From Candidatus Saccharimonadota bacterium (GTDB lineage: Bacteria; Patescibacteriota; Saccharimonadia; CAILAD01; BJGX01), in contig JAXLZU010000001.1 of NCBI GenBank assembly GCA_046350735.1, positions 384,967 through 448,966 on the forward strand: a DNA stretch of 64,000 nt, in the 5' to 3' direction. Position 1 is the first letter of the stretch; the number at the start of each line of letters is the position of its first letter. Under the pieces are notes generated by a model, which worked only from the letters and a program-made list of their open reading frames with translations, searched no databases and had not been told where the DNA came from. The translations under genes were made by a program, and so were the position numbers. Shown one piece after another: positions 1 to 64,000 of the stretch.

Positions 1-1
1 A

Positions 2-109
2 GGGAAAAGTGTTGTAAGCCCACCAGCTCACACACGAATAAATGCAGGAGATAAATTAATTGTGATGGGTAAAACGGATCAATTAGCAGGACTAGGTAAG
101 ATAATATAG
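2..109 (+). CDS. 3' end of an upstream gene. The C-terminal peptide ...DKLIVMGKTDQLAGLGKII resembles a TrkA-C regulatory domain terminus.
   Basis: Open frame from the window edge to TAG at 107-109. Carries a TrkA-C-like GDxLxxxG...L motif. Partial. Confidence 0.35.
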   Translation, partial: GKSVVSPPAHTRINAGDKLIVMGKTDQLAGLGKII

Positions 110-112
110 GTT

Positions 113-1009
113 ATGAAACAAATTGAATATAGAACGGGGGAAGATGATTCTGGCCGACGAGTTGATATTGTTTTGGCAGAAAATTTCTCAGAGTTTTCGC
201 GAGCTGCTTGGCAGCAGAGTCTAAAGACCAAACCAGCCTTAGTTGATGATAAGAAAGTTACTGGTAGCTATAAGGTTAAGCCAGACCAAATAGTTAAAGC
301 AATATTGCCGATACACAAAAAGCGAGAAATTAATCTTAAGGCTCCAAAACACCTACCAGAAATTCTGTATAAAGATAGTGACGTTATTGTTATTAACAAA
401 CCAGCTGGTCTCATCACACACCCCACCGAAAACAATCCAGGGGAAGCATCTGTTGCAGGGGCCTTTGCTGGTAGCGTTGAAGATATTGATGCTATGCGAC
501 CTGGTATTGTCCATCGACTCGATAGAGATACAAGCGGGGTGATGATTATTGCTCGCAATCTAGCGGCTAAGGAATTTTTGCAAGAGCAATTTCGCCAACG
601 AAATGTAACCAAGCACTACATTGTATTGGTGAGAGGTCAATTAAAACGGCCCGCGGCACGTATAGAGTTGCCTCTGCAAAAAAGTCATCAGCAGCCAAAC
701 ACGATGGCGGTTCGTGCGACAGGTCGCCCGGCTATTACAGAATACCATTTAACTGCGCAATATCCTGGCGCAAGCCTGTTAGATGTTACTATTCATACCG
801 GTCGTACACATCAAATTCGCGCTCACTTTGCTCATCTTGGGCATCCGGTAGTTGGAGACAAGGTATATGGTAAAGTCATTCGCTCTAGTGGTCTGATGCG
901 ACAGTTTTTGCATGCTAGTAGCCTGACTATTCTGCTACCGTCTGGTAAAAGGCAAACCTTTTCAGCCAAACTACCACAAGATCTATCGAGTTATTTGGAG
1001 CAGCTATGA
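113..1009 (+). CDS. rluD: RluA-family 23S rRNA pseudouridine synthase (RluD-like) with an N-terminal S4 domain
   Basis: Catalytic motif HRLDRDTSGVMIIA. S4-like N-terminus. 298 aa. Confidence 0.8.
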   Translation: MKQIEYRTGEDDSGRRVDIVLAENFSEFSRAAWQQSLKTKPALVDDKKVTGSYKVKPDQIVKAILPIHKKREINLKAPKHLPEILYKDSDVIVINKPAGLITHPTENNPGEASVAGAFAGSVEDIDAMRPGIVHRLDRDTSGVMIIARNLAAKEFLQEQFRQRNVTKHYIVLVRGQLKRPAARIELPLQKSHQQPNTMAVRATGRPAITEYHLTAQYPGASLLDVTIHTGRTHQIRAHFAHLGHPVVGDKVYGKVIRSSGLMRQFLHASSLTILLPSGKRQTFSAKLPQDLSSYLEQL

Positions 1010-1866
1010 ATACAGCCTGGCCTACCAGTACCGAGCTGGCTAATCGTCTAGAATTGGCATTGCAAAATCCTGCACATGCATATATTTTTAGCGGGCATTC
1101 TGGGTATGGTGCGCGATTGTTGGCCAACTATTTTTCTGCAAGGCTAGTTAGAGTAGATTACTCTTTTACTTCTACTCACTTGGCTCACTCTAACATTATC
1201 TATATTCAGCCAGAGGAAGGTAAAAAGAAAATTAGCATCACCCAGGTTCATAATCTAATATATAATGCCAATCAGACAAGATTTCGTGCAGATGTACCAA
1301 GGGTATTTATCATTGATCGAGCCGACCAGTTTAGTCGAGAGGCGGCAACTGCGTTACTAAAAACCCTTGAAGAACCTAGCCCAGACACTATATTTATTCT
1401 TACAAGTTATAGCTTGCATACTGTTTTACCAACTATTCGTTCACGTGCAGTTACCATTACACTACCAAAACTTAGTGATAGTGAAATACAACAATTTCTT
1501 ATAAATAACTTATCGGTTTCGTCTGTACGGGCCGGACAAATTACAGAACTGGCTTCAGGAAAAATCGAGCTTGCAACGCATTTGGTAGATGGTGAAAAAT
1601 TTGACGAATATTCTGACCAGATCGCAGAAGCAAAGCAATTCATAAACGGTACATTATCAGAAAAATTTGCCATTGCCAAACAAGTTGCTGACAAGCAAAA
1701 TGCGTCTAATTTTCTCGATAGGCTATGCTATACTTTACCTGTAGAATCGTCTATACTTGTTACAGCATTTAACCAAGAGAGGATAGTAGATGCCGAAAAA
1801 CAAATAGGCTCTAATGTCAACCAACGTTTCGTACTCGAAAATTTGGCTCTGCACTGGACTACATAG
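1006..1866 (+). CDS. holB: DNA polymerase III delta-prime subunit
   Basis: LLKTLEEPSPDTIFILTS motif typical of HolB/clamp-loader subunits. N-terminal AAA+-like region. ATGA overlap with rluD. Confidence 0.7.
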   Translation: MNTAWPTSTELANRLELALQNPAHAYIFSGHSGYGARLLANYFSARLVRVDYSFTSTHLAHSNIIYIQPEEGKKKISITQVHNLIYNANQTRFRADVPRVFIIDRADQFSREAATALLKTLEEPSPDTIFILTSYSLHTVLPTIRSRAVTITLPKLSDSEIQQFLINNLSVSSVRAGQITELASGKIELATHLVDGEKFDEYSDQIAEAKQFINGTLSEKFAIAKQVADKQNASNFLDRLCYTLPVESSILVTAFNQERIVDAEKQIGSNVNQRFVLENLALHWTT

Positions 1867-1867
1867 T

Positions 1868-2557
1868 ATGATTGCTGAAATTGTTATAATTCTATTAATT
1901 ACTGCCATTACACTTGGTGCTGTCGTGTATCGCAAGAATGCACTGGCTACTTTCTTAATAAACAATCTTTCTGCCACACCACCAAGTCAAGATGTTGCAC
2001 TAGACACTTTACTGGAAGTTGCTGGACGATATTATGCTGAAAAAAATTATCTCTCCGCAGAAAAAGCATATCTTAAAGTACTGAAGGTAGATCACAAAAA
2101 CAGCTTGGCATACAGCCGGCTTGGATTTATCTACTCACATCTTGGTAATACCGACGATGCTATAGAATGTTTTAAAATTGTTGCTGATACATACCCCAAT
2201 GCAGCTAGTTATCATAACCTGGCTATGATGTATTTTAAGAATCGCGATTTTTCTCACTCAGCTGAAGCACTAGAAAAATCACTTAGTATGGAAGTGCATT
2301 TTAGCCGTCTTATCAACTTGGCACGAATATATCGTGCTATGAACAAATATGATAAGCAAATAGATACCCTACAACGTGCACATGAGCTAGAACCAAACAA
2401 TGTAGAAGCCATGCAGCTTTTGGCCGAAGCATATTTACACGAAAAGGATGAAAAGTCGGCTAAATTACTATTCCGTAAAATTCTTAAGGTAGAACCTGAA
2501 AATATTCGGGCTCGCGCAGGTTTGCAGCCCACTAGACAATTGAAAAAACCTCATTAA
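1868..2557 (+). CDS. Membrane-anchored TPR-repeat protein
   Basis: N-terminal TM helix (IAEIVIILLITAITLGAVVY) followed by TPR-like repeats (AYSRLGFIYSHLGNTDDAIECF..., AEAYL...). Start moved to the in-frame ATG at 1868 to avoid overlap with holB. Confidence 0.55.
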   Translation: MIAEIVIILLITAITLGAVVYRKNALATFLINNLSATPPSQDVALDTLLEVAGRYYAEKNYLSAEKAYLKVLKVDHKNSLAYSRLGFIYSHLGNTDDAIECFKIVADTYPNAASYHNLAMMYFKNRDFSHSAEALEKSLSMEVHFSRLINLARIYRAMNKYDKQIDTLQRAHELEPNNVEAMQLLAEAYLHEKDEKSAKLLFRKILKVEPENIRARAGLQPTRQLKKPH

Positions 2558-2633
2558 TTTGTTAAGATATAATCTGATTTTAAGGCATAAAGGCTAATTC
2601 TTTGGCTATTAAAATTGGTATATAAAACATTAC

Positions 2634-2720
2634 GCAGGGATACCGAAGTGGTCAAACGGGGCAGACTGTAAATCTGCTGGCTTTATGCCTTCGGGGGTTC
2701 GACTCCCTCTCCCTGCACCA
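2634..2720 (+). tRNA. tRNA-Tyr (anticodon GTA), long variable arm, encoded CCA
   Basis: Acceptor stem GCAGGGA/TCCCTGC. Anticodon loop cuGUAaa. T-arm GGTTCGACTCC. Ends ...CACCA. Confidence 0.85.
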
Positions 2721-2795
<75 letters not shown>

Positions 2796-2870
2796 CGTCG
2801 ATTTGTTGCTTTCACTTTCGTAGAACACCTTATGGTATTCTACTTCAGTTGTCACTACAAATCTCCTTAT

Positions 2871-2896
2871 CGAAAGAAAATCAGAATTTTCTTTCG
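2871..2896. repeat. Perfect 11-bp inverted repeat (cgaaagaaaat-caga-attttctttcg) in the tRNA spacer
   Basis: Read directly: revcomp of cgaaagaaaat equals attttctttcg. Confidence 0.8.
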
Positions 2897-2899
2897 TAA

Positions 2900-2925
2900 C
2901 AATTCAAATTTTTCGATTTGAATTG
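2900..2925. repeat. Perfect 10-bp inverted repeat (caattcaaat-ttttcg-atttgaattg) immediately following the first hairpin
   Basis: Read directly. A-run follows on the + strand. Confidence 0.8.
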
Positions 2926-3000
2926 AAAAAGAGAAACACAGCAAAAGCTGATATAATAATTTTCAGAATTATTATGCAAGTTGGAGCTTTGTTTGGATGT

Positions 3001-3077
3001 GCCGGCGTAGCTCAATTGGTTAGAGCAGCTGTTTTGTAAACAGCAGGTTGCGGGTTCGAGTCCCATCGCCGGCTCCA
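3001..3077 (+). tRNA. tRNA-Thr (anticodon TGT)
   Basis: Acceptor GCCGGCG/CGCCGGC. D-arm GCTCAATTGGTTAGAGC. Anticodon stem GCTGT/ACAGC with loop ttTGTaa. T-arm GGTTCGAGTCC. CCA. Confidence 0.8.
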
Positions 3078-3278
3078 TAAAAAATGTAAGTGAATTATGT
3101 GGGAAAAAATTGACTCTAGTCTCAATATTCTTCCAGAAAAGAATCCACCAGTATATTTGGCGGACTGTTTTTTGCGAGAAGATCCACGTGTTAGATCGAT
3201 GAGTCTAGTTGTTGGCCTGGCATTAATTAGTGCCAAGCTAATGGTTGTGTCAACAGTAATACTACTTGCATTATATCG

Positions 3279-3500
3279 ATGACTAAAAGCAAACAATCAA
3301 AACCCAAAGAGTTACAGTTAGATACCAAAGATAAGAAATTTGCGGGTGTCGCTGGTGGTATTGCAGAATACTATGATACCGACCCAGCTCTGGTACGAGT
3401 AGTTGCGGTAATTTTTGTTATACTAACAGGGATATTACCCGGGTTAATTATCTATGGCGTATTTTACCTGCTTATGAAGAACACCAAAAGCAAAAAATAG
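3279..3500 (+). CDS. PspC-domain small membrane protein
   Basis: FAGVAGGIAEYYDTDPALVRVVAVIFVILTG matches the PspC domain consensus (GVCGGLAEYFGIDPTLVR-like), followed by a TM helix. Confidence 0.6.
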   Translation: MTKSKQSKPKELQLDTKDKKFAGVAGGIAEYYDTDPALVRVVAVIFVILTGILPGLIIYGVFYLLMKNTKSKK

Positions 3501-3503
3501 GTG

Positions 3504-3926
3504 TTACTGGCTTAGGTTGCCAATAAAGTAATCTTTAAGCATTTCATCGGCAGTTGGCGAGTGTGGTCTACCCCTGCCACCTTGAGTATCAAAGGCCTTG
3601 GTAGCCTCTTTACCACAGTAAGGAATAATTTGTGCTACACCACCAGGATGGTCGGAGATAAACTTGGTGACATCATAGACTTTGTTATTAATTAATAGCC
3701 AACAATTACTTTCTGATGAATGTTTAACAATTTCTGTCATAGTGTATGTCGTTACATTCTGACTTGTATTTTGGGCACTAGTGTTGTTGATGGTATCGCT
3801 AGATTGTGTTGTAGGAGTGGCAGTAGGACTAGACTCATTTAGTTGCTTCTGTAAGAACCCGACTATAAATATTCCTCCAAGAATAAGAGTACAAATAACT
3901 ACAACGATTAAAACGGTTTTTTTCAT
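3504..3926 (-). CDS. Membrane-anchored cytochrome b5-like heme-binding domain protein
   Basis: N-terminal TM helix, Ser/Thr-rich linker, then a b5-like HPGG motif (FISDHPGGVAQII). Confidence 0.6.
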   Translation of the reverse strand: MKKTVLIVVVICTLILGGIFIVGFLQKQLNESSPTATPTTQSSDTINNTSAQNTSQNVTTYTMTEIVKHSSESNCWLLINNKVYDVTKFISDHPGGVAQIIPYCGKEATKAFDTQGGRGRPHSPTADEMLKDYFIGNLSQ

Positions 3927-5206
3927 GATAAAGCGAACTCCTCAGTAATAATTTGATTACTTTTAACGCCCGCCGAAACAAAATCCTTTTTTATTGCTTT
4001 CATCATTCGTGGCGGACCACAGATCCATATAGCTGCACCAGTATTTAGGGTTTGTTTGGCAATAGAGTTAGCACTAAACTGTGGTTGATTCTCGTTATTA
4101 ATTAGATGCAAGCGAAAATTTGTTTTTGCCTTTGCAATAGTTTTTAGCTCATTCACAAAATAGGCTTGGGCGTTAGAGCGAAAACTATAATACAAATCGA
4201 CACTTTGATTATTTAATGCTTTTGCCATTGAAATGAACGGAGTTATGCCAATACCACCAGCTATCCAAACTTGGTGGGTATATTCGTCAAGTTTACTACC
4301 AAACTCGCCATATGGCCCCTCTACACTTACATTATCTCCAGCCTGTACACTACTTAAGGCATTTGTGTAGTCTCCAAGTTGTTTGATACCAAATTGAAGA
4401 TGTTTTTCTGTCGGTATAGAGGTAATACTAAACGGATGATATTGCTTTGGCAGATGGTTATTTATAACTTTAATGAATGCGAATTGTCCTGGCGCATAGT
4501 TTTGAATGCCATTGTTAGAAATAATGTCTAGCTGCAGTAAGTCTGCTTTTTTCTTGGCAGACTGAATAGTGTAATCCCAACGCTTACGGAAGCTTTTATG
4601 AAAAATTGAGCGGTAGGCAATAACAATAAGTGCCAACAGCACCCAGACAGTACCAAAAATAATCAGTGGGGTAGACTGACTTACATCGCTACCAGCAATA
4701 AAAAAGCCATGGTATGCACCCAAGAAGAAGACTAAGCCAAGAATAATTTGCAGTTTTACAAACCACTCATGTTTGATGCTTATATAAATACTAATCAAAA
4801 CTGCTACATACATTATCGCCAAGCTTGCCTCGCCGGCTAGTTGAGGAAAGTTAAGTGATGGTTTGAGAAATTGATAGCCCTGCGCTAGAGAAATAGAAGA
4901 ATAACGCAAGGTAATAAGTGTTGGGTGAATAAGTAAGAGCATAAAAGCCCAACTACCAGTAATATGGTGCCAGCGATAAAGATTTGGTAGACCCCCATAC
5001 AGCTTCTCAAAAAATGTAAGCCGAGTACTCAAAAAGATATTCCAACCAAATAATGAAAAACCTGCAATAGCACATAGTTTACCGAGAGTATTGAGTATTT
5101 CGCCAGTACTTGCAAACGCTAAAGGTTGGGTTATTAACCATAGCCCAACAGGGAATAGGGCAACTATTACTGTTGCAATGGTGGGTCTAATATCTTTCTT
5201 TTGCAT
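3923..5206 (-). CDS. Ferric-reductase-like transmembrane oxidoreductase (FRE/NOX-like: TM heme domain + FAD-binding + NAD-binding)
   Basis: Multi-TM N-terminus with His residues. HPFSITS FAD-binding motif. C-terminal GGIGITP NAD(P)-binding motif. ATGA overlap with the downstream b5 gene. Confidence 0.65.
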   Translation of the reverse strand: MQKKDIRPTIATVIVALFPVGLWLITQPLAFASTGEILNTLGKLCAIAGFSLFGWNIFLSTRLTFFEKLYGGLPNLYRWHHITGSWAFMLLLIHPTLITLRYSSISLAQGYQFLKPSLNFPQLAGEASLAIMYVAVLISIYISIKHEWFVKLQIILGLVFFLGAYHGFFIAGSDVSQSTPLIIFGTVWVLLALIVIAYRSIFHKSFRKRWDYTIQSAKKKADLLQLDIISNNGIQNYAPGQFAFIKVINNHLPKQYHPFSITSIPTEKHLQFGIKQLGDYTNALSSVQAGDNVSVEGPYGEFGSKLDEYTHQVWIAGGIGITPFISMAKALNNQSVDLYYSFRSNAQAYFVNELKTIAKAKTNFRLHLINNENQPQFSANSIAKQTLNTGAAIWICGPPRMMKAIKKDFVSAGVKSNQIITEEFALS

Positions 5207-5379
5207 ATATATAATGATACCAGTATTTCTATTTGTTTTTATAGTATTACTATTATTGCTGAAATATTGCTGAATGATGGGTATAACTATAAATATTGGT
5301 CACTTTCTGATAAAATGAGCTAGTTCGACAGATACAATATATAACAGTTAGAATAGCGTAATAACCAGACATACATTGA

Positions 5380-5400
5380 AGGGGTGTAGCTCAGTTGGCT
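5380..5400 (+). other. 21-nt exact duplicate of the 5' end (acceptor + D-arm) of tRNA-Trp; not a complete tRNA
   Basis: aggggtgtagctcagttggct at 5380-5400 is identical to 5506-5526. The downstream sequence diverges and lacks anticodon and T arms. Confidence 0.7.
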
Positions 5401-5505
5401 GTCGAGCGTTAGCGAGCACAATAGATAATTCTAGTCGGTATCCGACGCTCAAAGACAGAACATTCGAAAAACAAATATTATTAGCCATTAAACCAACCAC
5501 ACTAA

Positions 5506-5582
5506 AGGGGTGTAGCTCAGTTGGCTAGAGCGTCGGTCTCCAAAACCGAAGGCCGCGGGTTCGACTCCTGCCACCCCTGCCA
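5506..5582 (+). tRNA. tRNA-Trp (anticodon CCA)
   Basis: Acceptor AGGGGTG/CACCCCT. Anticodon stem TCGGT/ACCGA with loop cuCCAaa. T-arm GGTTCGACTCC. CCA end. Confidence 0.85.
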
Positions 5583-5671
5583 AATTAACCAGCATCGTCT
5601 GGTTTTTTATTACCTATTTTCTATCTTAGTTTGTTACCAATTATGGTACTATATACGTTAATATAAGCATT

Positions 5672-6736
5672 ATGGCAAAAAAGAAAAAGCATCGACATCA
5701 TATCTCTACAATAACTAAATTGTCTATTGTTATTGGCTGTTTTGCGTTAATAGTAGTTGGTGTTTCGGTATGGTATCAACACAATACTCAATTAGCAACA
5801 TATACCTTGGTGCAATCCAAAATTACTGAGCTAGAGACACTACAAAAAGAGAATGAGCTACAAACTATTAATATTAAACAGTTACGCTATCAGGCTGATG
5901 TGGCAAAACAACAAATAAATAAACTAGATCTTGTTGCATCGTATAATAATCTCGAGCAGTTAAAGAGCAAAACTACCACAGCCCAGGCCCTACTGGATGA
6001 GGCTATTTATAAGCGTCAAGCAGAAGAAGCTGCACAGGCTGCGCTGGCCCAAAAAAGAGAAAGTGCAATTGCCGCTAGTGGCAGTACCAGCAGCCTAGGA
6101 ACATTTGTTCTGCCTATTATTATGTATCACAAGCCGCCGGCCAATTTTGCCGAACAAATGGCTGCTCTAAAAGTCAAAGGATATACAACTATACATATGA
6201 ATGATGTTGCGAGCTTTATTGCTGGACAGACAAAACTTCCACCAAAAGCTGCGGTTATTACCTTTGATGATGGTTTTGCAGTACAAAAAAATATAATGGG
6301 CATTTTGCAGAAAAACAATCAAAAGGCCACGCTCTATCTTATTGAGGGTGGTAATATGAGTCATTATTGTATTGGTCTTTTACGTAAAAACACCTCATGT
6401 GGTGATGATTATTTATCAATTCAGGACGTTAAGAATATGATGAGTTCTAACTTGATTGAAATAGGAGACCATACGGTAGATCATCCAAATATGGCAAGCT
6501 TATCTGAGACTGATCAGCAATTTCAGATTCAGACAAACAAAGCATATCTAGAACAAACCTTTGGGGTGCCAATTACTACCTTTGCCTATCCATATGGTAA
6601 TTACAATGGGGTTACCCTAAAACTACTCAAGCAAAACGGTTTTCTTACTGCAGTAACTACTCAGCCGGGTGTAGTACAGTCACTTGCTCAGCCACTATTG
6701 CTACGGAGAATTCGCTCTACACTCGATTTACCTTAG
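5672..6736 (+). CDS. Membrane-anchored polysaccharide deacetylase (CE4/NodB-homology domain) with a coiled-coil linker
   Basis: N-terminal TM. Gln/Ala-rich coil. NodB motifs VITFDDGFA and IGDHTVDHP. Confidence 0.65.
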   Translation: MAKKKKHRHHISTITKLSIVIGCFALIVVGVSVWYQHNTQLATYTLVQSKITELETLQKENELQTINIKQLRYQADVAKQQINKLDLVASYNNLEQLKSKTTTAQALLDEAIYKRQAEEAAQAALAQKRESAIAASGSTSSLGTFVLPIIMYHKPPANFAEQMAALKVKGYTTIHMNDVASFIAGQTKLPPKAAVITFDDGFAVQKNIMGILQKNNQKATLYLIEGGNMSHYCIGLLRKNTSCGDDYLSIQDVKNMMSSNLIEIGDHTVDHPNMASLSETDQQFQIQTNKAYLEQTFGVPITTFAYPYGNYNGVTLKLLKQNGFLTAVTTQPGVVQSLAQPLLLRRIRSTLDLP

Positions 6737-6775
6737 TCTCAATAGCCTAAGTTTTCCTATGGTATAATTATACTT

Positions 6776-7453
6776 ATGCTTAAGACCGAGGGATTGAAGA
6801 AAATTTATCATATGGGTGAGGTAATTGTGCCGGCGCTGAATAATGTTTTTCTTGAGGTAGAAGACGGTGAGATGCTTTGTATTATGGGAAAATCTGGTTC
6901 AGGTAAAAGTACATTACTACACATGCTCGGTCTTATAGATTCTCCCACGAAAGGCAAAGTATTGTTTAAAGACCAAGATGTTAGCAAGCTGTCTGAGTCT
7001 AGACGGTCTAAGATACGTTTGAGTCAAATGGGGTTTGTGTTTCAAGAATATGCGTTATTGCCAGAGCTTACTGCAGTAGAAAATGTCTACTTGCCAGCTA
7101 AAATGTTGGGGCGGTGGCCAAGTGAGTATCAAGACAGAGCCGCTACCTTGCTTGAGTCGCTCGGTTTGCTCGATAGAATGCACCACAGGCCACGTGAGCT
7201 CTCGGGTGGCCAACAACAACGGGTAGCAATTGCCAGGGCAATGGTAAATAAGCCAGAGGTAATTTTTGCCGACGAGCCAACAGCCAATCTTGATACTGCG
7301 TCTGGCAAGCAGGTAATGGATGCTTTGCGCTGGCTCAATGAACAGTTTGGTACCACCATAATATTTGTATCACACGATACAGAAGATAAACGATATGCTA
7401 AACGGGTTATCTATCTCTATGATGGTAAGCTTTCTGAAGAGGCAGAAGAATAG
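6776..7453 (+). CDS. ABC transporter ATP-binding protein (LolD/FtsE/MacB-type)
   Basis: Walker A GKSGSGKST. Signature LSGGQQQRVAIARA. Walker B IIFADEPT. Confidence 0.85.
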   Translation: MLKTEGLKKIYHMGEVIVPALNNVFLEVEDGEMLCIMGKSGSGKSTLLHMLGLIDSPTKGKVLFKDQDVSKLSESRRSKIRLSQMGFVFQEYALLPELTAVENVYLPAKMLGRWPSEYQDRAATLLESLGLLDRMHHRPRELSGGQQQRVAIARAMVNKPEVIFADEPTANLDTASGKQVMDALRWLNEQFGTTIIFVSHDTEDKRYAKRVIYLYDGKLSEEAEE

Positions 7454-7455
7454 TA

Positions 7456-8661
7456 ATGAGAACTGTGCAGGTAGCATTTTTTATTGCCAGTCGCTCAATC
7501 TTTCGCGGCAACTTTTGGTTGGGTGTGATGACAGTATTAATGATGATTTTGGTGTACTTAAATCTATTGTTTGCTCCATCTCTTTTGCAAGGAGTGATTT
7601 TTCAGATGAACTCAAAATTACGTGACACGTTAGTAGGTGATATCACGGTAGAAAGTTCTACCCCTGGCGATCTTATTCCTAACTCAAGCAAGCTAGTAGA
7701 TCAGATATCGACAATAGATGGAGTAGATTCTGTGACGCAGTCACGCACTATTTCGGCACAACTTCAACTCTCCAGCGAAAGGGGGACAGCCGAAGTATCT
7801 GGTATTGACGTAGAAAGCTTTAAAGATGTCTATTCAATTCCAAGGTATATGATTGAAGGGAGTTTTCTGACACCGGGAGATAAAGACCAAATTGTACTTG
7901 GTGCTCAGATTGCGGGTGCCGGTAAAGCAAAGCTCGAGCTTTACTCAGATAGCTTAAAAAACGCCCACGCTGGTGATGTGGTAACAGTAAAATTTGCTAA
8001 TGGTGTAACCAAAAACTATACAGTAAAAGGAATTTATCAGACAGAATTTGTGCAGGCCGATTTAAAAACCCTTATTACTGCTAGTGAGTTTAGCCAGGTT
8101 ATGCCCAGTAGTATAGACAAGGCTAGTGCAATAAATGTAAAGCTTAAGCCGGGTGCCAACCAAGATAAAGTTAATCAAGAGATTCTCGCACTCAGCTCTA
8201 ATATTAAAACAAGAAGTTGGCAAGAGAGAGCTGGATTTGTACAGAGTTATACCGAAAGTATCCAGGTAATCAACAAGATCTTACGGGCAGTAGCTTTGGT
8301 GGTAGGCTTTTTAACTATATTCATTATTACGTATGTCGATGTTGTAAACAAAAAGCGACAAATTGGCATCGAGCGAGCTATTGGTATTTCACCACCAACA
8401 ATAATTTTGGCCTATGAGCTAAGGGCGCTATTTTATACCTTTATTGGTGCAATGATAGGGGCAATACTTTTTGTTACGGTTGTTGTGCCGCTCGAGGCAC
8501 GCTATCCGTTCCATTTTCCACTTGGCAATGTCTTCTTAGATGTTAACTCTAGTTTTATGATTCGAAATGTCTTTATTCTCTTGCTGGTAAGTGTTGCTAG
8601 TGCTACTTTGCCAGCTTGGCGAGCAGTCTATGGAAAAATAGTTGAAGCTATCTGGGGATAG
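7456..8661 (+). CDS. ABC transporter permease, FtsX/MacB-like, with a large extracytoplasmic domain
   Basis: N-terminal TM, ~230-aa periplasmic-type domain, three C-terminal TM helices. Located immediately after the ABC ATPase. Confidence 0.7.
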   Translation: MRTVQVAFFIASRSIFRGNFWLGVMTVLMMILVYLNLLFAPSLLQGVIFQMNSKLRDTLVGDITVESSTPGDLIPNSSKLVDQISTIDGVDSVTQSRTISAQLQLSSERGTAEVSGIDVESFKDVYSIPRYMIEGSFLTPGDKDQIVLGAQIAGAGKAKLELYSDSLKNAHAGDVVTVKFANGVTKNYTVKGIYQTEFVQADLKTLITASEFSQVMPSSIDKASAINVKLKPGANQDKVNQEILALSSNIKTRSWQERAGFVQSYTESIQVINKILRAVALVVGFLTIFIITYVDVVNKKRQIGIERAIGISPPTIILAYELRALFYTFIGAMIGAILFVTVVVPLEARYPFHFPLGNVFLDVNSSFMIRNVFILLLVSVASATLPAWRAVYGKIVEAIWG

Positions 8662-9282
8662 TTGCCATCGTGTTACAATACTTGCATGAAAGATAGTCTA
8701 GCAAATTCTAAAGCTTCTCAGACACGCTACTTTGTAGAGTTGATTACTCGCGCACAAGAAGGTGACGAGGTGGCCTTCGAAGAGCTCTACAGTGAATATT
8801 TTACGCAACTTTATCGCTATGTCTTGGTAAGAGTAGGCAGTAGTGATGAGGCAGATGATATTACTCAGCTGGTGTTTGTAAAATTTTATAAGAATTTATC
8901 TAACTGGCACGATCAAGGCTATAGCCCCTCGGCGTATTTATATACAATTGCCCGCAGTGTTATAGCAGATTATTTTCGTACTAAAGCTCGCAGCGGTAAG
9001 AAGATAGAAGGTTCTGATGAGATTTTAGCAATCATTGCCGACCCGTCACAAAATTTGCATGCAGGCGTTATATCTAACGAAGAGAAGGCAAGTCTATACA
9101 AAGCCCTCCAGCAACTTCCCGAAAACTATCAAGAAGCACTGCTTTTGCGTTATATCGAAAATCTACCTAGTAAAGAAATTGCTGAGATAATTGGTAAGAG
9201 CGATGTAGCAACTCGTAAGCTTCTCAGTCGGGCAGTTAATGCATTAGCGGAAGTAATGAAATTACAAATTAAGGAAAATTAA
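8662..9282 (+). CDS. ECF-type RNA polymerase sigma-70 factor
   Basis: Region 2 (FEELYSEYFTQLYRYVLVRVG..DDITQLVFVKFY) and region 4 HTH (LPENYQEALLLRYIENLPSKEIAEIIGKSDVATRKLLSRA). True start may be the internal ATG (MKDSLAN). Confidence 0.8.
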   Translation: MPSCYNTCMKDSLANSKASQTRYFVELITRAQEGDEVAFEELYSEYFTQLYRYVLVRVGSSDEADDITQLVFVKFYKNLSNWHDQGYSPSAYLYTIARSVIADYFRTKARSGKKIEGSDEILAIIADPSQNLHAGVISNEEKASLYKALQQLPENYQEALLLRYIENLPSKEIAEIIGKSDVATRKLLSRAVNALAEVMKLQIKEN

Positions 9283-9286
9283 AGCA

Positions 9287-9766
9287 ATGAAGTCATTATC
9301 AAATAACGATGCCGAAAAAACAGCTGAGCGCCTTGCTGAATTTTCTAATATCACACCAGACAAGCGAGCATTACTTAGACAGATTGTTAGATCTGCACCA
9401 GAGAATATTACCAGAGACAGTCAGCTAAGCAAATATTTTGCATCAACTTATCAGCAAGAAGAAAAAAAGTCTTTTATTGGCCGACCGGCCATACGTATAT
9501 ATGCAAGTATGGCAGTGGTCTTAGTTGTGTTACTTGGTGGCGGTATGGCTTGGTTTGGTTGGCAAAACAGCACTGCTGTTAGAAATACACAATCATCATC
9601 ACAAATTTCGGTTAACGGTAAAGTGTCAAACACAATTAATACAATTACTCAGCAGGCTCAGACTGAGTTGCAAACTGCTCAAAGCGCAACTATAGATACC
9701 GCAAATCTCGATACTATTAATACACAGTTAGGGCAAATGCAGGAGGCTGTAAATGAAAAATTTTAG
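9287..9766 (+). CDS. Putative membrane anti-sigma factor
   Basis: Immediately downstream of the ECF sigma gene. Cytoplasmic N-terminus, single TM (ASMAVVLVVLLGGGMAWFGW), extracytoplasmic C-terminus. Positional inference only. Confidence 0.35.
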   Translation: MKSLSNNDAEKTAERLAEFSNITPDKRALLRQIVRSAPENITRDSQLSKYFASTYQQEEKKSFIGRPAIRIYASMAVVLVVLLGGGMAWFGWQNSTAVRNTQSSSQISVNGKVSNTINTITQQAQTELQTAQSATIDTANLDTINTQLGQMQEAVNEKF

Positions 9767-10541
9767 TTCTCGACTCTTAGCAGTTATAGCTGTTGGTTTA
9801 ATTGCATTACCTACTGGTCTTATTAATCCTCTGTCGGCCAGTGCTGCTAATACCGAAGCTATTCCTCCGGCTGCATTATTTTGCGCTAGTATTAATACAA
9901 TCGGTACAAGAATAGAATCTCAGCTTGGCACCGTTACCCAACAGTCGCTACCAACTTTATACAACCCCACTACTTTTGCGGCGCGTCAAGCAAGTATCCA
10001 AACTGAGTTGGCACAAAAACGTGCAGGGTGGGATGGCGAAAGAGACCAGCACTATAACAAGATGTTGTCATTGGCACAAAATGATGCCCAAAAGACTGCT
10101 ATCGAGAATTTCAAAACTAATGTCGAAGCCGCAATAGTTGTGAGACGCAGTAGTGTAGACAACGCAATAGCTGCATATTTTAGCAACACAGGCGACAATC
10201 TAAGCGCCGAGTCTGCCCAGTTAGTAGCAGCACGACAGGAGTTTGTATCTACAGTTAAAAATGCAATTAGCACTGCCAAAACCGATTGTCTTACCAATAG
10301 GTCTACGAGCGAGATACGCTCGACTTTTCAGACAAATATTGAGACCGCTCGCTCAAAATTACAGTCTACCAGAGAGAGTATAAGCGAGTTTAAAAGTCAG
10401 CTTACAACAATACGCAAAGAAGAAGCACGTAGTATTAATGAGGCAGTAATGGTTTTTGAGACAAGTTTGAGCAAAGCCCGGCAAACCCTTGTAGAAGAAC
10501 TCAAAAAATCAGGCGCCAACACAAGCCAATTCGATATTTAG
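9753..10541 (+). CDS. Secreted Ala/Thr/Ser-rich hypothetical protein
   Basis: Signal peptide (LLAVIAVGLIALPTGLINPLSASA). Helical Ala/Gln-rich body. Confidence 0.4.
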   Translation: MKNFSSRLLAVIAVGLIALPTGLINPLSASAANTEAIPPAALFCASINTIGTRIESQLGTVTQQSLPTLYNPTTFAARQASIQTELAQKRAGWDGERDQHYNKMLSLAQNDAQKTAIENFKTNVEAAIVVRRSSVDNAIAAYFSNTGDNLSAESAQLVAARQEFVSTVKNAISTAKTDCLTNRSTSEIRSTFQTNIETARSKLQSTRESISEFKSQLTTIRKEEARSINEAVMVFETSLSKARQTLVEELKKSGANTSQFDI

Positions 10542-10589
10542 CCGTGTTTTGGTCGGCAAATTTTTTGCTTTTAGGTTACAATATAAGAT

Positions 10590-11153
10590 ATGAAGAACCG
10601 AATTATTATTGGAATAGCCGGTCACCCCTCTGGAGGCAAAGACACAGTCGCTCATTATTTAGTTAAGAAATATAAGTTTGTGCATATTTCTACTAGTGAT
10701 ATTTTGCGCAATTATATTAAGGAGCATCAGCTTGGCGATCTTAGTCGAGAAAACATGAACATGGTAGTTACAGGGCTTCGCGAGCAATTTGGAACTGATT
10801 TTTTGGTGCGAGATATCCTAGAAACAAACAATGACGAACGACTGGTACTAAGTGGACTGCGCAGCAGTGGTGAGGCAAAGGCAATTACTGCTGTTGGCGG
10901 TATACTTGTAGCTGTAGATGCGAGTCTAAAGGTACGCTATAAGCGAGCTTTGCAGCGTGGTCGTATAGGTGAAAATATTAGTTTCGATGAGTTTGTAAAA
11001 GAGCAAGAAAAAGAAGATAACCCTACTAATCCAAATGCACCTAGTGTGGCAGCGGTGACGTCGGTGGCTCAAGAACATATTGATAATTCTAGTACGCGTG
11101 CTCATACCTATACTCAGGTTGATTCTCTCATGAAGCGGCTAAATATTTCTTAA
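10590..11153 (+). CDS. P-loop dNMP-kinase-like protein (phage T4 gp1-type)
   Basis: P-loop GIAGHPSGGKDTVAHYL resembles the T4 dNMP kinase LSGVKRSGKDTTADFI. Confidence 0.45.
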   Translation: MKNRIIIGIAGHPSGGKDTVAHYLVKKYKFVHISTSDILRNYIKEHQLGDLSRENMNMVVTGLREQFGTDFLVRDILETNNDERLVLSGLRSSGEAKAITAVGGILVAVDASLKVRYKRALQRGRIGENISFDEFVKEQEKEDNPTNPNAPSVAAVTSVAQEHIDNSSTRAHTYTQVDSLMKRLNIS

Positions 11154-11206
11154 AACCCACCTATTACTTGCTTCTAAAGTGCTAATGGTTATACTTAGTA
11201 GTAAGT

Positions 11207-12526
11207 ATGAAACCCCAATCTAATTCAATATTACGTATTTATGGCATCTTTATTGTGGTATCGGTGATTTGTCTTGGGGGAATGGTAGCTGGTTATGTTT
11301 GGCAAAATCATCTTATTTTTTGGTTGTCATTATTATTTTTCTCTACTCTTGGTATTGTACGAATACTAATAGTTATTCATTCATTGCAGACAAAAAGCCT
11401 AACCCAAGAACATCGCAATCAGAACCTCACTAATGATCAGGCACAACTCCAAGCGCTCATTAATAGTCTTGGCGAGGCTATACTGGCAGTCAACACAAAA
11501 AGTGAAATTACTTTGTATAATTCTGCAGCACTCGAGCTAATAGATTCCCATACTGAATTAAAAGATAAAAAACTCAGTTCAGTTTTTCAGCTAGTAGACA
11601 ATGCCAGTCAACCAGTTGATGTGCTTGGTTCGGTTATTCAGGCTGGTAAAATTATTGTGCGAGATGATCTCTGTATATTGCGCGCCAAGAGCAATTCAGT
11701 AGAAGTATATATAATGGTAACTCCTATTAATAAAAATGGTGAGATAGTTGGTGCGATTGTTTTGGCGCGTGATATTACACAACAAAAGTCTCTACAAGCA
11801 CAAAAAGATGAGTTTTTAAGTGTGGTAAGTCACGAATTACGTACACCAGTCGCAATTGTAGAGGCCGACCTTTCTACGGTGTTATTACCAGGGTATACCG
11901 ACTTGCCAGAAAAGGCCAAAAAGCTACTTCATTCAGCATCCCAGAACATCACATACCTTTCTGGGTTGTTACAGGATATTTCTGATCTGTCCCACGCCGA
12001 ACGTCATATGCTAGATGTAGAACTGCAAAGTGTCGATACACAAAAACTTGCTAAAGATCTGGCTGACGATTTTTCTGCTAGAGCCCAAAAAGCTCAACTA
12101 GACTTTAAGCTCGATATCGAGCCAAATACACCTTCTATTGTTAGTTCTGGTCAAAGAATTACTGAGATCTTAGTTAACTTCTTAACGAATGCACTGAAAT
12201 ATAGTAGCGGGGTGGGCAAAACAGTTACATTACATCTTGCTCCTTCTTCGAATAAACCTGGTGGTGTTGTATTTGAGGTGAGGGATGGAGGACTAGGTAT
12301 CTCAGAGGCAGATCAGGTCAAATTGTTTACAAAATTCTTTCGATCGAGTAACCAAGCAGTACAGGCTATAAAAGGAACAGGTATGGGGCTCTATATTACT
12401 TCTCAGCAAGCTAAAAAAATTGGTGGTGATATACATCTGAGTAGTAAGCTTGGAAAAGGTAGTGCTTTTTACTTAGAGTTACCCAGCAAAGTCCCAGCAA
12501 ATCTAATTACCAAGACAACTAGCTAA
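11207..12526 (+). CDS. Sensor histidine kinase (2 TM, PAS-like, HisKA, HATPase_c)
   Basis: H-box SHELRTP. C-terminal ATPase G-boxes (DGGLGISE, GTGMGLYI). No adjacent response regulator. Confidence 0.85.
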   Translation: MKPQSNSILRIYGIFIVVSVICLGGMVAGYVWQNHLIFWLSLLFFSTLGIVRILIVIHSLQTKSLTQEHRNQNLTNDQAQLQALINSLGEAILAVNTKSEITLYNSAALELIDSHTELKDKKLSSVFQLVDNASQPVDVLGSVIQAGKIIVRDDLCILRAKSNSVEVYIMVTPINKNGEIVGAIVLARDITQQKSLQAQKDEFLSVVSHELRTPVAIVEADLSTVLLPGYTDLPEKAKKLLHSASQNITYLSGLLQDISDLSHAERHMLDVELQSVDTQKLAKDLADDFSARAQKAQLDFKLDIEPNTPSIVSSGQRITEILVNFLTNALKYSSGVGKTVTLHLAPSSNKPGGVVFEVRDGGLGISEADQVKLFTKFFRSSNQAVQAIKGTGMGLYITSQQAKKIGGDIHLSSKLGKGSAFYLELPSKVPANLITKTTS

Positions 12527-14556
12527 AATGCTTCAGTTCTATTTTGCCAGCGGGGTTTTAAAAGTTCGTATTCTATCATCGAGCCGAAGAGCAATAGCAA
12601 TTCTATGCTACAGCCGAGTGGGAAGAGCAGAGTAGATACAATGCTTTGTCGTGATGAGATAGTAATAATAAGACGATTAATATAACTCAGCAAGACGGCA
12701 GCAGCAAGAATAAATATACCCTCGTACATACCAAATACTAGGAGTATTATTAGTATGAGCGTAGGTAGAACAAATGCTATAAAACCACCCAAGAGAAGAC
12801 TTACGGTGAGTGGCATAGAGAAATGTAGTGCAGGATAAAAGCGCCTTAGATTGCCAGTAACAATTAGTCGGGTGCTGGCGTGGTTTTGGCTGGTTGCTAC
12901 GTCAGAACCAAGGTAGAAACCTGTTTCTAATCCTTTCATCTTAGCGGCTGCTGCCAAATCGAAGTCTTCAAGTGGGCTTTTGCGCACCAACGAGAATCCA
13001 CCCATTGCTTCAACACTCGTGCGTAAAAAAGCAACAAGGCTCGAGCTGGCATTAGCTACTTTGGGGTGTGTTCGAGCGAGAAGTGCTGAAGGGTAGGCCC
13101 CAAGCATAAAGAAGTGATTCTGACTTAATATAAGCTGTTGGCCAAGACTCTTATTCTGATCCGCGGGTAATACTGATACTAGACTTTTCTTTTGTTCGTT
13201 AATGAGCCCAACCAATATAGATAAGGCTTTTGGTAGAAGTACAGTATCTGCCGAGATAAATACCACTACATCGCCACTGGCTCGTGCCAGTAATGCTTCG
13301 GCAGCCCAAGCATGTATTGTCCAGCCTGGTTTGCGTGGTGGAATATCAATAATTTGCAGGCGAGGGTCTTGAAAGCCATGAACTATCTTGGCGGTGTTAT
13401 CGCTCGAGCCAAGATCTGCCATAATAATTTCAAAGTTAGGATACTCTTGGCCAACCGCAGCTAGTAAGGTAGAAGAAATATTATCGGCTTGATTATATGT
13501 GTAGGCGAGAATTGATACCATCGGTAGCTCGGTGTGGGGTTTGGTTTTTGGCCGACGAAATTTTACTAAGTTATACATTGTTAATACAAACTGTAGAACA
13601 AAAAGACATAACAAGAACCCACCAAAGATTGTTATATACTTACTACTCACATTAAATGGATCATAAACGTATAGCAGTAACTGTGCTAAGAAGAATCCAA
13701 CTAGAATATTTAGCCACATAAAATTTTTCCAAGCCCTTCTAAATTGTGCACTATGTGCATCAGAACGAAACTTATAAAAATAACTCATATTAAGAGCGTA
13801 GAGCGAGAGAAATAGTGCAGCAACCACACCATAAGGAAAGTACGCAATAGCCACAATTGTGCAGCTTAAAACATACAGCCAAAAACTATAACGGGTAGTT
13901 TTGCGAGCACCCATAACTGTTGCAATCGAGGCAATATTGGCTGCTCTATCTGGCTTAATATCTTGAATAGAACCCATTGCCTGTGATGCCATGCCCCATA
14001 ACATAAATGCGACTATTGCCGGCCAATACATATTGGTAGTATTGCCATAAAGCAAACCAAATAGTAATGGACTTACAAAATGAAGCGCTGAGTTAATAGA
14101 GTCTAAAAATGGAATTTCTTTAAATCGAAATGGCTTGGCAGAATATGTAAAGCAAAACAGAACAGTAAGCCCTAACATTATTCGGGCAATATTACTGCTT
14201 GTATATAGTAAATACCCAAGAAAGGGAATGTTTGCCGCTGCAATTACTAGCCAAAGTGCTTGATGTTTTTTCTTATCTACAAGGCCACCTTCTACAGAGT
14301 TTTTGCGAGGGTTTTTTACATCAGACTCATAATCATAAATATCATTTATTCCATATAAGAGAAGATTATATGCAAATAAGAAATACAATGTTCCAAGTAT
14401 AAATTCTAAGTTGATTGTTCTCGCAGCCAAAAGATATCCCACCACAAATGGTGCAGCAGTGTTTATCCAGCTAACCGGTCGGCTAGTGGCAAATATCTCA
14501 CGAATACTAAGTTGGGAATTATTTTTTTCGGTTGTCATTATGTATAAATCTCTCAA
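12523..14556 (-). CDS. Fusion protein: N-terminal UbiA-family prenyltransferase (lycopene-elongase-like) + central GT2 glycosyltransferase domain + C-terminal TM region
   Basis: UbiA motifs NDIYDYESD and QDIKPD in a polytopic N-terminus. GT2-like region (ILAYTYNQADNIS...IIMADLGSSDNTAKIV...VVFISADT). Adjacent to the lycopene-cyclase-domain genes. Confidence 0.6.
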   Translation of the reverse strand: MRDLYIMTTEKNNSQLSIREIFATSRPVSWINTAAPFVVGYLLAARTINLEFILGTLYFLFAYNLLLYGINDIYDYESDVKNPRKNSVEGGLVDKKKHQALWLVIAAANIPFLGYLLYTSSNIARIMLGLTVLFCFTYSAKPFRFKEIPFLDSINSALHFVSPLLFGLLYGNTTNMYWPAIVAFMLWGMASQAMGSIQDIKPDRAANIASIATVMGARKTTRYSFWLYVLSCTIVAIAYFPYGVVAALFLSLYALNMSYFYKFRSDAHSAQFRRAWKNFMWLNILVGFFLAQLLLYVYDPFNVSSKYITIFGGFLLCLFVLQFVLTMYNLVKFRRPKTKPHTELPMVSILAYTYNQADNISSTLLAAVGQEYPNFEIIMADLGSSDNTAKIVHGFQDPRLQIIDIPPRKPGWTIHAWAAEALLARASGDVVVFISADTVLLPKALSILVGLINEQKKSLVSVLPADQNKSLGQQLILSQNHFFMLGAYPSALLARTHPKVANASSSLVAFLRTSVEAMGGFSLVRKSPLEDFDLAAAAKMKGLETGFYLGSDVATSQNHASTRLIVTGNLRRFYPALHFSMPLTVSLLLGGFIAFVLPTLILIILLVFGMYEGIFILAAAVLLSYINRLIITISSRQSIVSTLLFPLGCSIELLLLFGSMIEYELLKPRWQNRTEAF

Positions 14557-14863
14557 ATAAGGCTGGGCCTAGCAAAACCACAACGAGCAAATAGCCAAAA
14601 TCTTCGATTGGTATTGAGCCAATATGTATACCCAAAACCAAGTTCTTATTATACTCCACTATTGGCAGAGCGGTGAGATAACCGTCAAAAACCAGCATGG
14701 CAAGAGTAAGAGGTATTAACATGAGTAAAATAGTTTTACGAATTGGTAGTCTGAGTCTGAAGATAGAGAGTATCACAACTGCTACGAGTAAAAGCACCAA
14801 AATGAGGCCGATGTATCTAAGCATTTTTCTGCCCGCCCTGTGGGTTAATAAGTCTGTAGACAA
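14519..14863 (-). CDS. Lycopene-cyclase-domain protein (heterodimeric C50/C40 cyclase subunit, CrtYf/CrtYd-like)
   Basis: ~110 aa, 3 TM helices. Hallmark PxE(E/D) motif IPIEDFGYLL. Start may be the internal ATG (MLRYIG). Confidence 0.6.
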   Translation of the reverse strand: MSTDLLTHRAGRKMLRYIGLILVLLLVAVVILSIFRLRLPIRKTILLMLIPLTLAMLVFDGYLTALPIVEYNKNLVLGIHIGSIPIEDFGYLLVVVLLGPALFERFIHNDNRKK

Positions 14864-15152
14864 TCAGTGTTACATAGCTGAGCAAAAACAGAAAAACGAA
14901 CTCTTCTATAGGTAGGTTTGGGGAGAAAATATGTAGTCCGGTAACATACCGTTGATTAGTAAAAAAAATCCCTAGTCTTATCCCAGCTAAATCTGCTAAT
15001 AGTAAAATAGCCATTAGGCAAGCAATGGTTTTTATAGCTGCTCTAGGCTGATAGAAAAATACAAGTTTTAGATAGGCATCGGCTAGTAATAGGCCGCTAA
15101 TTCCAACAAGCAAAACAAACAAGTAAAACCAATGCGAATAGACGATAATCAT
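14817..15152 (-). CDS. Lycopene-cyclase-domain protein (CrtYe/CrtYc-like subunit)
   Basis: 111 aa, 3 TM helices. Motif LPIEEFVFLF. Confidence 0.6.
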   Translation of the reverse strand: MIIVYSHWFYLFVLLVGISGLLLADAYLKLVFFYQPRAAIKTIACLMAILLLADLAGIRLGIFFTNQRYVTGLHIFSPNLPIEEFVFLFLLSYVTLIVYRLINPQGGQKNA

Positions 15153-15206
15153 ATAAGTAATTATACTCTAACCCCAACACTGTGATAGTCGTGTTATGAT
15201 AATTAA

Positions 15207-16694
15207 ATGAAAAAATCAGTCATTATTATAGGTGGTGGAATAGGTGGACTTTGTACGGCAGCGCGTCTGCTGAAGAATGGCTATGAGGTTACTATCTATG
15301 AAAAAGAAGATAAGGTTGGTGGCCGTGCTCATAGAATAGAAAAAAATGGCTATACTTTTGATACTGGACCAACACTGTTAATGATGACCGATGTACTCTA
15401 CGATACATTCTCATATTGTGGTAAAAATTTTGACGATTATATTACGCTCTTACAGCTAGAGCCGAATTACCGCGTAGCCTTTGGCGATAAAAGCAAGATT
15501 ACCGTTAGTAGCAACTTGCCAAAATTTCAGGCAGAACTTGCTAAGTTCGACCCTAAAGCACCAGAACAATTTTTGCGTTTCTTCTCCGATATTGCAGAGA
15601 TGTATCGTATCTCTCGAGCCGACTTTATCGATAAAAATTTTAATTACATAACTGATTTTCTCAATTTGCGCTCTGGTACTCAGTTATTGAGAAAACGAGG
15701 CCTAACCAAACTGTATCCATTTGTTTCGCGTTATTTTGACGATGAGCGTTTGCGTCAGTTATTTAGTTTTCAGAGTATGTATTTGGGCGTTAGCCCGTAC
15801 GAGGCCCCAGCAATTTACTCTATTGTTAGTTATATGGAGACGGGTCTTGGTATCTGGTATCCAAAAGGTGGTATGTACTCACTTAGCCTCGCCTTACAAA
15901 AGCTAGTAAAAGATCTGGGTGGCAAAATACGGCTTGGCACACCAGTCAAAAAAGTGTGTATAGAAGATAAAAAAGCTACAGGTGTAGAGTTAGAAACAGG
16001 CAGAACTCATAAAGCCAATATTGTAATAGCCAATGCCGATCTAGTATATGCGTATAAAAACCTTATTCCAGCAGAGAAGCGCAAAAAAATGCCAAATGCT
16101 CGGCTTGATAGCTACAAACAAGCTAGTTCGGCATTGCTATTTTATTGGGGAGTAGACGATGAGTGTAAAGATATGTTGCATCATAATGTGTATCTTTGCA
16201 AAGACTTTGAGGCCAACCTAGAACAAATCCTTACTAGCAAGAAGCTGCCTAAAGACCCATCATTTTACACATATATACCTACCAAGACAGACCCTAGTTT
16301 AGCCCCCAAAGGTAAGCAAGTATTTTATGTCTTAGTGCCGGTACCAAACCTAGAAGGCAAGAATAATTGGCAAAAGGGAATTAAAAAAATTCGAGAACAA
16401 GTCTTGGCTCGATTAAAAAGTGAATTTAATTTAGATATAGCACACAAAATAACCACAGAGACTATTTTTACCCCACAAGACTTTGCAGATAAATTTAACC
16501 TTACAAACGGTTCGGCATTTGGGTTGAGCCACCACTTCTTTCAGTCGGGTGCATTTCGGCCACACAACTATAGTAAAGAAATAGCCAATATGTACTTCGT
16601 GGGTGCCAGTACGTATCCAGGTGGTGGTATTCCTATGGTTACACTTAGTGCCAAGCTTGTAACGGAGAGAATTCTAGGCGATAATGGTCATTAA
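15207..16694 (+). CDS. crtI: Phytoene desaturase
   Basis: N-terminal FAD fold VIIIGGGIGGLCTAARL...IYEKEDKVGGRA. 495 aa, full-length CrtI-like. Located in the carotenoid cluster. Confidence 0.85.
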   Translation: MKKSVIIIGGGIGGLCTAARLLKNGYEVTIYEKEDKVGGRAHRIEKNGYTFDTGPTLLMMTDVLYDTFSYCGKNFDDYITLLQLEPNYRVAFGDKSKITVSSNLPKFQAELAKFDPKAPEQFLRFFSDIAEMYRISRADFIDKNFNYITDFLNLRSGTQLLRKRGLTKLYPFVSRYFDDERLRQLFSFQSMYLGVSPYEAPAIYSIVSYMETGLGIWYPKGGMYSLSLALQKLVKDLGGKIRLGTPVKKVCIEDKKATGVELETGRTHKANIVIANADLVYAYKNLIPAEKRKKMPNARLDSYKQASSALLFYWGVDDECKDMLHHNVYLCKDFEANLEQILTSKKLPKDPSFYTYIPTKTDPSLAPKGKQVFYVLVPVPNLEGKNNWQKGIKKIREQVLARLKSEFNLDIAHKITTETIFTPQDFADKFNLTNGSAFGLSHHFFQSGAFRPHNYSKEIANMYFVGASTYPGGGIPMVTLSAKLVTERILGDNGH

Positions 16695-16700
16695 TAAATT

Positions 16701-17777
16701 ATGGTAGATAAAAACTTAGTTGAGTTTATTGGCTATGTCAAAACAGAGACAGACAAGCGTCTGGATGAAATTTTTGATGCCAAAATTGCTCGTGCCGGCG
16801 AGCTCGACTCTGAATACAAAAAATTACTTATCGAGACAAAGAAACAGGTGTTGCGAGGTGGTAAGCGTCTTAGACCAGCCCTTGCCGTACTTGGCTATAA
16901 AATAGCTGGTGGTAAAAAGATAGAAACTATGCTTGACACTGCAGTTGCTTTAGAAATCTTTCATAATTATCTCTTAATTCATGATGATTTTATGGATAGA
17001 GATGACAGACGACATGGAGGTCTCAATATTACTGGTGTATATAAGAAAAAACTACAAAGGGTACTTAAGCCAAGTAATCTGCAACACATCGCCGATAGCC
17101 AAGCCATCTTAGCAGGGGACATATGTTGTGGACTAAGCTATGAGGTTATTACCCAGTCTGGCTTTGGCTCTGAGGCTAAACTGCGAGCAGTGGATAGACT
17201 AAACCAAGCAGTGTTTGAGGTTGCCGCCGGCCAACAGCTTGATATTTTAGCGAGTTTTATGCAGAAGGTATCGATGCGACATATTTTAAAAATTAACTAT
17301 TATAAAACGGCAGGATACTCGGTAATAATGCCATTACAGTTTGGTGCAATTTTGGCAGGAGATGGTGCTAAGCTACATCCAATTATCGAAGAGTACGGTG
17401 AAGGGGTGGGTATTGGCTATCAGCTAGTGGATGATGTAATTGGAATGTTTGGTAGCGAGAGAGTAATTGGCAAGCCAGTAATTTCGGATTTACGCGAAGG
17501 CAAACAAACACTTCTGTATTTTTACGGTATGGCATTAAGTAACAAGAGTCAGAAAGCCTTTCTAGAAAAGTCGTTTCGCAACCCAAATGCCAATATGGCG
17601 ATGCTAAAAGAAGTTAGGGCAATTCTCGAAGATAATGGCGCCAAAGCTAAGACACTTTTACTAGCCAAATCGAAGGCAGACGAAGCTACCAAAATAGCAC
17701 CCAAGCTAACGAGCAACCCAGAGTTGCAAAAGCTTCTTATTTCGTTTGCTAACTATTGTGTAGAGCGAAAGTATTAG
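16701..17777 (+). CDS. crtE: Polyprenyl (geranylgeranyl) diphosphate synthase
   Basis: First Asp-rich motif LLIHDDFMDRDD and second VDDVIG. GKRLRPAL start typical of trans-IPPS. Confidence 0.75.
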   Translation: MVDKNLVEFIGYVKTETDKRLDEIFDAKIARAGELDSEYKKLLIETKKQVLRGGKRLRPALAVLGYKIAGGKKIETMLDTAVALEIFHNYLLIHDDFMDRDDRRHGGLNITGVYKKKLQRVLKPSNLQHIADSQAILAGDICCGLSYEVITQSGFGSEAKLRAVDRLNQAVFEVAAGQQLDILASFMQKVSMRHILKINYYKTAGYSVIMPLQFGAILAGDGAKLHPIIEEYGEGVGIGYQLVDDVIGMFGSERVIGKPVISDLREGKQTLLYFYGMALSNKSQKAFLEKSFRNPNANMAMLKEVRAILEDNGAKAKTLLLAKSKADEATKIAPKLTSNPELQKLLISFANYCVERKY

Positions 17778-17778
17778 T

Positions 17779-18618
17779 ATGGACAATCAAAAACTTTACA
17801 GTCAGCTAGCCTACCAGACCAGCGGACGAGTTACGGCTGCGTATTCTACGTCCTTTTCATTGGCTATCACGCTAGTAGACAAGTCGATGAGGGCACATAT
17901 TTATGCGGTGTATGGGCTGGTAAGACTTGCTGATGAGGTAGTGGATAGTTTTCGTCCCCATGATTCTCGCCAGCTACTTGAAAAACTCGAGCACGAGGTT
18001 TATGCAGCTTTAGAATCTGGCTATAGTACTAATCTACTGATTCACTCATTTGCCACTACTGCAAAGACCTATAATTTTGAGCTTGGTTTGATACGAGCAT
18101 TCTTTGCTAGTATGCGCATGGATATTACCAAGACTAATTATACCCAGAGAGAGTATGAAGACTACATTTATGGCTCTGCCGAAGTCATAGGGCTAATGTG
18201 TTTGCATGTCTTTACAGATAATGACAGCTCATTGTATTCACGTCTACAACCTTCTGCACGGGCATTAGGCGCGGCATTTCAAAAGATTAACTTTCTACGA
18301 GATATGGCAGCCGATCATAATCAGCTAGGACGGATGTATTTTCCGAATGTTGTATTCGACAAGATGAGCCAAAAAAACAAAAAAGATATTATTGCAGATA
18401 TCTCGAAAGATATTCGAAAAGCCAGACGTGGTCTGGTAAGCTTACCCAAAAGTAGTCGATACGCAGTATTGCTTGCACTTTATTACTATGAGGCCTTAAT
18501 TAAACAGCTTAAAAAGGCGCCTGTCGAAACAGTCAAGACAAGGCGCTTACGTATATCAAATACTCATAAGCTATGGCTATATGTCTTGGTACGAATACAA
18601 AAGACCTTCAATGTTTAA
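17779..18618 (+). CDS. crtB: Phytoene synthase
   Basis: Squalene/phytoene synthase family (YAVYGLVRLADEVVD...; RDMAADHNQLGRMYFP). Tightly coupled after crtE. Confidence 0.85.
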   Translation: MDNQKLYSQLAYQTSGRVTAAYSTSFSLAITLVDKSMRAHIYAVYGLVRLADEVVDSFRPHDSRQLLEKLEHEVYAALESGYSTNLLIHSFATTAKTYNFELGLIRAFFASMRMDITKTNYTQREYEDYIYGSAEVIGLMCLHVFTDNDSSLYSRLQPSARALGAAFQKINFLRDMAADHNQLGRMYFPNVVFDKMSQKNKKDIIADISKDIRKARRGLVSLPKSSRYAVLLALYYYEALIKQLKKAPVETVKTRRLRISNTHKLWLYVLVRIQKTFNV

Positions 18619-18639
18619 AAAACGAGTATAATATTATAT

Positions 18640-20001
18640 ATGAAGAACCCCCGTTCAGAAGAAGAAATTACTGTCGATGGCATCCGTTATAATATTGCCA
18701 AAGGAAAAGTAGTAGAAGACGAAAATCTCCAACAACATGCACGTGGCCTAGATAGTATTCGCGGGCAACACCAGGTTACCGCTGAATCAGCTGGCCAGAA
18801 AAATGCGTTAGAGTCAAACCATTTACAGCAAGATGAAGCAGCTATTATTGATCTGCCCAAGCGCAAGCGTAAACGAGTAAAAAACCTAAAAAAGACCGTT
18901 GTTATAGACCCTACAATACCTAGTTATGGCAATTATTTTGCCAAGGCTCTTTTGCCGAGCGGGTTTTCGGCATCAGCCTGGATATTTAGTGTGTTGCGTG
19001 GCATTACCAGCCCACTTGCCTGGTTGTTAATAGCACTACCTATCATTATTTTGCAAACCCAAAACCTCGCTAATGAGAATATCAATCAGCTACTCGAAAA
19101 AGCACATCAACTAACCCAAAATGGCTTAGTTTTTCATGCCACAGGGCCAATCATTTTTGCTATAGTTTTTCCTGCAGCAATTATTTTTATTCGTGTAATA
19201 TGTAACGCAATTGCACTGCATTTGCGTATAACAATGCTTGCTGATCTGCCAGCTAGACTATGGCCAGCCACAAAGTTAGTGTTTCATAATAGTCTCAAGA
19301 TGTTATTACACGGCATACTACAAATATTCTTATTAGGTTTGGTAAGTATACTAGCGTTAATAACTATATTTTGGGCAATATTTATGCCTCACGGTCACAC
19401 ACTTACGGTATTCTCTCCCTATATTGTTGGGTTGGTTATTTTTATCTGGCTGGTACTACTTTGTCTATTACATGCCAAACATTGGTTGCAATCAGCAATC
19501 CTCTCAAGCAGCTTAAAAACCTCTGCAATTCAACGCCGTAGCTGGGAAGCTGTTGCTGCATATCCGCTGCGTAGCAGTATATTGGCGGCGACTAGTTTTG
19601 TATTATCATTCGGTATTATTGTGTATGGTGTCTGGGCGGCACTCAGAGCAATTAGTTGGCTCAATCGTAGCGTCGTACCATCGAACACTCGGTTTGTTCT
19701 GCTGATGAGTAGTATATTTTTGGGTGTAGTGCTGGTGGGGTACATCCAACAGACTCTTTGGAGTGCTTATGCTAGTTGGCTTAATACACAATACACACCA
19801 AGTCTGTTTGCGTTGACAAAAGAATCAGAAATTAAGCGAACCGCCTGGTGGCCTATTTGGGTATCTACCTACCTTTTTGTTATGACGCTCTCGCTTATAG
19901 CGCTTGGTATTATTTTTGTTTTACCAGTAGTTAATACTTGGGCGGTAAGTATCTCACATAAAATACCTAACAAAATTGAAATCCCTCGGTTTGATAAATA
20001 G
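18640..20001 (+). CDS. Polytopic membrane protein of unknown function with a ~110-aa hydrophilic N-terminus
   Basis: At least 8 hydrophobic segments. No recognisable motif. Confidence 0.4.
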   Translation: MKNPRSEEEITVDGIRYNIAKGKVVEDENLQQHARGLDSIRGQHQVTAESAGQKNALESNHLQQDEAAIIDLPKRKRKRVKNLKKTVVIDPTIPSYGNYFAKALLPSGFSASAWIFSVLRGITSPLAWLLIALPIIILQTQNLANENINQLLEKAHQLTQNGLVFHATGPIIFAIVFPAAIIFIRVICNAIALHLRITMLADLPARLWPATKLVFHNSLKMLLHGILQIFLLGLVSILALITIFWAIFMPHGHTLTVFSPYIVGLVIFIWLVLLCLLHAKHWLQSAILSSSLKTSAIQRRSWEAVAAYPLRSSILAATSFVLSFGIIVYGVWAALRAISWLNRSVVPSNTRFVLLMSSIFLGVVLVGYIQQTLWSAYASWLNTQYTPSLFALTKESEIKRTAWWPIWVSTYLFVMTLSLIALGIIFVLPVVNTWAVSISHKIPNKIEIPRFDK

Positions 20002-20034
20002 ATTGATGTATTCTAGGCAAAAATATAAATTGGG

Positions 20035-20064
20035 TTGACAAATTACCTTACTTTGGGCTACAAT
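20035..20064 (+). promoter_or_regulatory. Sigma70-like promoter TTGACA-18bp-TACAAT upstream of secE
   Basis: ttgaca at 20035-40 and tacaat at 20059-64. Followed by a weak hairpin plus T-run (20076-20100). Confidence 0.4.
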
Positions 20065-20219
20065 AACAGGGTAGAAAGCCACCGAACACCGGGCTTTTTT
20101 AAATTACACGCAATTTCTTGATATAATAATAACCAATATGAATCTCATTAGAAGTTAAGGCAACTAAACTTTTACTGGGCATTAGAGTATAATTCGTTTA
20201 GAAAAGGACTTCTAACGGG

Positions 20220-20408
20220 ATGAAAAAGTTTACCGATTATTTAACTGCTTCTTGGGCAGAACTTCGTAAGGTGGTTTGGCCTAGTCGCAAGCAAGCTATT
20301 CAATTGACAGGTGCTGTTATTATTGGTGCTTTCTTAATTGGTATTTACCTTACACTATTTGGTTATCTATATCAGAGCATATTGCAGAAATTGTTATTTA
20401 AATCGTAA
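20220..20408 (+). CDS. secE: Preprotein translocase subunit SecE
   Basis: 62 aa with a single C-terminal TM. Position immediately upstream of nusG. Confidence 0.75.
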   Translation: MKKFTDYLTASWAELRKVVWPSRKQAIQLTGAVIIGAFLIGIYLTLFGYLYQSILQKLLFKS

Positions 20409-20426
20409 AGAGCAAGAAGGAACCCC

Positions 20427-20966
20427 ATGAAAAGTTCAAATAAGCAAGCGAATTGGTATGTTATTCACACCTATTCTGGCTACGAAGATCAGGTTGCTGA
20501 TCAGCTAAAACAGCGTATCGAGTCGATGGATATGCAAGATAAGATTTTTAGTATTACCGTACCCAAAGAAAAACAGATTGAGATAAAAAACGGTAAGCGA
20601 CGTACTGTAGAGCGCAAAATCTTCCCAGGGTATATATTAGTCGAGATGATAGTTACCGAAGATAGTTGGTTTGTTGTGCGTAACACTCCAAATGTAACCG
20701 GTTTTGTTGGTACTTCTACTACACCTTCTCCGCTCAGCGACGAAGAAGTAGTAGCTATCCAAAAACGTATGGGTGTTGAAGAGCCTAAGTTTAGCATCGA
20801 CTTTTCTATAGGCGAGCTCGTCAACATTACCGATGGACCGTTTAAGGGATTCGATGGTACTGTTAATGAGATTGATGAACAAAAGGGCAAGATAAAAGTA
20901 TTGGTGAGTATGTTTGGACGCGAAACTCCTGTAGAACTCGACTCGCTACAAGTTAACAAATTGTAA
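20427..20966 (+). CDS. nusG: Transcription termination/antitermination factor NusG
   Basis: NGN domain (WYVIHTYSGYEDQVA) and KOW motif (GELVNITDGPFKGFDGTV). Confidence 0.9.
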   Translation: MKSSNKQANWYVIHTYSGYEDQVADQLKQRIESMDMQDKIFSITVPKEKQIEIKNGKRRTVERKIFPGYILVEMIVTEDSWFVVRNTPNVTGFVGTSTTPSPLSDEEVVAIQKRMGVEEPKFSIDFSIGELVNITDGPFKGFDGTVNEIDEQKGKIKVLVSMFGRETPVELDSLQVNKL

Positions 20967-21021
20967 TAATAACAAGTGGGACCTGTCTAATGACGGGGCT
21001 AGTACCACAAAGGAGATAATT

Positions 21022-21456
21022 ATGGCAGAAGCAAAAAAAGCAATCGCGAAAGTTAAGATGGTGCTACCGGGTGGCGGTGCAACGCCTGCACCACCAGTTG
21101 GCTCTAATCTAGGTCAGCATGGAGTAAACATGATGGATTTTATCAATCCATTTAACGAGCAGACCCAAGATAGAAAAGGACAGCCCACCCCGGTAATGGT
21201 AACGATTTACGAAGACAAATCGATGACATTTGTTATTAAAGGTACACCAGCCAAAGTGCTTATTAAAGAAGCGCTAAAGCTAAAAAAAGGTTCTGGCGTG
21301 CCTAACAAAGATAAAGTAGGTAAACTAACCGACGCTCAGCTTACTCAAATTGCTGAAGCAAAAATGCCCGATCTTAATGCAAATGATATTGATGCTGCTA
21401 AGAAAATTATTGCTGGCACAGCCCGTGCAATGGGTGTTGAAGTAGAAAAAAAATAA
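21022..21456 (+). CDS. rplK: 50S ribosomal protein L11
   Basis: ATPAPPVGSNLGQHGVNMMDF... corresponds to the canonical L11 N-terminal region. 144 aa. Confidence 0.95.
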   Translation: MAEAKKAIAKVKMVLPGGGATPAPPVGSNLGQHGVNMMDFINPFNEQTQDRKGQPTPVMVTIYEDKSMTFVIKGTPAKVLIKEALKLKKGSGVPNKDKVGKLTDAQLTQIAEAKMPDLNANDIDAAKKIIAGTARAMGVEVEKK

Positions 21457-21510
21457 CCTAACTAGTGGGAGTCTGTTATTGCGGACGATACTACCACAAA
21501 GGAGATACTA

Positions 21511-22467
21511 ATGGCAGAAGCAAAAAAAGCAAAAGCTAAGAAGCAAGAAGAAGTAACAGCTGAAGTTACAGAAGCTAAAAAGAAAACTACTACCAAATCT
21601 GCAGTAAAACCAACTGAAGTTATTGCCAAAGCTGGTAAGCGCAGCAAAAAAGTGCAAGAGGCCGAAGCTGAAAAGGTAGCCAAAGAAGCCAAGAAGGCAG
21701 AAGGTAAGGCCAAAGCAGCAACTGAAGCTGAAAAACCAAAGCCAGTACAGAAGCCACATGTAGTAAAATATAGTAAGAATCAAAAAGCAGCCCGTGCTTT
21801 ATTAGAAAAAGACAAGCTATATTTATTATCTGAAGCAGTAGATCTTTTACCTAAACTGTCTAAAGTAAAATTTGATGCTACTGCAGAACTACACGCTACA
21901 CTCAATATCGATCCCAAACAGGCTGACCAAATGGTACGTGCAGCCGCCGCCCTGCCAGCTGGTACAGGCAAAACTGTTCGAGTTGCAGTATTAGCAGGAG
22001 ACAAAGACGCAGCCGAGGCTAAAAAAGCTGGTGCCGACATTAGCGATGCCGCAGAGCTACTTAGCGCAATTAGTAAGGGTAAATTCGATTTTGATATTTT
22101 GGTGGCCACACCAGAAAAGATGCCAGAGCTTGGTCGTTATGCCAAGACACTCGGCCCTAAAGGCTTAATGCCTTCACCAAAGAGTAACACAGTTACCGCC
22201 AAGCCGGCCGAAGCCATTGCTGAGATCAAAAAAGGTCGAGTAGAGCTTAAAAATGATCCTTCAGGTATTGTTCATACTAGCTTTGGTAAGCTTAGCTTCT
22301 CTAGCAAAGACCTACTAGCCAACCTAAAATCGATTCTCTCGGCTCTACAAAATGCCCGACCAACCGGTGTAAAAGGTGTGTATATTAAATCTCTCTATAT
22401 ATCTTCGTCAATGAGCCCATCAATTAAACTAGACGTTACCGAAGCTATAAAAGAAGCCAAGAGCTAA
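21511..22467 (+). CDS. rplA: 50S ribosomal protein L1 with an ~85-aa Lys/Ala/Glu-rich N-terminal extension
   Basis: The L1 core starts around KYSKNQKAARALLEKDKLY... The first 85 aa are a low-complexity KAE repeat. 318 aa versus ~230 typical. Confidence 0.9.
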   Translation: MAEAKKAKAKKQEEVTAEVTEAKKKTTTKSAVKPTEVIAKAGKRSKKVQEAEAEKVAKEAKKAEGKAKAATEAEKPKPVQKPHVVKYSKNQKAARALLEKDKLYLLSEAVDLLPKLSKVKFDATAELHATLNIDPKQADQMVRAAAALPAGTGKTVRVAVLAGDKDAAEAKKAGADISDAAELLSAISKGKFDFDILVATPEKMPELGRYAKTLGPKGLMPSPKSNTVTAKPAEAIAEIKKGRVELKNDPSGIVHTSFGKLSFSSKDLLANLKSILSALQNARPTGVKGVYIKSLYISSSMSPSIKLDVTEAIKEAKS

Positions 22468-22490
22468 GAAAATACTCCAGTTTAACTAAA

Positions 22491-22516
22491 AACAGCCCAA
22501 TAACCGGGCTGTTTTT
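22491..22516 (+). terminator. Intrinsic terminator after rplA
   Basis: aacagccc-aataacc-gggctgtt followed by TTT. Confidence 0.6.
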
Positions 22517-22587
22517 AGTTATGCTTGGTGGTTAATCGATTTGTTTGCTAAGCTAATAGAGACCTCGTACCTCTACAAGGAGCCAAT

Positions 22588-23205
22588 ATGGCTATAGAAG
22601 CTGGAATTTTCAGTAATGGTTCGTGTTTTGATGAAAGATACATCCCCGATTTTGCAGAGTTAGCAAGACTGGTTAATCATATGAAGGGTATTGGCCTTAA
22701 AATTGTACTTACCTCAGGGTCTTTTGATTTTTTCCATCTTGGACATGCTCTTTATCTCGAGAAGGCACGCGAAAAGGGCGATGTCTTGATTGTGGGAGTC
22801 GATAGCGATGCAAAAATTGCTCGCAAGAAGGGACCAAATAGGCCATTATATCCACAGCTAGAGCGCTTACAGATTTTGGTTCGCCAGCGATCGGTGGATA
22901 TTGTTACTCTCAAAGAAGATACCGAAGAAAAGTGGGTGCTAATTAAGGCACTGCGACCAGATGTTTTAATTGCAACCCAAGAAACGTATTCAGATGATGA
23001 GCTAGAGCAATTGAAAGAATTTTGTGGCTCGGTGACAGTTCTAGAGCCCCAAGCCCAAACGTCCACTAGCAAGCGCTTGCGCGATCTCAACCTGGAGTTG
23101 GCAAGTGACATTGGCGAGAGACTTGCTGATCGCATTCCTGGTTTGCTTCAAGAAGTGCTCGATGATGCGGTTGGTCGACATGACAAGCCTAAGGCTCAGC
23201 CATGA
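22588..23205 (+). CDS. Cytidylyltransferase-like nucleotidyltransferase (RfaE-domain-II/TagD-like fold)
   Basis: GSFDFFHLGH (HxGH motif) and TSTSKRLRD (ISSTxxR-like). 205 aa. Confidence 0.55.
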   Translation: MAIEAGIFSNGSCFDERYIPDFAELARLVNHMKGIGLKIVLTSGSFDFFHLGHALYLEKAREKGDVLIVGVDSDAKIARKKGPNRPLYPQLERLQILVRQRSVDIVTLKEDTEEKWVLIKALRPDVLIATQETYSDDELEQLKEFCGSVTVLEPQAQTSTSKRLRDLNLELASDIGERLADRIPGLLQEVLDDAVGRHDKPKAQP

Positions 23206-24041
23206 CAACGGCCCTTGTGCTTTATATGCCTGTTATCCATACGTCTTATTTAGAGTTAATTGATAGTCAACGCTGGGATGAGATATTTATTATGGATAAT
23301 AGATTGGCTGTAGAGCTTGTTAATAATCTTCGTAAAGATCTTCGTGCACTTAACGCAGAGACAGTAAGGTCGTTCTTGGTTCGCCGAGATGGTGCTCGAC
23401 CGGTTTTTGTAGTGTCTAGCAATACTATAATTTTCGATCAGGTAACCCAATTTGTACTGCCAGACGAAGACGTTAGTCGAGCCTTTGCTGATAAATATTT
23501 GCGAGGTAGTCAAATAGAGTTTAGAAATGTCTTTTTGCGTTATGATAAAAAGAGAACTACTGAGCTATTTCAACCTCAACCAGACGAAGTAGTTACATCT
23601 GAGCAACTTGCTCAGGTAATGATGGCACGTTGTGATGAGCTGGCGGCTAAGAGCCCCGACTGGTGGCGTCAAGTTGGCGGCCTTATTGTTAAAGACGGTG
23701 TGGTACTAGAAAAACTACAGATGTTTAATGAGGCAAAACCATTTGGTATGGCGCCATACGAGCTTGGCGATCCGCGTAGTAACTTTAGTAAGGGTGTAAA
23801 ACCAGAATTAAGCCTGGTATTGCATGTCGAGCAAGGCTTGGTTAGTCGGGCAGCGCGACTAGGTATTGCACTTGAGGGCGCAGATCTCTACGTAAGTACC
23901 TTTCCGTGTCCCTGGTGTGCAACGGCTCTGGCGTATAGTGGCATCAAGCGAGTTTTTTATCGAGATGGCTATGCCATGCTAGATGGTGAGGAAATACTTA
24001 GAAGCAACAATGTTGAGTTAATCCGTGTCGTAGATGTATAA
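23202..24041 (+). CDS. Protein with a C-terminal CMP/dCMP-deaminase zinc-binding domain and a ~140-aa N-terminal domain of unknown function
   Basis: HVE...PCPWC zinc-ligand motifs (LHVEQG; STFPCPWCATALAYSGIKRVFY). ATGA overlap with the upstream nucleotidyltransferase. Confidence 0.6.
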   Translation: MTTALVLYMPVIHTSYLELIDSQRWDEIFIMDNRLAVELVNNLRKDLRALNAETVRSFLVRRDGARPVFVVSSNTIIFDQVTQFVLPDEDVSRAFADKYLRGSQIEFRNVFLRYDKKRTTELFQPQPDEVVTSEQLAQVMMARCDELAAKSPDWWRQVGGLIVKDGVVLEKLQMFNEAKPFGMAPYELGDPRSNFSKGVKPELSLVLHVEQGLVSRAARLGIALEGADLYVSTFPCPWCATALAYSGIKRVFYRDGYAMLDGEEILRSNNVELIRVVDV

Positions 24042-24046
24042 AAATA

Positions 24047-24071
24047 CCCCGATCAATCGAATTGATCGGGG
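24047..24071. terminator. Bidirectional intrinsic terminator between the convergent deaminase and folA-HIT genes
   Basis: Perfect 11-bp stem ccccgatcaat-cga-attgatcgggg. Flanked by AAAAAT upstream and CTTTTGTT downstream. Confidence 0.7.
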
Positions 24072-25039
24072 CTTTTGTTATCTTGAGGTACAGAACTCAT
24101 TTTAAATCGGACTGGTTGATGCTCTGGATTGTCCACATCACCAACTTTAATGTGTGCATGTAAGTGGGCAACACTTCCACCGGTACGGCTCATGTCACCA
24201 AATCGCATACCAAGAGCACCATATTCCAAACCAAATTTAGCTATCGCTGCATTTAATGCATTACCAAAGTCTTGCTGCTCTGCTAGAGTAAGTCTAGCAA
24301 AATGCTCAACATGTCGATTTGGAATAAGCAATATATCATGAACAGTACCTGTATAAGGATTGTCATTCTTGGTAATAACCCAATGGTCGGTTTCTAGAAC
24401 AATAGGATTATCGTGGTACCAGTCTAGCCACTCAGGACAGAATGGGCAGACACCATCATTAAGAATTTCTTCCATATAACCAGCCTGGTTGTCAAACCGA
24501 GCGGCCGGCAAGTACAGAAGTGGTCGAGTAAGAGAGCTACTATCCACAGGCGCATACTCCAACCAAACATATTCTAGACCTGTCTTTTCGTCAGTTTCAA
24601 TATCACCATATTCTACAACTTTCCATTTTTCTGGCGGGGTAAATGGAAAGAACGCATCACCATTTTCAATTACTGTATTTACTAGAGTTATATGGATCAT
24701 ATCTACCTTACCGCTATCTAGTGCGGCTTGATAGATTCTTTCACCACCAATAATGTCAATATCTTTATCTGGCCAGTCAGCAGCAACTTCTAGTGCTTTC
24801 TCGAAGCTATTAACAGTCCAGACATCTTCAGCAGAAGTAGCAAAAGTACTTGAGACCACAATATTTACTCTATTAGGTAGTGGCTTGCCGATGCTTTCAA
24901 AGGTTTTGCGACCCATAATTACCACATGCCCACTTGTAAGTTGCTTAAACCAACGGAGATCTTGTGGCAAATGCCACGGGATCTGACCGTCTTTACCAAT
25001 CACACGATTACGGCTACGAGCCGCAATTACGCGAATCAT
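24053..25039 (-). CDS. folA: Dihydrofolate reductase fused to a C-terminal HIT (histidine-triad) domain
   Basis: N-terminal DHFR (MIRVIAARSRNRVIGKDGQIPWHLPQDLRWFKQLTSGHVVIMGRKTFESIG). C-terminal HIT with CPFC and HLHAHIKV (HxHxHxx) motifs. 328 aa. Confidence 0.75.
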   Translation of the reverse strand: MIRVIAARSRNRVIGKDGQIPWHLPQDLRWFKQLTSGHVVIMGRKTFESIGKPLPNRVNIVVSSTFATSAEDVWTVNSFEKALEVAADWPDKDIDIIGGERIYQAALDSGKVDMIHITLVNTVIENGDAFFPFTPPEKWKVVEYGDIETDEKTGLEYVWLEYAPVDSSSLTRPLLYLPAARFDNQAGYMEEILNDGVCPFCPEWLDWYHDNPIVLETDHWVITKNDNPYTGTVHDILLIPNRHVEHFARLTLAEQQDFGNALNAAIAKFGLEYGALGMRFGDMSRTGGSVAHLHAHIKVGDVDNPEHQPVRFKMSSVPQDNKSPDQFD

Positions 25040-25995
25040 GGCAACACCGGAATTTCGCTAATCGGCTCGTGAGGATCATAGTTGGAAAGCATAAACAGCC
25101 CACCATGCAGTTTGTGAATCGCTTCGCTGTCATGTGGCACGGGCGGACTCCATTCGAAGACATCAGGGCCAAAGCGCATATTCGGTAAGCGTCGAGGCTC
25201 ACGTTCTAACATGCGCTCGACGTATTGCATTTGCCCCTCGTAGATATGCGCATCGACAATGTAGTGAATATACTCACCTGGCTCGTAGCCAGTAAGAGTA
25301 CAAAGTAATAGCATCAGCGCTGCATATTGTACTAAGTTGCTAGGCACACCAATCGGCACATCACCACTGCGTTGCTTCATATGTAGATTAAGCTTGCCAT
25401 TGAGAATTCGTACTTGCACCCAGCCATGGCACGGGGCAATAGTGGCTTTGTTAAGTCTACCAGAGTCACGAGCCAGCCCGGCACTGTGCCAAGGGCTAAC
25501 CACATGCGTACGATCATTAGGGAACTCAGTAATCTGTTGCACGAGATGTGCAAACTGATCATATGAGCTACCGTCGAAGTCTGGCCAATCATGAAACATC
25601 GGCCCATAACTTGCCGGGCCGATATCACCAGTAGGCAAGCCACGCTTGCTACACTTGGCCTCGGTACCCCAATCACTCCACCAATTAACCCCCCAGTATT
25701 CAAATGCTTCGATTGTATGTACACCATTTATCATGGCACCAAGCTCGTTAATGGCCTTGCGCCAGAATGCAATCTTTCGCTCGGTAATGAGTGGAAAACC
25801 ATCACGCAAAATATCAAAGCGCATTTGTACACCAAGCAGTGTTTTAGCACGCTCTCCCTGGCGGGTAACCTCGCTCCACTGACCTCGATCCATAATTGCT
25901 GCTAAGACATCTCTGTATTGTGTATTTGGTTCACGTTCTTCATAGGGCAAATAATCGAGCTTTAGGTATCCCATGCAAGAAACCCTTTCTGTCAA
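25036..25995 (-). CDS. thyA: Thymidylate synthase (ThyA family), unusually long (319 aa) and divergent
   Basis: Active-site IAPCHGW. QRSGDV. PSNLVQY, which keeps the dUMP-specifying Asn. HIY. Insertions relative to the 264-aa E. coli enzyme. ATGA-coupled to folA-HIT. Confidence 0.8.
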   Translation of the reverse strand: MTERVSCMGYLKLDYLPYEEREPNTQYRDVLAAIMDRGQWSEVTRQGERAKTLLGVQMRFDILRDGFPLITERKIAFWRKAINELGAMINGVHTIEAFEYWGVNWWSDWGTEAKCSKRGLPTGDIGPASYGPMFHDWPDFDGSSYDQFAHLVQQITEFPNDRTHVVSPWHSAGLARDSGRLNKATIAPCHGWVQVRILNGKLNLHMKQRSGDVPIGVPSNLVQYAALMLLLCTLTGYEPGEYIHYIVDAHIYEGQMQYVERMLEREPRRLPNMRFGPDVFEWSPPVPHDSEAIHKLHGGLFMLSNYDPHEPISEIPVLP

Positions 25996-26090
25996 AGACC
26001 ACCTCTGTAGGTCTGCTCGATTGTACTATATAGACCACAAACCTGTAAAGTGATAGAATTGTGCCAGCACCTACTAAAATGTGAGGGAAC

Positions 26091-26573
26091 ATGACCGATA
26101 CTCAAATAGTTCCAGTGGTCTCGTGGGATGAAATTCAAAAATTCTTGCCAAGAATTCAAATGGGTGTAAGTAGTGAAGCAATAATGCCGGTTTTCGTACA
26201 AGATCTTACATTGTGCTTTGATCTAGATAGACAAGAATTTGTACTAAGTCGGGATAGGTTTGGTTATTTGCCGGCTGATGAAGTTCGTCGTAATGACATT
26301 CATCAGCTTGAAGTAGGATTAACAAAATTTCTGATTCAGTATTACCAAGGCGAGCTCGAAGCTGCTGTACGGGCTGCAACATATCAAATGTTTTTGCAGC
26401 TTTGTAAGCAGATTCCATACCCTCAAGGCTGCCAATGTGGAAATTATCCCCACGGCCAGGCACTCGACTGTCACGTGCATATGGATAATCCGTGCCACTT
26501 CTTTGACGACTTCAACTTCACCTGCACCTGCGACGAGCAGAAAGAGGCCAAAAATGCCGCACATTCATCCTGA
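26091..26573 (+). CDS. Hypothetical protein with a Cys/His-rich C-terminus
   Basis: CQCGNYPHGQALDCHVHMDNPCHFFDDFNFTCTCDEQ metal-binding-like cluster. Overlaps the NUDIX start by 20 nt. Confidence 0.4.
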   Translation: MTDTQIVPVVSWDEIQKFLPRIQMGVSSEAIMPVFVQDLTLCFDLDRQEFVLSRDRFGYLPADEVRRNDIHQLEVGLTKFLIQYYQGELEAAVRAATYQMFLQLCKQIPYPQGCQCGNYPHGQALDCHVHMDNPCHFFDDFNFTCTCDEQKEAKNAAHSS

Positions 26574-27051
26574 GCTTGATTTTTGCGCCGTAACTTACAT
26601 TGTGAATGATAACAAAGTGTTGCTATGTCATCACATCAAACTTGGGGTCTGGGTACCGCCAGGTGGGCATGTTGAACCTGGTGAAACCATTGATGCTGCC
26701 CGCGACCGAGAAAACTACGAAGAGACTGGGCTCGATGTCACCATCATCGGGCCAAAACCAGGCTTTGTAATTGCAGGTATGGAGCCGCTAGTGGCACCGC
26801 GTTACACTGATGTGCACCCAATTGCTTGCGAGTTTCCCAATCACCGCCACCAGGCATTTGTGTACTTTGGCACAGTCGATGTGCGTAACGAAGTTTTGCA
26901 AGAAGACGAGCACCATGAACTGCGCTGGTTTTCTATGCACGATCTCGAGCGCTATCATGACCCAGAAGCGCCGATTCCAGACAATGTTTCTTGGTATGCA
27001 AGCGTTGCCCTCGAAGAGCTGGGGTACCATGGGGCGATGAGGATTTTTTAG
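26554..27051 (+). CDS. NUDIX hydrolase
   Basis: Nudix box GGHVEPGETIDAARDRENYEETGL. Start chosen at the ATG with the SD sequence aaagagg, at 26554, rather than the upstream track ORF. Confidence 0.8.
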   Translation: MPHIHPELDFCAVTYIVNDNKVLLCHHIKLGVWVPPGGHVEPGETIDAARDRENYEETGLDVTIIGPKPGFVIAGMEPLVAPRYTDVHPIACEFPNHRHQAFVYFGTVDVRNEVLQEDEHHELRWFSMHDLERYHDPEAPIPDNVSWYASVALEELGYHGAMRIF

Positions 27052-27091
27052 CCAGATAGGCAACTATCTGGTTTTTTTATATAATAAAGCT

Positions 27092-28327
27092 ATGAATCAA
27101 ATTCAAAAACTTACGGACACCGAAAACGAGCGGCAAAAAAGTACTCTAAATTTAATTGCGTCAGAAAATTATCCGAGCCCCAAGGCTTTGACACTTCTTG
27201 GCTCTATTTGGAACGATAAGTATGCCGAGGGTTATCCTGGTAAACGCTATTACGCAGGCAATGTAAATGCCGACAGTCTCGAAGAATTTGTTCAGACTAA
27301 GGCACTAGAAGTGTTTGATGCCCGAGAAGATTATGGTGTAAATGTACAGGTACTGTCTGGTAGTCCGGCAAACGCAATGGTGTATTTTACAGTTTTGGAG
27401 CCTGGTGACACCATACTTAGTCTTAACCTCACTAGCGGTGGACATCTTAGTCATCTTCATACTACCAGTAGCTATATTAAGTTCTTTAAGCATGCTACAT
27501 ATAATTTGCGCGGTACTAAGTTGCATGAGGCCGAGTTTGAGCTAGCTTTAAGAGAGCACAAGCCACGTCTGGTGGTGATAGGATTTAGTAGTTATCCTGC
27601 TCAATACGAGTTTGCCCAGCTGTGTAAGTTGGCTCACGAATATGGCGCACTAGTATTAGCCGATATTAGTCATATAGCTGGACTGGTTGCAACAGGTAAT
27701 CATTCATCTCCCTTTGCACGCGGTGCCAGTGGGGCAGATTTTGTAACTACCACCACACACAAAACCTTGCGTGGTCCGCGCTCGGGTTTGCTTTTTGCTA
27801 GAAAAGAATATATGCCCGCTATAAATAAAACGGTCTTTCCTGGTACTAGCGGCGGCCCACATCTCAATCAAATAGCTGCAGTTGGCCAGAGTCTACTAGA
27901 AGTGCTTGGTGAGGATGCGTATCCAGACAAAATTTTGTTTGGTAAGTATATAGAAAACGTTGTAAAGAACGCCAAAGCCTTAGAGACTGGGCTAAAAAAA
28001 GCCGGGGTACATGTTAGTACACCAACTTCTACGCATTTAGTTTTGGCGAAATTGCCAGAAGAAGTAGACAGCCTAACTCTGCAAAACGATCTCGAAGAGG
28101 CTGGGATTATTACTAATCGCAATGCTATACCAGAAGATAGTAAATCTGTTTGGCGCCCGGGTGGTTTGCGTCTAGGGAGTGCCGCACTTACTTCTAGAGG
28201 AATGAAGGGCGAGAATTTTTTAACTCTTGGCGAGGCTATAGGTGGTTTAGTAATTGGCACACTAACCAAGACCGAGCTAAGTACTATTAGTAAGCAGCTA
28301 CAAAAAGAACTTCATTGGTACTATTAG
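27092..28327 (+). CDS. glyA: Serine hydroxymethyltransferase
   Basis: PLP-site TTTTHKTLRGPRSG. Typical SHMT N-terminus. 411 aa. Confidence 0.95.
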   Translation: MNQIQKLTDTENERQKSTLNLIASENYPSPKALTLLGSIWNDKYAEGYPGKRYYAGNVNADSLEEFVQTKALEVFDAREDYGVNVQVLSGSPANAMVYFTVLEPGDTILSLNLTSGGHLSHLHTTSSYIKFFKHATYNLRGTKLHEAEFELALREHKPRLVVIGFSSYPAQYEFAQLCKLAHEYGALVLADISHIAGLVATGNHSSPFARGASGADFVTTTTHKTLRGPRSGLLFARKEYMPAINKTVFPGTSGGPHLNQIAAVGQSLLEVLGEDAYPDKILFGKYIENVVKNAKALETGLKKAGVHVSTPTSTHLVLAKLPEEVDSLTLQNDLEEAGIITNRNAIPEDSKSVWRPGGLRLGSAALTSRGMKGENFLTLGEAIGGLVIGTLTKTELSTISKQLQKELHWYY

Positions 28328-28405
28328 TATAATTAGTTGTATAAAGTCTAAAAACCTGATATAAATAAGATTGCACCTTAAGTAAGTCTCATGGAGGAGA
28401 ATGAC

Positions 28406-28483
28406 ATGTACTGGAGATACATGTGGAAAGAAATTATCTGTGATCTCTTTGCGGGTGAATGGAAATCGTTAATTTGCCGCTAA
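28406..28483 (+). CDS. Candidate 25-aa peptide MYWRYMWKEIICDLFAGEWKSLICR
   Basis: Strong SD sequence GGAGGAG 7 nt upstream of the ATG. Rich in Trp/Tyr/Met/Cys. No homolog recognised. Confidence 0.25.
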   Translation: MYWRYMWKEIICDLFAGEWKSLICR

Positions 28484-28520
28484 TTTAGTTATAGAGTTGG
28501 CTAAATGAAGAGGGGGAGAA

Positions 28521-28937
28521 ATGGCTACCAAAGGCTCGGTATACGTTGCCGGCAAAGTTGGTGCTGGTACAGATAGTGTAAAGCATCTCCTTACTCAATT
28601 AGAAGACATGGGTTATGAGGTAGCATATGACTGGACAGAAGCTACAGGTGTTAAGAAGCCGTATCTAGAGAATGCCTTACGTAATCGGCCATTTGCCGAG
28701 AAAATGCTTCAAGGAGCAGGTAGCTCTAATATTATTATTCTACTTGTACAAGATAATATTCTTGGTGCATTAATTGAATTTGGTATAGCACTTGGCAATA
28801 GCCTGATGGAAGCCAACTTTCGTGCCTTTGTGGTGACAGAAGGCGTAGAGACACTGAGAGAGTCAATCTTCTACTGCCTAGAAGAAGTTACTATTGTAGG
28901 TACTCTCGACGAATTACTTACTTTGCTCAAAGACTAG
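28521..28937 (+). CDS. Nucleoside 2-deoxyribosyltransferase-like (NDT/DNPH1-fold) protein
   Basis: VYVAGKVG N-terminus and QDNILGALIEFGIALG resembling the NDT catalytic-Glu motif (DSGTAFEIG). Weak. Confidence 0.35.
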   Translation: MATKGSVYVAGKVGAGTDSVKHLLTQLEDMGYEVAYDWTEATGVKKPYLENALRNRPFAEKMLQGAGSSNIIILLVQDNILGALIEFGIALGNSLMEANFRAFVVTEGVETLRESIFYCLEEVTIVGTLDELLTLLKD

Positions 28938-29018
28938 TCTTTGAGCTTTTTCTTTATTTCGTTATAGAACAGAATAGGAACTTCTTATCTGTAACTGGGT
29001 TGACTAAAATGCTGATAT

Positions 29019-29189
29019 TTGCTATTATTACTACTGATTACCAAAGACTGTGGCTGTGTAATACACTTAATTTGCTACAAGAGGTTACGATCGATACAGA
29101 TTGTTTACAAACCAGAAGTCTTTGGCGTTTGCTCAAAGGCTTTTTGTTTGGTAGTCGCAAGCACATTAACTAAAGAAGGTGTTAAACAT
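29019..29189 (+). promoter_or_regulatory. Long 5' leader of the rplJ-rplL operon (position of the L10 autoregulatory leader)
   Basis: ~200-nt noncoding gap upstream of the true rplJ ATG. The track ORF spanning it is spurious. Established operon architecture. Confidence 0.4.
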
Positions 29190-29726
29190 ATGGCAAAAAC
29201 ACGAGAGCAGAAAGAACAAGCTGTTAGCGCGCTAACAGAAGCTTTTTCTGCAAGTAAACTTGCTGTGTTAACAGATTACCGTGGCTTGAATGTCCCAGAA
29301 ATTTCTGCTTTGCGTGCCAATTTGCGCGAGGCTGGCATTCCATTTACGGTAGCCAAGAACACACTCGTAAAGATAGCGCTTGTCAACGCCGATAAGAAGG
29401 TAGAAGATACTTCAGCCCTGACGGGTCCAGTAGCAATTGCTTTTGGACCTGACGAAGTCGAAGCTGCCAGAATTGTCTTTGAATATGCCAAGACTAACCC
29501 GGCATTAGAGATTCTCGGAGCAATTGACGAAAACGGCAAAGTGTTGAGTACCGATGACGTTGTTGCTTTAGCCAAACTACCAAGCCGCGAGCAATTGTTG
29601 GCACAAGTAGTTGGTACCGTAGCTGCTCCACTCAGTGGATTTGTACGGGTACTTAACGGTAATGTTTCGGGCTTAGTGTATGCATTACAGGCCGTGGCAG
29701 ACAAAAAAGCGCAAGAAACTAGTTAG
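29190..29726 (+). CDS. rplJ: 50S ribosomal protein L10
   Basis: MAKTREQKEQAVSALTEAF...LTDYRGLNVPEISALR is a typical L10 N-terminus. SD-spaced ATG at 29190. Confidence 0.9.
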   Translation: MAKTREQKEQAVSALTEAFSASKLAVLTDYRGLNVPEISALRANLREAGIPFTVAKNTLVKIALVNADKKVEDTSALTGPVAIAFGPDEVEAARIVFEYAKTNPALEILGAIDENGKVLSTDDVVALAKLPSREQLLAQVVGTVAAPLSGFVRVLNGNVSGLVYALQAVADKKAQETS

Positions 29727-29758
29727 ATTAATTAAATACTCTTTATAAGGAGATAATA

Positions 29759-30232
29759 ATGGCAGAAGAAACTGCAAAACCAGAAGTAAAAGAAGAAGCT
29801 CCAGCTACAGAAGCTGCTGCAGAAGTAACCGAAGACAAAAAAGAAGTACCTGCTAAGTTTAAAAGCTTGGTAGACGAAATTGACAAACTAAGTGTGCTCG
29901 ACCTTTCAGAATTTGTAAGCGTTCTAGAAGATCACTATGGCGTAAGCGCTGCTGCTCCAGTAGCTGTAGCTGCTGCTGGTGGCGCTGCTGCTGGTGGCGA
30001 AGAAGCCGCCGAAGAAGGCAAGAGTAGCTACAACATTATGCTTACCGCTGCCGGCGATAAGAAAATTGATGTAATTAAGGCTGTTCGTGAAATCTCAGGT
30101 CTTGGTTTGGCCGAAAGTAAAGAAGTAGTAGATAGTGCTCCTAAGATGGTAAAAGAAGATGTTCCTGCCGAAGAAGCAGAAGCAGCTAAGAAAACTCTCG
30201 AAGAAGCTGGTGCTACTGTAGAACTTCAATAA
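29759..30232 (+). CDS. rplL: 50S ribosomal protein L7/L12 with an extended Ala-rich hinge
   Basis: Conserved C-terminal domain [34 protein letters not shown]...EAGATVEL. Confidence 0.95.
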
Positions 30233-30255
30233 TCCTAATCAGTGAATTGCAAAAG

Positions 30256-30277
30256 AGACCCAAATGGGTCTTTTTTG
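30256..30277 (+). terminator. Intrinsic terminator after rplL
   Basis: agaccc-aaat-gggtct followed by TTTTT. Confidence 0.7.
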
Positions 30278-30360
30278 TTTGGCTTTTGTTTTATACTTTG
30301 TTACAATAAAAGCAAGTAATTTTGAGTAATTTTAGTAAAAATACAAAAAGGGGCTATAAA

Positions 30361-30930
30361 ATGAACAAAAAAGACGACGAAAAATTGCAGGCACTTTCAG
30401 ACCAGATGCATGCTGCACAAGAGAGCTTGCAGCAAGTAACAGAAATGTTAAAACAAATGGGTCTAAATGCCAAAGACCTTCCAGAGCCACGTGATGATGC
30501 AACACCTTCTGTTGGTGTTAGTGTACCCCGAGCTGCTGATACTGCCGATACTGTGGCAGGTAAGGTAATAGAAGGGCACTTTGATGGTCAGAATATGATT
30601 GGCCCAGACGGCAAAACGTATCCGGTACCTGCTAATTATGCATCTAAATCAAAACTTGTAGAGGGTGACTTGCTTAAACTAACTATTGCTGCCGATGGTA
30701 GTTTTATTTACAAACAAATTGGCCCAGTAGAACGAAAAAAACTAATTTCTAAGATTGGGTTAGATAATGGTCAGTTTGTAGCGATTGTGGGTGATCATCA
30801 TTATCGTGTATTGTATGCCAGTGTAACGTATTTTAAAGCTCAGGTGGGCGACGAAGTAACTATTGTAGTTCCAGCCACCGGTGGCGATGAGGCTAACTGG
30901 GCGGCTATAGAAGCTGTTATCGGCTCATAG
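30361..30930 (+). CDS. Hypothetical protein occupying the position where rpoB normally follows rplL
   Basis: SD sequence aagggg before the ATG at 30361. No recognisable motif. Confidence 0.4.
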   Translation: MNKKDDEKLQALSDQMHAAQESLQQVTEMLKQMGLNAKDLPEPRDDATPSVGVSVPRAADTADTVAGKVIEGHFDGQNMIGPDGKTYPVPANYASKSKLVEGDLLKLTIAADGSFIYKQIGPVERKKLISKIGLDNGQFVAIVGDHHYRVLYASVTYFKAQVGDEVTIVVPATGGDEANWAAIEAVIGS

Positions 30931-31151
30931 CGGGATAAACGACAGAACTATTTGACGATCTTCGTTGTTAGAATTTCCAGTACTCATTCATCATAGGCTC
31001 TACTACGGTTCATTTCGTTCTTCAATTCTTCCTAGAATATCATTCAAATATCTCTGTCTAGTATACGGTAAGTTTTGTTACACAATTCATCCAATTCCGT
31101 ATAGGCTTCGTAGTATAATGATTATATAGATAAAAAGAGGGGATAGTTTTT

Positions 31152-32594
31152 GTGTCGCAATTAGCTTTGTATCGAAAATATCGTTCTGCCGATCTTAATG
31201 ACGTGGTGGGCCAGAAACATATTACGCAAACTCTAGATGCTGCGCTAAAGCAAGGTAAGCTTTCGCATGCCTATCTCTTTACTGGCCCCAGGGGTGTGGG
31301 TAAAACATCGGTGGCACGCATTTTAGCTCGCGCAATAAATGGCCTTGATAAATTAGATGATAGTTCTAATTATTTAGATATTATCGAGATAGATGCCGCC
31401 AGTAACAGGGGCATAGATGAGATTCGGGCCTTGCGCGATAAAGTAGCGGTGGCACCGGCTAAATTGCAGTATAAAGTCTATATTATCGATGAAGCCCATA
31501 TGCTTACCCGCGAAGCATTTAATGCGCTACTAAAGACGCTCGAAGAGCCACCTGCCCATGTGGTGTTTATTTTGGCGACCACCGAGGCACATAAGTTGCC
31601 CGAAACCATCATCTCGCGCACACAGCGCTACGACTTTCATGCACTAAGTGAAGATGAGATAGTAGAGCGTCTACAGCATATCGCCAAACAAGAAAAAATT
31701 ACCATTACCGAGCCAGCACTTAGGTTGGTGGCTCAGATGGCTAATGGTGGTATGCGTGACGCAGTTAGCTTACTCGACCAACTTTCTGTATTAACAGAAA
31801 AGATAGATGAAAAACTTACTAGTCAGTTTTTGGGCTTAGCCCTTAATTCAGAGCTAGACGAAATACTAGATTTATCACAACAGAAAAACACCGAGCAGGC
31901 ACTTCAGAAAATAGCTACAATAAGTGCTAACGGTGTGGCACCCGGAGAGCTAATTTTGCAATTACAGCGTATAGCGCGAGAACGGCTGGTAACTGAGATA
32001 CAAAAATCTGCCAATCTTCAGACAATACAGTTTTATACCGATGCACTCGAGATACTCCATGCTGCAATGACCCAGCTTACATATACGGCTAATAGTTATA
32101 TACCACTCGAGCTCGCAATTGTAAAAATGAGCTATGGCTTTGCATCAAGCAAAACTAAGCCAGTAGAAGTGGTAGCGAGCTCGAGTGCACCACTACCTAC
32201 AAACACTCCAACACCAACTGCATCCAAGACTCCAGCAAAAGAAGTAACTGCACCAGTAGGGCAAAATACAGATTCTGTTGCACTGTGCGATAAAGCACTC
32301 AGTGCAATAAAAGAGCATAATAATTCTCTCTACGCCTTACTACGTTCTGGTGGTGCACATGTCGAGGGCGATAAGTTATTGGTGAATTGTCGATTTGCGT
32401 TTCATCAAAATAGAATAGAAGAACATCATAACAGGGCTTTGATAGAAAAAGTTATGAGCAAAACATTTAATAAGGCTATTCAATTAAGCTGTACTCTCGA
32501 AAATACTCCAGAGCCAGCACCTAAAGCCGATACAAGTAGTGAGCTAGTAAATTCGGCGATGGCCATATTGGGTGGGGAGTTGGTCGATGGCTAA
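31152..32594 (+). CDS. dnaX: DNA polymerase III subunit gamma/tau (short form, 480 aa)
   Basis: ALYRKYRSADLNDVVGQKHI. Walker A GPRGVGKTS. DEAHML. LLKTLEEPP. Confidence 0.85.
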   Translation: MSQLALYRKYRSADLNDVVGQKHITQTLDAALKQGKLSHAYLFTGPRGVGKTSVARILARAINGLDKLDDSSNYLDIIEIDAASNRGIDEIRALRDKVAVAPAKLQYKVYIIDEAHMLTREAFNALLKTLEEPPAHVVFILATTEAHKLPETIISRTQRYDFHALSEDEIVERLQHIAKQEKITITEPALRLVAQMANGGMRDAVSLLDQLSVLTEKIDEKLTSQFLGLALNSELDEILDLSQQKNTEQALQKIATISANGVAPGELILQLQRIARERLVTEIQKSANLQTIQFYTDALEILHAAMTQLTYTANSYIPLELAIVKMSYGFASSKTKPVEVVASSSAPLPTNTPTPTASKTPAKEVTAPVGQNTDSVALCDKALSAIKEHNNSLYALLRSGGAHVEGDKLLVNCRFAFHQNRIEEHHNRALIEKVMSKTFNKAIQLSCTLENTPEPAPKADTSSELVNSAMAILGGELVDG

Positions 32595-33936
32595 TACTTC
32601 ATCTACCAATCGAGCAGACAAATTGCCACCACAAAACGTAGAAGCCGAACAAAGTGTGTTGGGGTCGCTATTAATCGATAGAGATGCCATTATTAAGGTT
32701 GCAGATGTTGTATCGAGCGAAGACTTTTATATTACCAAGAATGGTCAGATATTTGAGACTGTTTTGGGGTTATACGAACGACGAGAACCAATTGATGTAG
32801 TAACTCTCTCTGATGCTTTGGCTAAGAAAAAAATACTTAAGCAAATAGGTGGGAGTAGTTATCTGACCGATTTGGCCAATGGTGTACCGAGTAGCGCACA
32901 CGCGGCACAATATGCCAAAATTGTTGCCGACAAAGCTACTTTGCGACGGTTAATAGAGGCGGCGAATTCTATTAACAATCTTGCCTACGAAGAAACCGCT
33001 GCACTCGACTCGGTACTTGATGAGGCAGAACAAAACCTGTTTGGGGTAAGTCAAAAACATCTTAAACAAAACTTTACGCCAATTTCTGACGTCTTAACCG
33101 AAAGTTTTGAGCGTCTCGATGGTCTACATAAGGACAAACAGACTCTACGTGGTGTCCCCACAGGTTACAAAAGTTTAGATAATCTCTTGGCCGGATTGCA
33201 GAAATCAGACTTAATTATTCTAGCTGCGCGACCAAGTATGGGTAAGACCAGCTTTGCACTTAATATTGCACAGCACGTTGCCACTAAGGAGGGAATACCG
33301 GTGGGCATTTTTAGTTTAGAAATGAGCAAAGAGCAGCTTATAGATCGATTATTATCATCAGAAGCAGGTATTGATAGCTGGAAGCTGCGTACGGGCAATT
33401 TAGAAGATAGAGATTTCGAAAAAATTAACAAGGCAATGGGGGTATTGGCAGATGCTCCAATCTTCATTGATGATTCGCCTATGGCCAATGTTATGGAAAT
33501 GCGCACCAAAGCACGTCGTCTGCAGTCAGAAAACGATCTTGGTTTGATTGTTATTGACTACTTGCAGCTTATGAGTGGTAGAAATAGTGGAGGAGACAAC
33601 AGAGTACAAGAAATCTCAGAAATATCACGCGGGCTAAAGGGTTTGGCGCGCGAAATTAATGTACCCGTTATTGCGCTCTCACAGCTTAGCCGCTCGGTAG
33701 AAATGCGATCACCAAAAATTCCACAATTGTCTGATTTGCGTGAGTCGGGTAGTATCGAGCAAGATGCCGATGTAGTAATGTTTATTTACCGCGAAGACTA
33801 TTACGAGAAAGACTCAGAGCGTAAAAGTATAGCCGATATTTTGGTCAGAAAACACCGTAATGGCCCAACGGGAGAGGTAGAACTATTCTTTGTTCCTGAG
33901 CAAATGTTATTTAAAAATCTCGATAAAACACATTAA
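32587..33936 (+). CDS. dnaB: Replicative DNA helicase DnaB
   Basis: LPPQNVEAEQSVLGSLL N-terminal motif. Walker A AARPSMGKTSFALN. RecA-like C-terminus. ATG overlaps the dnaX stop (ATGGCTAA). Confidence 0.9.
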   Translation: MANTSSTNRADKLPPQNVEAEQSVLGSLLIDRDAIIKVADVVSSEDFYITKNGQIFETVLGLYERREPIDVVTLSDALAKKKILKQIGGSSYLTDLANGVPSSAHAAQYAKIVADKATLRRLIEAANSINNLAYEETAALDSVLDEAEQNLFGVSQKHLKQNFTPISDVLTESFERLDGLHKDKQTLRGVPTGYKSLDNLLAGLQKSDLIILAARPSMGKTSFALNIAQHVATKEGIPVGIFSLEMSKEQLIDRLLSSEAGIDSWKLRTGNLEDRDFEKINKAMGVLADAPIFIDDSPMANVMEMRTKARRLQSENDLGLIVIDYLQLMSGRNSGGDNRVQEISEISRGLKGLAREINVPVIALSQLSRSVEMRSPKIPQLSDLRESGSIEQDADVVMFIYREDYYEKDSERKSIADILVRKHRNGPTGEVELFFVPEQMLFKNLDKTH

Positions 33937-33990
33937 CTTGTATACAGCTAGACGTGGGCAACTATTTTTCGGTATACTAGCATAAACGCT

Positions 33991-34527
33991 ATGAATAACA
34001 AAGCACCAAAAAAACCTGAGCATAATGAAGCGCTGCAAGTTGGTCGGTTTGGACTAGTTGGTATTCTAAATACCGTAGTCGATTTTGTTGTACTAAATAT
34101 TTTGGCTGCTACGATATTGCCTAAGAGCTTGGTATTGGGATCGGTAACGATATTTGGAACAAACTATACTATTACAGGCCTTATTGTGGCAGGTCTTATT
34201 TCTGGTACTGTTGCGATGATTAATAGTTTTATCTTTAACATGCGTTTTACCTTTAAGGCACGCAACGTTGATGCCTTGCACGCCATATATTTCTTTGTGC
34301 TTACCATGATTGGCGTATATGTCTTTCGACCAATCTTGTTAAAGTTTTTTACCGATGTCTGGACGTGGCCAGTGCTCACTGCCGATCACATATCGTCGTT
34401 TTTACATTTGCCACTTAGTCAGCTTTTTGTAGAACGTAATGTAGCTCTGGCTGTCACTATTCTCCTGGTGTTGGTGTATAATTACCTGGTATACAAATAT
34501 ATTGTCTTTACTAAAGATACTAAATGA
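33991..34527 (+). CDS. GtrA-family membrane protein (polyprenyl-phosphate-sugar translocation)
   Basis: RFGLVGILNTVVDFVVLNIL, the GtrA signature. 4 TM. Confidence 0.6.
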   Translation: MNNKAPKKPEHNEALQVGRFGLVGILNTVVDFVVLNILAATILPKSLVLGSVTIFGTNYTITGLIVAGLISGTVAMINSFIFNMRFTFKARNVDALHAIYFFVLTMIGVYVFRPILLKFFTDVWTWPVLTADHISSFLHLPLSQLFVERNVALAVTILLVLVYNYLVYKYIVFTKDTK

Positions 34528-36086
34528 AATCAAAATCTTCACCCATTCTGACATTCTTTCGATCTCACGCAGGTCTTCTGCTACTAATAACAGTACTCAT
34601 TATTGCTACTGTGTTTCGACTGTATCATCTTAATACTCTGCCTCCTGGGCTTCACCCCGATGAAGCCGCCAATGGTCTCGATATTGTGCAGCGTATATTT
34701 CATCACGACTGGAGGGTTATCTATGCTACAAACGGCCCTCGTGAAGCACTGTTTTTCTATATTCAGGCGGTTTTTGTTTGGGCACTTGGTAATACTATCT
34801 TTGCCCTCCGTCTAGCTCCTGCACTATTAAGTATCGCTACAGTTATAATGGTGTATCTCTATACCAAAGACTGGTTTGGGCGTCGTACAGCTTTGCTAGC
34901 AGCATTTTTAATTGCAGTTAACCCCTGGGTAGTAACTATTGGCCGTGATGGCTTTAGAGCTGGTATGACCCCGCTTATTATTGCTGCAGTTGCTTTTCTG
35001 GGTGGACGAGCCTACACTCGACAAAAAATCGGTTATTTTATTGCTGCCGGTGCGGTATTTGGGTTAGGGTTTTATACCTACACTGCATTCTTCATGTTTA
35101 GTTTGGTTCCAATTGGTGGCTTGGGCTATTTAGTACTAAGAAATCGTTCTTGGCTAAAAACCAACTGGAAAAACTTACTTATATCAGTAGCCGTCACAGC
35201 GGCCGTATTGCTTCCATTAGGTATTACAATTGTTCGGAATCCGGGTGCTTCAACTGCTCGTGCAGGCGGTACAAGCTTCCTAAACAAAGACCTTAATGGC
35301 GGTAAACCAATACAGACACTCTTTGTTGGTGCTGGTAAAACTCTTTTGCAATATAACTTTGTTGGTGACCAGAATAGTCGACACAATCTTCCTGGTGAGC
35401 CCCTTGTAAATACGTTTGTAGGAATAATGCTAATACTAGGCTTACTAGTAGCATTTAGTAGGTTTGGTCGAGCCAAGTATGCAGCGGTACTTGCGATGTT
35501 CTTTGTAATGATGTTACCAGCCATTCTCACTGCAGAAGGGTTGCCGCACGCACTGCGTAGTATTGGTACAGCAGCTAGTGTATTTACCATAGCTGCCATT
35601 GGTATAGATTATTTATTAACACGATGGTACAAGACATTTCCTATTAATGCACCGGCCCGCACCGCAGGTGCAGTTATGATAGGTCTACTGTTGTTCTTAA
35701 CTCTGGTACAGGGGTGGCGGCAGTATTTTGTTGCTTGGGCTCAAGACCCTTCAACGTATCAAGCATACAGCGAAAATATGGTGCAGATTGGCAAATATTT
35801 GTTAGTGAGTGGTAATGGCAGAACTAACTATATTATCGCTGGTGGATACGAAACAATGCCCGCAGAATACTTACTTGCCAATAAGCAGACATATATATTG
35901 CTCGATAAAGATTCTTTACAAAACCTGCCACTGCAAACTTCACCGCAGTTGTTTGTGTTTCCGGCCGGCGATAATAGTAATGCTATAACCGAGGTGTTAA
36001 AAGCAAAATATCCCAATGGTACGCTTACACCTCATTACTCTAGCTTCGATAATACCTTACTATTTTATAGCTTTGAGGTTCGGTAA
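34524..36086 (+). CDS. Polytopic membrane glycosyltransferase, GT39/ArnT/PMT-like (GT-C fold)
   Basis: N-terminal DE motif region (HPDEAANGLD). More than 10 TM helices. Operonic with GtrA and a DPM1-like GT2. Confidence 0.6.
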   Translation: MKSKSSPILTFFRSHAGLLLLITVLIIATVFRLYHLNTLPPGLHPDEAANGLDIVQRIFHHDWRVIYATNGPREALFFYIQAVFVWALGNTIFALRLAPALLSIATVIMVYLYTKDWFGRRTALLAAFLIAVNPWVVTIGRDGFRAGMTPLIIAAVAFLGGRAYTRQKIGYFIAAGAVFGLGFYTYTAFFMFSLVPIGGLGYLVLRNRSWLKTNWKNLLISVAVTAAVLLPLGITIVRNPGASTARAGGTSFLNKDLNGGKPIQTLFVGAGKTLLQYNFVGDQNSRHNLPGEPLVNTFVGIMLILGLLVAFSRFGRAKYAAVLAMFFVMMLPAILTAEGLPHALRSIGTAASVFTIAAIGIDYLLTRWYKTFPINAPARTAGAVMIGLLLFLTLVQGWRQYFVAWAQDPSTYQAYSENMVQIGKYLLVSGNGRTNYIIAGGYETMPAEYLLANKQTYILLDKDSLQNLPLQTSPQLFVFPAGDNSNAITEVLKAKYPNGTLTPHYSSFDNTLLFYSFEVR

Positions 36087-36871
36087 TGTCAGACTCAACA
36101 AAAGCACCTATTCAGCCAGATTTAACCATTGTTATTCCTGCATACAAAGAAGCAAAACGGATTGGGCCAACTCTAGAGAAACTGGCCGACTTTTTGCATA
36201 ACTATTCACCCAGTGTCGAAGTGATAGTGGTAGACAGGGGTAGTAGTGATGATACCCAAAAAGTTGCCAAGAGTTATGCAAAAAAGTTTAGATGGTTTTC
36301 TGTATTAGATATTGGATCTCAAACTGGCAAGAAATCATACAAGGGTGAGCAAGTTAAGCAAGGCATGTTAGCCGCACGCGGCGAATACGTAATGTTTATG
36401 GATGCTGATTTGGCAACACCGCTAAAGTATCTTAATACTGTCGAAGGGCTTATGAAGAAAAAACAAGCAGTGGGTATTTGTGTGAGAAATTTGCAAAGCA
36501 GCCATAAAGGCCTACGTAAACTTATTTCATCAAGTGGAAACTTCCTAGTACAACTAATGATACTACCCGGAATAAGCGATACTCAATGTGGATTTAAGGT
36601 ATTTTCGAGCGAAGCTACTAAGAAGATTTTTACTCATCAAACCCTCAAAGGTTGGGGTTTTGATATGGAGATTTTAGCTATTGCCAGACAGCAAGGTTAC
36701 CAGATAGAACAATTTGAAGTACCAGATTGGCAAGATGTAGAGGAGGGCAGTAAGGTCTCTAGTGGAAGTAAGTTCTCGGCTGCCAAAGCGGCTCTTCAGA
36801 CCTTGCCAGATGTTTTCCGTATTAAATGGGGTATAATTCGTGGCCGCTACAAAAAATCTCCCCAAGCTTAA
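36086..36871 (+). CDS. GT2 polyprenyl-phosphate (dolichol-phosphate-mannose-synthase-like) glycosyltransferase
   Basis: LTIVIPAYKEAKRI. VVDRGSSDDT. FMDADL. QCGFKVF motifs. Confidence 0.8.
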   Translation: MSDSTKAPIQPDLTIVIPAYKEAKRIGPTLEKLADFLHNYSPSVEVIVVDRGSSDDTQKVAKSYAKKFRWFSVLDIGSQTGKKSYKGEQVKQGMLAARGEYVMFMDADLATPLKYLNTVEGLMKKKQAVGICVRNLQSSHKGLRKLISSSGNFLVQLMILPGISDTQCGFKVFSSEATKKIFTHQTLKGWGFDMEILAIARQQGYQIEQFEVPDWQDVEEGSKVSSGSKFSAAKAALQTLPDVFRIKWGIIRGRYKKSPQA

Positions 36872-38321
36872 TACTTGGGCTTGGTTATGGCCGACACTCG
36901 CTACAGTACTTGCAGCTGTAGTTCGCCTTAGCTTTATTACTAAATCTAGCATCTGGCACGACGAGGGGTTTTCGATAATGCTTGCCAAACGCACTGTGCA
37001 AGAAATTTGGGCCGGCTCTGCTAGAGATGTACACCCACCCCTGTATTATGAGTTGCTGCATTTCTGGATGAGGCTTTTTGGTACGAGCGAGCTTGCTATT
37101 CGCAGTCTTAGTGCATTTGCTGGCGTGCTTATTATTCCTATTGGCTACCTTATAGTCCGAAAAATAGCAGGTCTGCGCGCGGCAATATTAGCAAGTTTTG
37201 TACTAGCTCTTGCACCATTTTTAATTCGTTATAGTCAAGAAGCTCGAATGTACGGGTTACTTGGCCTATTTTTACTACTAGCTCTTTATGCAGTTACAGA
37301 AATTGCCGAGCGACCCAAACGCACGTGGCCGTATGTACTTTATACGTTGTCTATTGCTGCTGGTTTGTATACACATTATTTTACCGTTCTGGCTGTTCTA
37401 GCTTTCTGGCTGTATTTTGTATTACTCGAAAAACCAAGTACCTGGAAGATAGGTGAAAGTATATGGTTATCTCTGCGCTGGTGGGCAGCCAATCTAGCAG
37501 CAGTAGTTTTGTTCTTGCCGTGGGTGCCAAATTTACTTGGCCAATTACGTCGTGGACAAGGTTTAAGTTGGTTGCCCCCAGCCACCTTACGCACTCTGCC
37601 AGATACTATATGGCAATTCTTTAGCTTTACCGATGGCCGTGCCTTATTTGCGTTAATCTATTGGCTTGTACCGGTCTTAGTTATTATGGCGGGTGTTTTT
37701 ATTTGGATGCGCGACAAGGGTAAACAGAAATTTGCCAGACTGTTGGTGTTGTATAGCTTTTTGCCAATCGCTATCGGTCTCATTGTATCGGTCAAAAAAC
37801 CTATTTTTCACGAACGCTATTTTGCCTTTGCTGCCATTGGCATATATCTTATTCTTGTAATTGCGCTAGATTGGTTAGCAGGTAAACGAACTTGGTTATT
37901 TGGTGTACTAGCCTCGATACTATTACTGATAGAGTGTATTGGTATACGTAATGTGTATTATCAGTCAAACCATCAAATGGGCGTTGTTATGCAGTCGCTC
38001 AACCAAGAATATCGTGTTGGTGATGTATTGGTGGCTGGGGAATTGTATGTGTATTTTGATGGCAGTTATTATAATAAGACCGACCAGATTATCAGCTTGT
38101 ATACAGCGGGCATGCCACCTAATGGCTACGGAGAGTCGGGGTTACTGTATAATCAAAATGTCTATCTTAATTCTCTTACTACCATACCCGGTGGGAGTAG
38201 GGTTTGGTTAATTGGTAAAACAGGTCAACACGCCTACTACGATCAAATTCCAGCCAATTGGAAGCTCTTAGAAGAAAAAATAGCCGGGTATAGCGAGCTG
38301 CGACTCTATCAGGTACAATAG
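36840..38321 (+). CDS. Second GT39/ArnT/PMT-like membrane glycosyltransferase
   Basis: HDEGFSI N-terminal motif. More than 10 TM helices. Overlaps the GT2 stop. Confidence 0.55.
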   Translation: MAATKNLPKLNTWAWLWPTLATVLAAVVRLSFITKSSIWHDEGFSIMLAKRTVQEIWAGSARDVHPPLYYELLHFWMRLFGTSELAIRSLSAFAGVLIIPIGYLIVRKIAGLRAAILASFVLALAPFLIRYSQEARMYGLLGLFLLLALYAVTEIAERPKRTWPYVLYTLSIAAGLYTHYFTVLAVLAFWLYFVLLEKPSTWKIGESIWLSLRWWAANLAAVVLFLPWVPNLLGQLRRGQGLSWLPPATLRTLPDTIWQFFSFTDGRALFALIYWLVPVLVIMAGVFIWMRDKGKQKFARLLVLYSFLPIAIGLIVSVKKPIFHERYFAFAAIGIYLILVIALDWLAGKRTWLFGVLASILLLIECIGIRNVYYQSNHQMGVVMQSLNQEYRVGDVLVAGELYVYFDGSYYNKTDQIISLYTAGMPPNGYGESGLLYNQNVYLNSLTTIPGGSRVWLIGKTGQHAYYDQIPANWKLLEEKIAGYSELRLYQVQ

Positions 38322-38421
38322 TGGTATCGAATATTATTTGTTGTTTTACGGTATTGCCGAACAATAGCAACATATAGTGTTCTCTATATAACTTGTTTAG
38401 ATAACGAAGGAGATAAGTACT

Positions 38422-38730
38422 ATGTCAATGATGGACAAAGCCAAATTAGCCGGTAAGGCAATGAAGCTACAAAAAGAGCTAAAACGTATGCAAATAGAGG
38501 CCGAAGCAGGCGAAGGTGATGTTAAAGTTACCGCCGGTCTTAGTATTGGCCAGGCAAGCATGAATGTAGAGATTCGTTCTATCGAGTTCTCTGAAAGCGT
38601 TACCGACGATACCGATAGACTCGAAAGATTGCTTATCTCGGCTATCAATCAGGCCAACAAAGAATTAATGGCCGAAGCAACCACCAAGATGCAAGAGATT
38701 GCTGGCAATCTCAATATACCAGGAATGTAG
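38422..38730 (+). CDS. ybaB: Nucleoid-associated protein YbaB/EbfC
   Basis: 102 aa. MMDKAKLAGKAMKLQKELKRMQ. Upstream of recR. Confidence 0.8.
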   Translation: MSMMDKAKLAGKAMKLQKELKRMQIEAEAGEGDVKVTAGLSIGQASMNVEIRSIEFSESVTDDTDRLERLLISAINQANKELMAEATTKMQEIAGNLNIPGM

Positions 38731-38753
38731 AAAGATCTTTTGGAGGGGAAGTA

Positions 38754-39353
38754 TTGAACTCAGAAGTTTTGCCAGAGAGTGTTTCGAATCTTATTGAAGA
38801 ATTCTCTAAGTTACCATCGATAGGCCCAAAGTCAGCTGAGCGATTGGTGTTTTATCTACTCAAACACGATGGCAGTAGAGAGCTTGGCCAGGCAGCAATT
38901 GATTTAAAGGAAGGGTTGGTACGTTGTAGTACTTGCCAAAATTTTTCTACCCAAAATGTTTGCAAGTTGTGCGCCAACCCTAGTCGAGACACCAAGCTTA
39001 TCTGTGTGGTTGCTCAGCCACTCGATATTGTTGCTATCGAAAAAACCGGTCTATACCGTGGTCGGTATCATGTCTTACACGGAGTTATTAGCCCTATTGA
39101 TGGTATTGGTCCAGAAGATATTGAGATAGAAAGTTTGCTCAGCCGCGTAGAGAGTGAAAAACCCGATGAGATTATTTTGGCAACCAACCCCAATCTAGAA
39201 GGTGAAACAACCGCTTTATATATCTTAAAGAAACTGCAAGATAGCCCTATAAAGGTTACTAAGCTCGCACACGGCCTACCAATGGGCAGTGACGTAGAAT
39301 ATGCCGATCAAATGACGCTTGGTCGCGCACTAGATAACAGACAAGCTTTTTAG
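38754..39353 (+). CDS. recR: Recombination protein RecR
   Basis: HhH (LPSIGPKSAERL). C4 zinc finger (CSTCQNF...CKLC). Toprim domain. TTG start after GGAGGGG. Confidence 0.9.
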   Translation: MNSEVLPESVSNLIEEFSKLPSIGPKSAERLVFYLLKHDGSRELGQAAIDLKEGLVRCSTCQNFSTQNVCKLCANPSRDTKLICVVAQPLDIVAIEKTGLYRGRYHVLHGVISPIDGIGPEDIEIESLLSRVESEKPDEIILATNPNLEGETTALYILKKLQDSPIKVTKLAHGLPMGSDVEYADQMTLGRALDNRQAF

Positions 39354-39387
39354 ATATTTTGCTGCTTATTAGGTATAATAAGCAGAT

Positions 39388-39921
39388 ATGAAATTCAAAA
39401 AAGACATTTTAATGATCGACTTTGAGACCACTGATGGCCGACCAACCTATGCCAAGCCAATTCAGCTGGCAGCAATTTTACTCGACAAAGACACACTAAA
39501 AGAAAAACAAGATTTTTCTAGCTATATCTGGCAAGATCTTTCTAAGGCAGATCCACGGAGTTTGCAAATTCATGGTATTACCCAGGACAATCTAAAAGAT
39601 GCGCCAGACCAAAAAGAAGTAATGCAACGTTTTTTAGACCACTTTGGTACTGATATCTTCTTAAGTTGTTGGACGACATTACTCGATGCTCGTATGCTAG
39701 AAGATATGTTGGCAGCTATTGGTAAAGATTTTATGACATACGATTATCATATTCTCGACGTCTGGGCTATTGCGTATACCGAGCTAGTAAAACAGGGTAA
39801 GGGCAACATCTCTAACTCTGTTCATACCTTTGCAGAATTTGGCTTACCTCCTAGAGGTCACCATGACGCACTCGAAGACTGCCGCCATGCGGCTGAAGTA
39901 TTACGTAAAATTATGCTCTAA
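39388..39921 (+). CDS. DEDD-family 3'-5' exonuclease (DnaQ/epsilon-like)
   Basis: Exo I MIDFETTDG. C-terminal HDALEDC. Confidence 0.65.
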   Translation: MKFKKDILMIDFETTDGRPTYAKPIQLAAILLDKDTLKEKQDFSSYIWQDLSKADPRSLQIHGITQDNLKDAPDQKEVMQRFLDHFGTDIFLSCWTTLLDARMLEDMLAAIGKDFMTYDYHILDVWAIAYTELVKQGKGNISNSVHTFAEFGLPPRGHHDALEDCRHAAEVLRKIML

Positions 39922-39976
39922 CGAATTACAAAATACATATTACCTCTCGTGATATGATAAATATAAGGAAACAACT

Positions 39977-41356
39977 ATGTTAAGCCTGTATAATGCTCTC
40001 ACTCGGAGCAAAAAACTTTTTAAACCAATAAAACCCAAGCACGTCACTATGTATAGCTGTGGTCCAACAGTGTATGACCATGCTCATATTGGTAATTTGC
40101 GTGCCTATATCTTTGCCGATACTTTGCAGCGAGTATTGCGGGTTATAGAAGGCTATAGTGTTGATTGGGTAATGAATATAACCGATGTAGACGACAAAAT
40201 GATAGCTAGAATAGAGCGCGATAACCCTAGTGAAGATCCAAATACTGCCTTGGGCATACTGGCCGATACGTATACAGATATCTTTGTTGATGATATTGAA
40301 AAGGTTGGTATTGAGCGAGCAGATATAGCCAAATTGCCTCGTGCAACCGACCATATTAAGGGCATGCAAGCTCTCATTGCTAAGTTACTTCGAGAGAAGA
40401 TTGCGTACGAAAGTGATGGTAGTTTTTACTTTAGTCTCGATGCCTACAAAAAATCAGGCAAAAAATATGGTGTCTTGGTAGATTTAGATTATCAAGCCAA
40501 AGCTAGAGTAACGGACGACCAAGACCAGAAAGAAGGTGTAGCAGATTTTGTACTCTGGAAGGCCAAGAAAAAAGGTGAACCATATTGGGATTTTGATTAT
40601 CTTGGCAAGAATTATCCAGGACGGCCTGGTTGGCATATAGAATGCTCAGTAATGAGCACACAGTATCTAGGCTCGGTATTCGACATCCACACCGGTGGAG
40701 TAGATTTAAAGTTTCCACATCACGAAAACGAGATTGCGCAGTGTGGTGGTCACCAAGCCAACTTTTTTGTACATAACGAGCATTTACAAGTAGAGAGTGC
40801 AAAGATGAGTAAAAGCCTTGGTAATACAACCAAGCTAGCAGACGTGCCCGACCCACTAGCATTTCGTCTGCTTTGTCTGCAAGCTCACTATAGAAGCCAG
40901 ATGGACTACTCTAAGAAAGCCTTGCTGGCCGCACACGAAAGACTACAAAACCTTCGAGCCTATGTTGATCAATTAGTCTTGGCAGGCGAGCATCAGTTAC
41001 CAGTTGCGGACGATTCTGGCATAACAACACAGTTTTGGCAGATATTTACTGCAAGCATGGAGGACGATCTTAATACTTCTGCTGCTCTAGCGGCGTTAGC
41101 TGCAATTGAAGGTAAGGTGTTCTCTGGCCAAACTCTTGAAATACTAAGAAAGGTAGATGCAGTACTTGGATTGCAGTTAATAGACGAAACACCAATTAGC
41201 TCTGAAGCTCGTGCACTGTTAGCAGATTACCAGGAAGCGCGTGAAGCCAAAGAGTATCTAACGTCAGATAAATTGCGCGAAGAGTTACGTTCTAAGTATC
41301 TACTACAAGTATCTGACACTCCATATGGACCGCTCGTAAATAGAATTCGCAAATAA
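39977..41356 (+). CDS. cysS: Cysteinyl-tRNA synthetase
   Basis: HIGN and KMSKS motifs. Zinc-ligand Cys (CGPT, HIEC). Confidence 0.95.
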
Positions 41357-41363
41357 AATAAAA

Positions 41364-41383
41364 CCCCAATCTTTCGATTGGGG
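41364..41383. terminator. Hairpin ccccaatc-tttc-gattgggg, terminator for the minus-strand mini-gene operon (T-run on the minus strand) and possibly cysS
   Basis: Read directly. AAATAAAA precedes on the + strand, which gives a U-run on the minus strand. Confidence 0.55.
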
Positions 41384-41387
41384 AATA

Positions 41388-41645
41388 TTAAGTCTGAATA
41401 GGGCCTTCACATTCCTTACAGACATAACCAAGACCTTGGCAACTACCGCAAACGGCATCTTGTCGTGAGCGAGTAGACAAAGATGCCGGATCGCCCCTGC
41501 CATGACATGTCCAACATGTCTTGGTTCCTGTATGAGAGGTGTCTAGAGTGCATTCTCCCTTTCGAGCCATTGCTACCTCTTGGGTGTGTAGGTGTGGGTG
41601 TGTGATTTGTAATGTCTGTAGCGCCAACGAAGGCCAAACCAACAA
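41388..41645 (-). CDS. Small DnaJ-type zinc-finger protein (two CxxCxGxG repeats)
   Basis: CWTCHGRG and CGSCQGLG plus CKEC. A strong SD sequence AGAGGT precedes the internal ATG at 41570 (MARKGEC...), so the real protein may be 60 aa (41388..41570). Confidence 0.5.
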   Translation of the reverse strand: MLVWPSLALQTLQITHPHLHTQEVAMARKGECTLDTSHTGTKTCWTCHGRGDPASLSTRSRQDAVCGSCQGLGYVCKECEGPIQT

Positions 41646-41675
41646 AATGCTAGCCAGAGAATTACTCCCACAGCA

Positions 41676-41786
41676 TTACTCATTGTCGTATGGTTCTCTA
41701 AACCGTTTCCGCACAGGCGAAAAGGCGAGGGCAAACAAGAGAACGACAAAAGCTACAAAAAGCAATATCGAATACCAACTACTCAT
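41676..41786 (-). CDS. 36-aa single-TM mini-protein MSSWYSILLFVAFVVLLFALAFSPVRKRFREPYDNE
   Basis: Paralogous to the adjacent 36-aa peptide. Its ATG lies inside the upstream peptide stop (GATGAGTAG). Confidence 0.45.
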   Translation of the reverse strand: MSSWYSILLFVAFVVLLFALAFSPVRKRFREPYDNE

Positions 41787-41889
41787 CGTCACTCAACTCT
41801 TTGTAGTGCCTACGAACAGGGTAAAGCAAAACTAGAAACAGTAGTGCAAAACCAATAATTAGCAGAGCAGCTCCAAAGACATTACCCAT
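41779..41889 (-). CDS. 36-aa single-TM mini-protein MGNVFGAALLIIGFALLFLVLLYPVRRHYKELSDDE
   Basis: Same architecture as its neighbour: TM helix then a basic/acidic tail (PVRRHYKELSDDE vs PVRKRFREPYDNE). Start overlaps the upstream stop (AAATGGGTAA). Confidence 0.45.
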   Translation of the reverse strand: MGNVFGAALLIIGFALLFLVLLYPVRRHYKELSDDE

Positions 41890-42010
41890 TTGGGGCATCT
41901 TTCTTGTCTGTAGTTCGGGGAATTCTTACATCAGTACAGAGTGCCCAAATTATAGTGCCAATAAGTAGTACTGCTACAACAAACAGAATAAGATCAATAC
42001 TTATCTTCAT
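41882..42010 (-). CDS. 42-aa single-TM mini-protein MKISIDLILFVVAVLLIGTIIWALCTDVRIPRTTDKKDAPNG
   Basis: ATG overlaps the TGA stop of the 126-aa upstream ORF (cgATGAag). Confidence 0.4.
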   Translation of the reverse strand: MKISIDLILFVVAVLLIGTIIWALCTDVRIPRTTDKKDAPNG

Positions 42011-42387
42011 CGCTTCCGCCTTTGCTCATCTCGGTACTCTTGTTCGGCTGCCCTGAGACCAACCTCGATCTCTACCATACGCACTACATCACTCTTGGCA
42101 GCTTCGCGATCGGCGCGACCACCAGGAGTGATTGGCTCGGTATCATCACCAACGTAGCTAAACCAAGTGCTACGAGCACTACCTGTTCCAAGCTGAATGT
42201 ACCCTAGAGAAACTCCATCCTCGCTAAAGTAGCGACACGTTCTAGCTTCGTTCAGCCAGTATGGCTCGCTTGGTACAGTTGGAGCAAATTCAAACTCTGG
42301 ACTATCTGGTGCGTTCGTCACGGCTCCTCCGGAAATGTGGGGTGCAAAAACTGTGCCAATTATACTAAAAAAATATATTTTAGACAA
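42007..42387 (-). CDS. Hypothetical protein with an N-terminal hydrophobic segment and a basic C-terminus
   Basis: First gene of the minus-strand mini-gene operon. No motif recognised. Confidence 0.3.
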   Translation of the reverse strand: MSKIYFFSIIGTVFAPHISGGAVTNAPDSPEFEFAPTVPSEPYWLNEARTCRYFSEDGVSLGYIQLGTGSARSTWFSYVGDDTEPITPGGRADREAAKSDVVRMVEIEVGLRAAEQEYRDEQRRKR

Positions 42388-42427
42388 GTTTGATTATTAG
42401 CTTAAATATAAGCGGTATAATATAGCT

Positions 42428-43648
42428 ATGCAAAAGGTTACATTGCCACAAGAGAAGGCTATTTCTGCTTACAAAGATTTAGTTTCTAAAGACATATTAG
42501 AAGAATTGCATCAATTATCTTCTAGGCTGAAGGGCAAGAAGGTTGTCGAAATTAACGCTACTAGCTTTGGAGGTGGAGTAGCAGAATTATTACGCAGCCA
42601 AGTACCACTAATGAGAGAGCTTGGTATAGATGTGGACTGGTATGTATTACCTCCTGACGATCGGTTTTTTACCACTACCAAGCAGTTACATAATTGTTTA
42701 CAGGGTATCTGCCCATTACACCCAGAAATAGATCTAGATTACTATCAAGCGTATTCCGATGGTATAGCCAAACATTTGCCAGAAGCAGATATTTATATTT
42801 TGCACGACCCACAGACGCTTGGGTTGGCAAAGCATCTTAAAGCAAAGCACGTTGTCTGGCGTTGTCATATTGACCTAAGCGATGCCGATACTGCCACACA
42901 TGATTGGCTAAAACAACATTATCAGCATATTACTAAGGCTATTTTTTCTCTCGAGGCCTATGTGCATGGTTTAGATAGGGCTAAGACAGCTATTGTACAT
43001 CCTGCAATAGACCCATTTAACAAAAAAAATCGCTTACTCACCCAAGAAGAGTGTCGTGTTATTATTGCTCGACAAGCAATAGATCAAAACCGACCCTATA
43101 TATTACAGGTCTCACGCTTTGATAAATTTAAAGACCCACTTGGTGTATTACATATTTTTGCAGAACTAAAAAAACGAGTGCCAGACTTGCAGTGTGTATT
43201 GATGGGTAATTATGCTACCGACGACCCGGAGGGAATCGAGTACTATAAGGTAGTGCATACGTTGGCAAAAAAAGTAGATCCGTATAATGCTCATATTATT
43301 GTTCAGGCAGACGACCTAACAATTAATGCTTTTCAACGTCAGGCAGTAGTGGTTATACAAAACTCCACCAAGGAAGGGTTTGGCTTAACGGTAACAGAGG
43401 CCCTCTGGAAGAAAAAAATTGTATTCTCTCGACCAGTAGGCGGCATAGCTCTGCAGATAATTAACAACAAAACGGGGTATTACTTAACCGATAATACCAA
43501 TACATCGGCACACAAGATTGCTGAGGTTTTGTCTGACGATAGTGCTAACCAAAAGCACATTACCCAGACAGCACATCAGCTGGTGAGAAAGCGATTTATT
43601 ACACCCATAATGGTACGAGATTATTTACGGGTATACTCTACCGAATAG
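42428..43648 (+). CDS. GT4-family (GT-B) glycosyltransferase, sucrose-synthase/TreT-like
   Basis: GT-B C-terminal donor-binding region (EGFGLTVTEALWKKKIVFSRPVGGI). 406 aa. Confidence 0.5.
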   Translation: MQKVTLPQEKAISAYKDLVSKDILEELHQLSSRLKGKKVVEINATSFGGGVAELLRSQVPLMRELGIDVDWYVLPPDDRFFTTTKQLHNCLQGICPLHPEIDLDYYQAYSDGIAKHLPEADIYILHDPQTLGLAKHLKAKHVVWRCHIDLSDADTATHDWLKQHYQHITKAIFSLEAYVHGLDRAKTAIVHPAIDPFNKKNRLLTQEECRVIIARQAIDQNRPYILQVSRFDKFKDPLGVLHIFAELKKRVPDLQCVLMGNYATDDPEGIEYYKVVHTLAKKVDPYNAHIIVQADDLTINAFQRQAVVVIQNSTKEGFGLTVTEALWKKKIVFSRPVGGIALQIINNKTGYYLTDNTNTSAHKIAEVLSDDSANQKHITQTAHQLVRKRFITPIMVRDYLRVYSTE

Positions 43649-43840
43649 TTGGGGGTTAGTCCGGTAGTTTAGGCAGTTAAAACCACTAGTATTTTTACCT
43701 AACGTGTGCTATATTAGAGGCACTAGAAAGCCGCCATAGAAAGCTAGTTATAATATTAATACGTCAGTGCAAAAGAGGAGCGGCAGACTTTTAACGGTTT
43801 ACCTCTGAGCGAACGACAGAAGAAAAAGGTAAATAGTTAG

Positions 43841-44098
43841 ATGTCAAAAAAATTATTTGTAGGAAACCTATCCTACGGCGTTACCGACGAATCATTAAAA
43901 GAATTTTTTGAAGGTGTTGGTACTGTAGAATCAGCCAAAGTAATAACTGACCGCGAAACCGGCCGCTCACGTGGTTTTGGGTTTGTAGAAATGAGCAGCG
44001 AAGACGAAGCTAAAAAAGCTATCGACGAGCTCAACGAAAAAGAACTAGACGGACGCGCAATTAGCGTTAACGAAGCTCGACCACAAGAAGAACGCTAA
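43841..44098 (+). CDS. RRM-type glycine-poor RNA-binding protein
   Basis: RNP2 KLFVGNL and RNP1 RGFGFVEM. 85 aa. ~190-nt 5' UTR. Confidence 0.85.
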   Translation: MSKKLFVGNLSYGVTDESLKEFFEGVGTVESAKVITDRETGRSRGFGFVEMSSEDEAKKAIDELNEKELDGRAISVNEARPQEER

Positions 44099-44115
44099 AA
44101 GCATTCTTTCTTACT

Positions 44116-44146
44116 AAAAAACCGACCTAGAATAGGTCGGTTTTTT
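44116..44146. terminator. Bidirectional terminator between the RRM gene (+) and the K+ channel gene (-)
   Basis: aaaaaaccgaccta-gaa-taggtcggtttttt. Confidence 0.75.
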
Positions 44147-44154
44147 AGTGCTTG

Positions 44155-44883
44155 TTATTGAATATCTTTATGTTGGCGGCCAAGGCTACCCACTACCAGT
44201 GCCACACCGGCAACCAAGTATATTTGTCCAATAATAGATTCAGAGACAGCTAACATACGCCCAAGATTGCTGGCTGCTACAAAATCGCCAAAGCCAACCG
44301 TAGTTAAGCAAGAGTAGCTAAAATAAACATATATAACTTGTTGCTGTACGTCTTGCCCGGCAAAGTAATTCCCATTAGAAGCTATACCTAGCAGGGCATA
44401 AACAGCTGCAAAGAACAGCCCTATTTGTAGGTATATACAGAGCGCGCCAAACACTGTCGATATATTAATTTTGGCATGCCGAATAAGCCGACGAATAATA
44501 AGAGCAATAATAGATAGATCTAATAGTATTGCCACAATGTATGCAGGTATTTTGGCATACTGATTAAAACCATTCATTGGGTAGTAGTGGTCTATTGTTA
44601 CTACTGAGGCAGCTGTAGCAATAAAGATAACCAGCCAAAGTGCAATAAAAGACTTACCACGAATGTGAATTCCAGATGAGCGCAGCGCTATAAATAGTGT
44701 AAGAATTTGTATTACTACTGCTACAAGAAGAACAAGTCGATGGCTAAAGCCACTCATCAAGATTAACTGCAGCAAGATAAGTATAAGTAATACACCATAT
44801 CTATCGAGACCAAAAAGGTGTTTACGCCAGTCTGAGCTAAACTCTTTCTCTATAGCCTTTTCTTCGTTTATGAAGTGACTCAT
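44155..44883 (-). CDS. Potassium channel family protein
   Basis: Selectivity filter TTVGFGD. Multiple TM helices. Confidence 0.7.
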   Translation of the reverse strand: MSHFINEEKAIEKEFSSDWRKHLFGLDRYGVLLILILLQLILMSGFSHRLVLLVAVVIQILTLFIALRSSGIHIRGKSFIALWLVIFIATAASVVTIDHYYPMNGFNQYAKIPAYIVAILLDLSIIALIIRRLIRHAKINISTVFGALCIYLQIGLFFAAVYALLGIASNGNYFAGQDVQQQVIYVYFSYSCLTTVGFGDFVAASNLGRMLAVSESIIGQIYLVAGVALVVGSLGRQHKDIQ

Positions 44884-44941
44884 TGTTGTATTATAGCATC
44901 AATACTGGTAGGAGATTGAAATAGTAAAATGCGCAAAAAAA

Positions 44942-45418
44942 TTATTTTTTTGTTTTAGATTTCTTACTAAGTCTTTGCTGAATTTGCTTAATACTGGGTT
45001 TTGGCTCGTCTAGCACCTCAATTCTCATTGGCTTTCTACTAAAACCAATTTGCAGCATGCCAAAAGGCGAACCTGGTATAAGCCAAAATGTTGAGTAAGC
45101 AAAGCTCTTATGAAAAACTCTACCCAAGCGATACGCAACCGCTACAGAATAAACTGCGCCCACACCAGGAGTAAGAGAAAGGGCAAACCAGCTCTTTGGC
45201 AGTCGAAGAGCATGTATTAGCCGAGCAAAGTTATACATTGGCACAATGGCATGCCAGCCCGGCTCTCCGAGCTTGCGAAACACCATACTTAGCCCAAGAG
45301 CGTAACATAAGTAGAGGGCAATTGAGAAAATAATTACAATAATACCGGCATTAATAATGGCTTGTATCATATAATAATCGTACCATAGTTTGGTAGCACT
45401 ATTCTGTTTATCTACCAA
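44942..45418 (-). CDS. Hypothetical membrane protein
   Basis: Four hydrophobic segments. Lys-rich tail. Confidence 0.35.
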   Translation of the reverse strand: MVDKQNSATKLWYDYYMIQAIINAGIIVIIFSIALYLCYALGLSMVFRKLGEPGWHAIVPMYNFARLIHALRLPKSWFALSLTPGVGAVYSVAVAYRLGRVFHKSFAYSTFWLIPGSPFGMLQIGFSRKPMRIEVLDEPKPSIKQIQQRLSKKSKTKK

Positions 45419-45459
45419 TCTTGAAACTATAGCAAGTAAAAGCTATAATATAGCTCTAT

Positions 45460-45534
45460 TGGGGCGTGGCCAAGTGGTAAGGCAACGGCTTTTGGTGCCG
45501 TCATTCGTAGGTTCGAATCCTACCGCCCCAGCCA
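45460..45534 (+). tRNA. tRNA-Gln (anticodon TTG)
   Basis: Acceptor TGGGGCG/CGCCCCA. Anticodon stem ACGGC/GCCGT with loop uuUUGgu. T-arm GGTTCGAATCC. CCA. Confidence 0.8.
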
Positions 45535-45605
45535 TATAGAACGCAACTGCTCTTCGAACTCATCCTCACTCCTGTTATTTAAGCCATTTTTAGTAGTTTT
45601 GATTG

Positions 45606-47096
45606 TCATTTTGTAACCTCCATTAATTTACGTGTTTCTAAGACATTTTCCGCGATTGCACGAGCGAAATTCGTGTATTTAACAGATAGAGCACCTCCTT
45701 TTAATGTTACATCAGCGAAAAGTTTTGATATTATCAGCCTTTTTTGATCCGGCGACTTTTTGCAATAGATTCCAGCAGCCTTTTGCGATAGTTCTAGTAG
45801 GACGAGCCTTTGTTGCAGGCTCTTTGATAGTGAGTTATCCAGCTTGCTCAGTTTTCCACCAAGCTCTGTGAGTTGATCTGTGAACTGCTGGTGCTTTTCC
45901 TCGTACTTAGCTTGAGGTATGTCGCCGGATAACTTGTCATCATACAAACCCTCATCCATACGCTTAATACGGTCAATTTGGAGCTGGATGGAGGCTTGCA
46001 GCCTATCTTGGCCTTCTACCGTATCCTGGTAGTGCTCACGCATGGCATTAGCCACCCAGTCAATAATCGCTGGCGAGGGACAAATAAGCTTTTCTAACAT
46101 TTCAACGATCATTTGCTCAACTCGGTCTTCACGAAGTAGTTTGACGGTCTTACAAGTCTCACTACGACGCTTACAGACGCCGTAGTAGCGGCCTTTTTGC
46201 AACTGCCAAGTTACGGCAGTGCCACAGTCTTCACAGCGGATGAGACTCTTCAATGGCGGGTTATGTCGAACATAGACCAACGGCCGGCCTTTGTGCATTT
46301 TATGTTGTACCTTTTCAAACAAGTCTTTACTAATTATGGGTTCTTGGGCGCCTGGATAGTCTTTACCATTAAAGCGGTTAATGCCGATGTAAAATGGATT
46401 CGTTAATATCTTCTGCACCTGACTTTTCGCGTAAGGCCTACCTTTACGAGTCGTAATGCCCATTAGTTTCATTTCTTCAGCAACTGATGCTATGGAATGG
46501 TTTGGCTCGATATACTTCTTAAAGATCTCTTGCATTAGGCTGGTGGTCGCCGGATCAGGCACGTGAATACGTTTGCCACCTTCAACGATGGTTATGTAGC
46601 CCGGGGGTGGTACTGAGGGCAACCAGCCTTGGGCAAGCTTCTCAGCCCAACCCTTCATGGCTTCTTCACGGAGGTTGTCGGTGTACTTTTTAGCAACAGA
46701 TATATGGATATTCCACATAAACTTAACATCTGACTTGGCATTCTTGTGGAGTAATAAGTTCTCTTTAACAGCATGGAGTCTTCGGTTATCGTCTGTTTCT
46801 AACCAATCATCGATAGCTACTGCATCGCGAAAGTTTCGAGTAAACCGATCAGTTTTCTCAATAGCTAAGTGATAGATGTTGTTTTTAGAGATATAGGCTA
46901 GGAGTTCGTGGAAAACCTTACGGCTCTGTTCTTTTGAAGCCGTTTCAGCAATTTTAAAGACTTTAACAACCTTCAAGTCCTTATTTTCGCAATAGCCTTG
47001 TAGCAGCTTTAGTTGGGAATCTAACGAATAACCTTCATCTTCTTGGGACTTACTGGAGACTCGAGCTAGTATGACCGCGTTGAACTGTTGATCCAT
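45606..47096 (-). CDS. Large serine recombinase (resolvase catalytic domain + recombinase domain + zinc ribbon)
   Basis: AVILARVSSKSQ catalytic-Ser motif. 496 aa. C-terminal Cys cluster (CEDCGT...CKRRSETC). Coiled coil. Confidence 0.85.
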   Translation of the reverse strand: MDQQFNAVILARVSSKSQEDEGYSLDSQLKLLQGYCENKDLKVVKVFKIAETASKEQSRKVFHELLAYISKNNIYHLAIEKTDRFTRNFRDAVAIDDWLETDDNRRLHAVKENLLLHKNAKSDVKFMWNIHISVAKKYTDNLREEAMKGWAEKLAQGWLPSVPPPGYITIVEGGKRIHVPDPATTSLMQEIFKKYIEPNHSIASVAEEMKLMGITTRKGRPYAKSQVQKILTNPFYIGINRFNGKDYPGAQEPIISKDLFEKVQHKMHKGRPLVYVRHNPPLKSLIRCEDCGTAVTWQLQKGRYYGVCKRRSETCKTVKLLREDRVEQMIVEMLEKLICPSPAIIDWVANAMREHYQDTVEGQDRLQASIQLQIDRIKRMDEGLYDDKLSGDIPQAKYEEKHQQFTDQLTELGGKLSKLDNSLSKSLQQRLVLLELSQKAAGIYCKKSPDQKRLIISKLFADVTLKGGALSVKYTNFARAIAENVLETRKLMEVTK

Positions 47097-47104
47097 AACA
47101 ACCT

Positions 47105-47267
47105 CTTAAATAGCTCCCGCTAAGACTTCAAAGAAGTTTATGAGCGACTCGCCGACCTCTAGAGCTTCATCATAGCTAATTGACCGTTTTTGTTTTGTTT
47201 CGAGAATTTTACGGAGTACTTCGATACTATCAGTTGATAGTGTTTCGGTACTTTCTTGATTGTTCAT
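47105..47267 (-). CDS. 53-aa ORF directly upstream of the recombinase; possible recombination-directionality or regulatory mini-protein
   Basis: MNNQESTETLSTDSIEVLRKILETKQKRSISYDEALEVGESLINFFEVLAGAI. Below the ORF-track cut-off. Position only. Confidence 0.2.
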
Positions 47268-47379
47268 TCTGGATACCCTCCAATGCTTATAAGGATAGTA
47301 TACTACGCCTATAGGGATAGTTACAAGGGGTTTTCCACAGTAATTTTTAACTATTTTTCAGTGTATCTTTACAGCTAAT

Positions 47380-47826
47380 TTGTTTGGTTTTAACGGGGTT
47401 AAAGCAATTATGGCGTATAATAACGGTATGAAATCGCAGGCCGAGAACGATGTTAGAGACACGATAATCAATCCGTATTACGCGGTAACACTTGCTGACT
47501 ATCTATTTGAGGCTAAGAAGACAGCACTGGTCAAAGAAGACTGGGTACTTGCAAACACCAAGCTTATAAAGGAAATGGGCTCTTCCAACTGGCTAAAGCA
47601 GTTACTGGTAACGCTCACTACAGAACCGTCAGAAAATCTTACCCATATGGTGATGAGCCCGCGTCAAGCTGTGACGCTTTCTGAAAGATTAGCCGGTAAG
47701 CACGATCCTACAATAGATACTGCCTCGTGGATTAAAGCCAATGTGAAGTTAATTGATGAACTCGGCGCAGAGCAGTGGTTATGGCAACTACTCAAAGTTT
47801 TAGAGACAGGTGGCGTAGTCGAATAA
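47380..47826 (+). CDS. Hypothetical protein built from two ~50-aa internal repeats
   Basis: NPYYAVTLADYLFEAKK...WVLANTKLIKEMGSSNWLKQLLVTL versus SPRQAVTLSERLAGKHD...WIKANVKLIDELGAEQWLWQLLKVL. Confidence 0.35.
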   Translation: MFGFNGVKAIMAYNNGMKSQAENDVRDTIINPYYAVTLADYLFEAKKTALVKEDWVLANTKLIKEMGSSNWLKQLLVTLTTEPSENLTHMVMSPRQAVTLSERLAGKHDPTIDTASWIKANVKLIDELGAEQWLWQLLKVLETGGVVE

Positions 47827-48047
47827 AGGCATTTTAGGCCTCAAAAGTAATCCAAAATAAGCTTTCATAATTGTCCCCATGGGCGGGGACACTTTTTGAC
47901 TTGAGTATATCTGTTGGTATAGAATACTTGTATCTTCTACCTATTAAAGTATCGGAGTAGGAGGGGTAGGCATATTATCACCTCATCATCGTGAACCCAT
48001 GCTGCCCTTAACTTTAAAACTACTTCATTAACTATGCTCCATCTACT

Positions 48048-48833
48048 ATGAACTCTTCAAAAATTACTAGCAAACAACAAGCAATAATACAATTACTCTA
48101 CAAACACAGATTCTTAGACAGAACCCATATCCAGGCATTACTACACCACAAAGACAAACGACGTATTTTTGCTTGGCTGAAAGATCTTCGGGAAAAGGAA
48201 TACATCGAATGGATCTATGACAAGAACGATTTTGCCAACAAGACGAAACCTGCAGTTTACTATCTCGGTCTGAACGGCATACGATACCTCAGAACCCTCA
48301 ATGAGTATCCATCGACTGAACTACGCAAACGCTACAAAGAATCCTCACGACAGCAATCGTTCATTGGTCGCTGCCTGACACTAGCCGACTGTTGCATTAC
48401 CGCGGGAACCAAAAGTATTGGCGATGTGCAGTATTCATACGCATTAGAAGCAGACTACACCAAGCCTAATAACGAATACTACTTTTTAAATGAACTAAAA
48501 CCGCATTTGTGTTTTACCAAGCAGGATAGCACTGAACACAAGAGTTACTTACTGGAGGTGTTTGATACGACCACACCCAGCTACATGCTTAAGAAACGAC
48601 TAAAAGACTACATTGAATATCTTGATAGTGGCGAGTGGGAAGATGCGACTGGAGATAGCCAACCACCAATTGTACTGATGGCTTGTACGACTACCGCTGA
48701 TCTTCTCTATGCCAAACACCGAACTCGCACGTTACTAGAAGATGCTGGCAACGATAATCTTCATATTCGCTTCGCTACTCTCGAGAGACTCAGACAACAT
48801 GGTGTTACTGGAATAATTTGGGAAGAAACCTAG
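48048..48833 (+). CDS. Replication-relaxation family protein (winged-helix, plasmid/ICE-type)
   Basis: N-terminal QQAIIQLLYKHRFLDRTHIQALL...IFAWLKDLREKEYIEW typical of this family. Confidence 0.5.
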   Translation: MNSSKITSKQQAIIQLLYKHRFLDRTHIQALLHHKDKRRIFAWLKDLREKEYIEWIYDKNDFANKTKPAVYYLGLNGIRYLRTLNEYPSTELRKRYKESSRQQSFIGRCLTLADCCITAGTKSIGDVQYSYALEADYTKPNNEYYFLNELKPHLCFTKQDSTEHKSYLLEVFDTTTPSYMLKKRLKDYIEYLDSGEWEDATGDSQPPIVLMACTTTADLLYAKHRTRTLLEDAGNDNLHIRFATLERLRQHGVTGIIWEET

Positions 48834-49240
48834 CCAGAATTTGCATCAATATAGTCAAGAACTCTCTGTCGAAGCAGCTCACAACGTTTGATGGTCTTAT
48901 CGCTATCTCCTAGTGACTCACGATCAAGCACCTCGAATTCGCGGACTGATGATCCTTGCGGGAATTGCTGCCAGGTTAGATCAATGTGGAAGAGTGTTCC
49001 ATTGACAGACAGACCATTCCAGAAATGCTTATCTGCACTTCTGCTCATACCAGTCCATACCCATCCTTTAATAATTTCCATTTGAGGGAAGAATGACTGA
49101 ACAACCCAAGCTGTCGGGTAGCATTGGCCAAGAGCCGGGTTACCTTTCTGAGCAACGCCTAGATATGAAGTCTTTTTATCCCAAGATGCCTCAAGGGCTT
49201 CTCGTAAGTGAAGCAGATCGATATTTTGGTCTTTTGACAT
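48830..49240 (-). CDS. Hypothetical protein, possible papain-like/transglutaminase-like Cys-His hydrolase
   Basis: GQCYPTAW followed by HFWNG/FHIDLTW. Weak. Confidence 0.25.
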   Translation of the reverse strand: MSKDQNIDLLHLREALEASWDKKTSYLGVAQKGNPALGQCYPTAWVVQSFFPQMEIIKGWVWTGMSRSADKHFWNGLSVNGTLFHIDLTWQQFPQGSSVREFEVLDRESLGDSDKTIKRCELLRQRVLDYIDANSG

Positions 49241-49390
49241 GCATCGATTATCTCATTGATGGCTAGTATTAACGAGTCATTTGAGCGTCTTAAACCGTAA
49301 CCCCAAAAGAGTACGCTCTTTGGGGTTCCTTACTTTTCGAATAGAAAAGTAAGTTTGCAGCTAGATTCAGAAGATTGCTATGAACTCAAG

Positions 49391-49924
49391 TTACCATCTT
49401 AAGAGATTATTATGCGAATCAACCAGTTCTGCGCTAAGCCTTACATCCTCTAACGTGTAATCAGATGCTTCAGGATGGGTATGCGAAGCATCCTTCTTAA
49501 GGCGATCCATTTCTTTGGTTGCTTCTTGCTCAGTTTTCTTTCCAATAGTTTTTACGATAATTTTGTAAGTATAATCGTTGCCCTTAAGGCAGCTATACAC
49601 GAGCTTAACGAACCACCTGTACTTGTACCAATTTTCTTTGTCTATATCTGATAGTATTTGCTTAACTTTGTGGAGAATTTCTGAGGCAATTTGTTCCTCA
49701 GTCGCATCATAATCATCGATATCGCTACCGACATCCAATGAACCATCTTCACGCTCAAAATCAAGTTCATTAATGAAATTGATAGCAGTGACAGTATTAA
49801 GACTAAGCCCCTTTGTGTCAGGCTTTGTAATGGTTGCTAGTGCATCTACGGTTGCGACAGCATCGCTATTTTGACTTATAACTTTCCTGACTTTGTCTAG
49901 GTAGTCTTTTTCTAACTTGTTCAT
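49391..49924 (-). CDS. Hypothetical acidic protein
   Basis: ORF with coding-like composition. No motif. Confidence 0.3.
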   Translation of the reverse strand: MNKLEKDYLDKVRKVISQNSDAVATVDALATITKPDTKGLSLNTVTAINFINELDFEREDGSLDVGSDIDDYDATEEQIASEILHKVKQILSDIDKENWYKYRWFVKLVYSCLKGNDYTYKIIVKTIGKKTEQEATKEMDRLKKDASHTHPEASDYTLEDVRLSAELVDSHNNLLRW

Positions 49925-50018
49925 ATAACTATAGTAGCAGAGTAATGAATTTGAAGCTTGTGTTAAAGGCTAGTTTTCCAAACAAGATTACAGAGGTGTT
50001 TTCTGCTATGATAGGTAA

Positions 50019-50705
50019 ATGAACAAGCCCCATACAACACTATTTATGCTCATGTCTTTTGATGGTAAGATTTCAACTGGCACTATTGAAGAGCGGGACT
50101 TTGATAAAGATCTAGCCAAGGTTGGTAAGATTGCCGATGGGCTTAAGCAATACTATCAACTAGAGGAAGAAACTGACTTGTTTTCACTTAACACTGGTAA
50201 GGTTATGGCAAAAGTTGGCTGGAATGACGAGAAGGCCAGTATTGATAAGCTGCCCGTTAGCTTCGTCATTATCGACAGTAAACCTCATCTTACTAACTTA
50301 GGCGTAACAAACTTACTCAAACGAACCAAAAAGCTCTATATTGTCACTACCAACAAAGAACATCCTGCTTACAATATAAAAGATGACGACTTGGAAGTAA
50401 TGCACTTTGATAAACAGATTGATTTTGTGAAGCTTTTTGCAGATCTTGCGAATATGGGCGTAGACAGGCTGACTGTTCAGTCTGGCGGTACACTCAATGC
50501 TGTTCTATTCAGAGCTGGCTTGATTGATGAGCTGTCGGTTGTTATTGCACCGCTGATAGTTGGCGGTAAAGATACACCAACACTGGTTGACGGTGCTTCA
50601 TTAGTAACAGGTGAAGATTTGCGTCAGCTACGACCTCTTGAGCTTATTGAAGTAAAGAAACTAGACGGGTCATATATACATATGAAGTACAAAGTCATCA
50701 ATTAG
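50019..50705 (+). CDS. RibD C-terminal-domain (DHFR-fold) reductase family protein
   Basis: TLFMLMSFDGKISTG. DRLTVQSGGTLNAVLFRAGLIDELSVVIAPLIVGG. Confidence 0.6.
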   Translation: MNKPHTTLFMLMSFDGKISTGTIEERDFDKDLAKVGKIADGLKQYYQLEEETDLFSLNTGKVMAKVGWNDEKASIDKLPVSFVIIDSKPHLTNLGVTNLLKRTKKLYIVTTNKEHPAYNIKDDDLEVMHFDKQIDFVKLFADLANMGVDRLTVQSGGTLNAVLFRAGLIDELSVVIAPLIVGGKDTPTLVDGASLVTGEDLRQLRPLELIEVKKLDGSYIHMKYKVIN

Positions 50706-50803
50706 AGCTAATGTTTACATCCTTCAAATTTTGTATACCATGTAACTAGAGAGGGGCTTGTGTTTGCTTGCGAGGAGACCGAAGCTTCTTTTTTTGGTAA
50801 GAT

Positions 50804-51346
50804 ATGTGGATGGAACCAAAACCCATGCCTCCTGAAAACGAACCAACTATTGAGATTAAACTGTGTAGTGAAGCTGATTTAGCCTTACTTAACAAAGCCA
50901 TCCCTGCACCAGGCTATCATGAAAAAAGATTTGCAGAGCAAGAAGATGGTAAAAGTAGTTACCTAATTGCTTGGCAAAACGACGTACCAGTTGGTCACTT
51001 AAATCTTAAGTGGGAAGGTAGTGGACCACAAGTTAGTCAGTATTTGCCTAATACTCCCGAGCTAAATGCAATTGGGGTCTGGCCACCAGAAAAGCGTTCA
51101 CAAGGTATCGGTGGACAGTTAATTGTTCAAGCCGAAGCCATGGCAAAAGAAAAAGGCTTCAAGCAAGTTGCTCTTGCTGTTAGTTTGGACAACCCTCGAG
51201 CCAAAGAGCTATATGAAAAACATGGCTATAAAGATTGGGGTCATGGAGAATATTTTGATAAGTGGACTGAAAAAGATAGCGAAAGGAAAAAAATTCAACA
51301 CAACGACCCTTGTTACTACTTGGTTAAGAAATTGGAAGAAGACTAG
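50804..51346 (+). CDS. GNAT N-acetyltransferase
   Basis: IGVWPPEKRSQGIGGQLIVQAEAMAKEKGFKQVALAV acetyl-CoA-binding motif. Confidence 0.7.
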   Translation: MWMEPKPMPPENEPTIEIKLCSEADLALLNKAIPAPGYHEKRFAEQEDGKSSYLIAWQNDVPVGHLNLKWEGSGPQVSQYLPNTPELNAIGVWPPEKRSQGIGGQLIVQAEAMAKEKGFKQVALAVSLDNPRAKELYEKHGYKDWGHGEYFDKWTEKDSERKKIQHNDPCYYLVKKLEED

Positions 51347-51431
51347 TTCTCACCTCTAATACCACTCGGAGCCAGAGTTTATACTTGCTTGAGAGAAGAC
51401 AGAAGCTATTCTTTATTAGTATAATAACAAT

Positions 51432-51890
51432 ATGATTATTCTCATCGGTGGCGCGCCAAAAACGGGAAAAAGTTATTTGGCACACAACATTGCAAAACAA
51501 AAGAATGGTAAGGTTATTGAGTTAGATACTCTTATGCTGGAGTGGAACTTGAGCGTTTCAGATAAAGATTTTTCAAAAAAACTACCCGTATGGCAAGCTA
51601 AGAGAGATGGTAAAAAGTCGACTATAGAGGATTATAGAGTTGAAGCCCAAACCTACTGGCCAGCAATTAAATTACTAATAGACTCTGAGCTAAACAAAAC
51701 CAGCGTTAGCATTATTGAGGGTGCTCAACTATCCCCAAAGCTCTTACGACAATGGCTCGATAGCTTGAACGATAAACAGTCGCGTAGCGTAGAAGTTATC
51801 TTTCTTTCTCATAGTTCTGCTCCACTGAATAGTGAGTTTAAGGCAGACGCTGAAGTTAATGGGTTTAAAACTGTTCAAAGGGACATGTAA
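51432..51890 (+). CDS. Small P-loop NTPase/kinase (cargo kinase 1)
   Basis: Walker A IILIGGAPKTGKSYLA. ~150 aa, kinase-sized. Confidence 0.5.
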   Translation: MIILIGGAPKTGKSYLAHNIAKQKNGKVIELDTLMLEWNLSVSDKDFSKKLPVWQAKRDGKKSTIEDYRVEAQTYWPAIKLLIDSELNKTSVSIIEGAQLSPKLLRQWLDSLNDKQSRSVEVIFLSHSSAPLNSEFKADAEVNGFKTVQRDM

Positions 51891-51896
51891 TGAATT

Positions 51897-52388
51897 ATGC
51901 AATCTAACACTTACAAACTTATAATTTTAGCTCCATCTTGCGGAGGCAAATCGTCTCTGATGCGTTACTTACGAGAGCACACAGACCTACACATCGCCGA
52001 AACAGATGAAGAAGTTATGAAAGCAAATAATGATGTTTGGCCAGATGACGAGCTAAAAAACAAAGTGCTTGTACCTCGAACTACTAACGAAATAATTAGC
52101 AGAGAAAACGTAGTTTACTTTGCAAGCTATATTCCTACTGAGTTGATTCAAAAAGCCCGGCAAAAAGGCTTCAAGATAATTATTTTGGATACACCTTTAG
52201 GAGTCTTAAGGAAACGAAATTCTCAAAGGATGAGCAAAGAAGGATACGATGATGTCTCACGGTGGTTTAAAGGACAGTTAGACAACTATAAATCACTTGG
52301 TGAAAAACATATCGTAGACCAAGCTATTAATGGTAACCAGGATGTAGAGAAAGTTGCTGCAGAAGTTATGAAGGCAGCAAAAAGCTAA
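51897..52388 (+). CDS. Small P-loop kinase (shikimate/gluconate-kinase-like fold; cargo kinase 2)
   Basis: Walker A LIILAPSCGGKSSLMRYL followed by the acidic TDEE. Confidence 0.5.
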   Translation: MQSNTYKLIILAPSCGGKSSLMRYLREHTDLHIAETDEEVMKANNDVWPDDELKNKVLVPRTTNEIISRENVVYFASYIPTELIQKARQKGFKIIILDTPLGVLRKRNSQRMSKEGYDDVSRWFKGQLDNYKSLGEKHIVDQAINGNQDVEKVAAEVMKAAKS

Positions 52389-52389
52389 C

Positions 52390-53031
52390 ATGCAATCTAA
52401 CACGTTAAAATATAGTACGGAGTTCCAGAAACTCATCTCAAACCCAGAACAGTTTGCAGAATTGATGAAAGATAATGAATCAAGCCCTGTTTATGAAGAA
52501 TGGGAACAAAAACGACGTTTCATTGCTGATGTCGTAGATTCCGATGGTACTATTTTAGATATTGGGTGTGCCGGGGGGTTCTTCTTACGCAGCTTACAAG
52601 AGTGGTCTGGCCATAAACTAACTCCATATGGCGTGGATATCGACGAAGGTTATATTTATGCGGCCCAAAAGCTCTATCCCGATCTAAAAGATCACTTTGC
52701 AGTGCTCGATGTACGAGAAATAAATACAATATCAACTGTCGGTTTACCAGAGAACTATGACTTTGTGTACTGGAACTTCCTTGGGTTAAAGTATTTTAAA
52801 GATTCAAACTTACACGAAACAATTAAAAGTATTATTGCCTTAGCGAATAAACGCGTAATAGTGGGTTTTTATCGAGCAAATTCACCGAAAGCGACAGAAA
52901 CTGAGCAACAAGAAGAAAAAGCTCAACTAAAAAAGCGAGTTGATGACTTTACAAAAGACTGGCCGGTAACCGGTACGCTCTATAACCCAACTAAGTTTAA
53001 CCAAGCAATTGTGTGGATAGATAAAGAGTAA
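52390..53031 (+). CDS. Class I SAM-dependent methyltransferase
   Basis: Motif I ILDIGCAGGFF. Acidic post-I residue (YGVDID). Confidence 0.65.
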   Translation: MQSNTLKYSTEFQKLISNPEQFAELMKDNESSPVYEEWEQKRRFIADVVDSDGTILDIGCAGGFFLRSLQEWSGHKLTPYGVDIDEGYIYAAQKLYPDLKDHFAVLDVREINTISTVGLPENYDFVYWNFLGLKYFKDSNLHETIKSIIALANKRVIVGFYRANSPKATETEQQEEKAQLKKRVDDFTKDWPVTGTLYNPTKFNQAIVWIDKE

Positions 53032-53038
53032 TTCTGAT

Positions 53039-53527
53039 ATGGCGAAGTATAACTATCTCATTGAAGGCTTATCGGGCAGTGGTAAATCCTCTGTTTGCGA
53101 GGAACTTTTTCGGCGTGGCTACAACGCTGTTGATGCTGATGAAGAATATGCCTTTTTTGCAGACCCAGTGACGGGACAGCCCACAGAAGAACATCAGCAT
53201 ATGTATTGGGTATGGGATGCCAAGAAGATGACAACACTTCTCGCAGACAGGAACCAAGATGTACTATTTGTATGTGGCGGTGCCAATAATCGCGACGACT
53301 TTATGCATTACTTCGACAAGGTCTTCAACTTGAAGATTGATAAAGAGACTTTGCAGCAACGAATCACAACTCGAACAAACAACTCTTTTGGTAAAAAAGA
53401 ACATGAACTTGCTCGGATACTCGAATTGCATGGCCAAGGCTGGAAGCCAAAAGGAGCTATTGATATTGACGCCACTAAACCAATCCCTGCAGTTGCAGAT
53501 ACAATATTACAAGAGGTTGATAGATGA
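53039..53527 (+). CDS. Small P-loop kinase (cargo kinase 3)
   Basis: Walker A LIEGLSGSGKSSVCEEL and VDADEEY. Confidence 0.5.
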   Translation: MAKYNYLIEGLSGSGKSSVCEELFRRGYNAVDADEEYAFFADPVTGQPTEEHQHMYWVWDAKKMTTLLADRNQDVLFVCGGANNRDDFMHYFDKVFNLKIDKETLQQRITTRTNNSFGKKEHELARILELHGQGWKPKGAIDIDATKPIPAVADTILQEVDR

Positions 53528-53709
53528 ATAGAATTGGCGAAAAGAAACTAAATAATTGGAAAGAAACGTTAGCTAAATCTGGTCTTGTACTCAAGACAGA
53601 TGATGAGTACCTTGAGGCTTTCCACAATTTAGTCGGCTATTTTGACGTCTTGATACAGATGGACTATCAACAGCAAATTAAAAAGCGAGCAGCATCAGAT
53701 AGTAATTAA
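53524..53709 (+). CDS. 61-aa hypothetical ORF between the kinase block and the R-M pair
   Basis: Overlaps the kinase-3 stop. No motif. Confidence 0.25.
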   Translation: MNRIGEKKLNNWKETLAKSGLVLKTDDEYLEAFHNLVGYFDVLIQMDYQQQIKKRAASDSN

Positions 53710-53735
53710 GCTGCTATAAATGTAAAATAGAATCA

Positions 53736-54428
53736 ATGAATCAACTACTACCATTTATTACTGATGAGCTACTCAACAAGTACACAAAAGAGGTTTTAGA
53801 CAAAGCACACACTGCTGAGGCAGATGCTGAAGCAAAACTTTATAGCAATGTTATTGATCCATTTTCGGCAGTATTTGCTGCCACTCTTCACGACATGACA
53901 CTTGAAGAATGGCTTGTTCAAGAAAAGTCTCGGCAAATACAGAAAACCCTCGAAAACGCTTTGGGTGATTTTCATCAAAAAGTACTTGGTTCTATGCCTG
54001 GCTGGGAAAATGCTGGCAAGGGTGGCAGTTACGATATTAAGAATGAAACTAAAAAGATCATTGCTGAGATTAAGAACAAACACAATACCATGAACTCCAG
54101 CTCAGCAGAGGCAGTCTACCAAAAACTCGCCGGTCATCTCAGATTCTCAGAGAAAGACTTTACTGCTTACTTGGTATTTATTATTCCAAAGCCATCAGCC
54201 CGTTACGATAAAGAATGGTCTCCAAATCAACGAACCATGACCCTCCGTGATGATATCCGCAAAATTGATGGTGCAAGTTTTTATGATTTAGCATCGGGCA
54301 ATGAGAATGCTCTAAAAATGCTGTATGATGTGCTACCTAGTGTTATTAGTAACATCATGGGTACAAGCGAGCCGAAAGTGAAAGCAACCTCAGCTTTCGA
54401 TCAACTCTTCAAACGTGCTTATAAGTAG
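53736..54428 (+). CDS. Putative type II restriction endonuclease (PD-(D/E)xK)
   Basis: GGSYDIKNETKKIIAEIKNKHNT matches a D...ExK nuclease core. Sits immediately upstream of the C5-MTase. Confidence 0.4.
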   Translation: MNQLLPFITDELLNKYTKEVLDKAHTAEADAEAKLYSNVIDPFSAVFAATLHDMTLEEWLVQEKSRQIQKTLENALGDFHQKVLGSMPGWENAGKGGSYDIKNETKKIIAEIKNKHNTMNSSSAEAVYQKLAGHLRFSEKDFTAYLVFIIPKPSARYDKEWSPNQRTMTLRDDIRKIDGASFYDLASGNENALKMLYDVLPSVISNIMGTSEPKVKATSAFDQLFKRAYK

Positions 54429-54468
54429 TAACCCTTGCATTATGCAGTGGTTACTATAATATAGAAGC

Positions 54469-55707
54469 ATGAGTAGTTTACTTGTTATTTCTAAAGCCGC
54501 TGAAGAACTGGAGTTATCAACTGATACTATTAGGCGCTGGGAAAAAAAAGGTTTAATCAAATCTGTTCGATCTGATAACAACTATCGTCTCTTTAATGTT
54601 GAAGAAGTTCGTCGTATTCATAATAAAGTTTCTGGTAATCACAGTGCAACAAACAACTATAGAATCTTAAAAGCAAATACAAGTAGTTCTTATACTGCCA
54701 TTGATCTTTTTGCTGGTGCAGGGGGTACTGCACTTGGCCTTGAGAATGCCGGATTAATACATGTTCTATTGAATGAAAATGACAAAAATGCAGTGGCCAC
54801 CTTACGAAAAAATAGACCAGGCTGGAATATCATCCAGGATGATGTCGCTAAGGTAGATTTCAAACCTTTTAAAGGCAAGGTTGATGTCATTGAAGGCGGC
54901 TTTCCATGTCAGGCTTTTAGTTATGCTGGTAAGAAACTTGGCTTTAATGATACTCGCGGTACCTTATTTCACGAATTTGCACGGGCAGTTAAAGAAGTTC
55001 AACCAAAAATAGCTATTGGTGAGAATGTTAAAGGCCTGCTCTCACATGATGACGGTAAGACACTTAGTATTATGGTTGCTACACTTCAACAGCTTGGCTA
55101 TAGAGTGGCATATAAAGTAATGAGATCCCAATATTTAGATGTTCCCCAGAAACGTGAACGATTGCTTATTATCGCTGTTAGGAAAGATTTGAAGACTCCC
55201 ATTCTATTTCCTAAAGAAAAGGATTACACGATCTCGCTTAAAGAAGCTATTGGTGATAAACCACAATCAGGGGGTCAGGAGTACTCGGATAAAAAGAAGC
55301 GAATCATGAAACTGGTTCCTCCCGGAGGATATTGGCGCAGTCTCCCTGAAAAAATCCAAAAAGAATATATGATGACTAGTTACTATATGGGTGGTGGTAA
55401 AACTGGCATGGCCAGGAGATTGTCCTGGGACGAACCGAGCCTCACCCTTACCTGTAATCCAGCACAGAAACAAACCGAGCGTTGTCACCCAGAAGACACG
55501 CGACCACTTAACGTTCGTGAGTACGCCCGTATACAGACTTTCCCGGATGATTGGGTGTTTGAAGGCTCCGTATCCTCTGCTTATAAGCAGATTGGAAATG
55601 CGGTACCTGTTAACCTCGGGTATTACATGGGTACTGCTGCTATTGCCATGCTGTCCGGCAGAACCTCGGATGACCTCGAAGAAGTTAAAGAATTACCAAA
55701 AATCTAA
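54469..55707 (+). CDS. DNA (cytosine-5)-methyltransferase with an N-terminal MerR-like HTH
   Basis: Motif I FAGAGG. IV GFPCQAFS. VI ENVKGL. X QIGNAVP. N-terminal ISKAAEELELSTDTIRRWEKKGLIKS. Confidence 0.9.
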   Translation: MSSLLVISKAAEELELSTDTIRRWEKKGLIKSVRSDNNYRLFNVEEVRRIHNKVSGNHSATNNYRILKANTSSSYTAIDLFAGAGGTALGLENAGLIHVLLNENDKNAVATLRKNRPGWNIIQDDVAKVDFKPFKGKVDVIEGGFPCQAFSYAGKKLGFNDTRGTLFHEFARAVKEVQPKIAIGENVKGLLSHDDGKTLSIMVATLQQLGYRVAYKVMRSQYLDVPQKRERLLIIAVRKDLKTPILFPKEKDYTISLKEAIGDKPQSGGQEYSDKKKRIMKLVPPGGYWRSLPEKIQKEYMMTSYYMGGGKTGMARRLSWDEPSLTLTCNPAQKQTERCHPEDTRPLNVREYARIQTFPDDWVFEGSVSSAYKQIGNAVPVNLGYYMGTAAIAMLSGRTSDDLEEVKELPKI

Positions 55708-55991
55708 CCTAACGGTAGACTCAGCAAATTATCTACTTTAGTTTCGTCTGGTTCTGTTTGCACCCAACTTCCATTAACATTTGATACAACATATAGAGCC
55801 GCACGATAACCCTGTACTTCGGTGAAAAATGTCCCTGGCTTACTATTATTTACTCTTTCTACCATGTCTTGCCGTGATGACCAGTGTAGAGTACCGCTAT
55901 CGGTACCCCATTGTAGTGCAGCTATGTGACGAACGTGATTTGGCATCCCAACTGTCATTCTTCTTGCTACTACTTGTCCGATTTTTGCCAT
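55704..55991 (-). CDS. Hypothetical 95-aa protein
   Basis: ORF only. Confidence 0.3.
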   Translation of the reverse strand: MAKIGQVVARRMTVGMPNHVRHIAALQWGTDSGTLHWSSRQDMVERVNNSKPGTFFTEVQGYRAALYVVSNVNGSWVQTEPDETKVDNLLSLPLG

Positions 55992-56077
55992 AATAACCTC
56001 CTTTTTTAAATTTCCCTCAAATATATTATATTTATATAGTAGTACTGGTAGACCACTTCCGTCAATATTATTTATGC

Positions 56078-56106
56078 TTGTAAGTATCTAGAACTGTATA
56101 TATAAT
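56078..56106 (+). promoter_or_regulatory. Sigma70-like promoter TTGTAA-17bp-TATAAT, 8 nt upstream of the ATG at 56114 (leaderless-type transcript)
   Basis: Read directly from the sequence. Confidence 0.5.
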
Positions 56107-56113
56107 GTGATGT

Positions 56114-56380
56114 ATGGATAGTAAAGAACCCACAAGCTACAATAAAGACAACTACACAGACGAGGCAAAACGCGAACGCTTTATTCGTGTTGCAGAGCGC
56201 CGAACAAATCGTATACTAGAAGACTTAAGACTACTTGGGAATACCAGTAATAAGACCTTATATCTCTATAGTATTGGTGATATAGAAAAGATATTTGGAT
56301 CGATTGAAACACGACTGACTGAGGTAAAGTCAAAGTTTAAAACTGGTAAAAACAAAGATAAGTTTAAGTTAGAAAGTTAA
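56114..56380 (+). CDS. 88-aa hypothetical protein, first gene of a two-gene module
   Basis: Basic, helical. Stop is 2 nt before the next ATG. Confidence 0.35.
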   Translation: MDSKEPTSYNKDNYTDEAKRERFIRVAERRTNRILEDLRLLGNTSNKTLYLYSIGDIEKIFGSIETRLTEVKSKFKTGKNKDKFKLES

Positions 56381-56382
56381 TC

Positions 56383-57534
56383 ATGGATAATCAAACGATC
56401 ACTTGCCCCAAATGCAAAACTAACATCCCTCTATCTGAAGCTATCACACATCAAATAAGTGACTCTATTATAAAAGAAGAACGTGAAAAGCTAATGCAGG
56501 AGGCTGAAGCGGCTAAGCAGGTAGCCTTAGCAGAAGCGAACAAAGCCACTTCTAAGAAATTTGAGCAAGAGCTTAAAAACCAAAAAGAAGAAGTTGAAAT
56601 AGAAAAAGAAGCCAATAAGGAACTGCGTGGACAGCTAAGTGAACTTATGAAGTCGCTACGAACCGAAAAGCAGGCTCGGGAAAATGCAGAACTTGAGGCA
56701 CAAAAGAGATTAGCTGTTGAAGAGAATAAAATACGCGAAGAAGTTGCAAAAAATGCTGATGAAAAGTATCGTCTGAAATTAGCCGAACAAGAAAAGCAAC
56801 TTGCCGATACGAAGAAGGCTTTGGAAGACGCGAAGCGTAAGGCCGAGCAGGGATCTCAGCAGAATCAAGGTGAAGTTTTGGAATTAGACCTGGAGAATCG
56901 TCTGCGTGAAGAGTTTCCGTTTGATCAAATTGAAGAGGTTAAAAAAGGTCAACGAGGAGCCGATTTAAAACAAATTGTTAAAAATCAGAGTCTAGCAGCT
57001 TGCGGGATATTGCTTTGGGAAACTAAAAACGGTAAATGGCAACCAGCATGGGTACCAAAATTCAAACAAGATATTCGTGAAGCAAATGCTAGTATTGGTG
57101 TGATTGTATCGCAAGAAATACCAAGCGAATATAGTGACATGAAACACCTGGAAACAAATGTCTGGGTCGTTAAGCCACGCCTAGCACCTGTGTTAGCAGC
57201 AGCATTGCGTACAACTATTTTACAGGTGGATGCAGCAAACAAGATGAATGCCGGTAAAGACGCCAAAATGGAGGCACTATATCAATTCTTGGTTGGCCCA
57301 GAATTTCGTCATCGTGTTGAAGCAATTGTAGAAAATTACGGTGCGTTACAGTCAGAAATTGAAAAGGAAAAACGTGCCGCTGCTCTTCGCTGGGCTCATC
57401 AAGAAAAGTCTATCCGAGCCGTCATTGATAACACTATCGGCATGTATGGCGATCTCCAAGGCATCACTAATCGCGCTCTACCTACAATAAAAACACTTGA
57501 GTTACCTGAACCTAACGAGAGTGAAGATACATAA
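56383..57534 (+). CDS. DUF2130-like protein: N-terminal CxxC zinc-ribbon-like motif, long coiled coil, C-terminal predicted PD-(D/E)xK nuclease domain
   Basis: TCPKCKT. ~170-aa E/K/A/Q-rich coil. C-terminal ELDLE...GADLKQIV...WETKNGK. Confidence 0.45.
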   Translation: MDNQTITCPKCKTNIPLSEAITHQISDSIIKEEREKLMQEAEAAKQVALAEANKATSKKFEQELKNQKEEVEIEKEANKELRGQLSELMKSLRTEKQARENAELEAQKRLAVEENKIREEVAKNADEKYRLKLAEQEKQLADTKKALEDAKRKAEQGSQQNQGEVLELDLENRLREEFPFDQIEEVKKGQRGADLKQIVKNQSLAACGILLWETKNGKWQPAWVPKFKQDIREANASIGVIVSQEIPSEYSDMKHLETNVWVVKPRLAPVLAAALRTTILQVDAANKMNAGKDAKMEALYQFLVGPEFRHRVEAIVENYGALQSEIEKEKRAAALRWAHQEKSIRAVIDNTIGMYGDLQGITNRALPTIKTLELPEPNESEDT

Positions 57535-57555
57535 ACTTGAATCTGATCATAGTTT

Positions 57556-57837
57556 TTATTTAGATCCCTCATCAAGCAGAGAAATAATTTGATATCCGTA
57601 TTTATCTACCTCTTCTTTTGTCCAAAAATCTGAGTCTTTTGTCTTACCGACAAAACCTACTTTACGTTTGAGGGTTCGACCAGTCGGCTGCTTTGTTGTT
57701 GGATCAATTTCATTGAGAACTAGTGTATCACCTGGCTGGCAATCCCAATCAGCCAAGCGAAGCTCATAGGTTTTTTCGCCAGAAAGGATCTTGTCAAAAA
57801 ATTCGGGCAAGATTTTCTTTTCAATTGTTTTACTCAT
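57556..57837 (-). CDS. ASCH/PUA-like small protein
   Basis: 93 aa, FDKILSGEKTYELR...GDTLVLNE pattern typical of ASCH/DUF3850. Confidence 0.35.
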   Translation of the reverse strand: MSKTIEKKILPEFFDKILSGEKTYELRLADWDCQPGDTLVLNEIDPTTKQPTGRTLKRKVGFVGKTKDSDFWTKEEVDKYGYQIISLLDEGSK

Positions 57838-58499
57838 ATTATTTTCCCGTCTTTTATCTTTATTGATTCACTGCCAATAGTGTACTGCTTGTCAGTTTCA
57901 ACAACTACGGCAGAGTCATCATGTAAACCATAAATGAGGCCACTATAATTTTTTGCTACATCAAGTAACACCTCTTTCCGGTTATTTGGAAATAAGGGAT
58001 TACCAAGATGGGGCTTAATAGCTAGGTCAACCAAACCGAGATATTGAGATATACCATAATCGTTTGCTTCACCATAAATCTTTTGATAAGCCTCTGTAGA
58101 AACACGGTTGCAAATAACCATTGAGCCTGCACTACTACCAACATATACTTTGTTCTCTAAAAGTTCAGGCAGTAACTTATCAAAGCCCGTCTTTTTGAAA
58201 ACACTCATAAGGTAATCAGTATGGCCACCCACGACGAAAATTACATCGGCATGTTTGATTCGCTTCTTTACTGTATCAAGGTCAAGTGCAAGCAAGTTAA
58301 CCAGCTCCATATTGCCCTTGAAGTTCCTTTTAATGCGGTTTAGGTCATCTAACACCCATCCATGGTCACCGTGCTCTACAGCATATGCCTCATTAATGAC
58401 AGCAAAGTTAATCTTGTTTTGCGGCTTCCCAACAAGCTGCACACACTTTTCAATAATTTCAGGCGTATAAAAGCCGGCTGAAGCTAAAATGAGTTTCAT
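57834..58499 (-). CDS. Peptidase S51 (dipeptidase E / cyanophycinase-like) family protein
   Basis: VIFVVGGHTDYL and GSSAGSMV (catalytic Ser). Confidence 0.5.
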   Translation of the reverse strand: MKLILASAGFYTPEIIEKCVQLVGKPQNKINFAVINEAYAVEHGDHGWVLDDLNRIKRNFKGNMELVNLLALDLDTVKKRIKHADVIFVVGGHTDYLMSVFKKTGFDKLLPELLENKVYVGSSAGSMVICNRVSTEAYQKIYGEANDYGISQYLGLVDLAIKPHLGNPLFPNNRKEVLLDVAKNYSGLIYGLHDDSAVVVETDKQYTIGSESIKIKDGKII

Positions 58500-58501
58500 A
58501 G

Positions 58502-58885
58502 CTATAAGTTCTCGTCGATAAACTTCTTGAGGGCGTCCATATCTTCTTTGGTATGATCATAAAAATACGTCTTGATATCAGCCGATTCTGCACTTTTCAC
58601 TGCATCTTGGTTGTGTTCAAAGTAGATAGCATCTTTGGCGTTGAGGTTATAGTGTTTGAGTAACGTGTGAAAGTAAGCTGGGTCAGTCTTTTCAGGGTCA
58701 TGTTTGAGAGTAAATACTTCGTAAGGCACCTGATCGAGTTTGAACTCTTTAAACTGCTCGTCATTTGCTCCAGTCAGAACGATCTTCTTGTTTGGATAGG
58801 TTTCGAGAAGCTTGTACATACTCTCAAGAATACTACCGTCTTCCAGTACTAAGCCATTAATTGCGTCTACAAGTATTGTTTTCAT
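58502..58885 (-). CDS. Small HAD-like/hypothetical protein
   Basis: MKTILVDAINGLV N-terminus resembles HAD motif I. Weak. Confidence 0.3.
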   Translation of the reverse strand: MKTILVDAINGLVLEDGSILESMYKLLETYPNKKIVLTGANDEQFKEFKLDQVPYEVFTLKHDPEKTDPAYFHTLLKHYNLNAKDAIYFEHNQDAVKSAESADIKTYFYDHTKEDMDALKKFIDENL

Positions 58886-59256
58886 TTTGTAGCTACCACA
58901 CTTATTTCAATGCTCGCACCAAGTGGCAAGGCTTGTACGCAGACAGCTTCACGAACTGGAAAGGGTTCTTTGAAATAGTTAGAGTAAGCTTCGTTAAGTT
59001 CGGGCATTTGTGCCATGTCAGTGACGTAGATAACTACTTTCACTATGTCGTCTAGAGCTGTATTAGTAACCTTAAGAATCGCCAAAATATTAGACATTAT
59101 CTGGTCTACTTTTTCTTTTACTGATCCTTCAACTACAGAACCATCTGGTTTGTTATGGATTTGTCCGGATACATATACTGTGCTATTACTCACAATACCT
59201 TGTGAAAGGATATGATCGGCTTTTGGCGCATTATTGGTACTAACTTTCTCTTTCAT
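58882..59256 (-). CDS. RidA/YjgF/TdcF-family reactive-intermediate deaminase
   Basis: DDIVKVVIYVTDMAQMPELNEAYSNYF. 124 aa. Confidence 0.7.
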   Translation of the reverse strand: MKEKVSTNNAPKADHILSQGIVSNSTVYVSGQIHNKPDGSVVEGSVKEKVDQIMSNILAILKVTNTALDDIVKVVIYVTDMAQMPELNEAYSNYFKEPFPVREAVCVQALPLGASIEISVVATK

Positions 59257-59278
59257 TTTACAATCTCCTATGGTTTAA

Positions 59279-59686
59279 CTACTTCTTAATTACCGCTGTT
59301 ACTTCAATTTCAATCTTTGCACCATCTCTGGTCATTCTGTTGGCTTCTATCAGTGTGCTTACTGGCATTGCTTTTTTGAAGTACTCGCCTCTAATTTTTG
59401 AAATCTTATCAAAGTCATTCATATCGGTAATATAAATGACTGCCTTTACGACATTGTCTATAGTGGCATCTGCTTGCTGTAGTATCTTTGTAATGTCTTC
59501 AAATACTAGTTTTGTTTGTTCCTCTATATCATCAGTTACTACTCTATGGTTATCGTCTTTAGGTGCTTGAACACCTGATACAAAGATAAGGTAATAGTCA
59601 CCTAGATCTATTTTCTTGGCTGGAGTGTAGCTGCCTCTTGTTTTGTAGTCTTCAGGGATTATGTCTTTGATGAAATCTTTACTCAT
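59279..59686 (-). CDS. Second RidA/YjgF-family protein (tandem paralog)
   Basis: DNVVKAVIYITDMNDFDKISKIRGEYF. 135 aa. Confidence 0.65.
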   Translation of the reverse strand: MSKDFIKDIIPEDYKTRGSYTPAKKIDLGDYYLIFVSGVQAPKDDNHRVVTDDIEEQTKLVFEDITKILQQADATIDNVVKAVIYITDMNDFDKISKIRGEYFKKAMPVSTLIEANRMTRDGAKIEIEVTAVIKK

Positions 59687-59754
59687 TGCTTGTAATTATA
59701 TCTTAAAGTGTATGCTAAAAACACCTTGCCCAGTCTTTTTCAGGTGCTTTAGAC

Positions 59755-62370
59755 CTATGTCCCGACCACACTTCCTGAATCAGCTTCTTTTGCGTCCTTT
59801 GACTGTTTAGCTGCCGATTGATCTGTTTTGGACTTATCTGACCCAAATAACTTATCCATATATCTCTCGACGGATGCTTTTGGTGTACCATAATGCTTTC
59901 GGCTATAAGCCAGTACAGATTTCATTGTATTATTTGAGCCTTCTTCGGTGAGTGGTACCGTTTGCCCGGAAAACGCATCCTCACTGACATCACCAGTGAC
60001 CTTCATATAGAAATGGTACGGAGCTAGATTTATAATGTCACCTTTATCAACTTCTGGCTTCATATACGGTAGAATAAATGTCTCATCTTCCGGACTCGCT
60101 TTAAGGCAAACCAAGGTGGCGGCATTACCAACCATTACTTTTAAGATACTTTGGTCGGCAATTTGGGCAATATTTTGATGCGAGACAACCAGAGAGACCC
60201 GAAACTTGCGACCCTCAGACGTGATGTCAGCAAACTGCGGGGTGGCGAAGTTCTGGAACTCGTCAATGTAGACGAAGAAATCCTGTCGTTGTTTCTCAGG
60301 TATCTTGGTGCGCTGGTAAGCCGCCATCCAAATAAATGAGGTTAAGATAGTACCAAAGAAGAAGCTTTGGTCTTCACCGATATCGCCCTTGGAAAGATTA
60401 ACTAACAAAATCTTACCTTCATTCATAATATCGGCAATACGTAGCGTGCTAGTTTCTTGCAGCAGAATATGTCGAGACATCTTGGTGGTAATAAAGTGCC
60501 CTAAACGGTGTGTTAGTGGTGCTGTCACATTAGATAGTTGCATCGTTCCAAGCAACTTAAATTCTTTATCCCAGAATTGTTTTAGCACAGGGTCTTTCAA
60601 CGTAGTGGCTATCTGTTTCTGATATTTCTTGTCAGTTAGGAGCCGTTGGAGGGTATAAAGACTAGGGTTCGGGGTCTGTAAGGCAGTCATTGTGGCACTA
60701 CGGAGGATATGCTCCATCCGTGGCCCCCATTGATGCTCGTCGGCTAACTTGGCAAAGACTGATAAGACCGAGCTGGTGATCCATTCATACTTATCGTCTT
60801 CAGTAGTAAATTCAATACCCGGGTCGAGCATATTTAGACCTAGTGGAAACTCACGGTCGGACGGGTCAAATACAATCACATCTTTCTGGCGGTGTTCGGG
60901 CACCAAACTCAACAGTTCCTGAAACATGTCGCCGTGCGGATCGAGGACAGCCAAGCCTTTGCCGTTAACCATGTCTTGGTAGATAGAGTTAGCTAGTAAG
61001 GTGGTCTTACCTGTACCGGTTTTCCCAATAATGTATGTGTGCTTCTGGCGTTGCTTGAGCGTAAGGCCAATTGGAGTCACGCTGCCGTGATGGTCGTTTT
61101 CGCCGATCAAGACATCAAGCTTTGTTCCGTTCTTGAGCGATACGGGTGCAGGAAGCGTTTTACTCAGCGATCGTATCAAGTTTTCTGTCTTGGCGCTGGT
61201 GGTATTGGGAAAATGGTAGAGGCTAGCAACTTCCGAAGCAGCTAGAATTGATGAACTACTGCCGAAAATTGACGGTAAACGGTTAGTAAACACATTCTGT
61301 CGATACATCTGGGTTACTCCGAAGTGCATTCTTTTAGCCTTCAAGCTTTGGTATTTTGGTACAGCAAACAAACTTAAAGCTGCCTCAACACTCTTGCGAC
61401 GCTTTTTTAACTCTTGTTTGTCATTGCAGGCTAGCAATATTCGTATTTCGCTGCGAAAGAGCGGTTGGCCGAGCTTATGGTGAATAGATTCTACCAATTC
61501 ATGTTCGTAAACCGTGAGAGTACGCGCTGGTTTAATACGCCGAGCCACTTGCTGCTTAAATTCCAGGTGTCTATGCGCCGCCGGGAACTGGCTCCTTGTT
61601 GGTTCATGAAAGGCTCCAGAAACCATATCAACAAGACCAAACAGAATGGAGTTAATACCAGTTGTCAAAACGGGCACCAATGATGAACGCTGGTTAAGAT
61701 CTCGAAGTAAATCTTCGTTAGTAAGGATCTTTTCCCGCAGTGCCTCAGCCTCCCGATTACGCACTGGCGTCATTACTAACTGAAACGACATCAGCTCGTT
61801 ATCGGCAAGCTTAGTCATAGCTGTGGTTAAGTAGCTAATCGGGTCATGGCTTTCTAATGTTTCGTAGCTCTGCAAAGGAAAAGCAAAGTGTTTGCTTTTT
61901 TTGAATGGTATAACACGTCGGTATTTTGTAGTTGGCGCTGTCTGTAAATAGTCAGGAATGACTTTTACCTTTATGTCAGATAAATAGGCTACTAGAGCTT
62001 GTTGCAAAGCCTCAGCCTTGTCAGCAACTACCTGTACCATAAAACGTATACCATCTTTCCGTGTCGAAACTATCTCCATGGAAAATACTTCTTTACGCCC
62101 AAGCAGCCGCTCATACCAGTGTTGTGACATACCCAAGCCATGCAATGCAGTAAATAACCTGCTCGTTGCTTCTGGAACTCGATCAGTTCGAGATGATGGT
62201 GTCAGCTCTAAATAAACCACCTCAGTCCGAAGAAGTCGAATAACAGTGTATAAATGAATCATAAGCCAGATCACCAATACTAGTACGATACCCACACCAA
62301 AAACTACGGCCAATCGTGGCAGTACTGAACTCAGCGTATGTAACCAGTAGGTAGTGGTACCAGCTTGCAT
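59755..62370 (-). CDS. Type IV secretion coupling protein (VirD4/TraG/TcpA-like ATPase)
   Basis: N-terminal TM helices. Walker A IIGKTGTGKTTLL. VLDPHGD (T4CP IDPKGD-like). 871 aa. Confidence 0.6.
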   Translation of the reverse strand: MQAGTTTYWLHTLSSVLPRLAVVFGVGIVLVLVIWLMIHLYTVIRLLRTEVVYLELTPSSRTDRVPEATSRLFTALHGLGMSQHWYERLLGRKEVFSMEIVSTRKDGIRFMVQVVADKAEALQQALVAYLSDIKVKVIPDYLQTAPTTKYRRVIPFKKSKHFAFPLQSYETLESHDPISYLTTAMTKLADNELMSFQLVMTPVRNREAEALREKILTNEDLLRDLNQRSSLVPVLTTGINSILFGLVDMVSGAFHEPTRSQFPAAHRHLEFKQQVARRIKPARTLTVYEHELVESIHHKLGQPLFRSEIRILLACNDKQELKKRRKSVEAALSLFAVPKYQSLKAKRMHFGVTQMYRQNVFTNRLPSIFGSSSSILAASEVASLYHFPNTTSAKTENLIRSLSKTLPAPVSLKNGTKLDVLIGENDHHGSVTPIGLTLKQRQKHTYIIGKTGTGKTTLLANSIYQDMVNGKGLAVLDPHGDMFQELLSLVPEHRQKDVIVFDPSDREFPLGLNMLDPGIEFTTEDDKYEWITSSVLSVFAKLADEHQWGPRMEHILRSATMTALQTPNPSLYTLQRLLTDKKYQKQIATTLKDPVLKQFWDKEFKLLGTMQLSNVTAPLTHRLGHFITTKMSRHILLQETSTLRIADIMNEGKILLVNLSKGDIGEDQSFFFGTILTSFIWMAAYQRTKIPEKQRQDFFVYIDEFQNFATPQFADITSEGRKFRVSLVVSHQNIAQIADQSILKVMVGNAATLVCLKASPEDETFILPYMKPEVDKGDIINLAPYHFYMKVTGDVSEDAFSGQTVPLTEEGSNNTMKSVLAYSRKHYGTPKASVERYMDKLFGSDKSKTDQSAAKQSKDAKEADSGSVVGT

Positions 62371-62378
62371 AATCCTCC

Positions 62379-62864
62379 TTAGTGGATAAAGTTAAAGTTT
62401 TGCGCGGCTGCTGCCGACAAGGTACGTGTATCGAGTTGGTCAAACCCAACAACATTCATCTCAGATATTGTCCAATTACCAGCCGTGTCAACACTTTCTA
62501 CAAAGGCCACATGCCCAAGCTCGCCGGCAGAGGTTTGCATAATTGAATCCATAGCCGGGATATGGTCAACAAGATAGCCATCAAGTTGAGCTCGTTCTGC
62601 CCAAGTGTTAGCGTTGCCCCAGGTACTTGGAATGGGCTGGCCAATTTGGATACGCCGTAGTGCTGCCCAATAGGTGCAGTTGCCGTACGCATAGGCATCA
62701 CGGGTGTCGATTGGACCAGTATAGAGTGGATGGGTATCAATGACACCAAGATCAGAAACTGCGGCTAATACCACAATCGGCATGGAAAACAGAACTAGGA
62801 TCACAGTTAAGACAATAATTAACTCGAGCTTAGATTTTTTTAGAAGTAACCCAGCAAGCATCAT
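62379..62864 (-). CDS. CHAP-domain cell-wall hydrolase with an N-terminal TM anchor
   Basis: Cys motif YGNCTYWA and His motif GHVAFVESV. Confidence 0.6.
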   Translation of the reverse strand: MMLAGLLLKKSKLELIIVLTVILVLFSMPIVVLAAVSDLGVIDTHPLYTGPIDTRDAYAYGNCTYWAALRRIQIGQPIPSTWGNANTWAERAQLDGYLVDHIPAMDSIMQTSAGELGHVAFVESVDTAGNWTISEMNVVGFDQLDTRTLSAAAAQNFNFIH

Positions 62865-64000
62865 AAGTGATACAGCTCCGCTGGATTAGTAGTAATGAGC
62901 GGATGTTCTTTATCTGAAGCTACCACTTTAACCGCTACATGGTGCTGGTCGGCAATAATCAGGGCTTCACCTTTATCACAGGTGAGCAAGAAATTTTCTT
63001 CATATTCACTTAAGTGAAATTCCGAGACCACGTTTTTGATGGTGGTAGTATCTTGGCGCATCAAGATGCGCAATGAACTTTGTGAGGCTATCGCTCGACC
63101 GTAGTCGTTCTTTAAAAAGTCATTGGCTTGTTGGGAGATGATTGATACGCCCAAGTAGTATTTACGAGCTCGACGGACTAAGCCGGATACAAACCGTGCA
63201 CTTTCCTCGTGTTCTAGGAGTAACCACCCTTCATCAATAACCAATAAACGTTTTTCTGGCTTGGCTTTCACTTGGTTAGCAACAAAGTTCGAAATGATCA
63301 TCATCATGATCTGACGTAGAGATTCCGGCAAATCCTTAATATCAAAGATAACTAAACGATTCTCAAGTTTAATATTGGTTTGGGCATTGAAGACGTCGGC
63401 TAACGAACCGCTAATATACTTCTCCAGGCGATCGCAGAGTTTTAGTTGCCCGAGAGTATGCAGTTCTTTATATAGGTCTTCAAGCAGTGGTGTTTTCTTC
63501 TTGGCAGTCTTATAGATTTTGAGGATTGCTTTATCTACGGCTGCTTTCTCCCTCGGGCTTAGACTCTCAGCCATTAAGGAAACGACTTCGATTAAATCTT
63601 GAGTGTGCTCAGACAAATCTTTTCGAGTGTGATAGGTCGCACTCAGATCAAACGGGTTAATTTTCTCTTTAGACTTAGCCGATAACTTGATATAGGTACC
63701 ATCAACTGATTCACTAAGGCGTTTATATTCACGTTCTGGATCAATAACAATAACTTTTGTGCCTTGCATCAACTGACGTAGTATCTCCACTTTGGTAGCG
63801 TAGCTTTTTCCAGAGCCTGACTGCGCAAAGACGATGCTGTTAGCGTTATTGAGCCCAAAGCGATCTAATATAACTAGGGAGTTATTGGATTTGTTCACGC
63901 CATAGAGGATCCCGGACTCTTGTACAAGTTCAGAGCTCATGAACGGAAACGTAAGCGCCGTCGAGGAACTATCTAAGTTACGTTTCTGGCTTAGGACATC
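62861..64000 (-). CDS. VirB4/TraE-like conjugative ATPase (N-terminus beyond the window edge)
   Basis: Walker A FAQSGSGKSYATK. Walker B LLVIDEGW. The frame stays open upstream of the first Met to the window end. Confidence 0.6.
   Translation of the reverse strand, partial: DVLSQKRNLDSSSTALTFPFMSSELVQESGILYGVNKSNNSLVILDRFGLNNANSIVFAQSGSGKSYATKVEILRQLMQGTKVIVIDPEREYKRLSESVDGTYIKLSAKSKEKINPFDLSATYHTRKDLSEHTQDLIEVVSLMAESLSPREKAAVDKAILKIYKTAKKKTPLLEDLYKELHTLGQLKLCDRLEKYISGSLADVFNAQTNIKLENRLVIFDIKDLPESLRQIMMMIISNFVANQVKAKPEKRLLVIDEGWLLLEHEESARFVSGLVRRARKYYLGVSIISQQANDFLKNDYGRAIASQSSLRILMRQDTTTIKNVVSEFHLSEYEENFLLTCDKGEALIIADQHHVAVKVVASDKEHPLITTNPAELYHL

Follow-up and report, generated by a model that had tools for sequence, protein, structure and literature searches.

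A coupled six-gene operon on the minus strand

The window analyzed here, a stretch of 64,000 nucleotides from a Candidatus Saccharimonadota bacterium, carries on its minus strand a compact operon, A-m1-m2-m3-m4-Z, in which a soluble orphan protein (A) is followed by four mini-proteins (m1 to m4) and a small zinc-finger protein (Z), and all six are confirmed as real genes of a wastewater Saccharibacterium and its closest relatives (Table 1). The initial annotation of this DNA had described a minus-strand series of ORFs whose starts lie inside the preceding stops and which ends at a terminator, and each of these elements is present in the ORF list and in the hairpin at 41383..41364. The coupling of the mini-genes had also been recognized, but their number is four rather than the three reported, and the stretch taken for a CA-rich spacer is coding, being the 3' end of m4, where it encodes the tail of that protein.

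Table 1. Features of the operon (positions in the window) and the corresponding minus-strand entries of the ORF list.
Feature	Position	Strand	Description	Start and junction	Initial ORF list
Transcription unit	promoter 42387-42359 to terminator 41383-41364	minus	Six proteins encoded		
Promoter	42359..42387	-	TTGTCT, 17-nt spacer, TATAAT; 10 of 12 consensus positions matched		
A	42007..42321	-	104-aa soluble orphan protein	GTG start 4 nt after GGAGG; TGA stop overlaps m1 ATG (ATGA)	42007..42387 (126 aa, TTG start)
m1	41882..42010	-	42-aa single-TM mini-protein; TM 7-25; tail with D-V/T-R-I-P motif	ATG overlaps A stop (ATGA)	41882..42010 (42 aa)
m2	41779..41889	-	36-aa single-TM mini-protein; the alternative upstream ATG at 41898 would give 39 aa	ATG overlaps m1 stop (ATGGGTAA)	41779..41898 (39 aa)
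m3	41676..41786	-	36-aa single-TM mini-protein	ATG overlaps m2 stop (ATGAGTAG)	41676..41792 (38 aa)
m4	41573..41683	-	36-aa mini-protein, overlooked initially	ATG overlaps m3 stop (ATGAGTAA)	
Z	41388..41570	-	60-aa zinc-finger protein resembling the DnaJ cysteine-rich domain	ATG at 41570 behind AAGAGG, 4 nt after m4 stop	41388..41645 (85 aa, TTG start)
Intrinsic terminator	41364..41383	-	8-bp stem (5 G-C pairs), then T-run		

Promoter-like sites are not more numerous in this region than in shuffled sequence (2 found against a shuffle mean of 2.3). In each of the five aligned loci, however, the -35 core, the TATAAT hexamer and the 5'UTR are invariant or at least conserved, as is the Shine-Dalgarno (SD) site, and a terminator hairpin is found 3' of Z in five of five, where the six-frame translation reads '(P)IER(L/S)G(F/V)'. 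The start of A is most likely the GTG at 42321 behind an invariant GGAGG; in the other four loci this position is an ATG, and public protein sets hold the 104-aa form (P0001). With this start the protein first given as 126 aa would have 104 aa.

The idea that A and Z are the sole genes, and that the stretch between them is non-coding spacer with chance ORFs, could draw on the absence of m2, m3 and m4 from public protein sets and of family matches, but it is contradicted by the data and is practically untenable. The mini-ORF frames are open, with the same junctions, in five loci that have diverged at synonymous positions (pS 0.4-0.9), and pN/pS is below 1 for most pairs across the operon proteins. 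Among the 647 TM-like ORFs of 28-60 aa found in a scan of both strands of the genome there is a single stop/start-coupled chain of at least three members, which is the one described here (two-member chains number four), and an antisense ORF of 98 aa (41539..41835, + strand) is without counterpart in G013. The initial annotation had made its proposal depend on conservation of the tiny ORFs as proteins in relatives; since they are so kept in five loci, with pN/pS mostly below 1, the proposal survives that check.

No operon protein is named by any of the family libraries searched (Pfam, PHROG, NCBIfam and PADLOC): PADLOC-DB gave 0 families for seven of seven proteins at E values up to 1, the best PHROG matches have E values of 0.02 or worse, and Rfam yielded nothing at threshold. 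Paralogs of the cassette proteins were likewise absent from the 18,518 six-frame ORFs of the genome.

The mini-proteins and the 103-nt unit

As proposed initially, the mini-proteins have the hydropathy and charge pattern of single-pass membrane peptides. The best 19-residue window of every m1, m2 and m3 has a mean KD of 1.97-3.19, with 0-2 K/R residues on the N-terminal side of the helix and 2-6 within 15 residues on the C-terminal side, a distribution from which the positive-inside rule predicts an outer N-terminus and an inner C-terminus. m1, present in five of five loci as a protein of 37-42 aa (mean KD 2.97; one K/R before the TM segment and four after it), has a pN/pS of 0.43-1.13, almost neutral in some pairs, and public sets already include its exact sequence as a predicted gene (13 contigs). 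An ortholog of m2 is found in G013 (pN 0.30). Orthologs of m3 occur in G014, L007 and L008, and the pN/pS of 0.21-0.27 among G000, G014 and L007 is the tightest constraint in the operon (0.41-0.53 for pairs with L008); 28 of the 36 residues, counted in the alignment, are identical between G000 and G014, compared with 63% for A. m4, which combines a short N-terminal hydrophobic anchor with a basic R-Y-K/R-x-Y tail, is present in four of the five distinct loci, being absent from L007, with a pN/pS of 0.33-0.72 and the invariant residues I8, L9, W10, C14, L18, R21, Y22 and Y25. Overlap with the start codon of the following gene may partly account for the conservation of the acidic tail ends. In public protein sets m2 is absent in both its 36-aa and 39-aa forms, m3 in both its 36-aa and 38-aa forms, and m4 under the boundaries tried.

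Two of the mini-proteins had been described as paralogs, in agreement with the BLASTP match of m2 and m3 (E=1e-6, gapless over 36 aa). The paralogy of m3 and m4 is weakly supported (E=0.004 over 18 aa), m1 and m3 give no alignment, and the m2/m3 and m4 profiles do not match each other.

The start-to-start distance is 103 nt for m2-m3 and m3-m4 in G000 and for m3-m4 in G014 and L008. As 103 is not a multiple of three, every added copy moves by one frame (+1) and retains the ATGAGTAA/G stop-start overlap with its neighbor, and since this overlap is kept between neighboring units, a single ribosome could run through the full coupled series. A near-identical strain, represented by one contig in each of the wastewater runs X16 and X17 of one study, lacks exactly one unit, m3: 115 nt are skipped and 12 other letters carried, for a net loss of 103 nt that removes m3, after which, as read from the coordinates, the m2 stop and an m4-type start overlap and are in frame. 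The array would accordingly be expected to grow and shrink through gain or loss of one 103-nt gene unit. A tandem-repeat finder returned 0 rows. Of four RNA-labeled runs that are flagged 'probably DNA', contigs of X18 cover 41917-42088 and those of X20 cover 41565-41730 at full identity.

The stop/start overlaps show perfect conservation and no SD site precedes m2, m3 or m4, so that each of these relies for its translation on the preceding gene. These features, together with the variation in unit number between strains that retain Z, would suit mini-ORFs that act only as translated leaders, a coupled relay of upstream ORFs that sets the level of Z and whose peptides are themselves functionless. 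Such a relay is very improbable in view of the amino-acid constraint on m3 (pN/pS 0.21-0.27), of the TM-grade hydrophobic core and basic membrane-proximal motif kept in all units, of the SD site that Z has of its own in four of four loci with a separate Z gene, and of the G013 locus, in which the last unit belongs to the Z protein itself.

The zinc-finger protein Z and its fusion to m4

Z had been described as a protein of 60-85 aa with two CxxCxGxG repeats; both motifs are present in full, whereas the size is 60 aa and not 85. In addition to the two full CxxCxGxG units, Z of G000 contains one further CxxC and a conserved Cys/His pair, and the alignment of five loci has 16 invariant columns, including seven Cys and four Gly. 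The protein comes in two sequence types that are 36-38% identical to one another, with pN/pS of 0.16-0.29 within a type: the 50-aa type (G013, G014 and L007) has four CxxCxGxG-like units with Gly spacing, and Z of G000 and L008 has three CxxC units, with a Cys...His pair in place of the first CxxC.

The motifs are those of the DnaJ cysteine-rich domain, and the scores lie below the cut-offs for membership. Against PF00684 (DnaJ_CXXCXGXG) Z of G000 scores 16.1 bits and the other type 20.0, 16.5 and 14.6 bits, compared with a gathering threshold of 32.7; the NCBIfam DnaJ models give 15 bits against cut-offs of 338-556, and the Anti-TRAP models 11.2-12 bits against 32 (PF15777) and 13.3 against 65 (NF058604, RtpA). 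Among solved structures, the best sequence matches are the cysteine-rich domains of DnaJ and Ydj1 (E 0.0015-0.0019). At 50-60 aa, Z corresponds to the Cys-rich part only, without the J domain or the C-terminal substrate-binding domains of DnaJ (Hsp40). A profile search with Z recovered only Z itself and two marginal membrane-tethered Cys-rich proteins.

In G013 (loci L003 and L005) m4 is fused in frame to Z as one ORF of 87 aa. Where the two genes are separate, the start codon of Z (ATG or, in L008, TTG) lies 4-14 nt past the m4 stop and has an SD site in front of it. The functional tie that had been proposed between the mini-proteins and a zinc-finger partner gains support from this single ORF, and the fusion would place Z at the inner membrane face. 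L003 and L005 are the same sequence, and with the fusion known from a single metagenome-assembled genome (MAG) record it may be an assembly indel. Searches with the 87-aa protein as query found no relatives, and the Atlas gave no usable match.

Gene A

The five orthologs of A have 62-68% identity with one another and a pN/pS of 0.28-0.37. Its AF2 model (pLDDT 85.7; an earlier model built on five sequences was poor, with a pLDDT of 51.6) consists of four strands and a long C-terminal helix (72-103), and A is accordingly predicted to be an orphan beta/alpha protein, with a confident model that matches no known fold. No Pfam, PHROG, NCBIfam or PADLOC family was matched, and the structural comparisons agree: a Foldseek search of the PDB gave 0 matches at E<=0.001; the best of 48,161 chains in VIA-align has a Z of 5.2, and the three chains with Z>=5 lie within the noise range of the tool; BFVD gave 0 matches at E<=0.001 (best E 0.027), which like the Atlas score of 0.87 is under the tool's own bar. 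A word-index search of protein sets for relatives of A returned 3 clusters, and a full HMMER scan 11 matches, of which 8 proteins of about 100 aa were accepted; P0008, P0011 and P0014, which are long repeat proteins, were dropped as spurious.

Distribution, gene neighborhood and divergence

The operon lies between treT and cysS, in the same gene order, at five distinct loci (G000, G013, G014, L007 and L008), and the cassette family occurs in 3 of 32 genomes of the family and 3 of 401 of the class. As judged from these sequences, the operon is genus-restricted and fast-evolving: between G000 and its genus mates G013 and G014 A is 62-63% identical (up to 68% over the five loci) and the two Z types 36-38%, compared with 91-92% for crtI and 82% for the C-terminus of CysS. 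The neighbors are cysS, a treT-like glycosyltransferase gene, genes for an RRM protein and an ion channel, and a DUF5684 gene; beside the cassette of L005 and L006, treT and the DUF5684 gene can be read, as can a trace of the RRM gene in antisense, with no channel gene seen. An ORF of 130 aa lies 3' of Z in G013 and G014 and was not found in G000. An OR-like link to the carotenoid cluster of the window was considered and rejected, as crtI is present in 25 of 32 family genomes compared with 3 of 32 for the cassette, with no co-occurrence.

Several features of the locus would be expected of former mobile-element or phage cargo (a 'moron') that was fixed at treT-cysS in the genus ancestor and has an element-related function, for example superinfection exclusion, rather than one in host physiology. 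The GC content of the cassette is 0.47, compared with 0.415 for the genome (top 7% of windows), and is also raised in three of four other loci; genes for a serine recombinase and a Replic_Relax protein are found at a distance of 3-6 kb; the treT-cysS gap of relatives contains other small lineage-specific genes; and the nearest structure and feature neighbors of A, both sub-bar, are uncharacterized small phage proteins (BFVD E 0.027, Atlas 0.87). Against this origin, which appears distinctly unlikely, no relative was found in IMG/VR, by tblastn among 50,697 phage records, or in PHROGs below E 0.02; no flanking direct repeats were found; the chromosomal position is kept in five loci, with the operon's own conserved promoter; and the treT, RRM, channel and DUF5684 genes separate the recombinase region from the cassette.

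Comparison with known small-protein systems

In plants and algae, LQY1, CYO1 (SCO2), OR and ZnJ6 are DnaJ-like zinc-finger proteins anchored in the thylakoid membrane. LQY1, in the available excerpt of the source, combines a TM domain with a zinc finger of four CXXCXGXG repeats at its C-terminus and shows disulfide-isomerase activity (PMC4754418). As far as the excerpted descriptions of LQY1, ZnJ6 and OR go, the layout is the same as that of m4 and Z, a short hydrophobic anchor followed by a J-domain-less CxxCxGxG zinc finger, and the 50-aa type of Z matches LQY1 in having four CxxCxGxG-like units. As a single polypeptide this architecture is met only in G013 (87 aa); in G000, G014 and L008 the m4 anchor and Z are adjacent separate genes, so that the anchor is an independent gene of 34-36 aa in three of the four loci that have m4, and L007 is without it. 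The two groups further differ in that no homology is detectable past the motif (Z has sub-cut-off Pfam scores), and in that the cassette is bacterial, has a cytoplasmic-face orientation predicted from sequence, and adds further mini-TM genes and the orphan A, with no photosystem or other known client. With the DnaJ/Ydj1 cysteine-rich domain (PF00684; PDB 1EXK and 1NLT) and Anti-TRAP (PF15777), Z has the CxxCxGxG zinc-knuckle units in common; it differs from them in scores far under the gathering thresholds, in the lack of J and C-terminal domains, in the direct adjacency of units 1+2 and 3+4 and, for the G000 type, in the absence of one Cys of unit 1.

KdpF, AcrZ, CydX, MgrB and MgtR/S are, in the available text of a review, likewise proteins of less than 50 aa with one TM helix and no catalytic domain (PMC12648545). 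Each of them comes from a single gene and is encoded together with a known large membrane complex or acts on one; the cassette, in contrast, consists of three to four tandem, frame-shifted and coupled copies beside genes for a zinc finger and an orphan protein, and the operon contains no large partner gene. The words 'zinc' and 'tandem' do not occur in that review (PMC12648545). A phage lysis cassette (holin/spanin) finds no parallel at the locus, since no endolysin or phage genes are adjacent and the neighbors are cysS, the treT-like gene and the RRM and ion channel genes.

Proposed function of the operon

Tentatively, we favor a model in which the six-gene operon encodes a membrane platform of mini-proteins with a tethered Z, and probably A, on its cytoplasmic face. 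The four mini-proteins would insert in the cytoplasmic membrane so that the N-terminus faces outward and the C-terminus inward, and would form, or join, a small platform at whose cytoplasmic face Z, and probably the soluble A, are held. On its motifs Z would bind zinc and be related to the DnaJ cysteine-rich domain, though lacking a J domain; owing to this relationship it is most likely a zinc-stabilized protein-binding module, either holdase or thiol-active, tethered to the membrane. In this model A, the mini-proteins and Z would associate physically, and the biochemical activity is a predicted one. The short hydrophobic stretch of m4 (mean KD 1.39 in G000) counts against the proposal, as do the sub-cut-off scores of Z, its Cys...His pair in G000 and L008, the single-record basis of the fusion and the near-neutral evolution of m1 in some pairs. 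No client membrane complex is encoded within or beside the operon, and the transcription unit is without a transporter or oxidase gene.

The known type I toxins are encoded by stand-alone genes that are kept under tight repression and paired with an antisense RNA. TisB, Hok, Fst, Ibs and Ldr are described, in the available text of the review, as small hydrophobic peptides of one helix whose short ends are charged (PMC12648545), and the mini-proteins match them in size and shape, m1-m3 having 36-42 aa and a mean KD of 1.97-3.19 compared with the type I limit of less than 60 aa and a single TM helix. The operon might then be a conflict or toxin-like module, in which the mini-proteins are membrane-active peptides (pore-forming or depolarizing, like type I toxins or holin-like peptides) and A and/or Z the regulator, immunity factor or trigger, serving for example in phage defense, competition or the epibiont-host relationship. 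The very fast divergence within the genus would also fit a conflict-type function, with m2, m3 and m4 each present or absent, two types of Z, and Z fused or split, as would the narrow and patchy distribution (3/32 family and 3/401 class genomes) and the weak, non-significant structural neighbors of the A model, which include a polymorphic-toxin immunity protein and anti-CRISPR proteins. This function is nonetheless unlikely. In contrast to the known toxins the cassette is polycistronic, its mini-genes belonging to one constitutive-looking operon with a strong, conserved, near-consensus promoter and being translationally coupled to A; no Rfam family was found at threshold, and no promoter-like site on the + strand of 41200-42600 in a crude consensus scan, which is a weak test. 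In addition, PADLOC matches number 0/7, no defense, lysin or secretion genes are found among the neighbors, and m3 is under purifying rather than diversifying selection.

Beyond the tentatively favored membrane platform, the out-of-frame 103-nt array, the split or fused zinc finger and the orphan A may together constitute a new kind of small-protein membrane system, a fast-evolving and genus-specific complex for conflict or host interaction in an epibiotic Saccharibacterium; we regard this wider reading as doubtful.

Significance

Three of the six genes, m2, m3 and m4, are absent from public sets under the boundaries tried, although no other operon protein is as well conserved as m3; the cassette is thus a clean example of functional genes below 40 aa that are missed by annotation in genomes of the candidate phyla radiation. 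The out-of-frame 103-nt unit provides a simple, testable route by which coupled mini-gene arrays may arise and vary between strains, and m4 and Z, split in some loci and fused in another, constitute a natural experiment on the tethering of a zinc-finger module to the membrane. Should the cassette prove to be a bacterial equivalent of the anchored LQY1/OR-type zinc fingers of plants, this design would no longer be confined to plastids; should it instead be a conflict module, it would be a novel one in a group of epibiotic bacteria whose accessory biology is almost unknown.

Gene boundaries and layout of the cassette

The open reading frames listed in the initial annotation are all present on the minus strand between cysS and a treT-like gene, although several of their limits differ. 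The first of them, encoding the soluble protein A, most likely has a product of 104 rather than 126 amino acids: its probable start codon is GTG 42321, which lies 4 nt past an invariant GGAGG and is ATG at the same position in the other four loci, and the 104-residue form is the one present in public protein sets (P0001). The three mini-ORFs originally described (m1, m2 and m3) are followed by a fourth, m4, recognized by a three-frame reading of the DNA and comparison with relatives, whose ATG overlaps the m3 stop codon in ATGAGTAA and whose tail is encoded by the CA-rich stretch formerly taken for a spacer. For the zinc-finger protein Z, previously put at 60-85 residues, the start codon is ATG 41570, which follows AAGAGG at a distance of 4 nt from the m4 stop; Z is therefore 60 rather than 85 amino acids long.

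A promoter-like site and, as had been noted, a terminator-like hairpin after Z enclose a single unit of about 1 kb. Promoter-like sites are not more frequent than in shuffled sequence (2 found, mean 2.3); the -35 core, TATAAT, 5'UTR and Shine-Dalgarno (SD) sequence of A are conserved or invariant across five aligned loci, and an AAGGCGG-like SD stands upstream of m1. In all five distinct versions of the cassette, each mini-ORF starts within, or a few nt past, the stop codon of the preceding gene. In metagenome contig L008 (2426-2548, as in L009), the ATG beside the conserved SD of A does not share the reading frame of the remainder of the gene, and an in-frame ATG lies 16 nt further downstream, reflecting either a real N-terminal frameshift or an assembly error shared with L009. 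The 98-aa antisense ORF has no counterpart in G013, another genome of the genus.

Features of the window and of related loci
Feature	Coordinates	Strand	Remarks
cysS	39977..41356	+	one flank of cassette
Terminator-like hairpin	41383..41364	-	other end of unit
Antisense ORF	41539..41835	+	98 aa
m4	41576-41683	-	36 aa
Promoter-like site	42387..42359	-	TTGTCT, 17 nt, TATAAT
treT-like glycosyltransferase	42428..43648	+	other flank of cassette
RNA-binding protein	43841-44098		85 aa, single RRM (RRM_1, E 2e-27)
Ion-channel protein	44155-44883		242 aa (Ion_trans_2)
Large serine recombinase	45606..47096	-	Resolvase, Recombinase, Zn_ribbon_recom domains
Replic_Relax protein	48048..48833	+	
130-154-aa ORF	L003 2468-2860	+	
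130-154-aa ORF	L004 520-912	-	
130-154-aa ORF	L020 1016-1423	+	
130-154-aa ORF	L022 965-1429	+	
Small CxxC...CxxC protein	L023 1110-1394	-	genome G011

Distribution and divergence

The genome of the window (G000) measures 895 kb in three contigs, and the stretch occurs in activated-sludge and wastewater runs. Searches with A recovered the same arrangement, again between treT and cysS, in G013 and G014, the two other genomes of the genus, and the arrangement also on metagenome contigs L007 and L008, giving five distinct versions (L009 repeats L008; L005 and L006, which come from a genome collection, duplicate the loci of G013 and G014). The gene order is A, m1, m2, m3, m4, Z in G000; A, m1, m3, m4, Z in G014; A, m1, m3-like, m4, Z in L008; A, m1, m3, Z in L007; and A, m1, m2 and a fused m4-Z in G013. 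Of 32 genomes of the family, 3 yielded A, all of one genus; so did 3 of 401 sampled from the class and 1 of 401 from the phylum, that of the window itself. Searched by word index, 5.8 billion proteins contributed 3 clusters, and HMMER run in full over 1.84 billion representatives returned 11 matches at E<=0.001, eight of them proteins of ~100 amino acids (seven at 30-38% identity to A, the eighth being the G013 ortholog, P0004); the distant relatives are unnamed metagenomic singletons. The three remaining matches, long repeat proteins, were set aside as spurious.

Conservation of the mini-ORFs as proteins in relatives, set beforehand as the test, was observed across the five versions. Uncorrected pN/pS (pS 0.4-0.9; the ratios are rough because synonymous sites are near saturation) was 0.21-0.27 for m3 orthologs, 0.28-0.37 for A, 0.33-0.72 for m4, 0.43-1.13 for m1 and 0.16-0.29 for Z within a type, and constraint on m3 is at least equal to that on A; between G000 and G014, 28 of 36 m3 residues are identical by alignment count, compared with 63% of A. 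This amino-acid constraint and the conserved hydrophobic cores contradict the notion that only A and Z are genes and the mini-ORFs chance occurrences, which is almost certainly wrong, as well as the very improbable alternative that the mini-ORFs matter only as translated, coupled leaders.

Within the genus, the cassette is diverging far more quickly than the genes around it: compared with G014 or G013, G000 is 91-92% identical in crtI, 82% in the cysS C-terminus and 68-70% in treT, as against 62-63% in A and 36-38% in Z. Such rapid turnover, together with the patchy distribution and a peptide shape matching that described in a review (PMC12648545), would fit a toxin-like or conflict module; this is nevertheless unlikely, given that the genes are coupled in one operon with a strong, conserved promoter, that no antisense promoter-like site was found and that PADLOC gave no matches.

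An origin as mobile or phage cargo draws on the raised GC of the cassette (0.47 versus 0.415 for the genome, in the top 7% of windows), on non-significant phage-like neighbours of A in structure and feature libraries, and on genes for a serine recombinase and a Replic_Relax protein at 45.6-48.8 kb, which suggest an integrated mobile element (window 45606-49240) 3-6 kb from the cassette. With no match in the viral collections searched and no flanking repeats, it is distinctly unlikely.

Beyond treT lie an RNA-binding and an ion-channel gene; an antisense trace of the former is readable next to the cassette in L005 and L006, where the latter was not seen. A 130-154-aa ORF without a Pfam family, bearing the motif C-E-x-H...C-x-x-C at its N-terminus, comes after the Z terminator in G013 and G014; in two further genera, which have no cassette, it adjoins treT. 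No copy was detected in G000. In G011, which belongs to a different genus of the same family, another small protein with CxxC...CxxC occupies the space between cysS and treT (Lar-like below cut-off, 22.5 bits versus 28.6), so this interval seems to collect small genes peculiar to single lineages.

The mini-proteins and their array

Every m1, m2 and m3 contains a 19-residue window of mean hydropathy 1.97-3.19, flanked by 0-2 Lys/Arg on its N-terminal side and, within the next 15 residues, by 2-6. By the established positive-inside rule, this placement would leave the N-terminus outside and the tail in the cytoplasm. The tails carry distinct motifs (D-V/T-R-I-P in m1; in m2/m3 P-V/L-R-K/R, with a basic stretch after it and an acidic end; R-Y-K/R-x-Y in m4), and the hydrophobic stretch of m4 is shorter (mean 1.38-2.04) and contains an invariant Cys. 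The proposed paralogy of m2 and m3 is borne out (BLASTP E=1e-6, gapless across all 36 residues); m3 resembles m4 weakly (E=0.004 over 18 aa), and m1 and m3 gave no alignment.

The m2, m3 and m4 starts of G000 are spaced 103 nt each, as are those of m3 and m4 in G014 and L008. Because 103 = 3n+1, each copy lies one frame further on and still overlaps its neighbour through ATGAGTAA/G. In each of two wastewater runs (one study), one contig, 95-99% identical to the window, skips 41665-41779 and has 12 other letters instead, a net loss of 103 nt; read by coordinates, m3 would be removed and the m2 stop would overlap an m4-type start, in frame. This loss indicates that whole units are gained or lost between near-identical strains with the relay unbroken. 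The unit duplication itself is old; TRF found no repeat in the array, and unit DNA aligns poorly among units.

Among 647 TM-like ORFs of 28-60 aa in the genome, the cassette forms the single stop/start-coupled chain of at least three, alongside four chains of two. The peptide family, for which a wider search had been suggested, was met at the relatives' loci; in the genome itself, profiles found nothing outside the cassette among 18,518 six-frame ORFs, the next-best E values being 0.29 (m1), 0.032 (m2/m3), 0.33 (m4) and 0.35 (Z). That standard annotation misses such proteins holds for m2, m3 and m4, which were not found in public protein sets in six boundary variants, but not for m1, which has been called on 13 contigs.

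Proteins A and Z

No signal or TM segment is present in A, and Pfam, PHROGs, NCBIfam and PADLOC gave no family for it. Its AlphaFold model (13-sequence alignment; pLDDT 85.7) predicts a disordered N-terminus (the end at which the L008 frame difference lies), four strands and a long C-terminal helix (72-103). Foldseek returned 0 PDB matches at E<=0.001, and other libraries gave none that convinced (best VIA Z 5.2, best BFVD E 0.027, Atlas 0.87).

Z occurs as a 60-residue type (G000, L008) and a 50-residue type (G013, G014, L007), 36-38% identical to each other, with 16 invariant columns across five loci, including seven Cys and four Gly. In the shorter type, four CxxCxGxG-like units form two adjacent pairs; in the longer, the second Cys of unit 1 is replaced by a conserved His a few residues further on. 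No library match to Z reaches its cut-off (DnaJ_CXXCXGXG, 14.6-20.0 bits versus 32.7; DUF7895, 17.8-22.9 versus 27; Anti-TRAP, 11-12 versus 32), and the best matches among solved structures are the DnaJ/Ydj1 cysteine-rich domains (E 0.0015-0.0019). The Z profile also found, marginally, two membrane-tethered Cys-rich mini-proteins, P0020 and P0021 (E 1.1e-5 and 2.7e-4). One carries its hydrophobic or lipobox-like leader at the N-terminus, and the other combines a leader with a C-terminal TM helix (Pfam DUF7895); membrane tethering of such zinc-knuckle modules may be common.

A possible membrane platform

The sole direct clue to function is the m4-Z gene of G013, in which, on one MAG record, the m4 helix and Z form a single 87-aa protein; Z should lie on the cytoplasmic face, because the basic flank of the anchor is on the Z side. 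This layout, in which a membrane anchor precedes a zinc finger that lacks a J domain and has four CxxCxGxG units, is that of plant LQY1. LQY1 resides in thylakoids, has disulfide-isomerase activity and binds core subunits of photosystem II (PMC4754418). PSA2, ZnJ6, OR and FIP are related plant or algal proteins.

From the fusion and this likeness, we tentatively read the operon, at somewhat short of even chances, as a platform in which the mini-proteins would associate in the membrane and keep Z, a putative zinc-finger protein-binding module, and probably also A, at its inner face. Against the platform stand the lack of a client complex encoded nearby, the single MAG record behind the fusion, the sub-threshold zinc-finger matches, and fast evolution, which would suit a conflict role equally. 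The operon belongs to no family tested, and appears to work most like anchored DnaJ-like zinc fingers, from which it differs in being bacterial, in having its anchor split off, in lying within an array of out-of-frame tandem mini-genes, and in its orphan partner protein. No report of such an arrangement was found in a full-text literature search, as judged by titles and abstract openings, and 'zinc' and 'tandem' are absent from the extracts of the 2025 review PMC12648545. On a bolder and more doubtful reading than the platform, the cassette would give an epibiotic bacterium a small-protein membrane system that is new and expands by itself.

Follow-up and report, generated by a model that had tools for sequence, protein, structure and literature searches.

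What is the function of six small-enzyme genes that lie side by side in the genome of a Candidatus Saccharimonadota bacterium, and do their products act together? The original prediction concerned positions 50019–53527 of the window (the whole stretch of 64 000 nucleotides analysed here) and read the genes as mobile-element cargo resembling small-molecule modification or resistance cassettes or, alternatively, a multi-step pathway. Six co-oriented ORFs were present on the + strand at these positions and gene content was as claimed, comprising a RibD_C reductase, a GNAT acetyltransferase, three P-loop proteins of ~155 amino acids (hereafter K1, K2 and K3) and a class I methyltransferase; the translations contain all three of the quoted Walker A motifs (GAPKTGKS, PSCGGKSS and GLSGSGKSS).

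The gene block and the island that carries it

The gaps separating reductase, GNAT, K1, K2, methyltransferase and K3 genes were, in this order, 98, 85, 6, 1 and 7 nt. Such packing is not exceptional: in the window's chromosomal portion, 42% of co-oriented neighbour pairs are separated by no more than 10 nt. An ORF of 61 amino acids (s61; 53524–53709, + strand) overlaps the 3' end of K3, stop codon included, by 4 nt. It was called as a gene and accompanies K3 on three contigs of identical sequence; it had no match in Pfam, PHROGs or PADLOC at the thresholds used and one chance-level match in NCBIfam (E = 0.074). A promoter-like site, AAGACA-18-TATAAT, was detected just 5' of K1. K1, K2, the methyltransferase, K3 and s61 are probably co-transcribed here, with s61 as the predicted final gene of the transcription unit. 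The four gaps of at most 7 nt between K1 and s61 may be a sign that these genes are truly coupled in function on this element. Comparison of the GNAT gene with its 88% identical homologue gave a pN of 0.06 and a pS of 0.73, and pN was likewise well below pS in the other pairs tested, indicating that the block genes are real coding sequences under purifying constraint.

The placement of the block on a mobile element was borne out by comparison with two sister genomes (L032 and L033), whose identity of 97–98% stops exactly at position 45534. This is the 3' end of a tRNA-Gln(UUG) gene identified by ARAGORN and Rfam (45460–45534, + strand), which forms the left junction of an insertion absent from both sister genomes; its length of at least 18.5 kb is a lower bound, the right end lying outside the window. 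Next to the junction is a large serine recombinase gene (45606–47096, − strand; Resolvase, Recombinase and Zn_ribbon_recom domains), the presumed integrase, which is missing from the sister genomes at the tRNA-Gln site. The element backbone also includes a replication-relaxation family protein (48048–48833, + strand; Replic_Relax, 5.5e-10), a 25% identical homologue of which adjoins a serine recombinase in a related element at locus L022. Directly downstream of the block, an Eco47II-type restriction endonuclease and a MerR-fused C5 cytosine methyltransferase are encoded (53736–55707, + strand; RE_Eco47II, 2.4e-59; DNA_methylase, 3.4e-83, plus MerR). Further along the insertion lie type IV secretion-type genes identified by Pfam (59755–63940, − strand), which encode a coupling ATPase similar to VirD4/TraG, a CHAP hydrolase and a P-loop ATPase similar to TraG/VirB4. 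In 90% clustering, the coupling ATPase and the CHAP protein grouped with nothing outside this genome, whereas the cluster of a core gene used as control included the sister genomes; the L022 element encodes counterparts with 57% (CHAP) and 42% (VirD4) identity. Judged by its sequence, the element is strain-specific, integrated at tRNA-Gln and ICE-like, with a serine recombinase.

Three small P-loop kinases

The three kinases had been described as paralogous, which the comparisons did not bear out. All-against-all BLASTP between them gave nothing better than E = 0.3, K2–K3 and K1–K3 were related at profile level only (hhalign probability 91–92%, 12–18% identity), and the K1–K2 relation was confined to the area around the P-loop. 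By these comparisons they are three separate kinase families. Motifs of catalytic type are kept (all three have the Walker A motif and an Asp after beta-2, K2 and K3 also an RxxxR pair), and kinase activity is predicted for all three. Classification as housekeeping kinases, named in advance as counting against the original prediction, was obtained for none of them (Cmk, Tmk, Adk and Gmk), and all three stayed below threshold for every NMP, shikimate, gluconate, CPT and zeta kinase family. The resistance families that had been proposed fared no better: CPT and Zeta_toxin gave no match at E ≤ 0.1, and the SKI and AAA_33 matches were sub-threshold.

K1 (51432–51890, + strand; 152 amino acids, Walker A GGAPKTGKS) is a rare kinase-fold protein for which all P-loop Pfam matches were sub-threshold. 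When 1.84 billion representatives were searched exhaustively, only 26 matches at E ≤ 1e-3 were found. Among 26 family members, the mevalonate-3-phosphate 5-kinase model was matched by 22 (best 7e-13) and the 2PGK model by 20 (best 4e-13), all sub-threshold, identifying K1 at profile level as a distant relative of the 2-phosphoglycerate kinase/mevalonate-3-phosphate 5-kinase group. G7, P9, G12, K13, D32, E96, G97 and P102 are invariant in the family. The AF2 model (pLDDT 96.8) has a P-loop kinase fold, and Foldseek against the PDB retrieved generic P-loop kinases only (TM 0.4–0.55).

K2 (51897–52388, + strand; Walker A APSCGGKS) starts at Met22 in the public annotation, resulting in a protein of 142 amino acids from which the P-loop is removed. 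The long ORF of 163 amino acids is the correct one, because L11, S14, G16, G17, K18 and S19 do not vary among 42 homologues; other invariant positions include E35, D37, E39, W48, P49, R107 and R111. All P-loop Pfam matches of K2 itself were sub-threshold, and nearly all of its homologues, which number at least 136, are likewise without a Pfam match. Only 15 K2 loci were found in GTDB species genomes; all that carry a taxon in their title are from Saccharibacteria or Saccharimonadia, four being titled only 'uncultured bacterium' or 'bacterium'. By these searches, K2 represents a family without a Pfam model that is found only in Saccharibacteria among the data searched. No match was obtained in plasmid or phage collections. 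The AF2 model (pLDDT 95.3) has a P-loop kinase fold, with gluconokinase 3t61 and shikimate kinase 2pt5 as best folds (TM 0.65–0.70, identity ≤20%). Homologues of K2 occur singly in at least six different contexts; in L022, the gene is accompanied by those of an ABC-F ATPase and an MFS transporter.

K3 (53039–53527, + strand; 162 amino acids, Walker A GLSGSGKS) belongs to the AAA_18 family (1.3e-9, 39 bits; cut-off 29.4). Its family profile matched gluconate kinase 1knq (1e-7), shikimate kinase (8e-7) and AK6/hCINAP (3e-5) in the PDB, and G10, G15, K16, D34, W59, G80, N84, R108 and R112 are invariant. Relatives were absent from the phage collection. In two other Saccharibacteria, K3 orthologues adjoin KsgA within core regions, and one is carried by another recombinase island. 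Such a core location next to KsgA, seen in some lineages, is a hint of a housekeeping-type function. Homologues with 41% identity on Rhizobium megaplasmids are named 'nucleoside kinase' in RefSeq, a name that sits uneasily with detoxification; the Rhizobium homologue is, on the other hand, surrounded by ArsR, VOC, APH-family and NmrA genes, a detoxification-like company.

Reductase, acetyltransferase, methyltransferase and gene neighbourhoods

The reductase (50019–50705, + strand; 228 amino acids) is a RibD_C-fold, NAD(P)H-dependent enzyme (Pfam RibD_C, 1.6e-21, 77.4 bits; cut-off 24.1), publicly annotated as 'dihydrofolate reductase family protein'. The trimethoprim-insensitive DHFR-type reading in the original prediction, and with it assignment to the DHFR_1/Dfr-type resistance enzymes, was rejected, the protein being a RibD_C member without a DHFR_1 match. 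Orthology to the riboflavin-pathway enzyme was rejected as well (78.4 bits against archaeal pyrimidine reductase model TIGR01508; equivalog cut-off 186). The protein is a singleton in 90% clustering, and a homologue with 44.5% identity sits on a Subdoligranulum plasmid.

The GNAT ORF (50804–51346, + strand) encodes 180 amino acids and matched Acetyltransf_1 (1.7e-13, 51.3 bits; cut-off 20.7). Most members of its 90% cluster have 173 amino acids and begin at MPPE, so the true start is probably position 50825, giving 173 amino acids. The protein scored below the cut-off of every specific NCBIfam model, including RimI (42.9/86.4) and AAC(6') (26.1/140). The 88% identical homologue lies in another kinase/GNAT array (L035–L037) with the order K3-like kinase, GNAT, GNAT, AAA_33 kinase. 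The class I SAM-dependent methyltransferase (52390–53031, + strand; 213 amino acids) matched Methyltransf_25 (1.6e-7, 32.4 bits; cut-off 27) and was far under the cut-offs of RlmA (20/303) and Rmt (14.7/250). Its best PDB match, 3dh0 (1e-3), covered the SAM-binding region only, and a homologue with 62% identity (L039) stands alone between a Fic gene recognised by its motif HPFxDGNGR and a putative ATP synthase a subunit gene. Overall, the resistance-type assignments AAC(6'), STAT, ArsN, Rmt and RlmA reached 12–26 bits against cut-offs of 125–420. As judged by these models, no gene of the block can be assigned to any characterised family of resistance or housekeeping genes, and the block is no known resistance cassette.

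The gene combination was not repeated in any of the ~40 homologue loci fetched, many of them short contigs. A tBLASTN search of all block proteins against all of these loci never found two together, except for distant K3-like genes beside K2. Homologues of K2, K3, GNAT and the methyltransferase each occurred in differing neighbourhoods. Three kinases in a row, regarded as unusual in the original prediction, were not exceptional: runs of two to four different small kinases exist at other Saccharibacteria loci, with four consecutively in L030, sometimes mixed with GNATs and in one case interleaved with them. The reshuffling of the same families into different small-kinase runs in other Saccharibacteria indicates that the block is not a conserved pathway.

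Possible roles of the block and comparison with known systems

We give about an even chance to the reading that the block brings together accessory genes acquired independently, as a patchwork on an ICE-like island, with enzymes that modify, inactivate or capture exogenous small molecules. Each product would be a stand-alone group-transfer enzyme with a small substrate. K1–K3, as three families, would catalyse ATP-dependent phosphoryl transfer, the GNAT would move acetyl from acetyl-CoA, the methyltransferase methyl from SAM and the reductase hydride from NAD(P)H. The likeliest role, suggested by gene company and ecological reasoning, would be modification, and hence inactivation or capture, of molecules met on the host surface; candidate substrates are antibiotics or toxins made by the host, or metabolites derived from it. 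Small-molecule modification, the broad proposal of the original prediction, appears the most plausible reading, but its link to known resistance families did not hold. No block protein passes any resistance-family threshold, which is a counterpoint to detoxification. According to a published report, divergent resistance-like genes are common in CPR genomes (PMC8651080).

Rather unlikely, in our estimate, is that at least one of the kinases phosphorylates nucleosides, nucleotides or other host-derived metabolites, trapping them in an epibiont unable to make its own building blocks, so that the island adds or replaces salvage capacity. Saccharibacteria are generally known to lack de novo nucleotide synthesis, and the NMP, shikimate or gluconate kinase fold of K1–K3, the core status of K3 orthologues in other Saccharibacteria and the RefSeq name of the rhizobial homologues would fit such a role. 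No second K3- or K2-family gene of the 797-kb contig was among the matches listed, and K2 neighbours elsewhere include His_Phos_1 and CTP_transf_like genes and a weak Nuc_deoxyrib_tr match. However, Adk, Cmk, Tmk, Gmk, CoaE and dNK models were far under their cut-offs or without a match, NCBIfam did not reproduce the RefSeq name, and the genes are strain-specific cargo missing from the 97–98% identical sister genomes. We consider it improbable that K3, and perhaps K2, acts with the methyltransferase and acetyltransferase on rRNA, ribosomal proteins or RNA ends, in the manner of Fap7/AK6 with Dim1/KsgA or of polynucleotide kinases healing RNA ends. Core K3 orthologues overlap or abut KsgA, followed by GNAT and tRNA synthetase genes, in two genomes, and the K3 gene of the window likewise begins 7 nt after a SAM methyltransferase gene; this methyltransferase and GNAT are, however, unrelated to KsgA and the GNAT of the core locus. 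The AK6/hCINAP match of the K3 profile was surpassed by gluconate and shikimate kinases, and RimI, the top NCBIfam match of the GNAT, was well under its cut-off, as were RlmA and Rmt. A phage polynucleotide kinase was among the fold matches of K2, but such matches were no better than generic-kinase ones, and Hen1 and Pnkp models had no match. On the supporting side, L010 and L036 have 2',5' RNA ligase (2H) genes in the vicinity of K2 or K3-like genes.

A single multi-step pathway, for example of nucleotide or cofactor modification with the six enzymes in sequence, is very improbable. Co-orientation, the short gaps from K1 to s61 and the promoter-like site upstream of K1 would speak for it, but close spacing is normal in this genome, promoter-like sites were no more numerous than in shuffled sequence, and fetched loci with a homologue of one block gene never hold the others. 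In addition, the extreme rarity of K1 compared with the at least 136 clusters of K2 means that the two cannot be obligate partners. Almost no weight is given to a role in anti-phage defence, or as a restriction-modification accessory module, with a functional tie to the Eco47II system. The block is directly upstream of that pair, and other K3 and K2 homologues lie on islands with restriction-modification and AbiEii genes; islands, however, commonly hold defence genes and other cargo with no functional link, PADLOC gave chance-level matches only (E ≥ 2e-4 over short stretches), and the phage collection held no relatives of K2 or K3.

Returning to the patchwork of accessory enzymes, its members can be compared with characterised proteins. 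The reductase shares the RibD_C fold with the archaeal-type pyrimidine reductase of M. jannaschii (MJ0671, PDB 2azn), its closest solved relative, with which GGTLN and GGK-type nucleotide-binding stretches align (1.5e-16); it differs in its sub-equivalog score and in having no other riboflavin genes nearby. The K1 family has the GGxxGxGKS/T P-loop and IIEGxxLxP motif of 2-phosphoglycerate and mevalonate-3-phosphate 5-kinases (NCBIfam PRK04220 and PRK12339), but K1 scored 18.6/343 and 15.9/250 bits against these models, lacks the C-terminal part of its ~210-amino acid relatives and is close to no solved structure (best TM ~0.55). K2 and K3 resemble gluconate kinases (GntK/IdnK) and shikimate kinases (AroK/AroL) in fold, in size (~160–175 amino acids), in the Walker A motif, in the Asp that follows strand 2 and in having a lid-type RxxxR pair; the K2 model aligns with 3t61, 2pt5 and 1knq at TM 0.65–0.71. 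They differ in identity (≤20%), in the sub-threshold K3 scores (TIGR01313, 17.7, cut-off 113.75; SKI, 18.4, cut-off 22.1) and at the position of the shikimate-binding GGG-type motif, where K2 has FASYIP and K3 has FVCGG and conserved Trp residues. CPT (PF07931), zeta toxin and TmrB-type kinases are likewise small stand-alone P-loop kinases on accessory DNA; in contrast to K1–K3, two members of the L030 array score above the CPT gathering cut-off of 22 (31.5 and 22.8 bits), and one of them also reaches the Zeta_toxin score.

Type IV secretion loci of Patescibacteria have been reported as mostly chromosomal and without a relaxase (PMC12102498). As a whole, the putatively transferable element resembles the integrative conjugative or mobilisable elements of monoderm bacteria (serine-recombinase ICEs) with their cargo regions, differing in having a Patescibacterium as host; like them, it lies beside a tRNA gene, has genes for a large serine recombinase, for replication relaxation, for a VirD4-like ATPase and for a CHAP hydrolase, and carries a restriction-modification system and miscellaneous enzymes as cargo.

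Insertion at a tRNA-Gln gene

The block, comprising genes for a RibD_C reductase, a GNAT protein, three small P-loop kinase-fold proteins (K1, K2 and K3) and a methyltransferase, had been predicted to be mobile-element cargo, and comparison with two sister genomes (loci L032 and L033) confirmed this. Both aligned with window positions 32681–45534 at 97–98% nucleotide identity, 45534 being the final base of tRNA-Gln(UUG), and past this point ran on into DUF1801 and glycosyltransferase genes that are absent from the window. The window itself continues past 45534 with a large serine recombinase, a replication-relaxation protein and YunG, and then the block. The island after the block contains an Eco47II restriction-modification (R-M) pair, DUF2130, peptidase S51 and two RidA genes, and beyond these a VirD4-like ATPase, a CHAP hydrolase and a TraG/VirB4-like ATPase of type IV secretion type. 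The island genes were strain-specific: 90% clusters of the VirD4-like, CHAP and S51 proteins and of o127, a 127-aa island protein, contained this genome only, whereas that of a core control (an ion channel) included the sister-genome copies. Based on the sister-genome junction and these strain-only clusters, the insertion is at least 18.5 kb in size (window 45535–64000) and runs past the window end.

Presence/absence polymorphism, a sharp tRNA-Gln junction and a serine recombinase only 72 nt away identify an integrative element. A search for att sites among direct repeats (45300–59000) found short chance repeats only, as expected for a serine recombinase. Type IV secretion loci of Patescibacteria have been described as mostly chromosomal and without a relaxase (PMC12102498), so the island may be a genuine ICE. 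In a literature search on Saccharibacteria ICEs or kinase arrays, the relevant items were only this survey and one of CPR resistance genes. The ICE-like carrier with its type IV secretion-type genes may merit more attention than its cargo, as loci of this kind in the phylum are regarded as mostly non-mobile.

Some further features of the island and window were recorded. In the R-M pair (window 53736–55707), the gene for the Eco47II-family restriction endonuclease precedes one for a C5 cytosine methyltransferase to whose N-terminus a MerR-type HTH is fused; this fusion may permit self-regulation of the pair. The o127 gene (58502–58885, − strand) encodes a protein with a weak match to HAD_2 (E = 0.005) and lies 6 kb from K2 on the opposite strand; o127 homologues (69–79% identity) adjoin K2 homologues in two other loci (L022, 4356–4739; L023, 1459–1839). 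The tandem RidA/L-PSP genes (124 and 135 aa; 58882–59686, − strand) lie between the o127 and VirD4-like genes. A ribosomal protein L10 leader (Rfam RF00557) was found at 29023–29155, with a score of 44.4 against the gathering score of 44.

Gene content and family placement

The six co-oriented genes and their predicted Walker A motifs (GAPKTGKS in K1, PSCGGKSS in K2 and GLSGSGKSS in K3) were all found on the + strand (window 50019–53527; NCBI records MFO08625xx, locus tags U0516_024xx). The reductase gene (50019–50705) encodes 228 aa with a Pfam RibD_C match of 77.4 bits, and is followed by the genes for the GNAT protein (50804–51346; 180 aa; Acetyltransf_1 51.3 bits, cut-off 20.7), K1 (51432–51890; 152 aa) and K2 (51897–52388; 163 aa), the two kinases having weak P-loop matches only in Pfam. 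The methyltransferase gene (52390–53031; 213 aa; Methyltransf_25 32.4 bits, cut-off 27) and K3 (53039–53527; 162 aa; AAA_18 39.0 bits) complete the set, and a 61-aa ORF (53524–53709, + strand) overlapping the K3 stop codon should be counted with the block. In public annotation (NCBI and Logan), K2 starts at Met22, giving a polypeptide of 142 aa from which the Walker A motif is deleted (window 51897–51959); the 163-aa ORF is the right one, since L11, S14, G16, G17, K18 and S19 are invariant in 42 homologues. The GNAT start probably also needs correcting, from 50804 to 50825, where the start MPPE of most members of its cluster (173 aa) is located. Comparison of the GNAT gene with its 88% homologue gave pN 0.06 and pS 0.73, and in the remaining tested pairs pN was likewise far below pS, indicating that the block genes are under purifying selection.

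K1, K2 and K3 had been described as paralogous; they represent three families that share a superfamily and lack recent common ancestry. All-against-all BLASTP gave no pair better than E = 0.3, and hhalign gave probabilities of 91% for K2–K3 (18% identity), 92% for K1–K3 (12% identity) and 45% for K1–K2, the last in the P-loop region only. The original prediction had named confident classification as housekeeping NMP kinases as what would refute it, judged here by a full-length match reaching an NCBIfam equivalog cut-off, and all three fell below the cut-offs (scores are given as bits obtained/cut-off). The values for K3 were 26.4/83.25 for dTMP kinase (residues 6–26, P-loop only), 15.4/160 for Gmk and 14.3/168 for Adk; K1 scored 14.1/102 against archaeal CMP kinase, and no NMP kinase model was among the NCBIfam matches listed for K2. 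None of the three reached the cut-offs of Adk, Cmk, Tmk, Gmk, CoaE, AroK/AroL, GntK or 2PGK. The likeness of K2 and K3 to shikimate kinase (PF01202) is at the fold level only (K3 SKI 18.4/22.1; K2 AroK 13.1/195), and K3 scored 17.7/113.75 against gluconokinase TIGR01313. No match to the chloramphenicol phosphotransferase-like (CPT) family PF07931 or to Zeta_toxin PF06414 (gathering scores 22 and 22.3 bits) was obtained for any of the three at E ≤ 0.1. K3 is a member of AAA_18 (PF13238; 39.0 bits over residues 7–128, gathering score 29.4), while K1 (19.3 bits) and K2 (18.3 bits) fall short of this score.

K1 is rare, with 26 matches among 1.84 billion representatives in an exhaustive search and none in a plasmid collection. 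Its predicted model (pLDDT 97) shows the P-loop kinase fold, and no solved structure resembles it closely; a single-sequence PDB search returned nothing significant, and matches of the family profile in the PDB were confined to AAA ATPase P-loop segments and were uninformative. Against NCBIfam equivalog models, K1 scored 18.6/343 for 2-phosphoglycerate kinase and 15.9/250 for mevalonate-3-phosphate 5-kinase, and the best E-values of its family members (4e-13 and 7e-13, respectively) were also sub-threshold; K1 is a relative of these enzymes at the superfamily level only. One homologue (P0204, 335 aa) carries a fused C-terminal domain of ~180 aa which, having no Pfam match, yields no functional clue.

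K2 represents a family that Pfam does not model and that turned up in Saccharibacteria only. Its homologues form at least 136 clusters, nearly all of them lacking a Pfam match. Only 15 loci were detected in GTDB species genomes; wherever a record title gives a taxon, it is Saccharibacteria or Saccharimonadia, and the titles of four read just 'uncultured bacterium' or 'bacterium'. The predicted K2 model (pLDDT 95) aligned with gluconokinase and shikimate kinase at TM 0.65–0.71 with at most 20% identity, and a single-sequence PDB search gave nothing significant. Viral fold matches were generic kinases, and searches of plasmid and phage collections gave no match.

The K3 family profile matched gluconate kinase 1knq (1e-7, low identity), shikimate kinases (~1e-6) and AK6/hCINAP (3e-5) in the PDB, where the single sequence retrieved gluconate kinase weakly (0.008); no match was found in the phage collection. 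G10, G15, K16, D34, W59, G80, N84, R108 and R112 are invariant. In two Saccharibacteria genomes (L004, 8001–10559; L006, 8001–9705), K3 orthologues (50–61% identity) overlap or abut the gene for the 16S rRNA dimethyltransferase KsgA in a conserved core order of UvrD, Rpf-like, K3, KsgA, GNAT, transglutaminase-like and tRNA synthetase genes, which hints that the family may function in connection with the ribosome. In a third Patescibacterium, a K3 homologue lies on a separate island with a serine recombinase, R-M genes and AbiEii, and on rhizobial megaplasmids a solitary homologue, named 'nucleoside kinase' in RefSeq, lies among ArsR, VOC, APH-family and NmrA genes.

None of the resistance-type assignments that had been proposed was supported for the kinases, the GNAT protein, the methyltransferase or the reductase. 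The GNAT protein scored 26.1/140 for AAC(6') group E, 12.4/420 for STAT and 24.1/170 for ArsN1a, and also stayed below the RimI cut-off; its sequence points to generic GNAT membership only. The methyltransferase (Rmt 14.7/250, RlmA 20/303, no RrnaAD (Erm/KsgA) match in Pfam) is similarly placed only as a generic class I enzyme. Hen1/Pnkp RNA repair was also considered and rejected, with no NCBIfam match. With respect to trimethoprim-insensitive DHFR (Dfr), RibD_C was the sole match of the reductase and DHFR_1 was absent among its matches at E ≤ 0.1; the score against TIGR01508 (archaeal pyrimidine reductase/RibD) was 78.4 bits compared to a cut-off of 186, and the neighbouring genes are unrelated, not riboflavin genes. 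A 44.5% RibD_C homologue lies on a Subdoligranulum plasmid, a GC-rich sequence without annotation in which many ORFs overlap.

Organisation of the block and kinase arrays

The block had alternatively been interpreted as a multi-step pathway. Searches with all block proteins (tBLASTN and HMM) found its combination in no other fetched locus. Co-occurrence in independent genomes, as expected of a conserved operon, was seen only for a distant K3-like gene directly upstream of K2 in L018, L020, L030 and L031. K2 homologues were solitary in at least six unrelated contexts, and the rarity of K1 compared to the abundance of K2 argues against an obligate partnership between the two. The 88% GNAT homologue lies in a run of a K3-like kinase (34% identity), the GNAT, a second GNAT and an AAA_33 kinase; the 62% methyltransferase homologue is located between a Fic gene and an apparent ATP synthase a subunit, both neighbours being identified by reading their translations, and a metagenome scan with the methyltransferase returned two loci only, both without kinases. 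The close spacing does little to support coupling: gaps of 10 nt or less separate 42% of the co-oriented adjacent genes in the window's chromosomal part.

A promoter and terminator scan gave counts no higher than in shuffled sequence, with one noteworthy promoter-like site (10/12) upstream of K1. This putative site, AAGACA-18-TATAAT (window 51396–51435), ends 6 nt ahead of the K1 ATG and would make the mRNA leaderless or nearly so. Its GTATAATAAC..ATGA motif recurs at 47415–47431, upstream of an ORF at 47380–47826.

Three kinases in a row had been regarded as unusual. A contig of another genome (L030, 157–2875; JBAXPC010000014.1) contains a run of four intact small P-loop kinases, all different, together with an N-terminal remnant of K2; two of these kinases reach the CPT gathering score, one of them also that of Zeta_toxin. 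Two kinases in a row are present in L018, L020 and L031, and in L035–L037 kinases are interleaved with GNATs. Kinase runs are therefore recurrent in variable regions of Saccharibacteria and no oddity of the block.

Functional readings and a related element

The block proteins are new members of known enzyme superfamilies, and the block is most likely a mosaic in which enzymes acting independently of one another transfer phosphoryl, acetyl, methyl or hydride groups on small molecules, their genes being borne and reshuffled as cargo. Of the original prediction, cargo status and the separation of the kinases from housekeeping NMP kinases stand, while paralogy, a known resistance cassette, a pathway and unusualness do not; its correction is the main present value of the analysis, namely that this is no known resistance cassette or pathway, that the kinases are not paralogous and that kinase runs are normal in Saccharibacteria. 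From the CPT-like kinases in sister arrays, the ABC-F ATPase and MFS transporter on the related L022 element, and the APH, VOC and ArsR genes beside the rhizobial K3 homologue, we infer that the company of the block families leans toward modification of exogenous compounds. This agrees with the divergent resistance-like genes reported to be common in CPR genomes (PMC8651080).

The main rival to modification of exogenous compounds is that the kinases salvage nucleosides or other host metabolites, which is supported by the kinase fold, the RefSeq name 'nucleoside kinase' and the core location of K3 orthologues; the cut-offs of the NMP kinase models, as described, were not reached. A role in RNA or ribosome biology is a smaller rival. 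It draws on the K3–KsgA linkage and the AK6 match. A separate and improbable proposal builds on the core position of the K3 family next to KsgA in some lineages, namely that it is a bacterial equivalent of the small-subunit maturation kinase Fap7/AK6. A single pathway is unlikely, and so is a defence role: PADLOC gave weak partial matches only (mad2 2e-4, VakA 3.5e-3, PDC-S01 3.9e-3) and no known anti-phage system, and matches in PHROGs were at chance level or generic.

Carried further, modification of exogenous compounds leads to a broader proposal, which we consider improbable, that Saccharibacteria keep and exchange, on integrative elements, lineage-specific, rapidly reshuffled sets of small stand-alone kinases, often with GNATs, as a mobile 'chemical shield'. 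At least one of the families making up such a set, K2, would be one that Pfam does not model. If true, antibiotics or toxic metabolites of actinobacterial hosts or competitors would be phosphorylated or acetylated, and an uncharacterised resistome would exist in an obligate epibiont. Should the enzymes inactivate host-made or environmental antibiotics, they would exemplify a mobile resistance reservoir drawn from uncharacterised families in one of the least tractable bacterial lineages, and K2 would then merit study as a new kinase family.

A related element was found within 11.6 kb in another Saccharibacterium (L022, 1–11603; CAZXLT010000004.1). It resembles the island in its CHAP (57% identity), VirD4 (42%) and o127 (79%) proteins and in a K2 homologue (67%), and has both a replication-relaxation protein and a serine recombinase, although with only ~25% identity to those of the window. 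In contrast, its other cargo is unlike that of the window and consists of His_Phos_1, an ABC-F ATPase (504 aa) and an MFS transporter, the latter two adjoining and reminiscent of the msr/mef macrolide-resistance pair.
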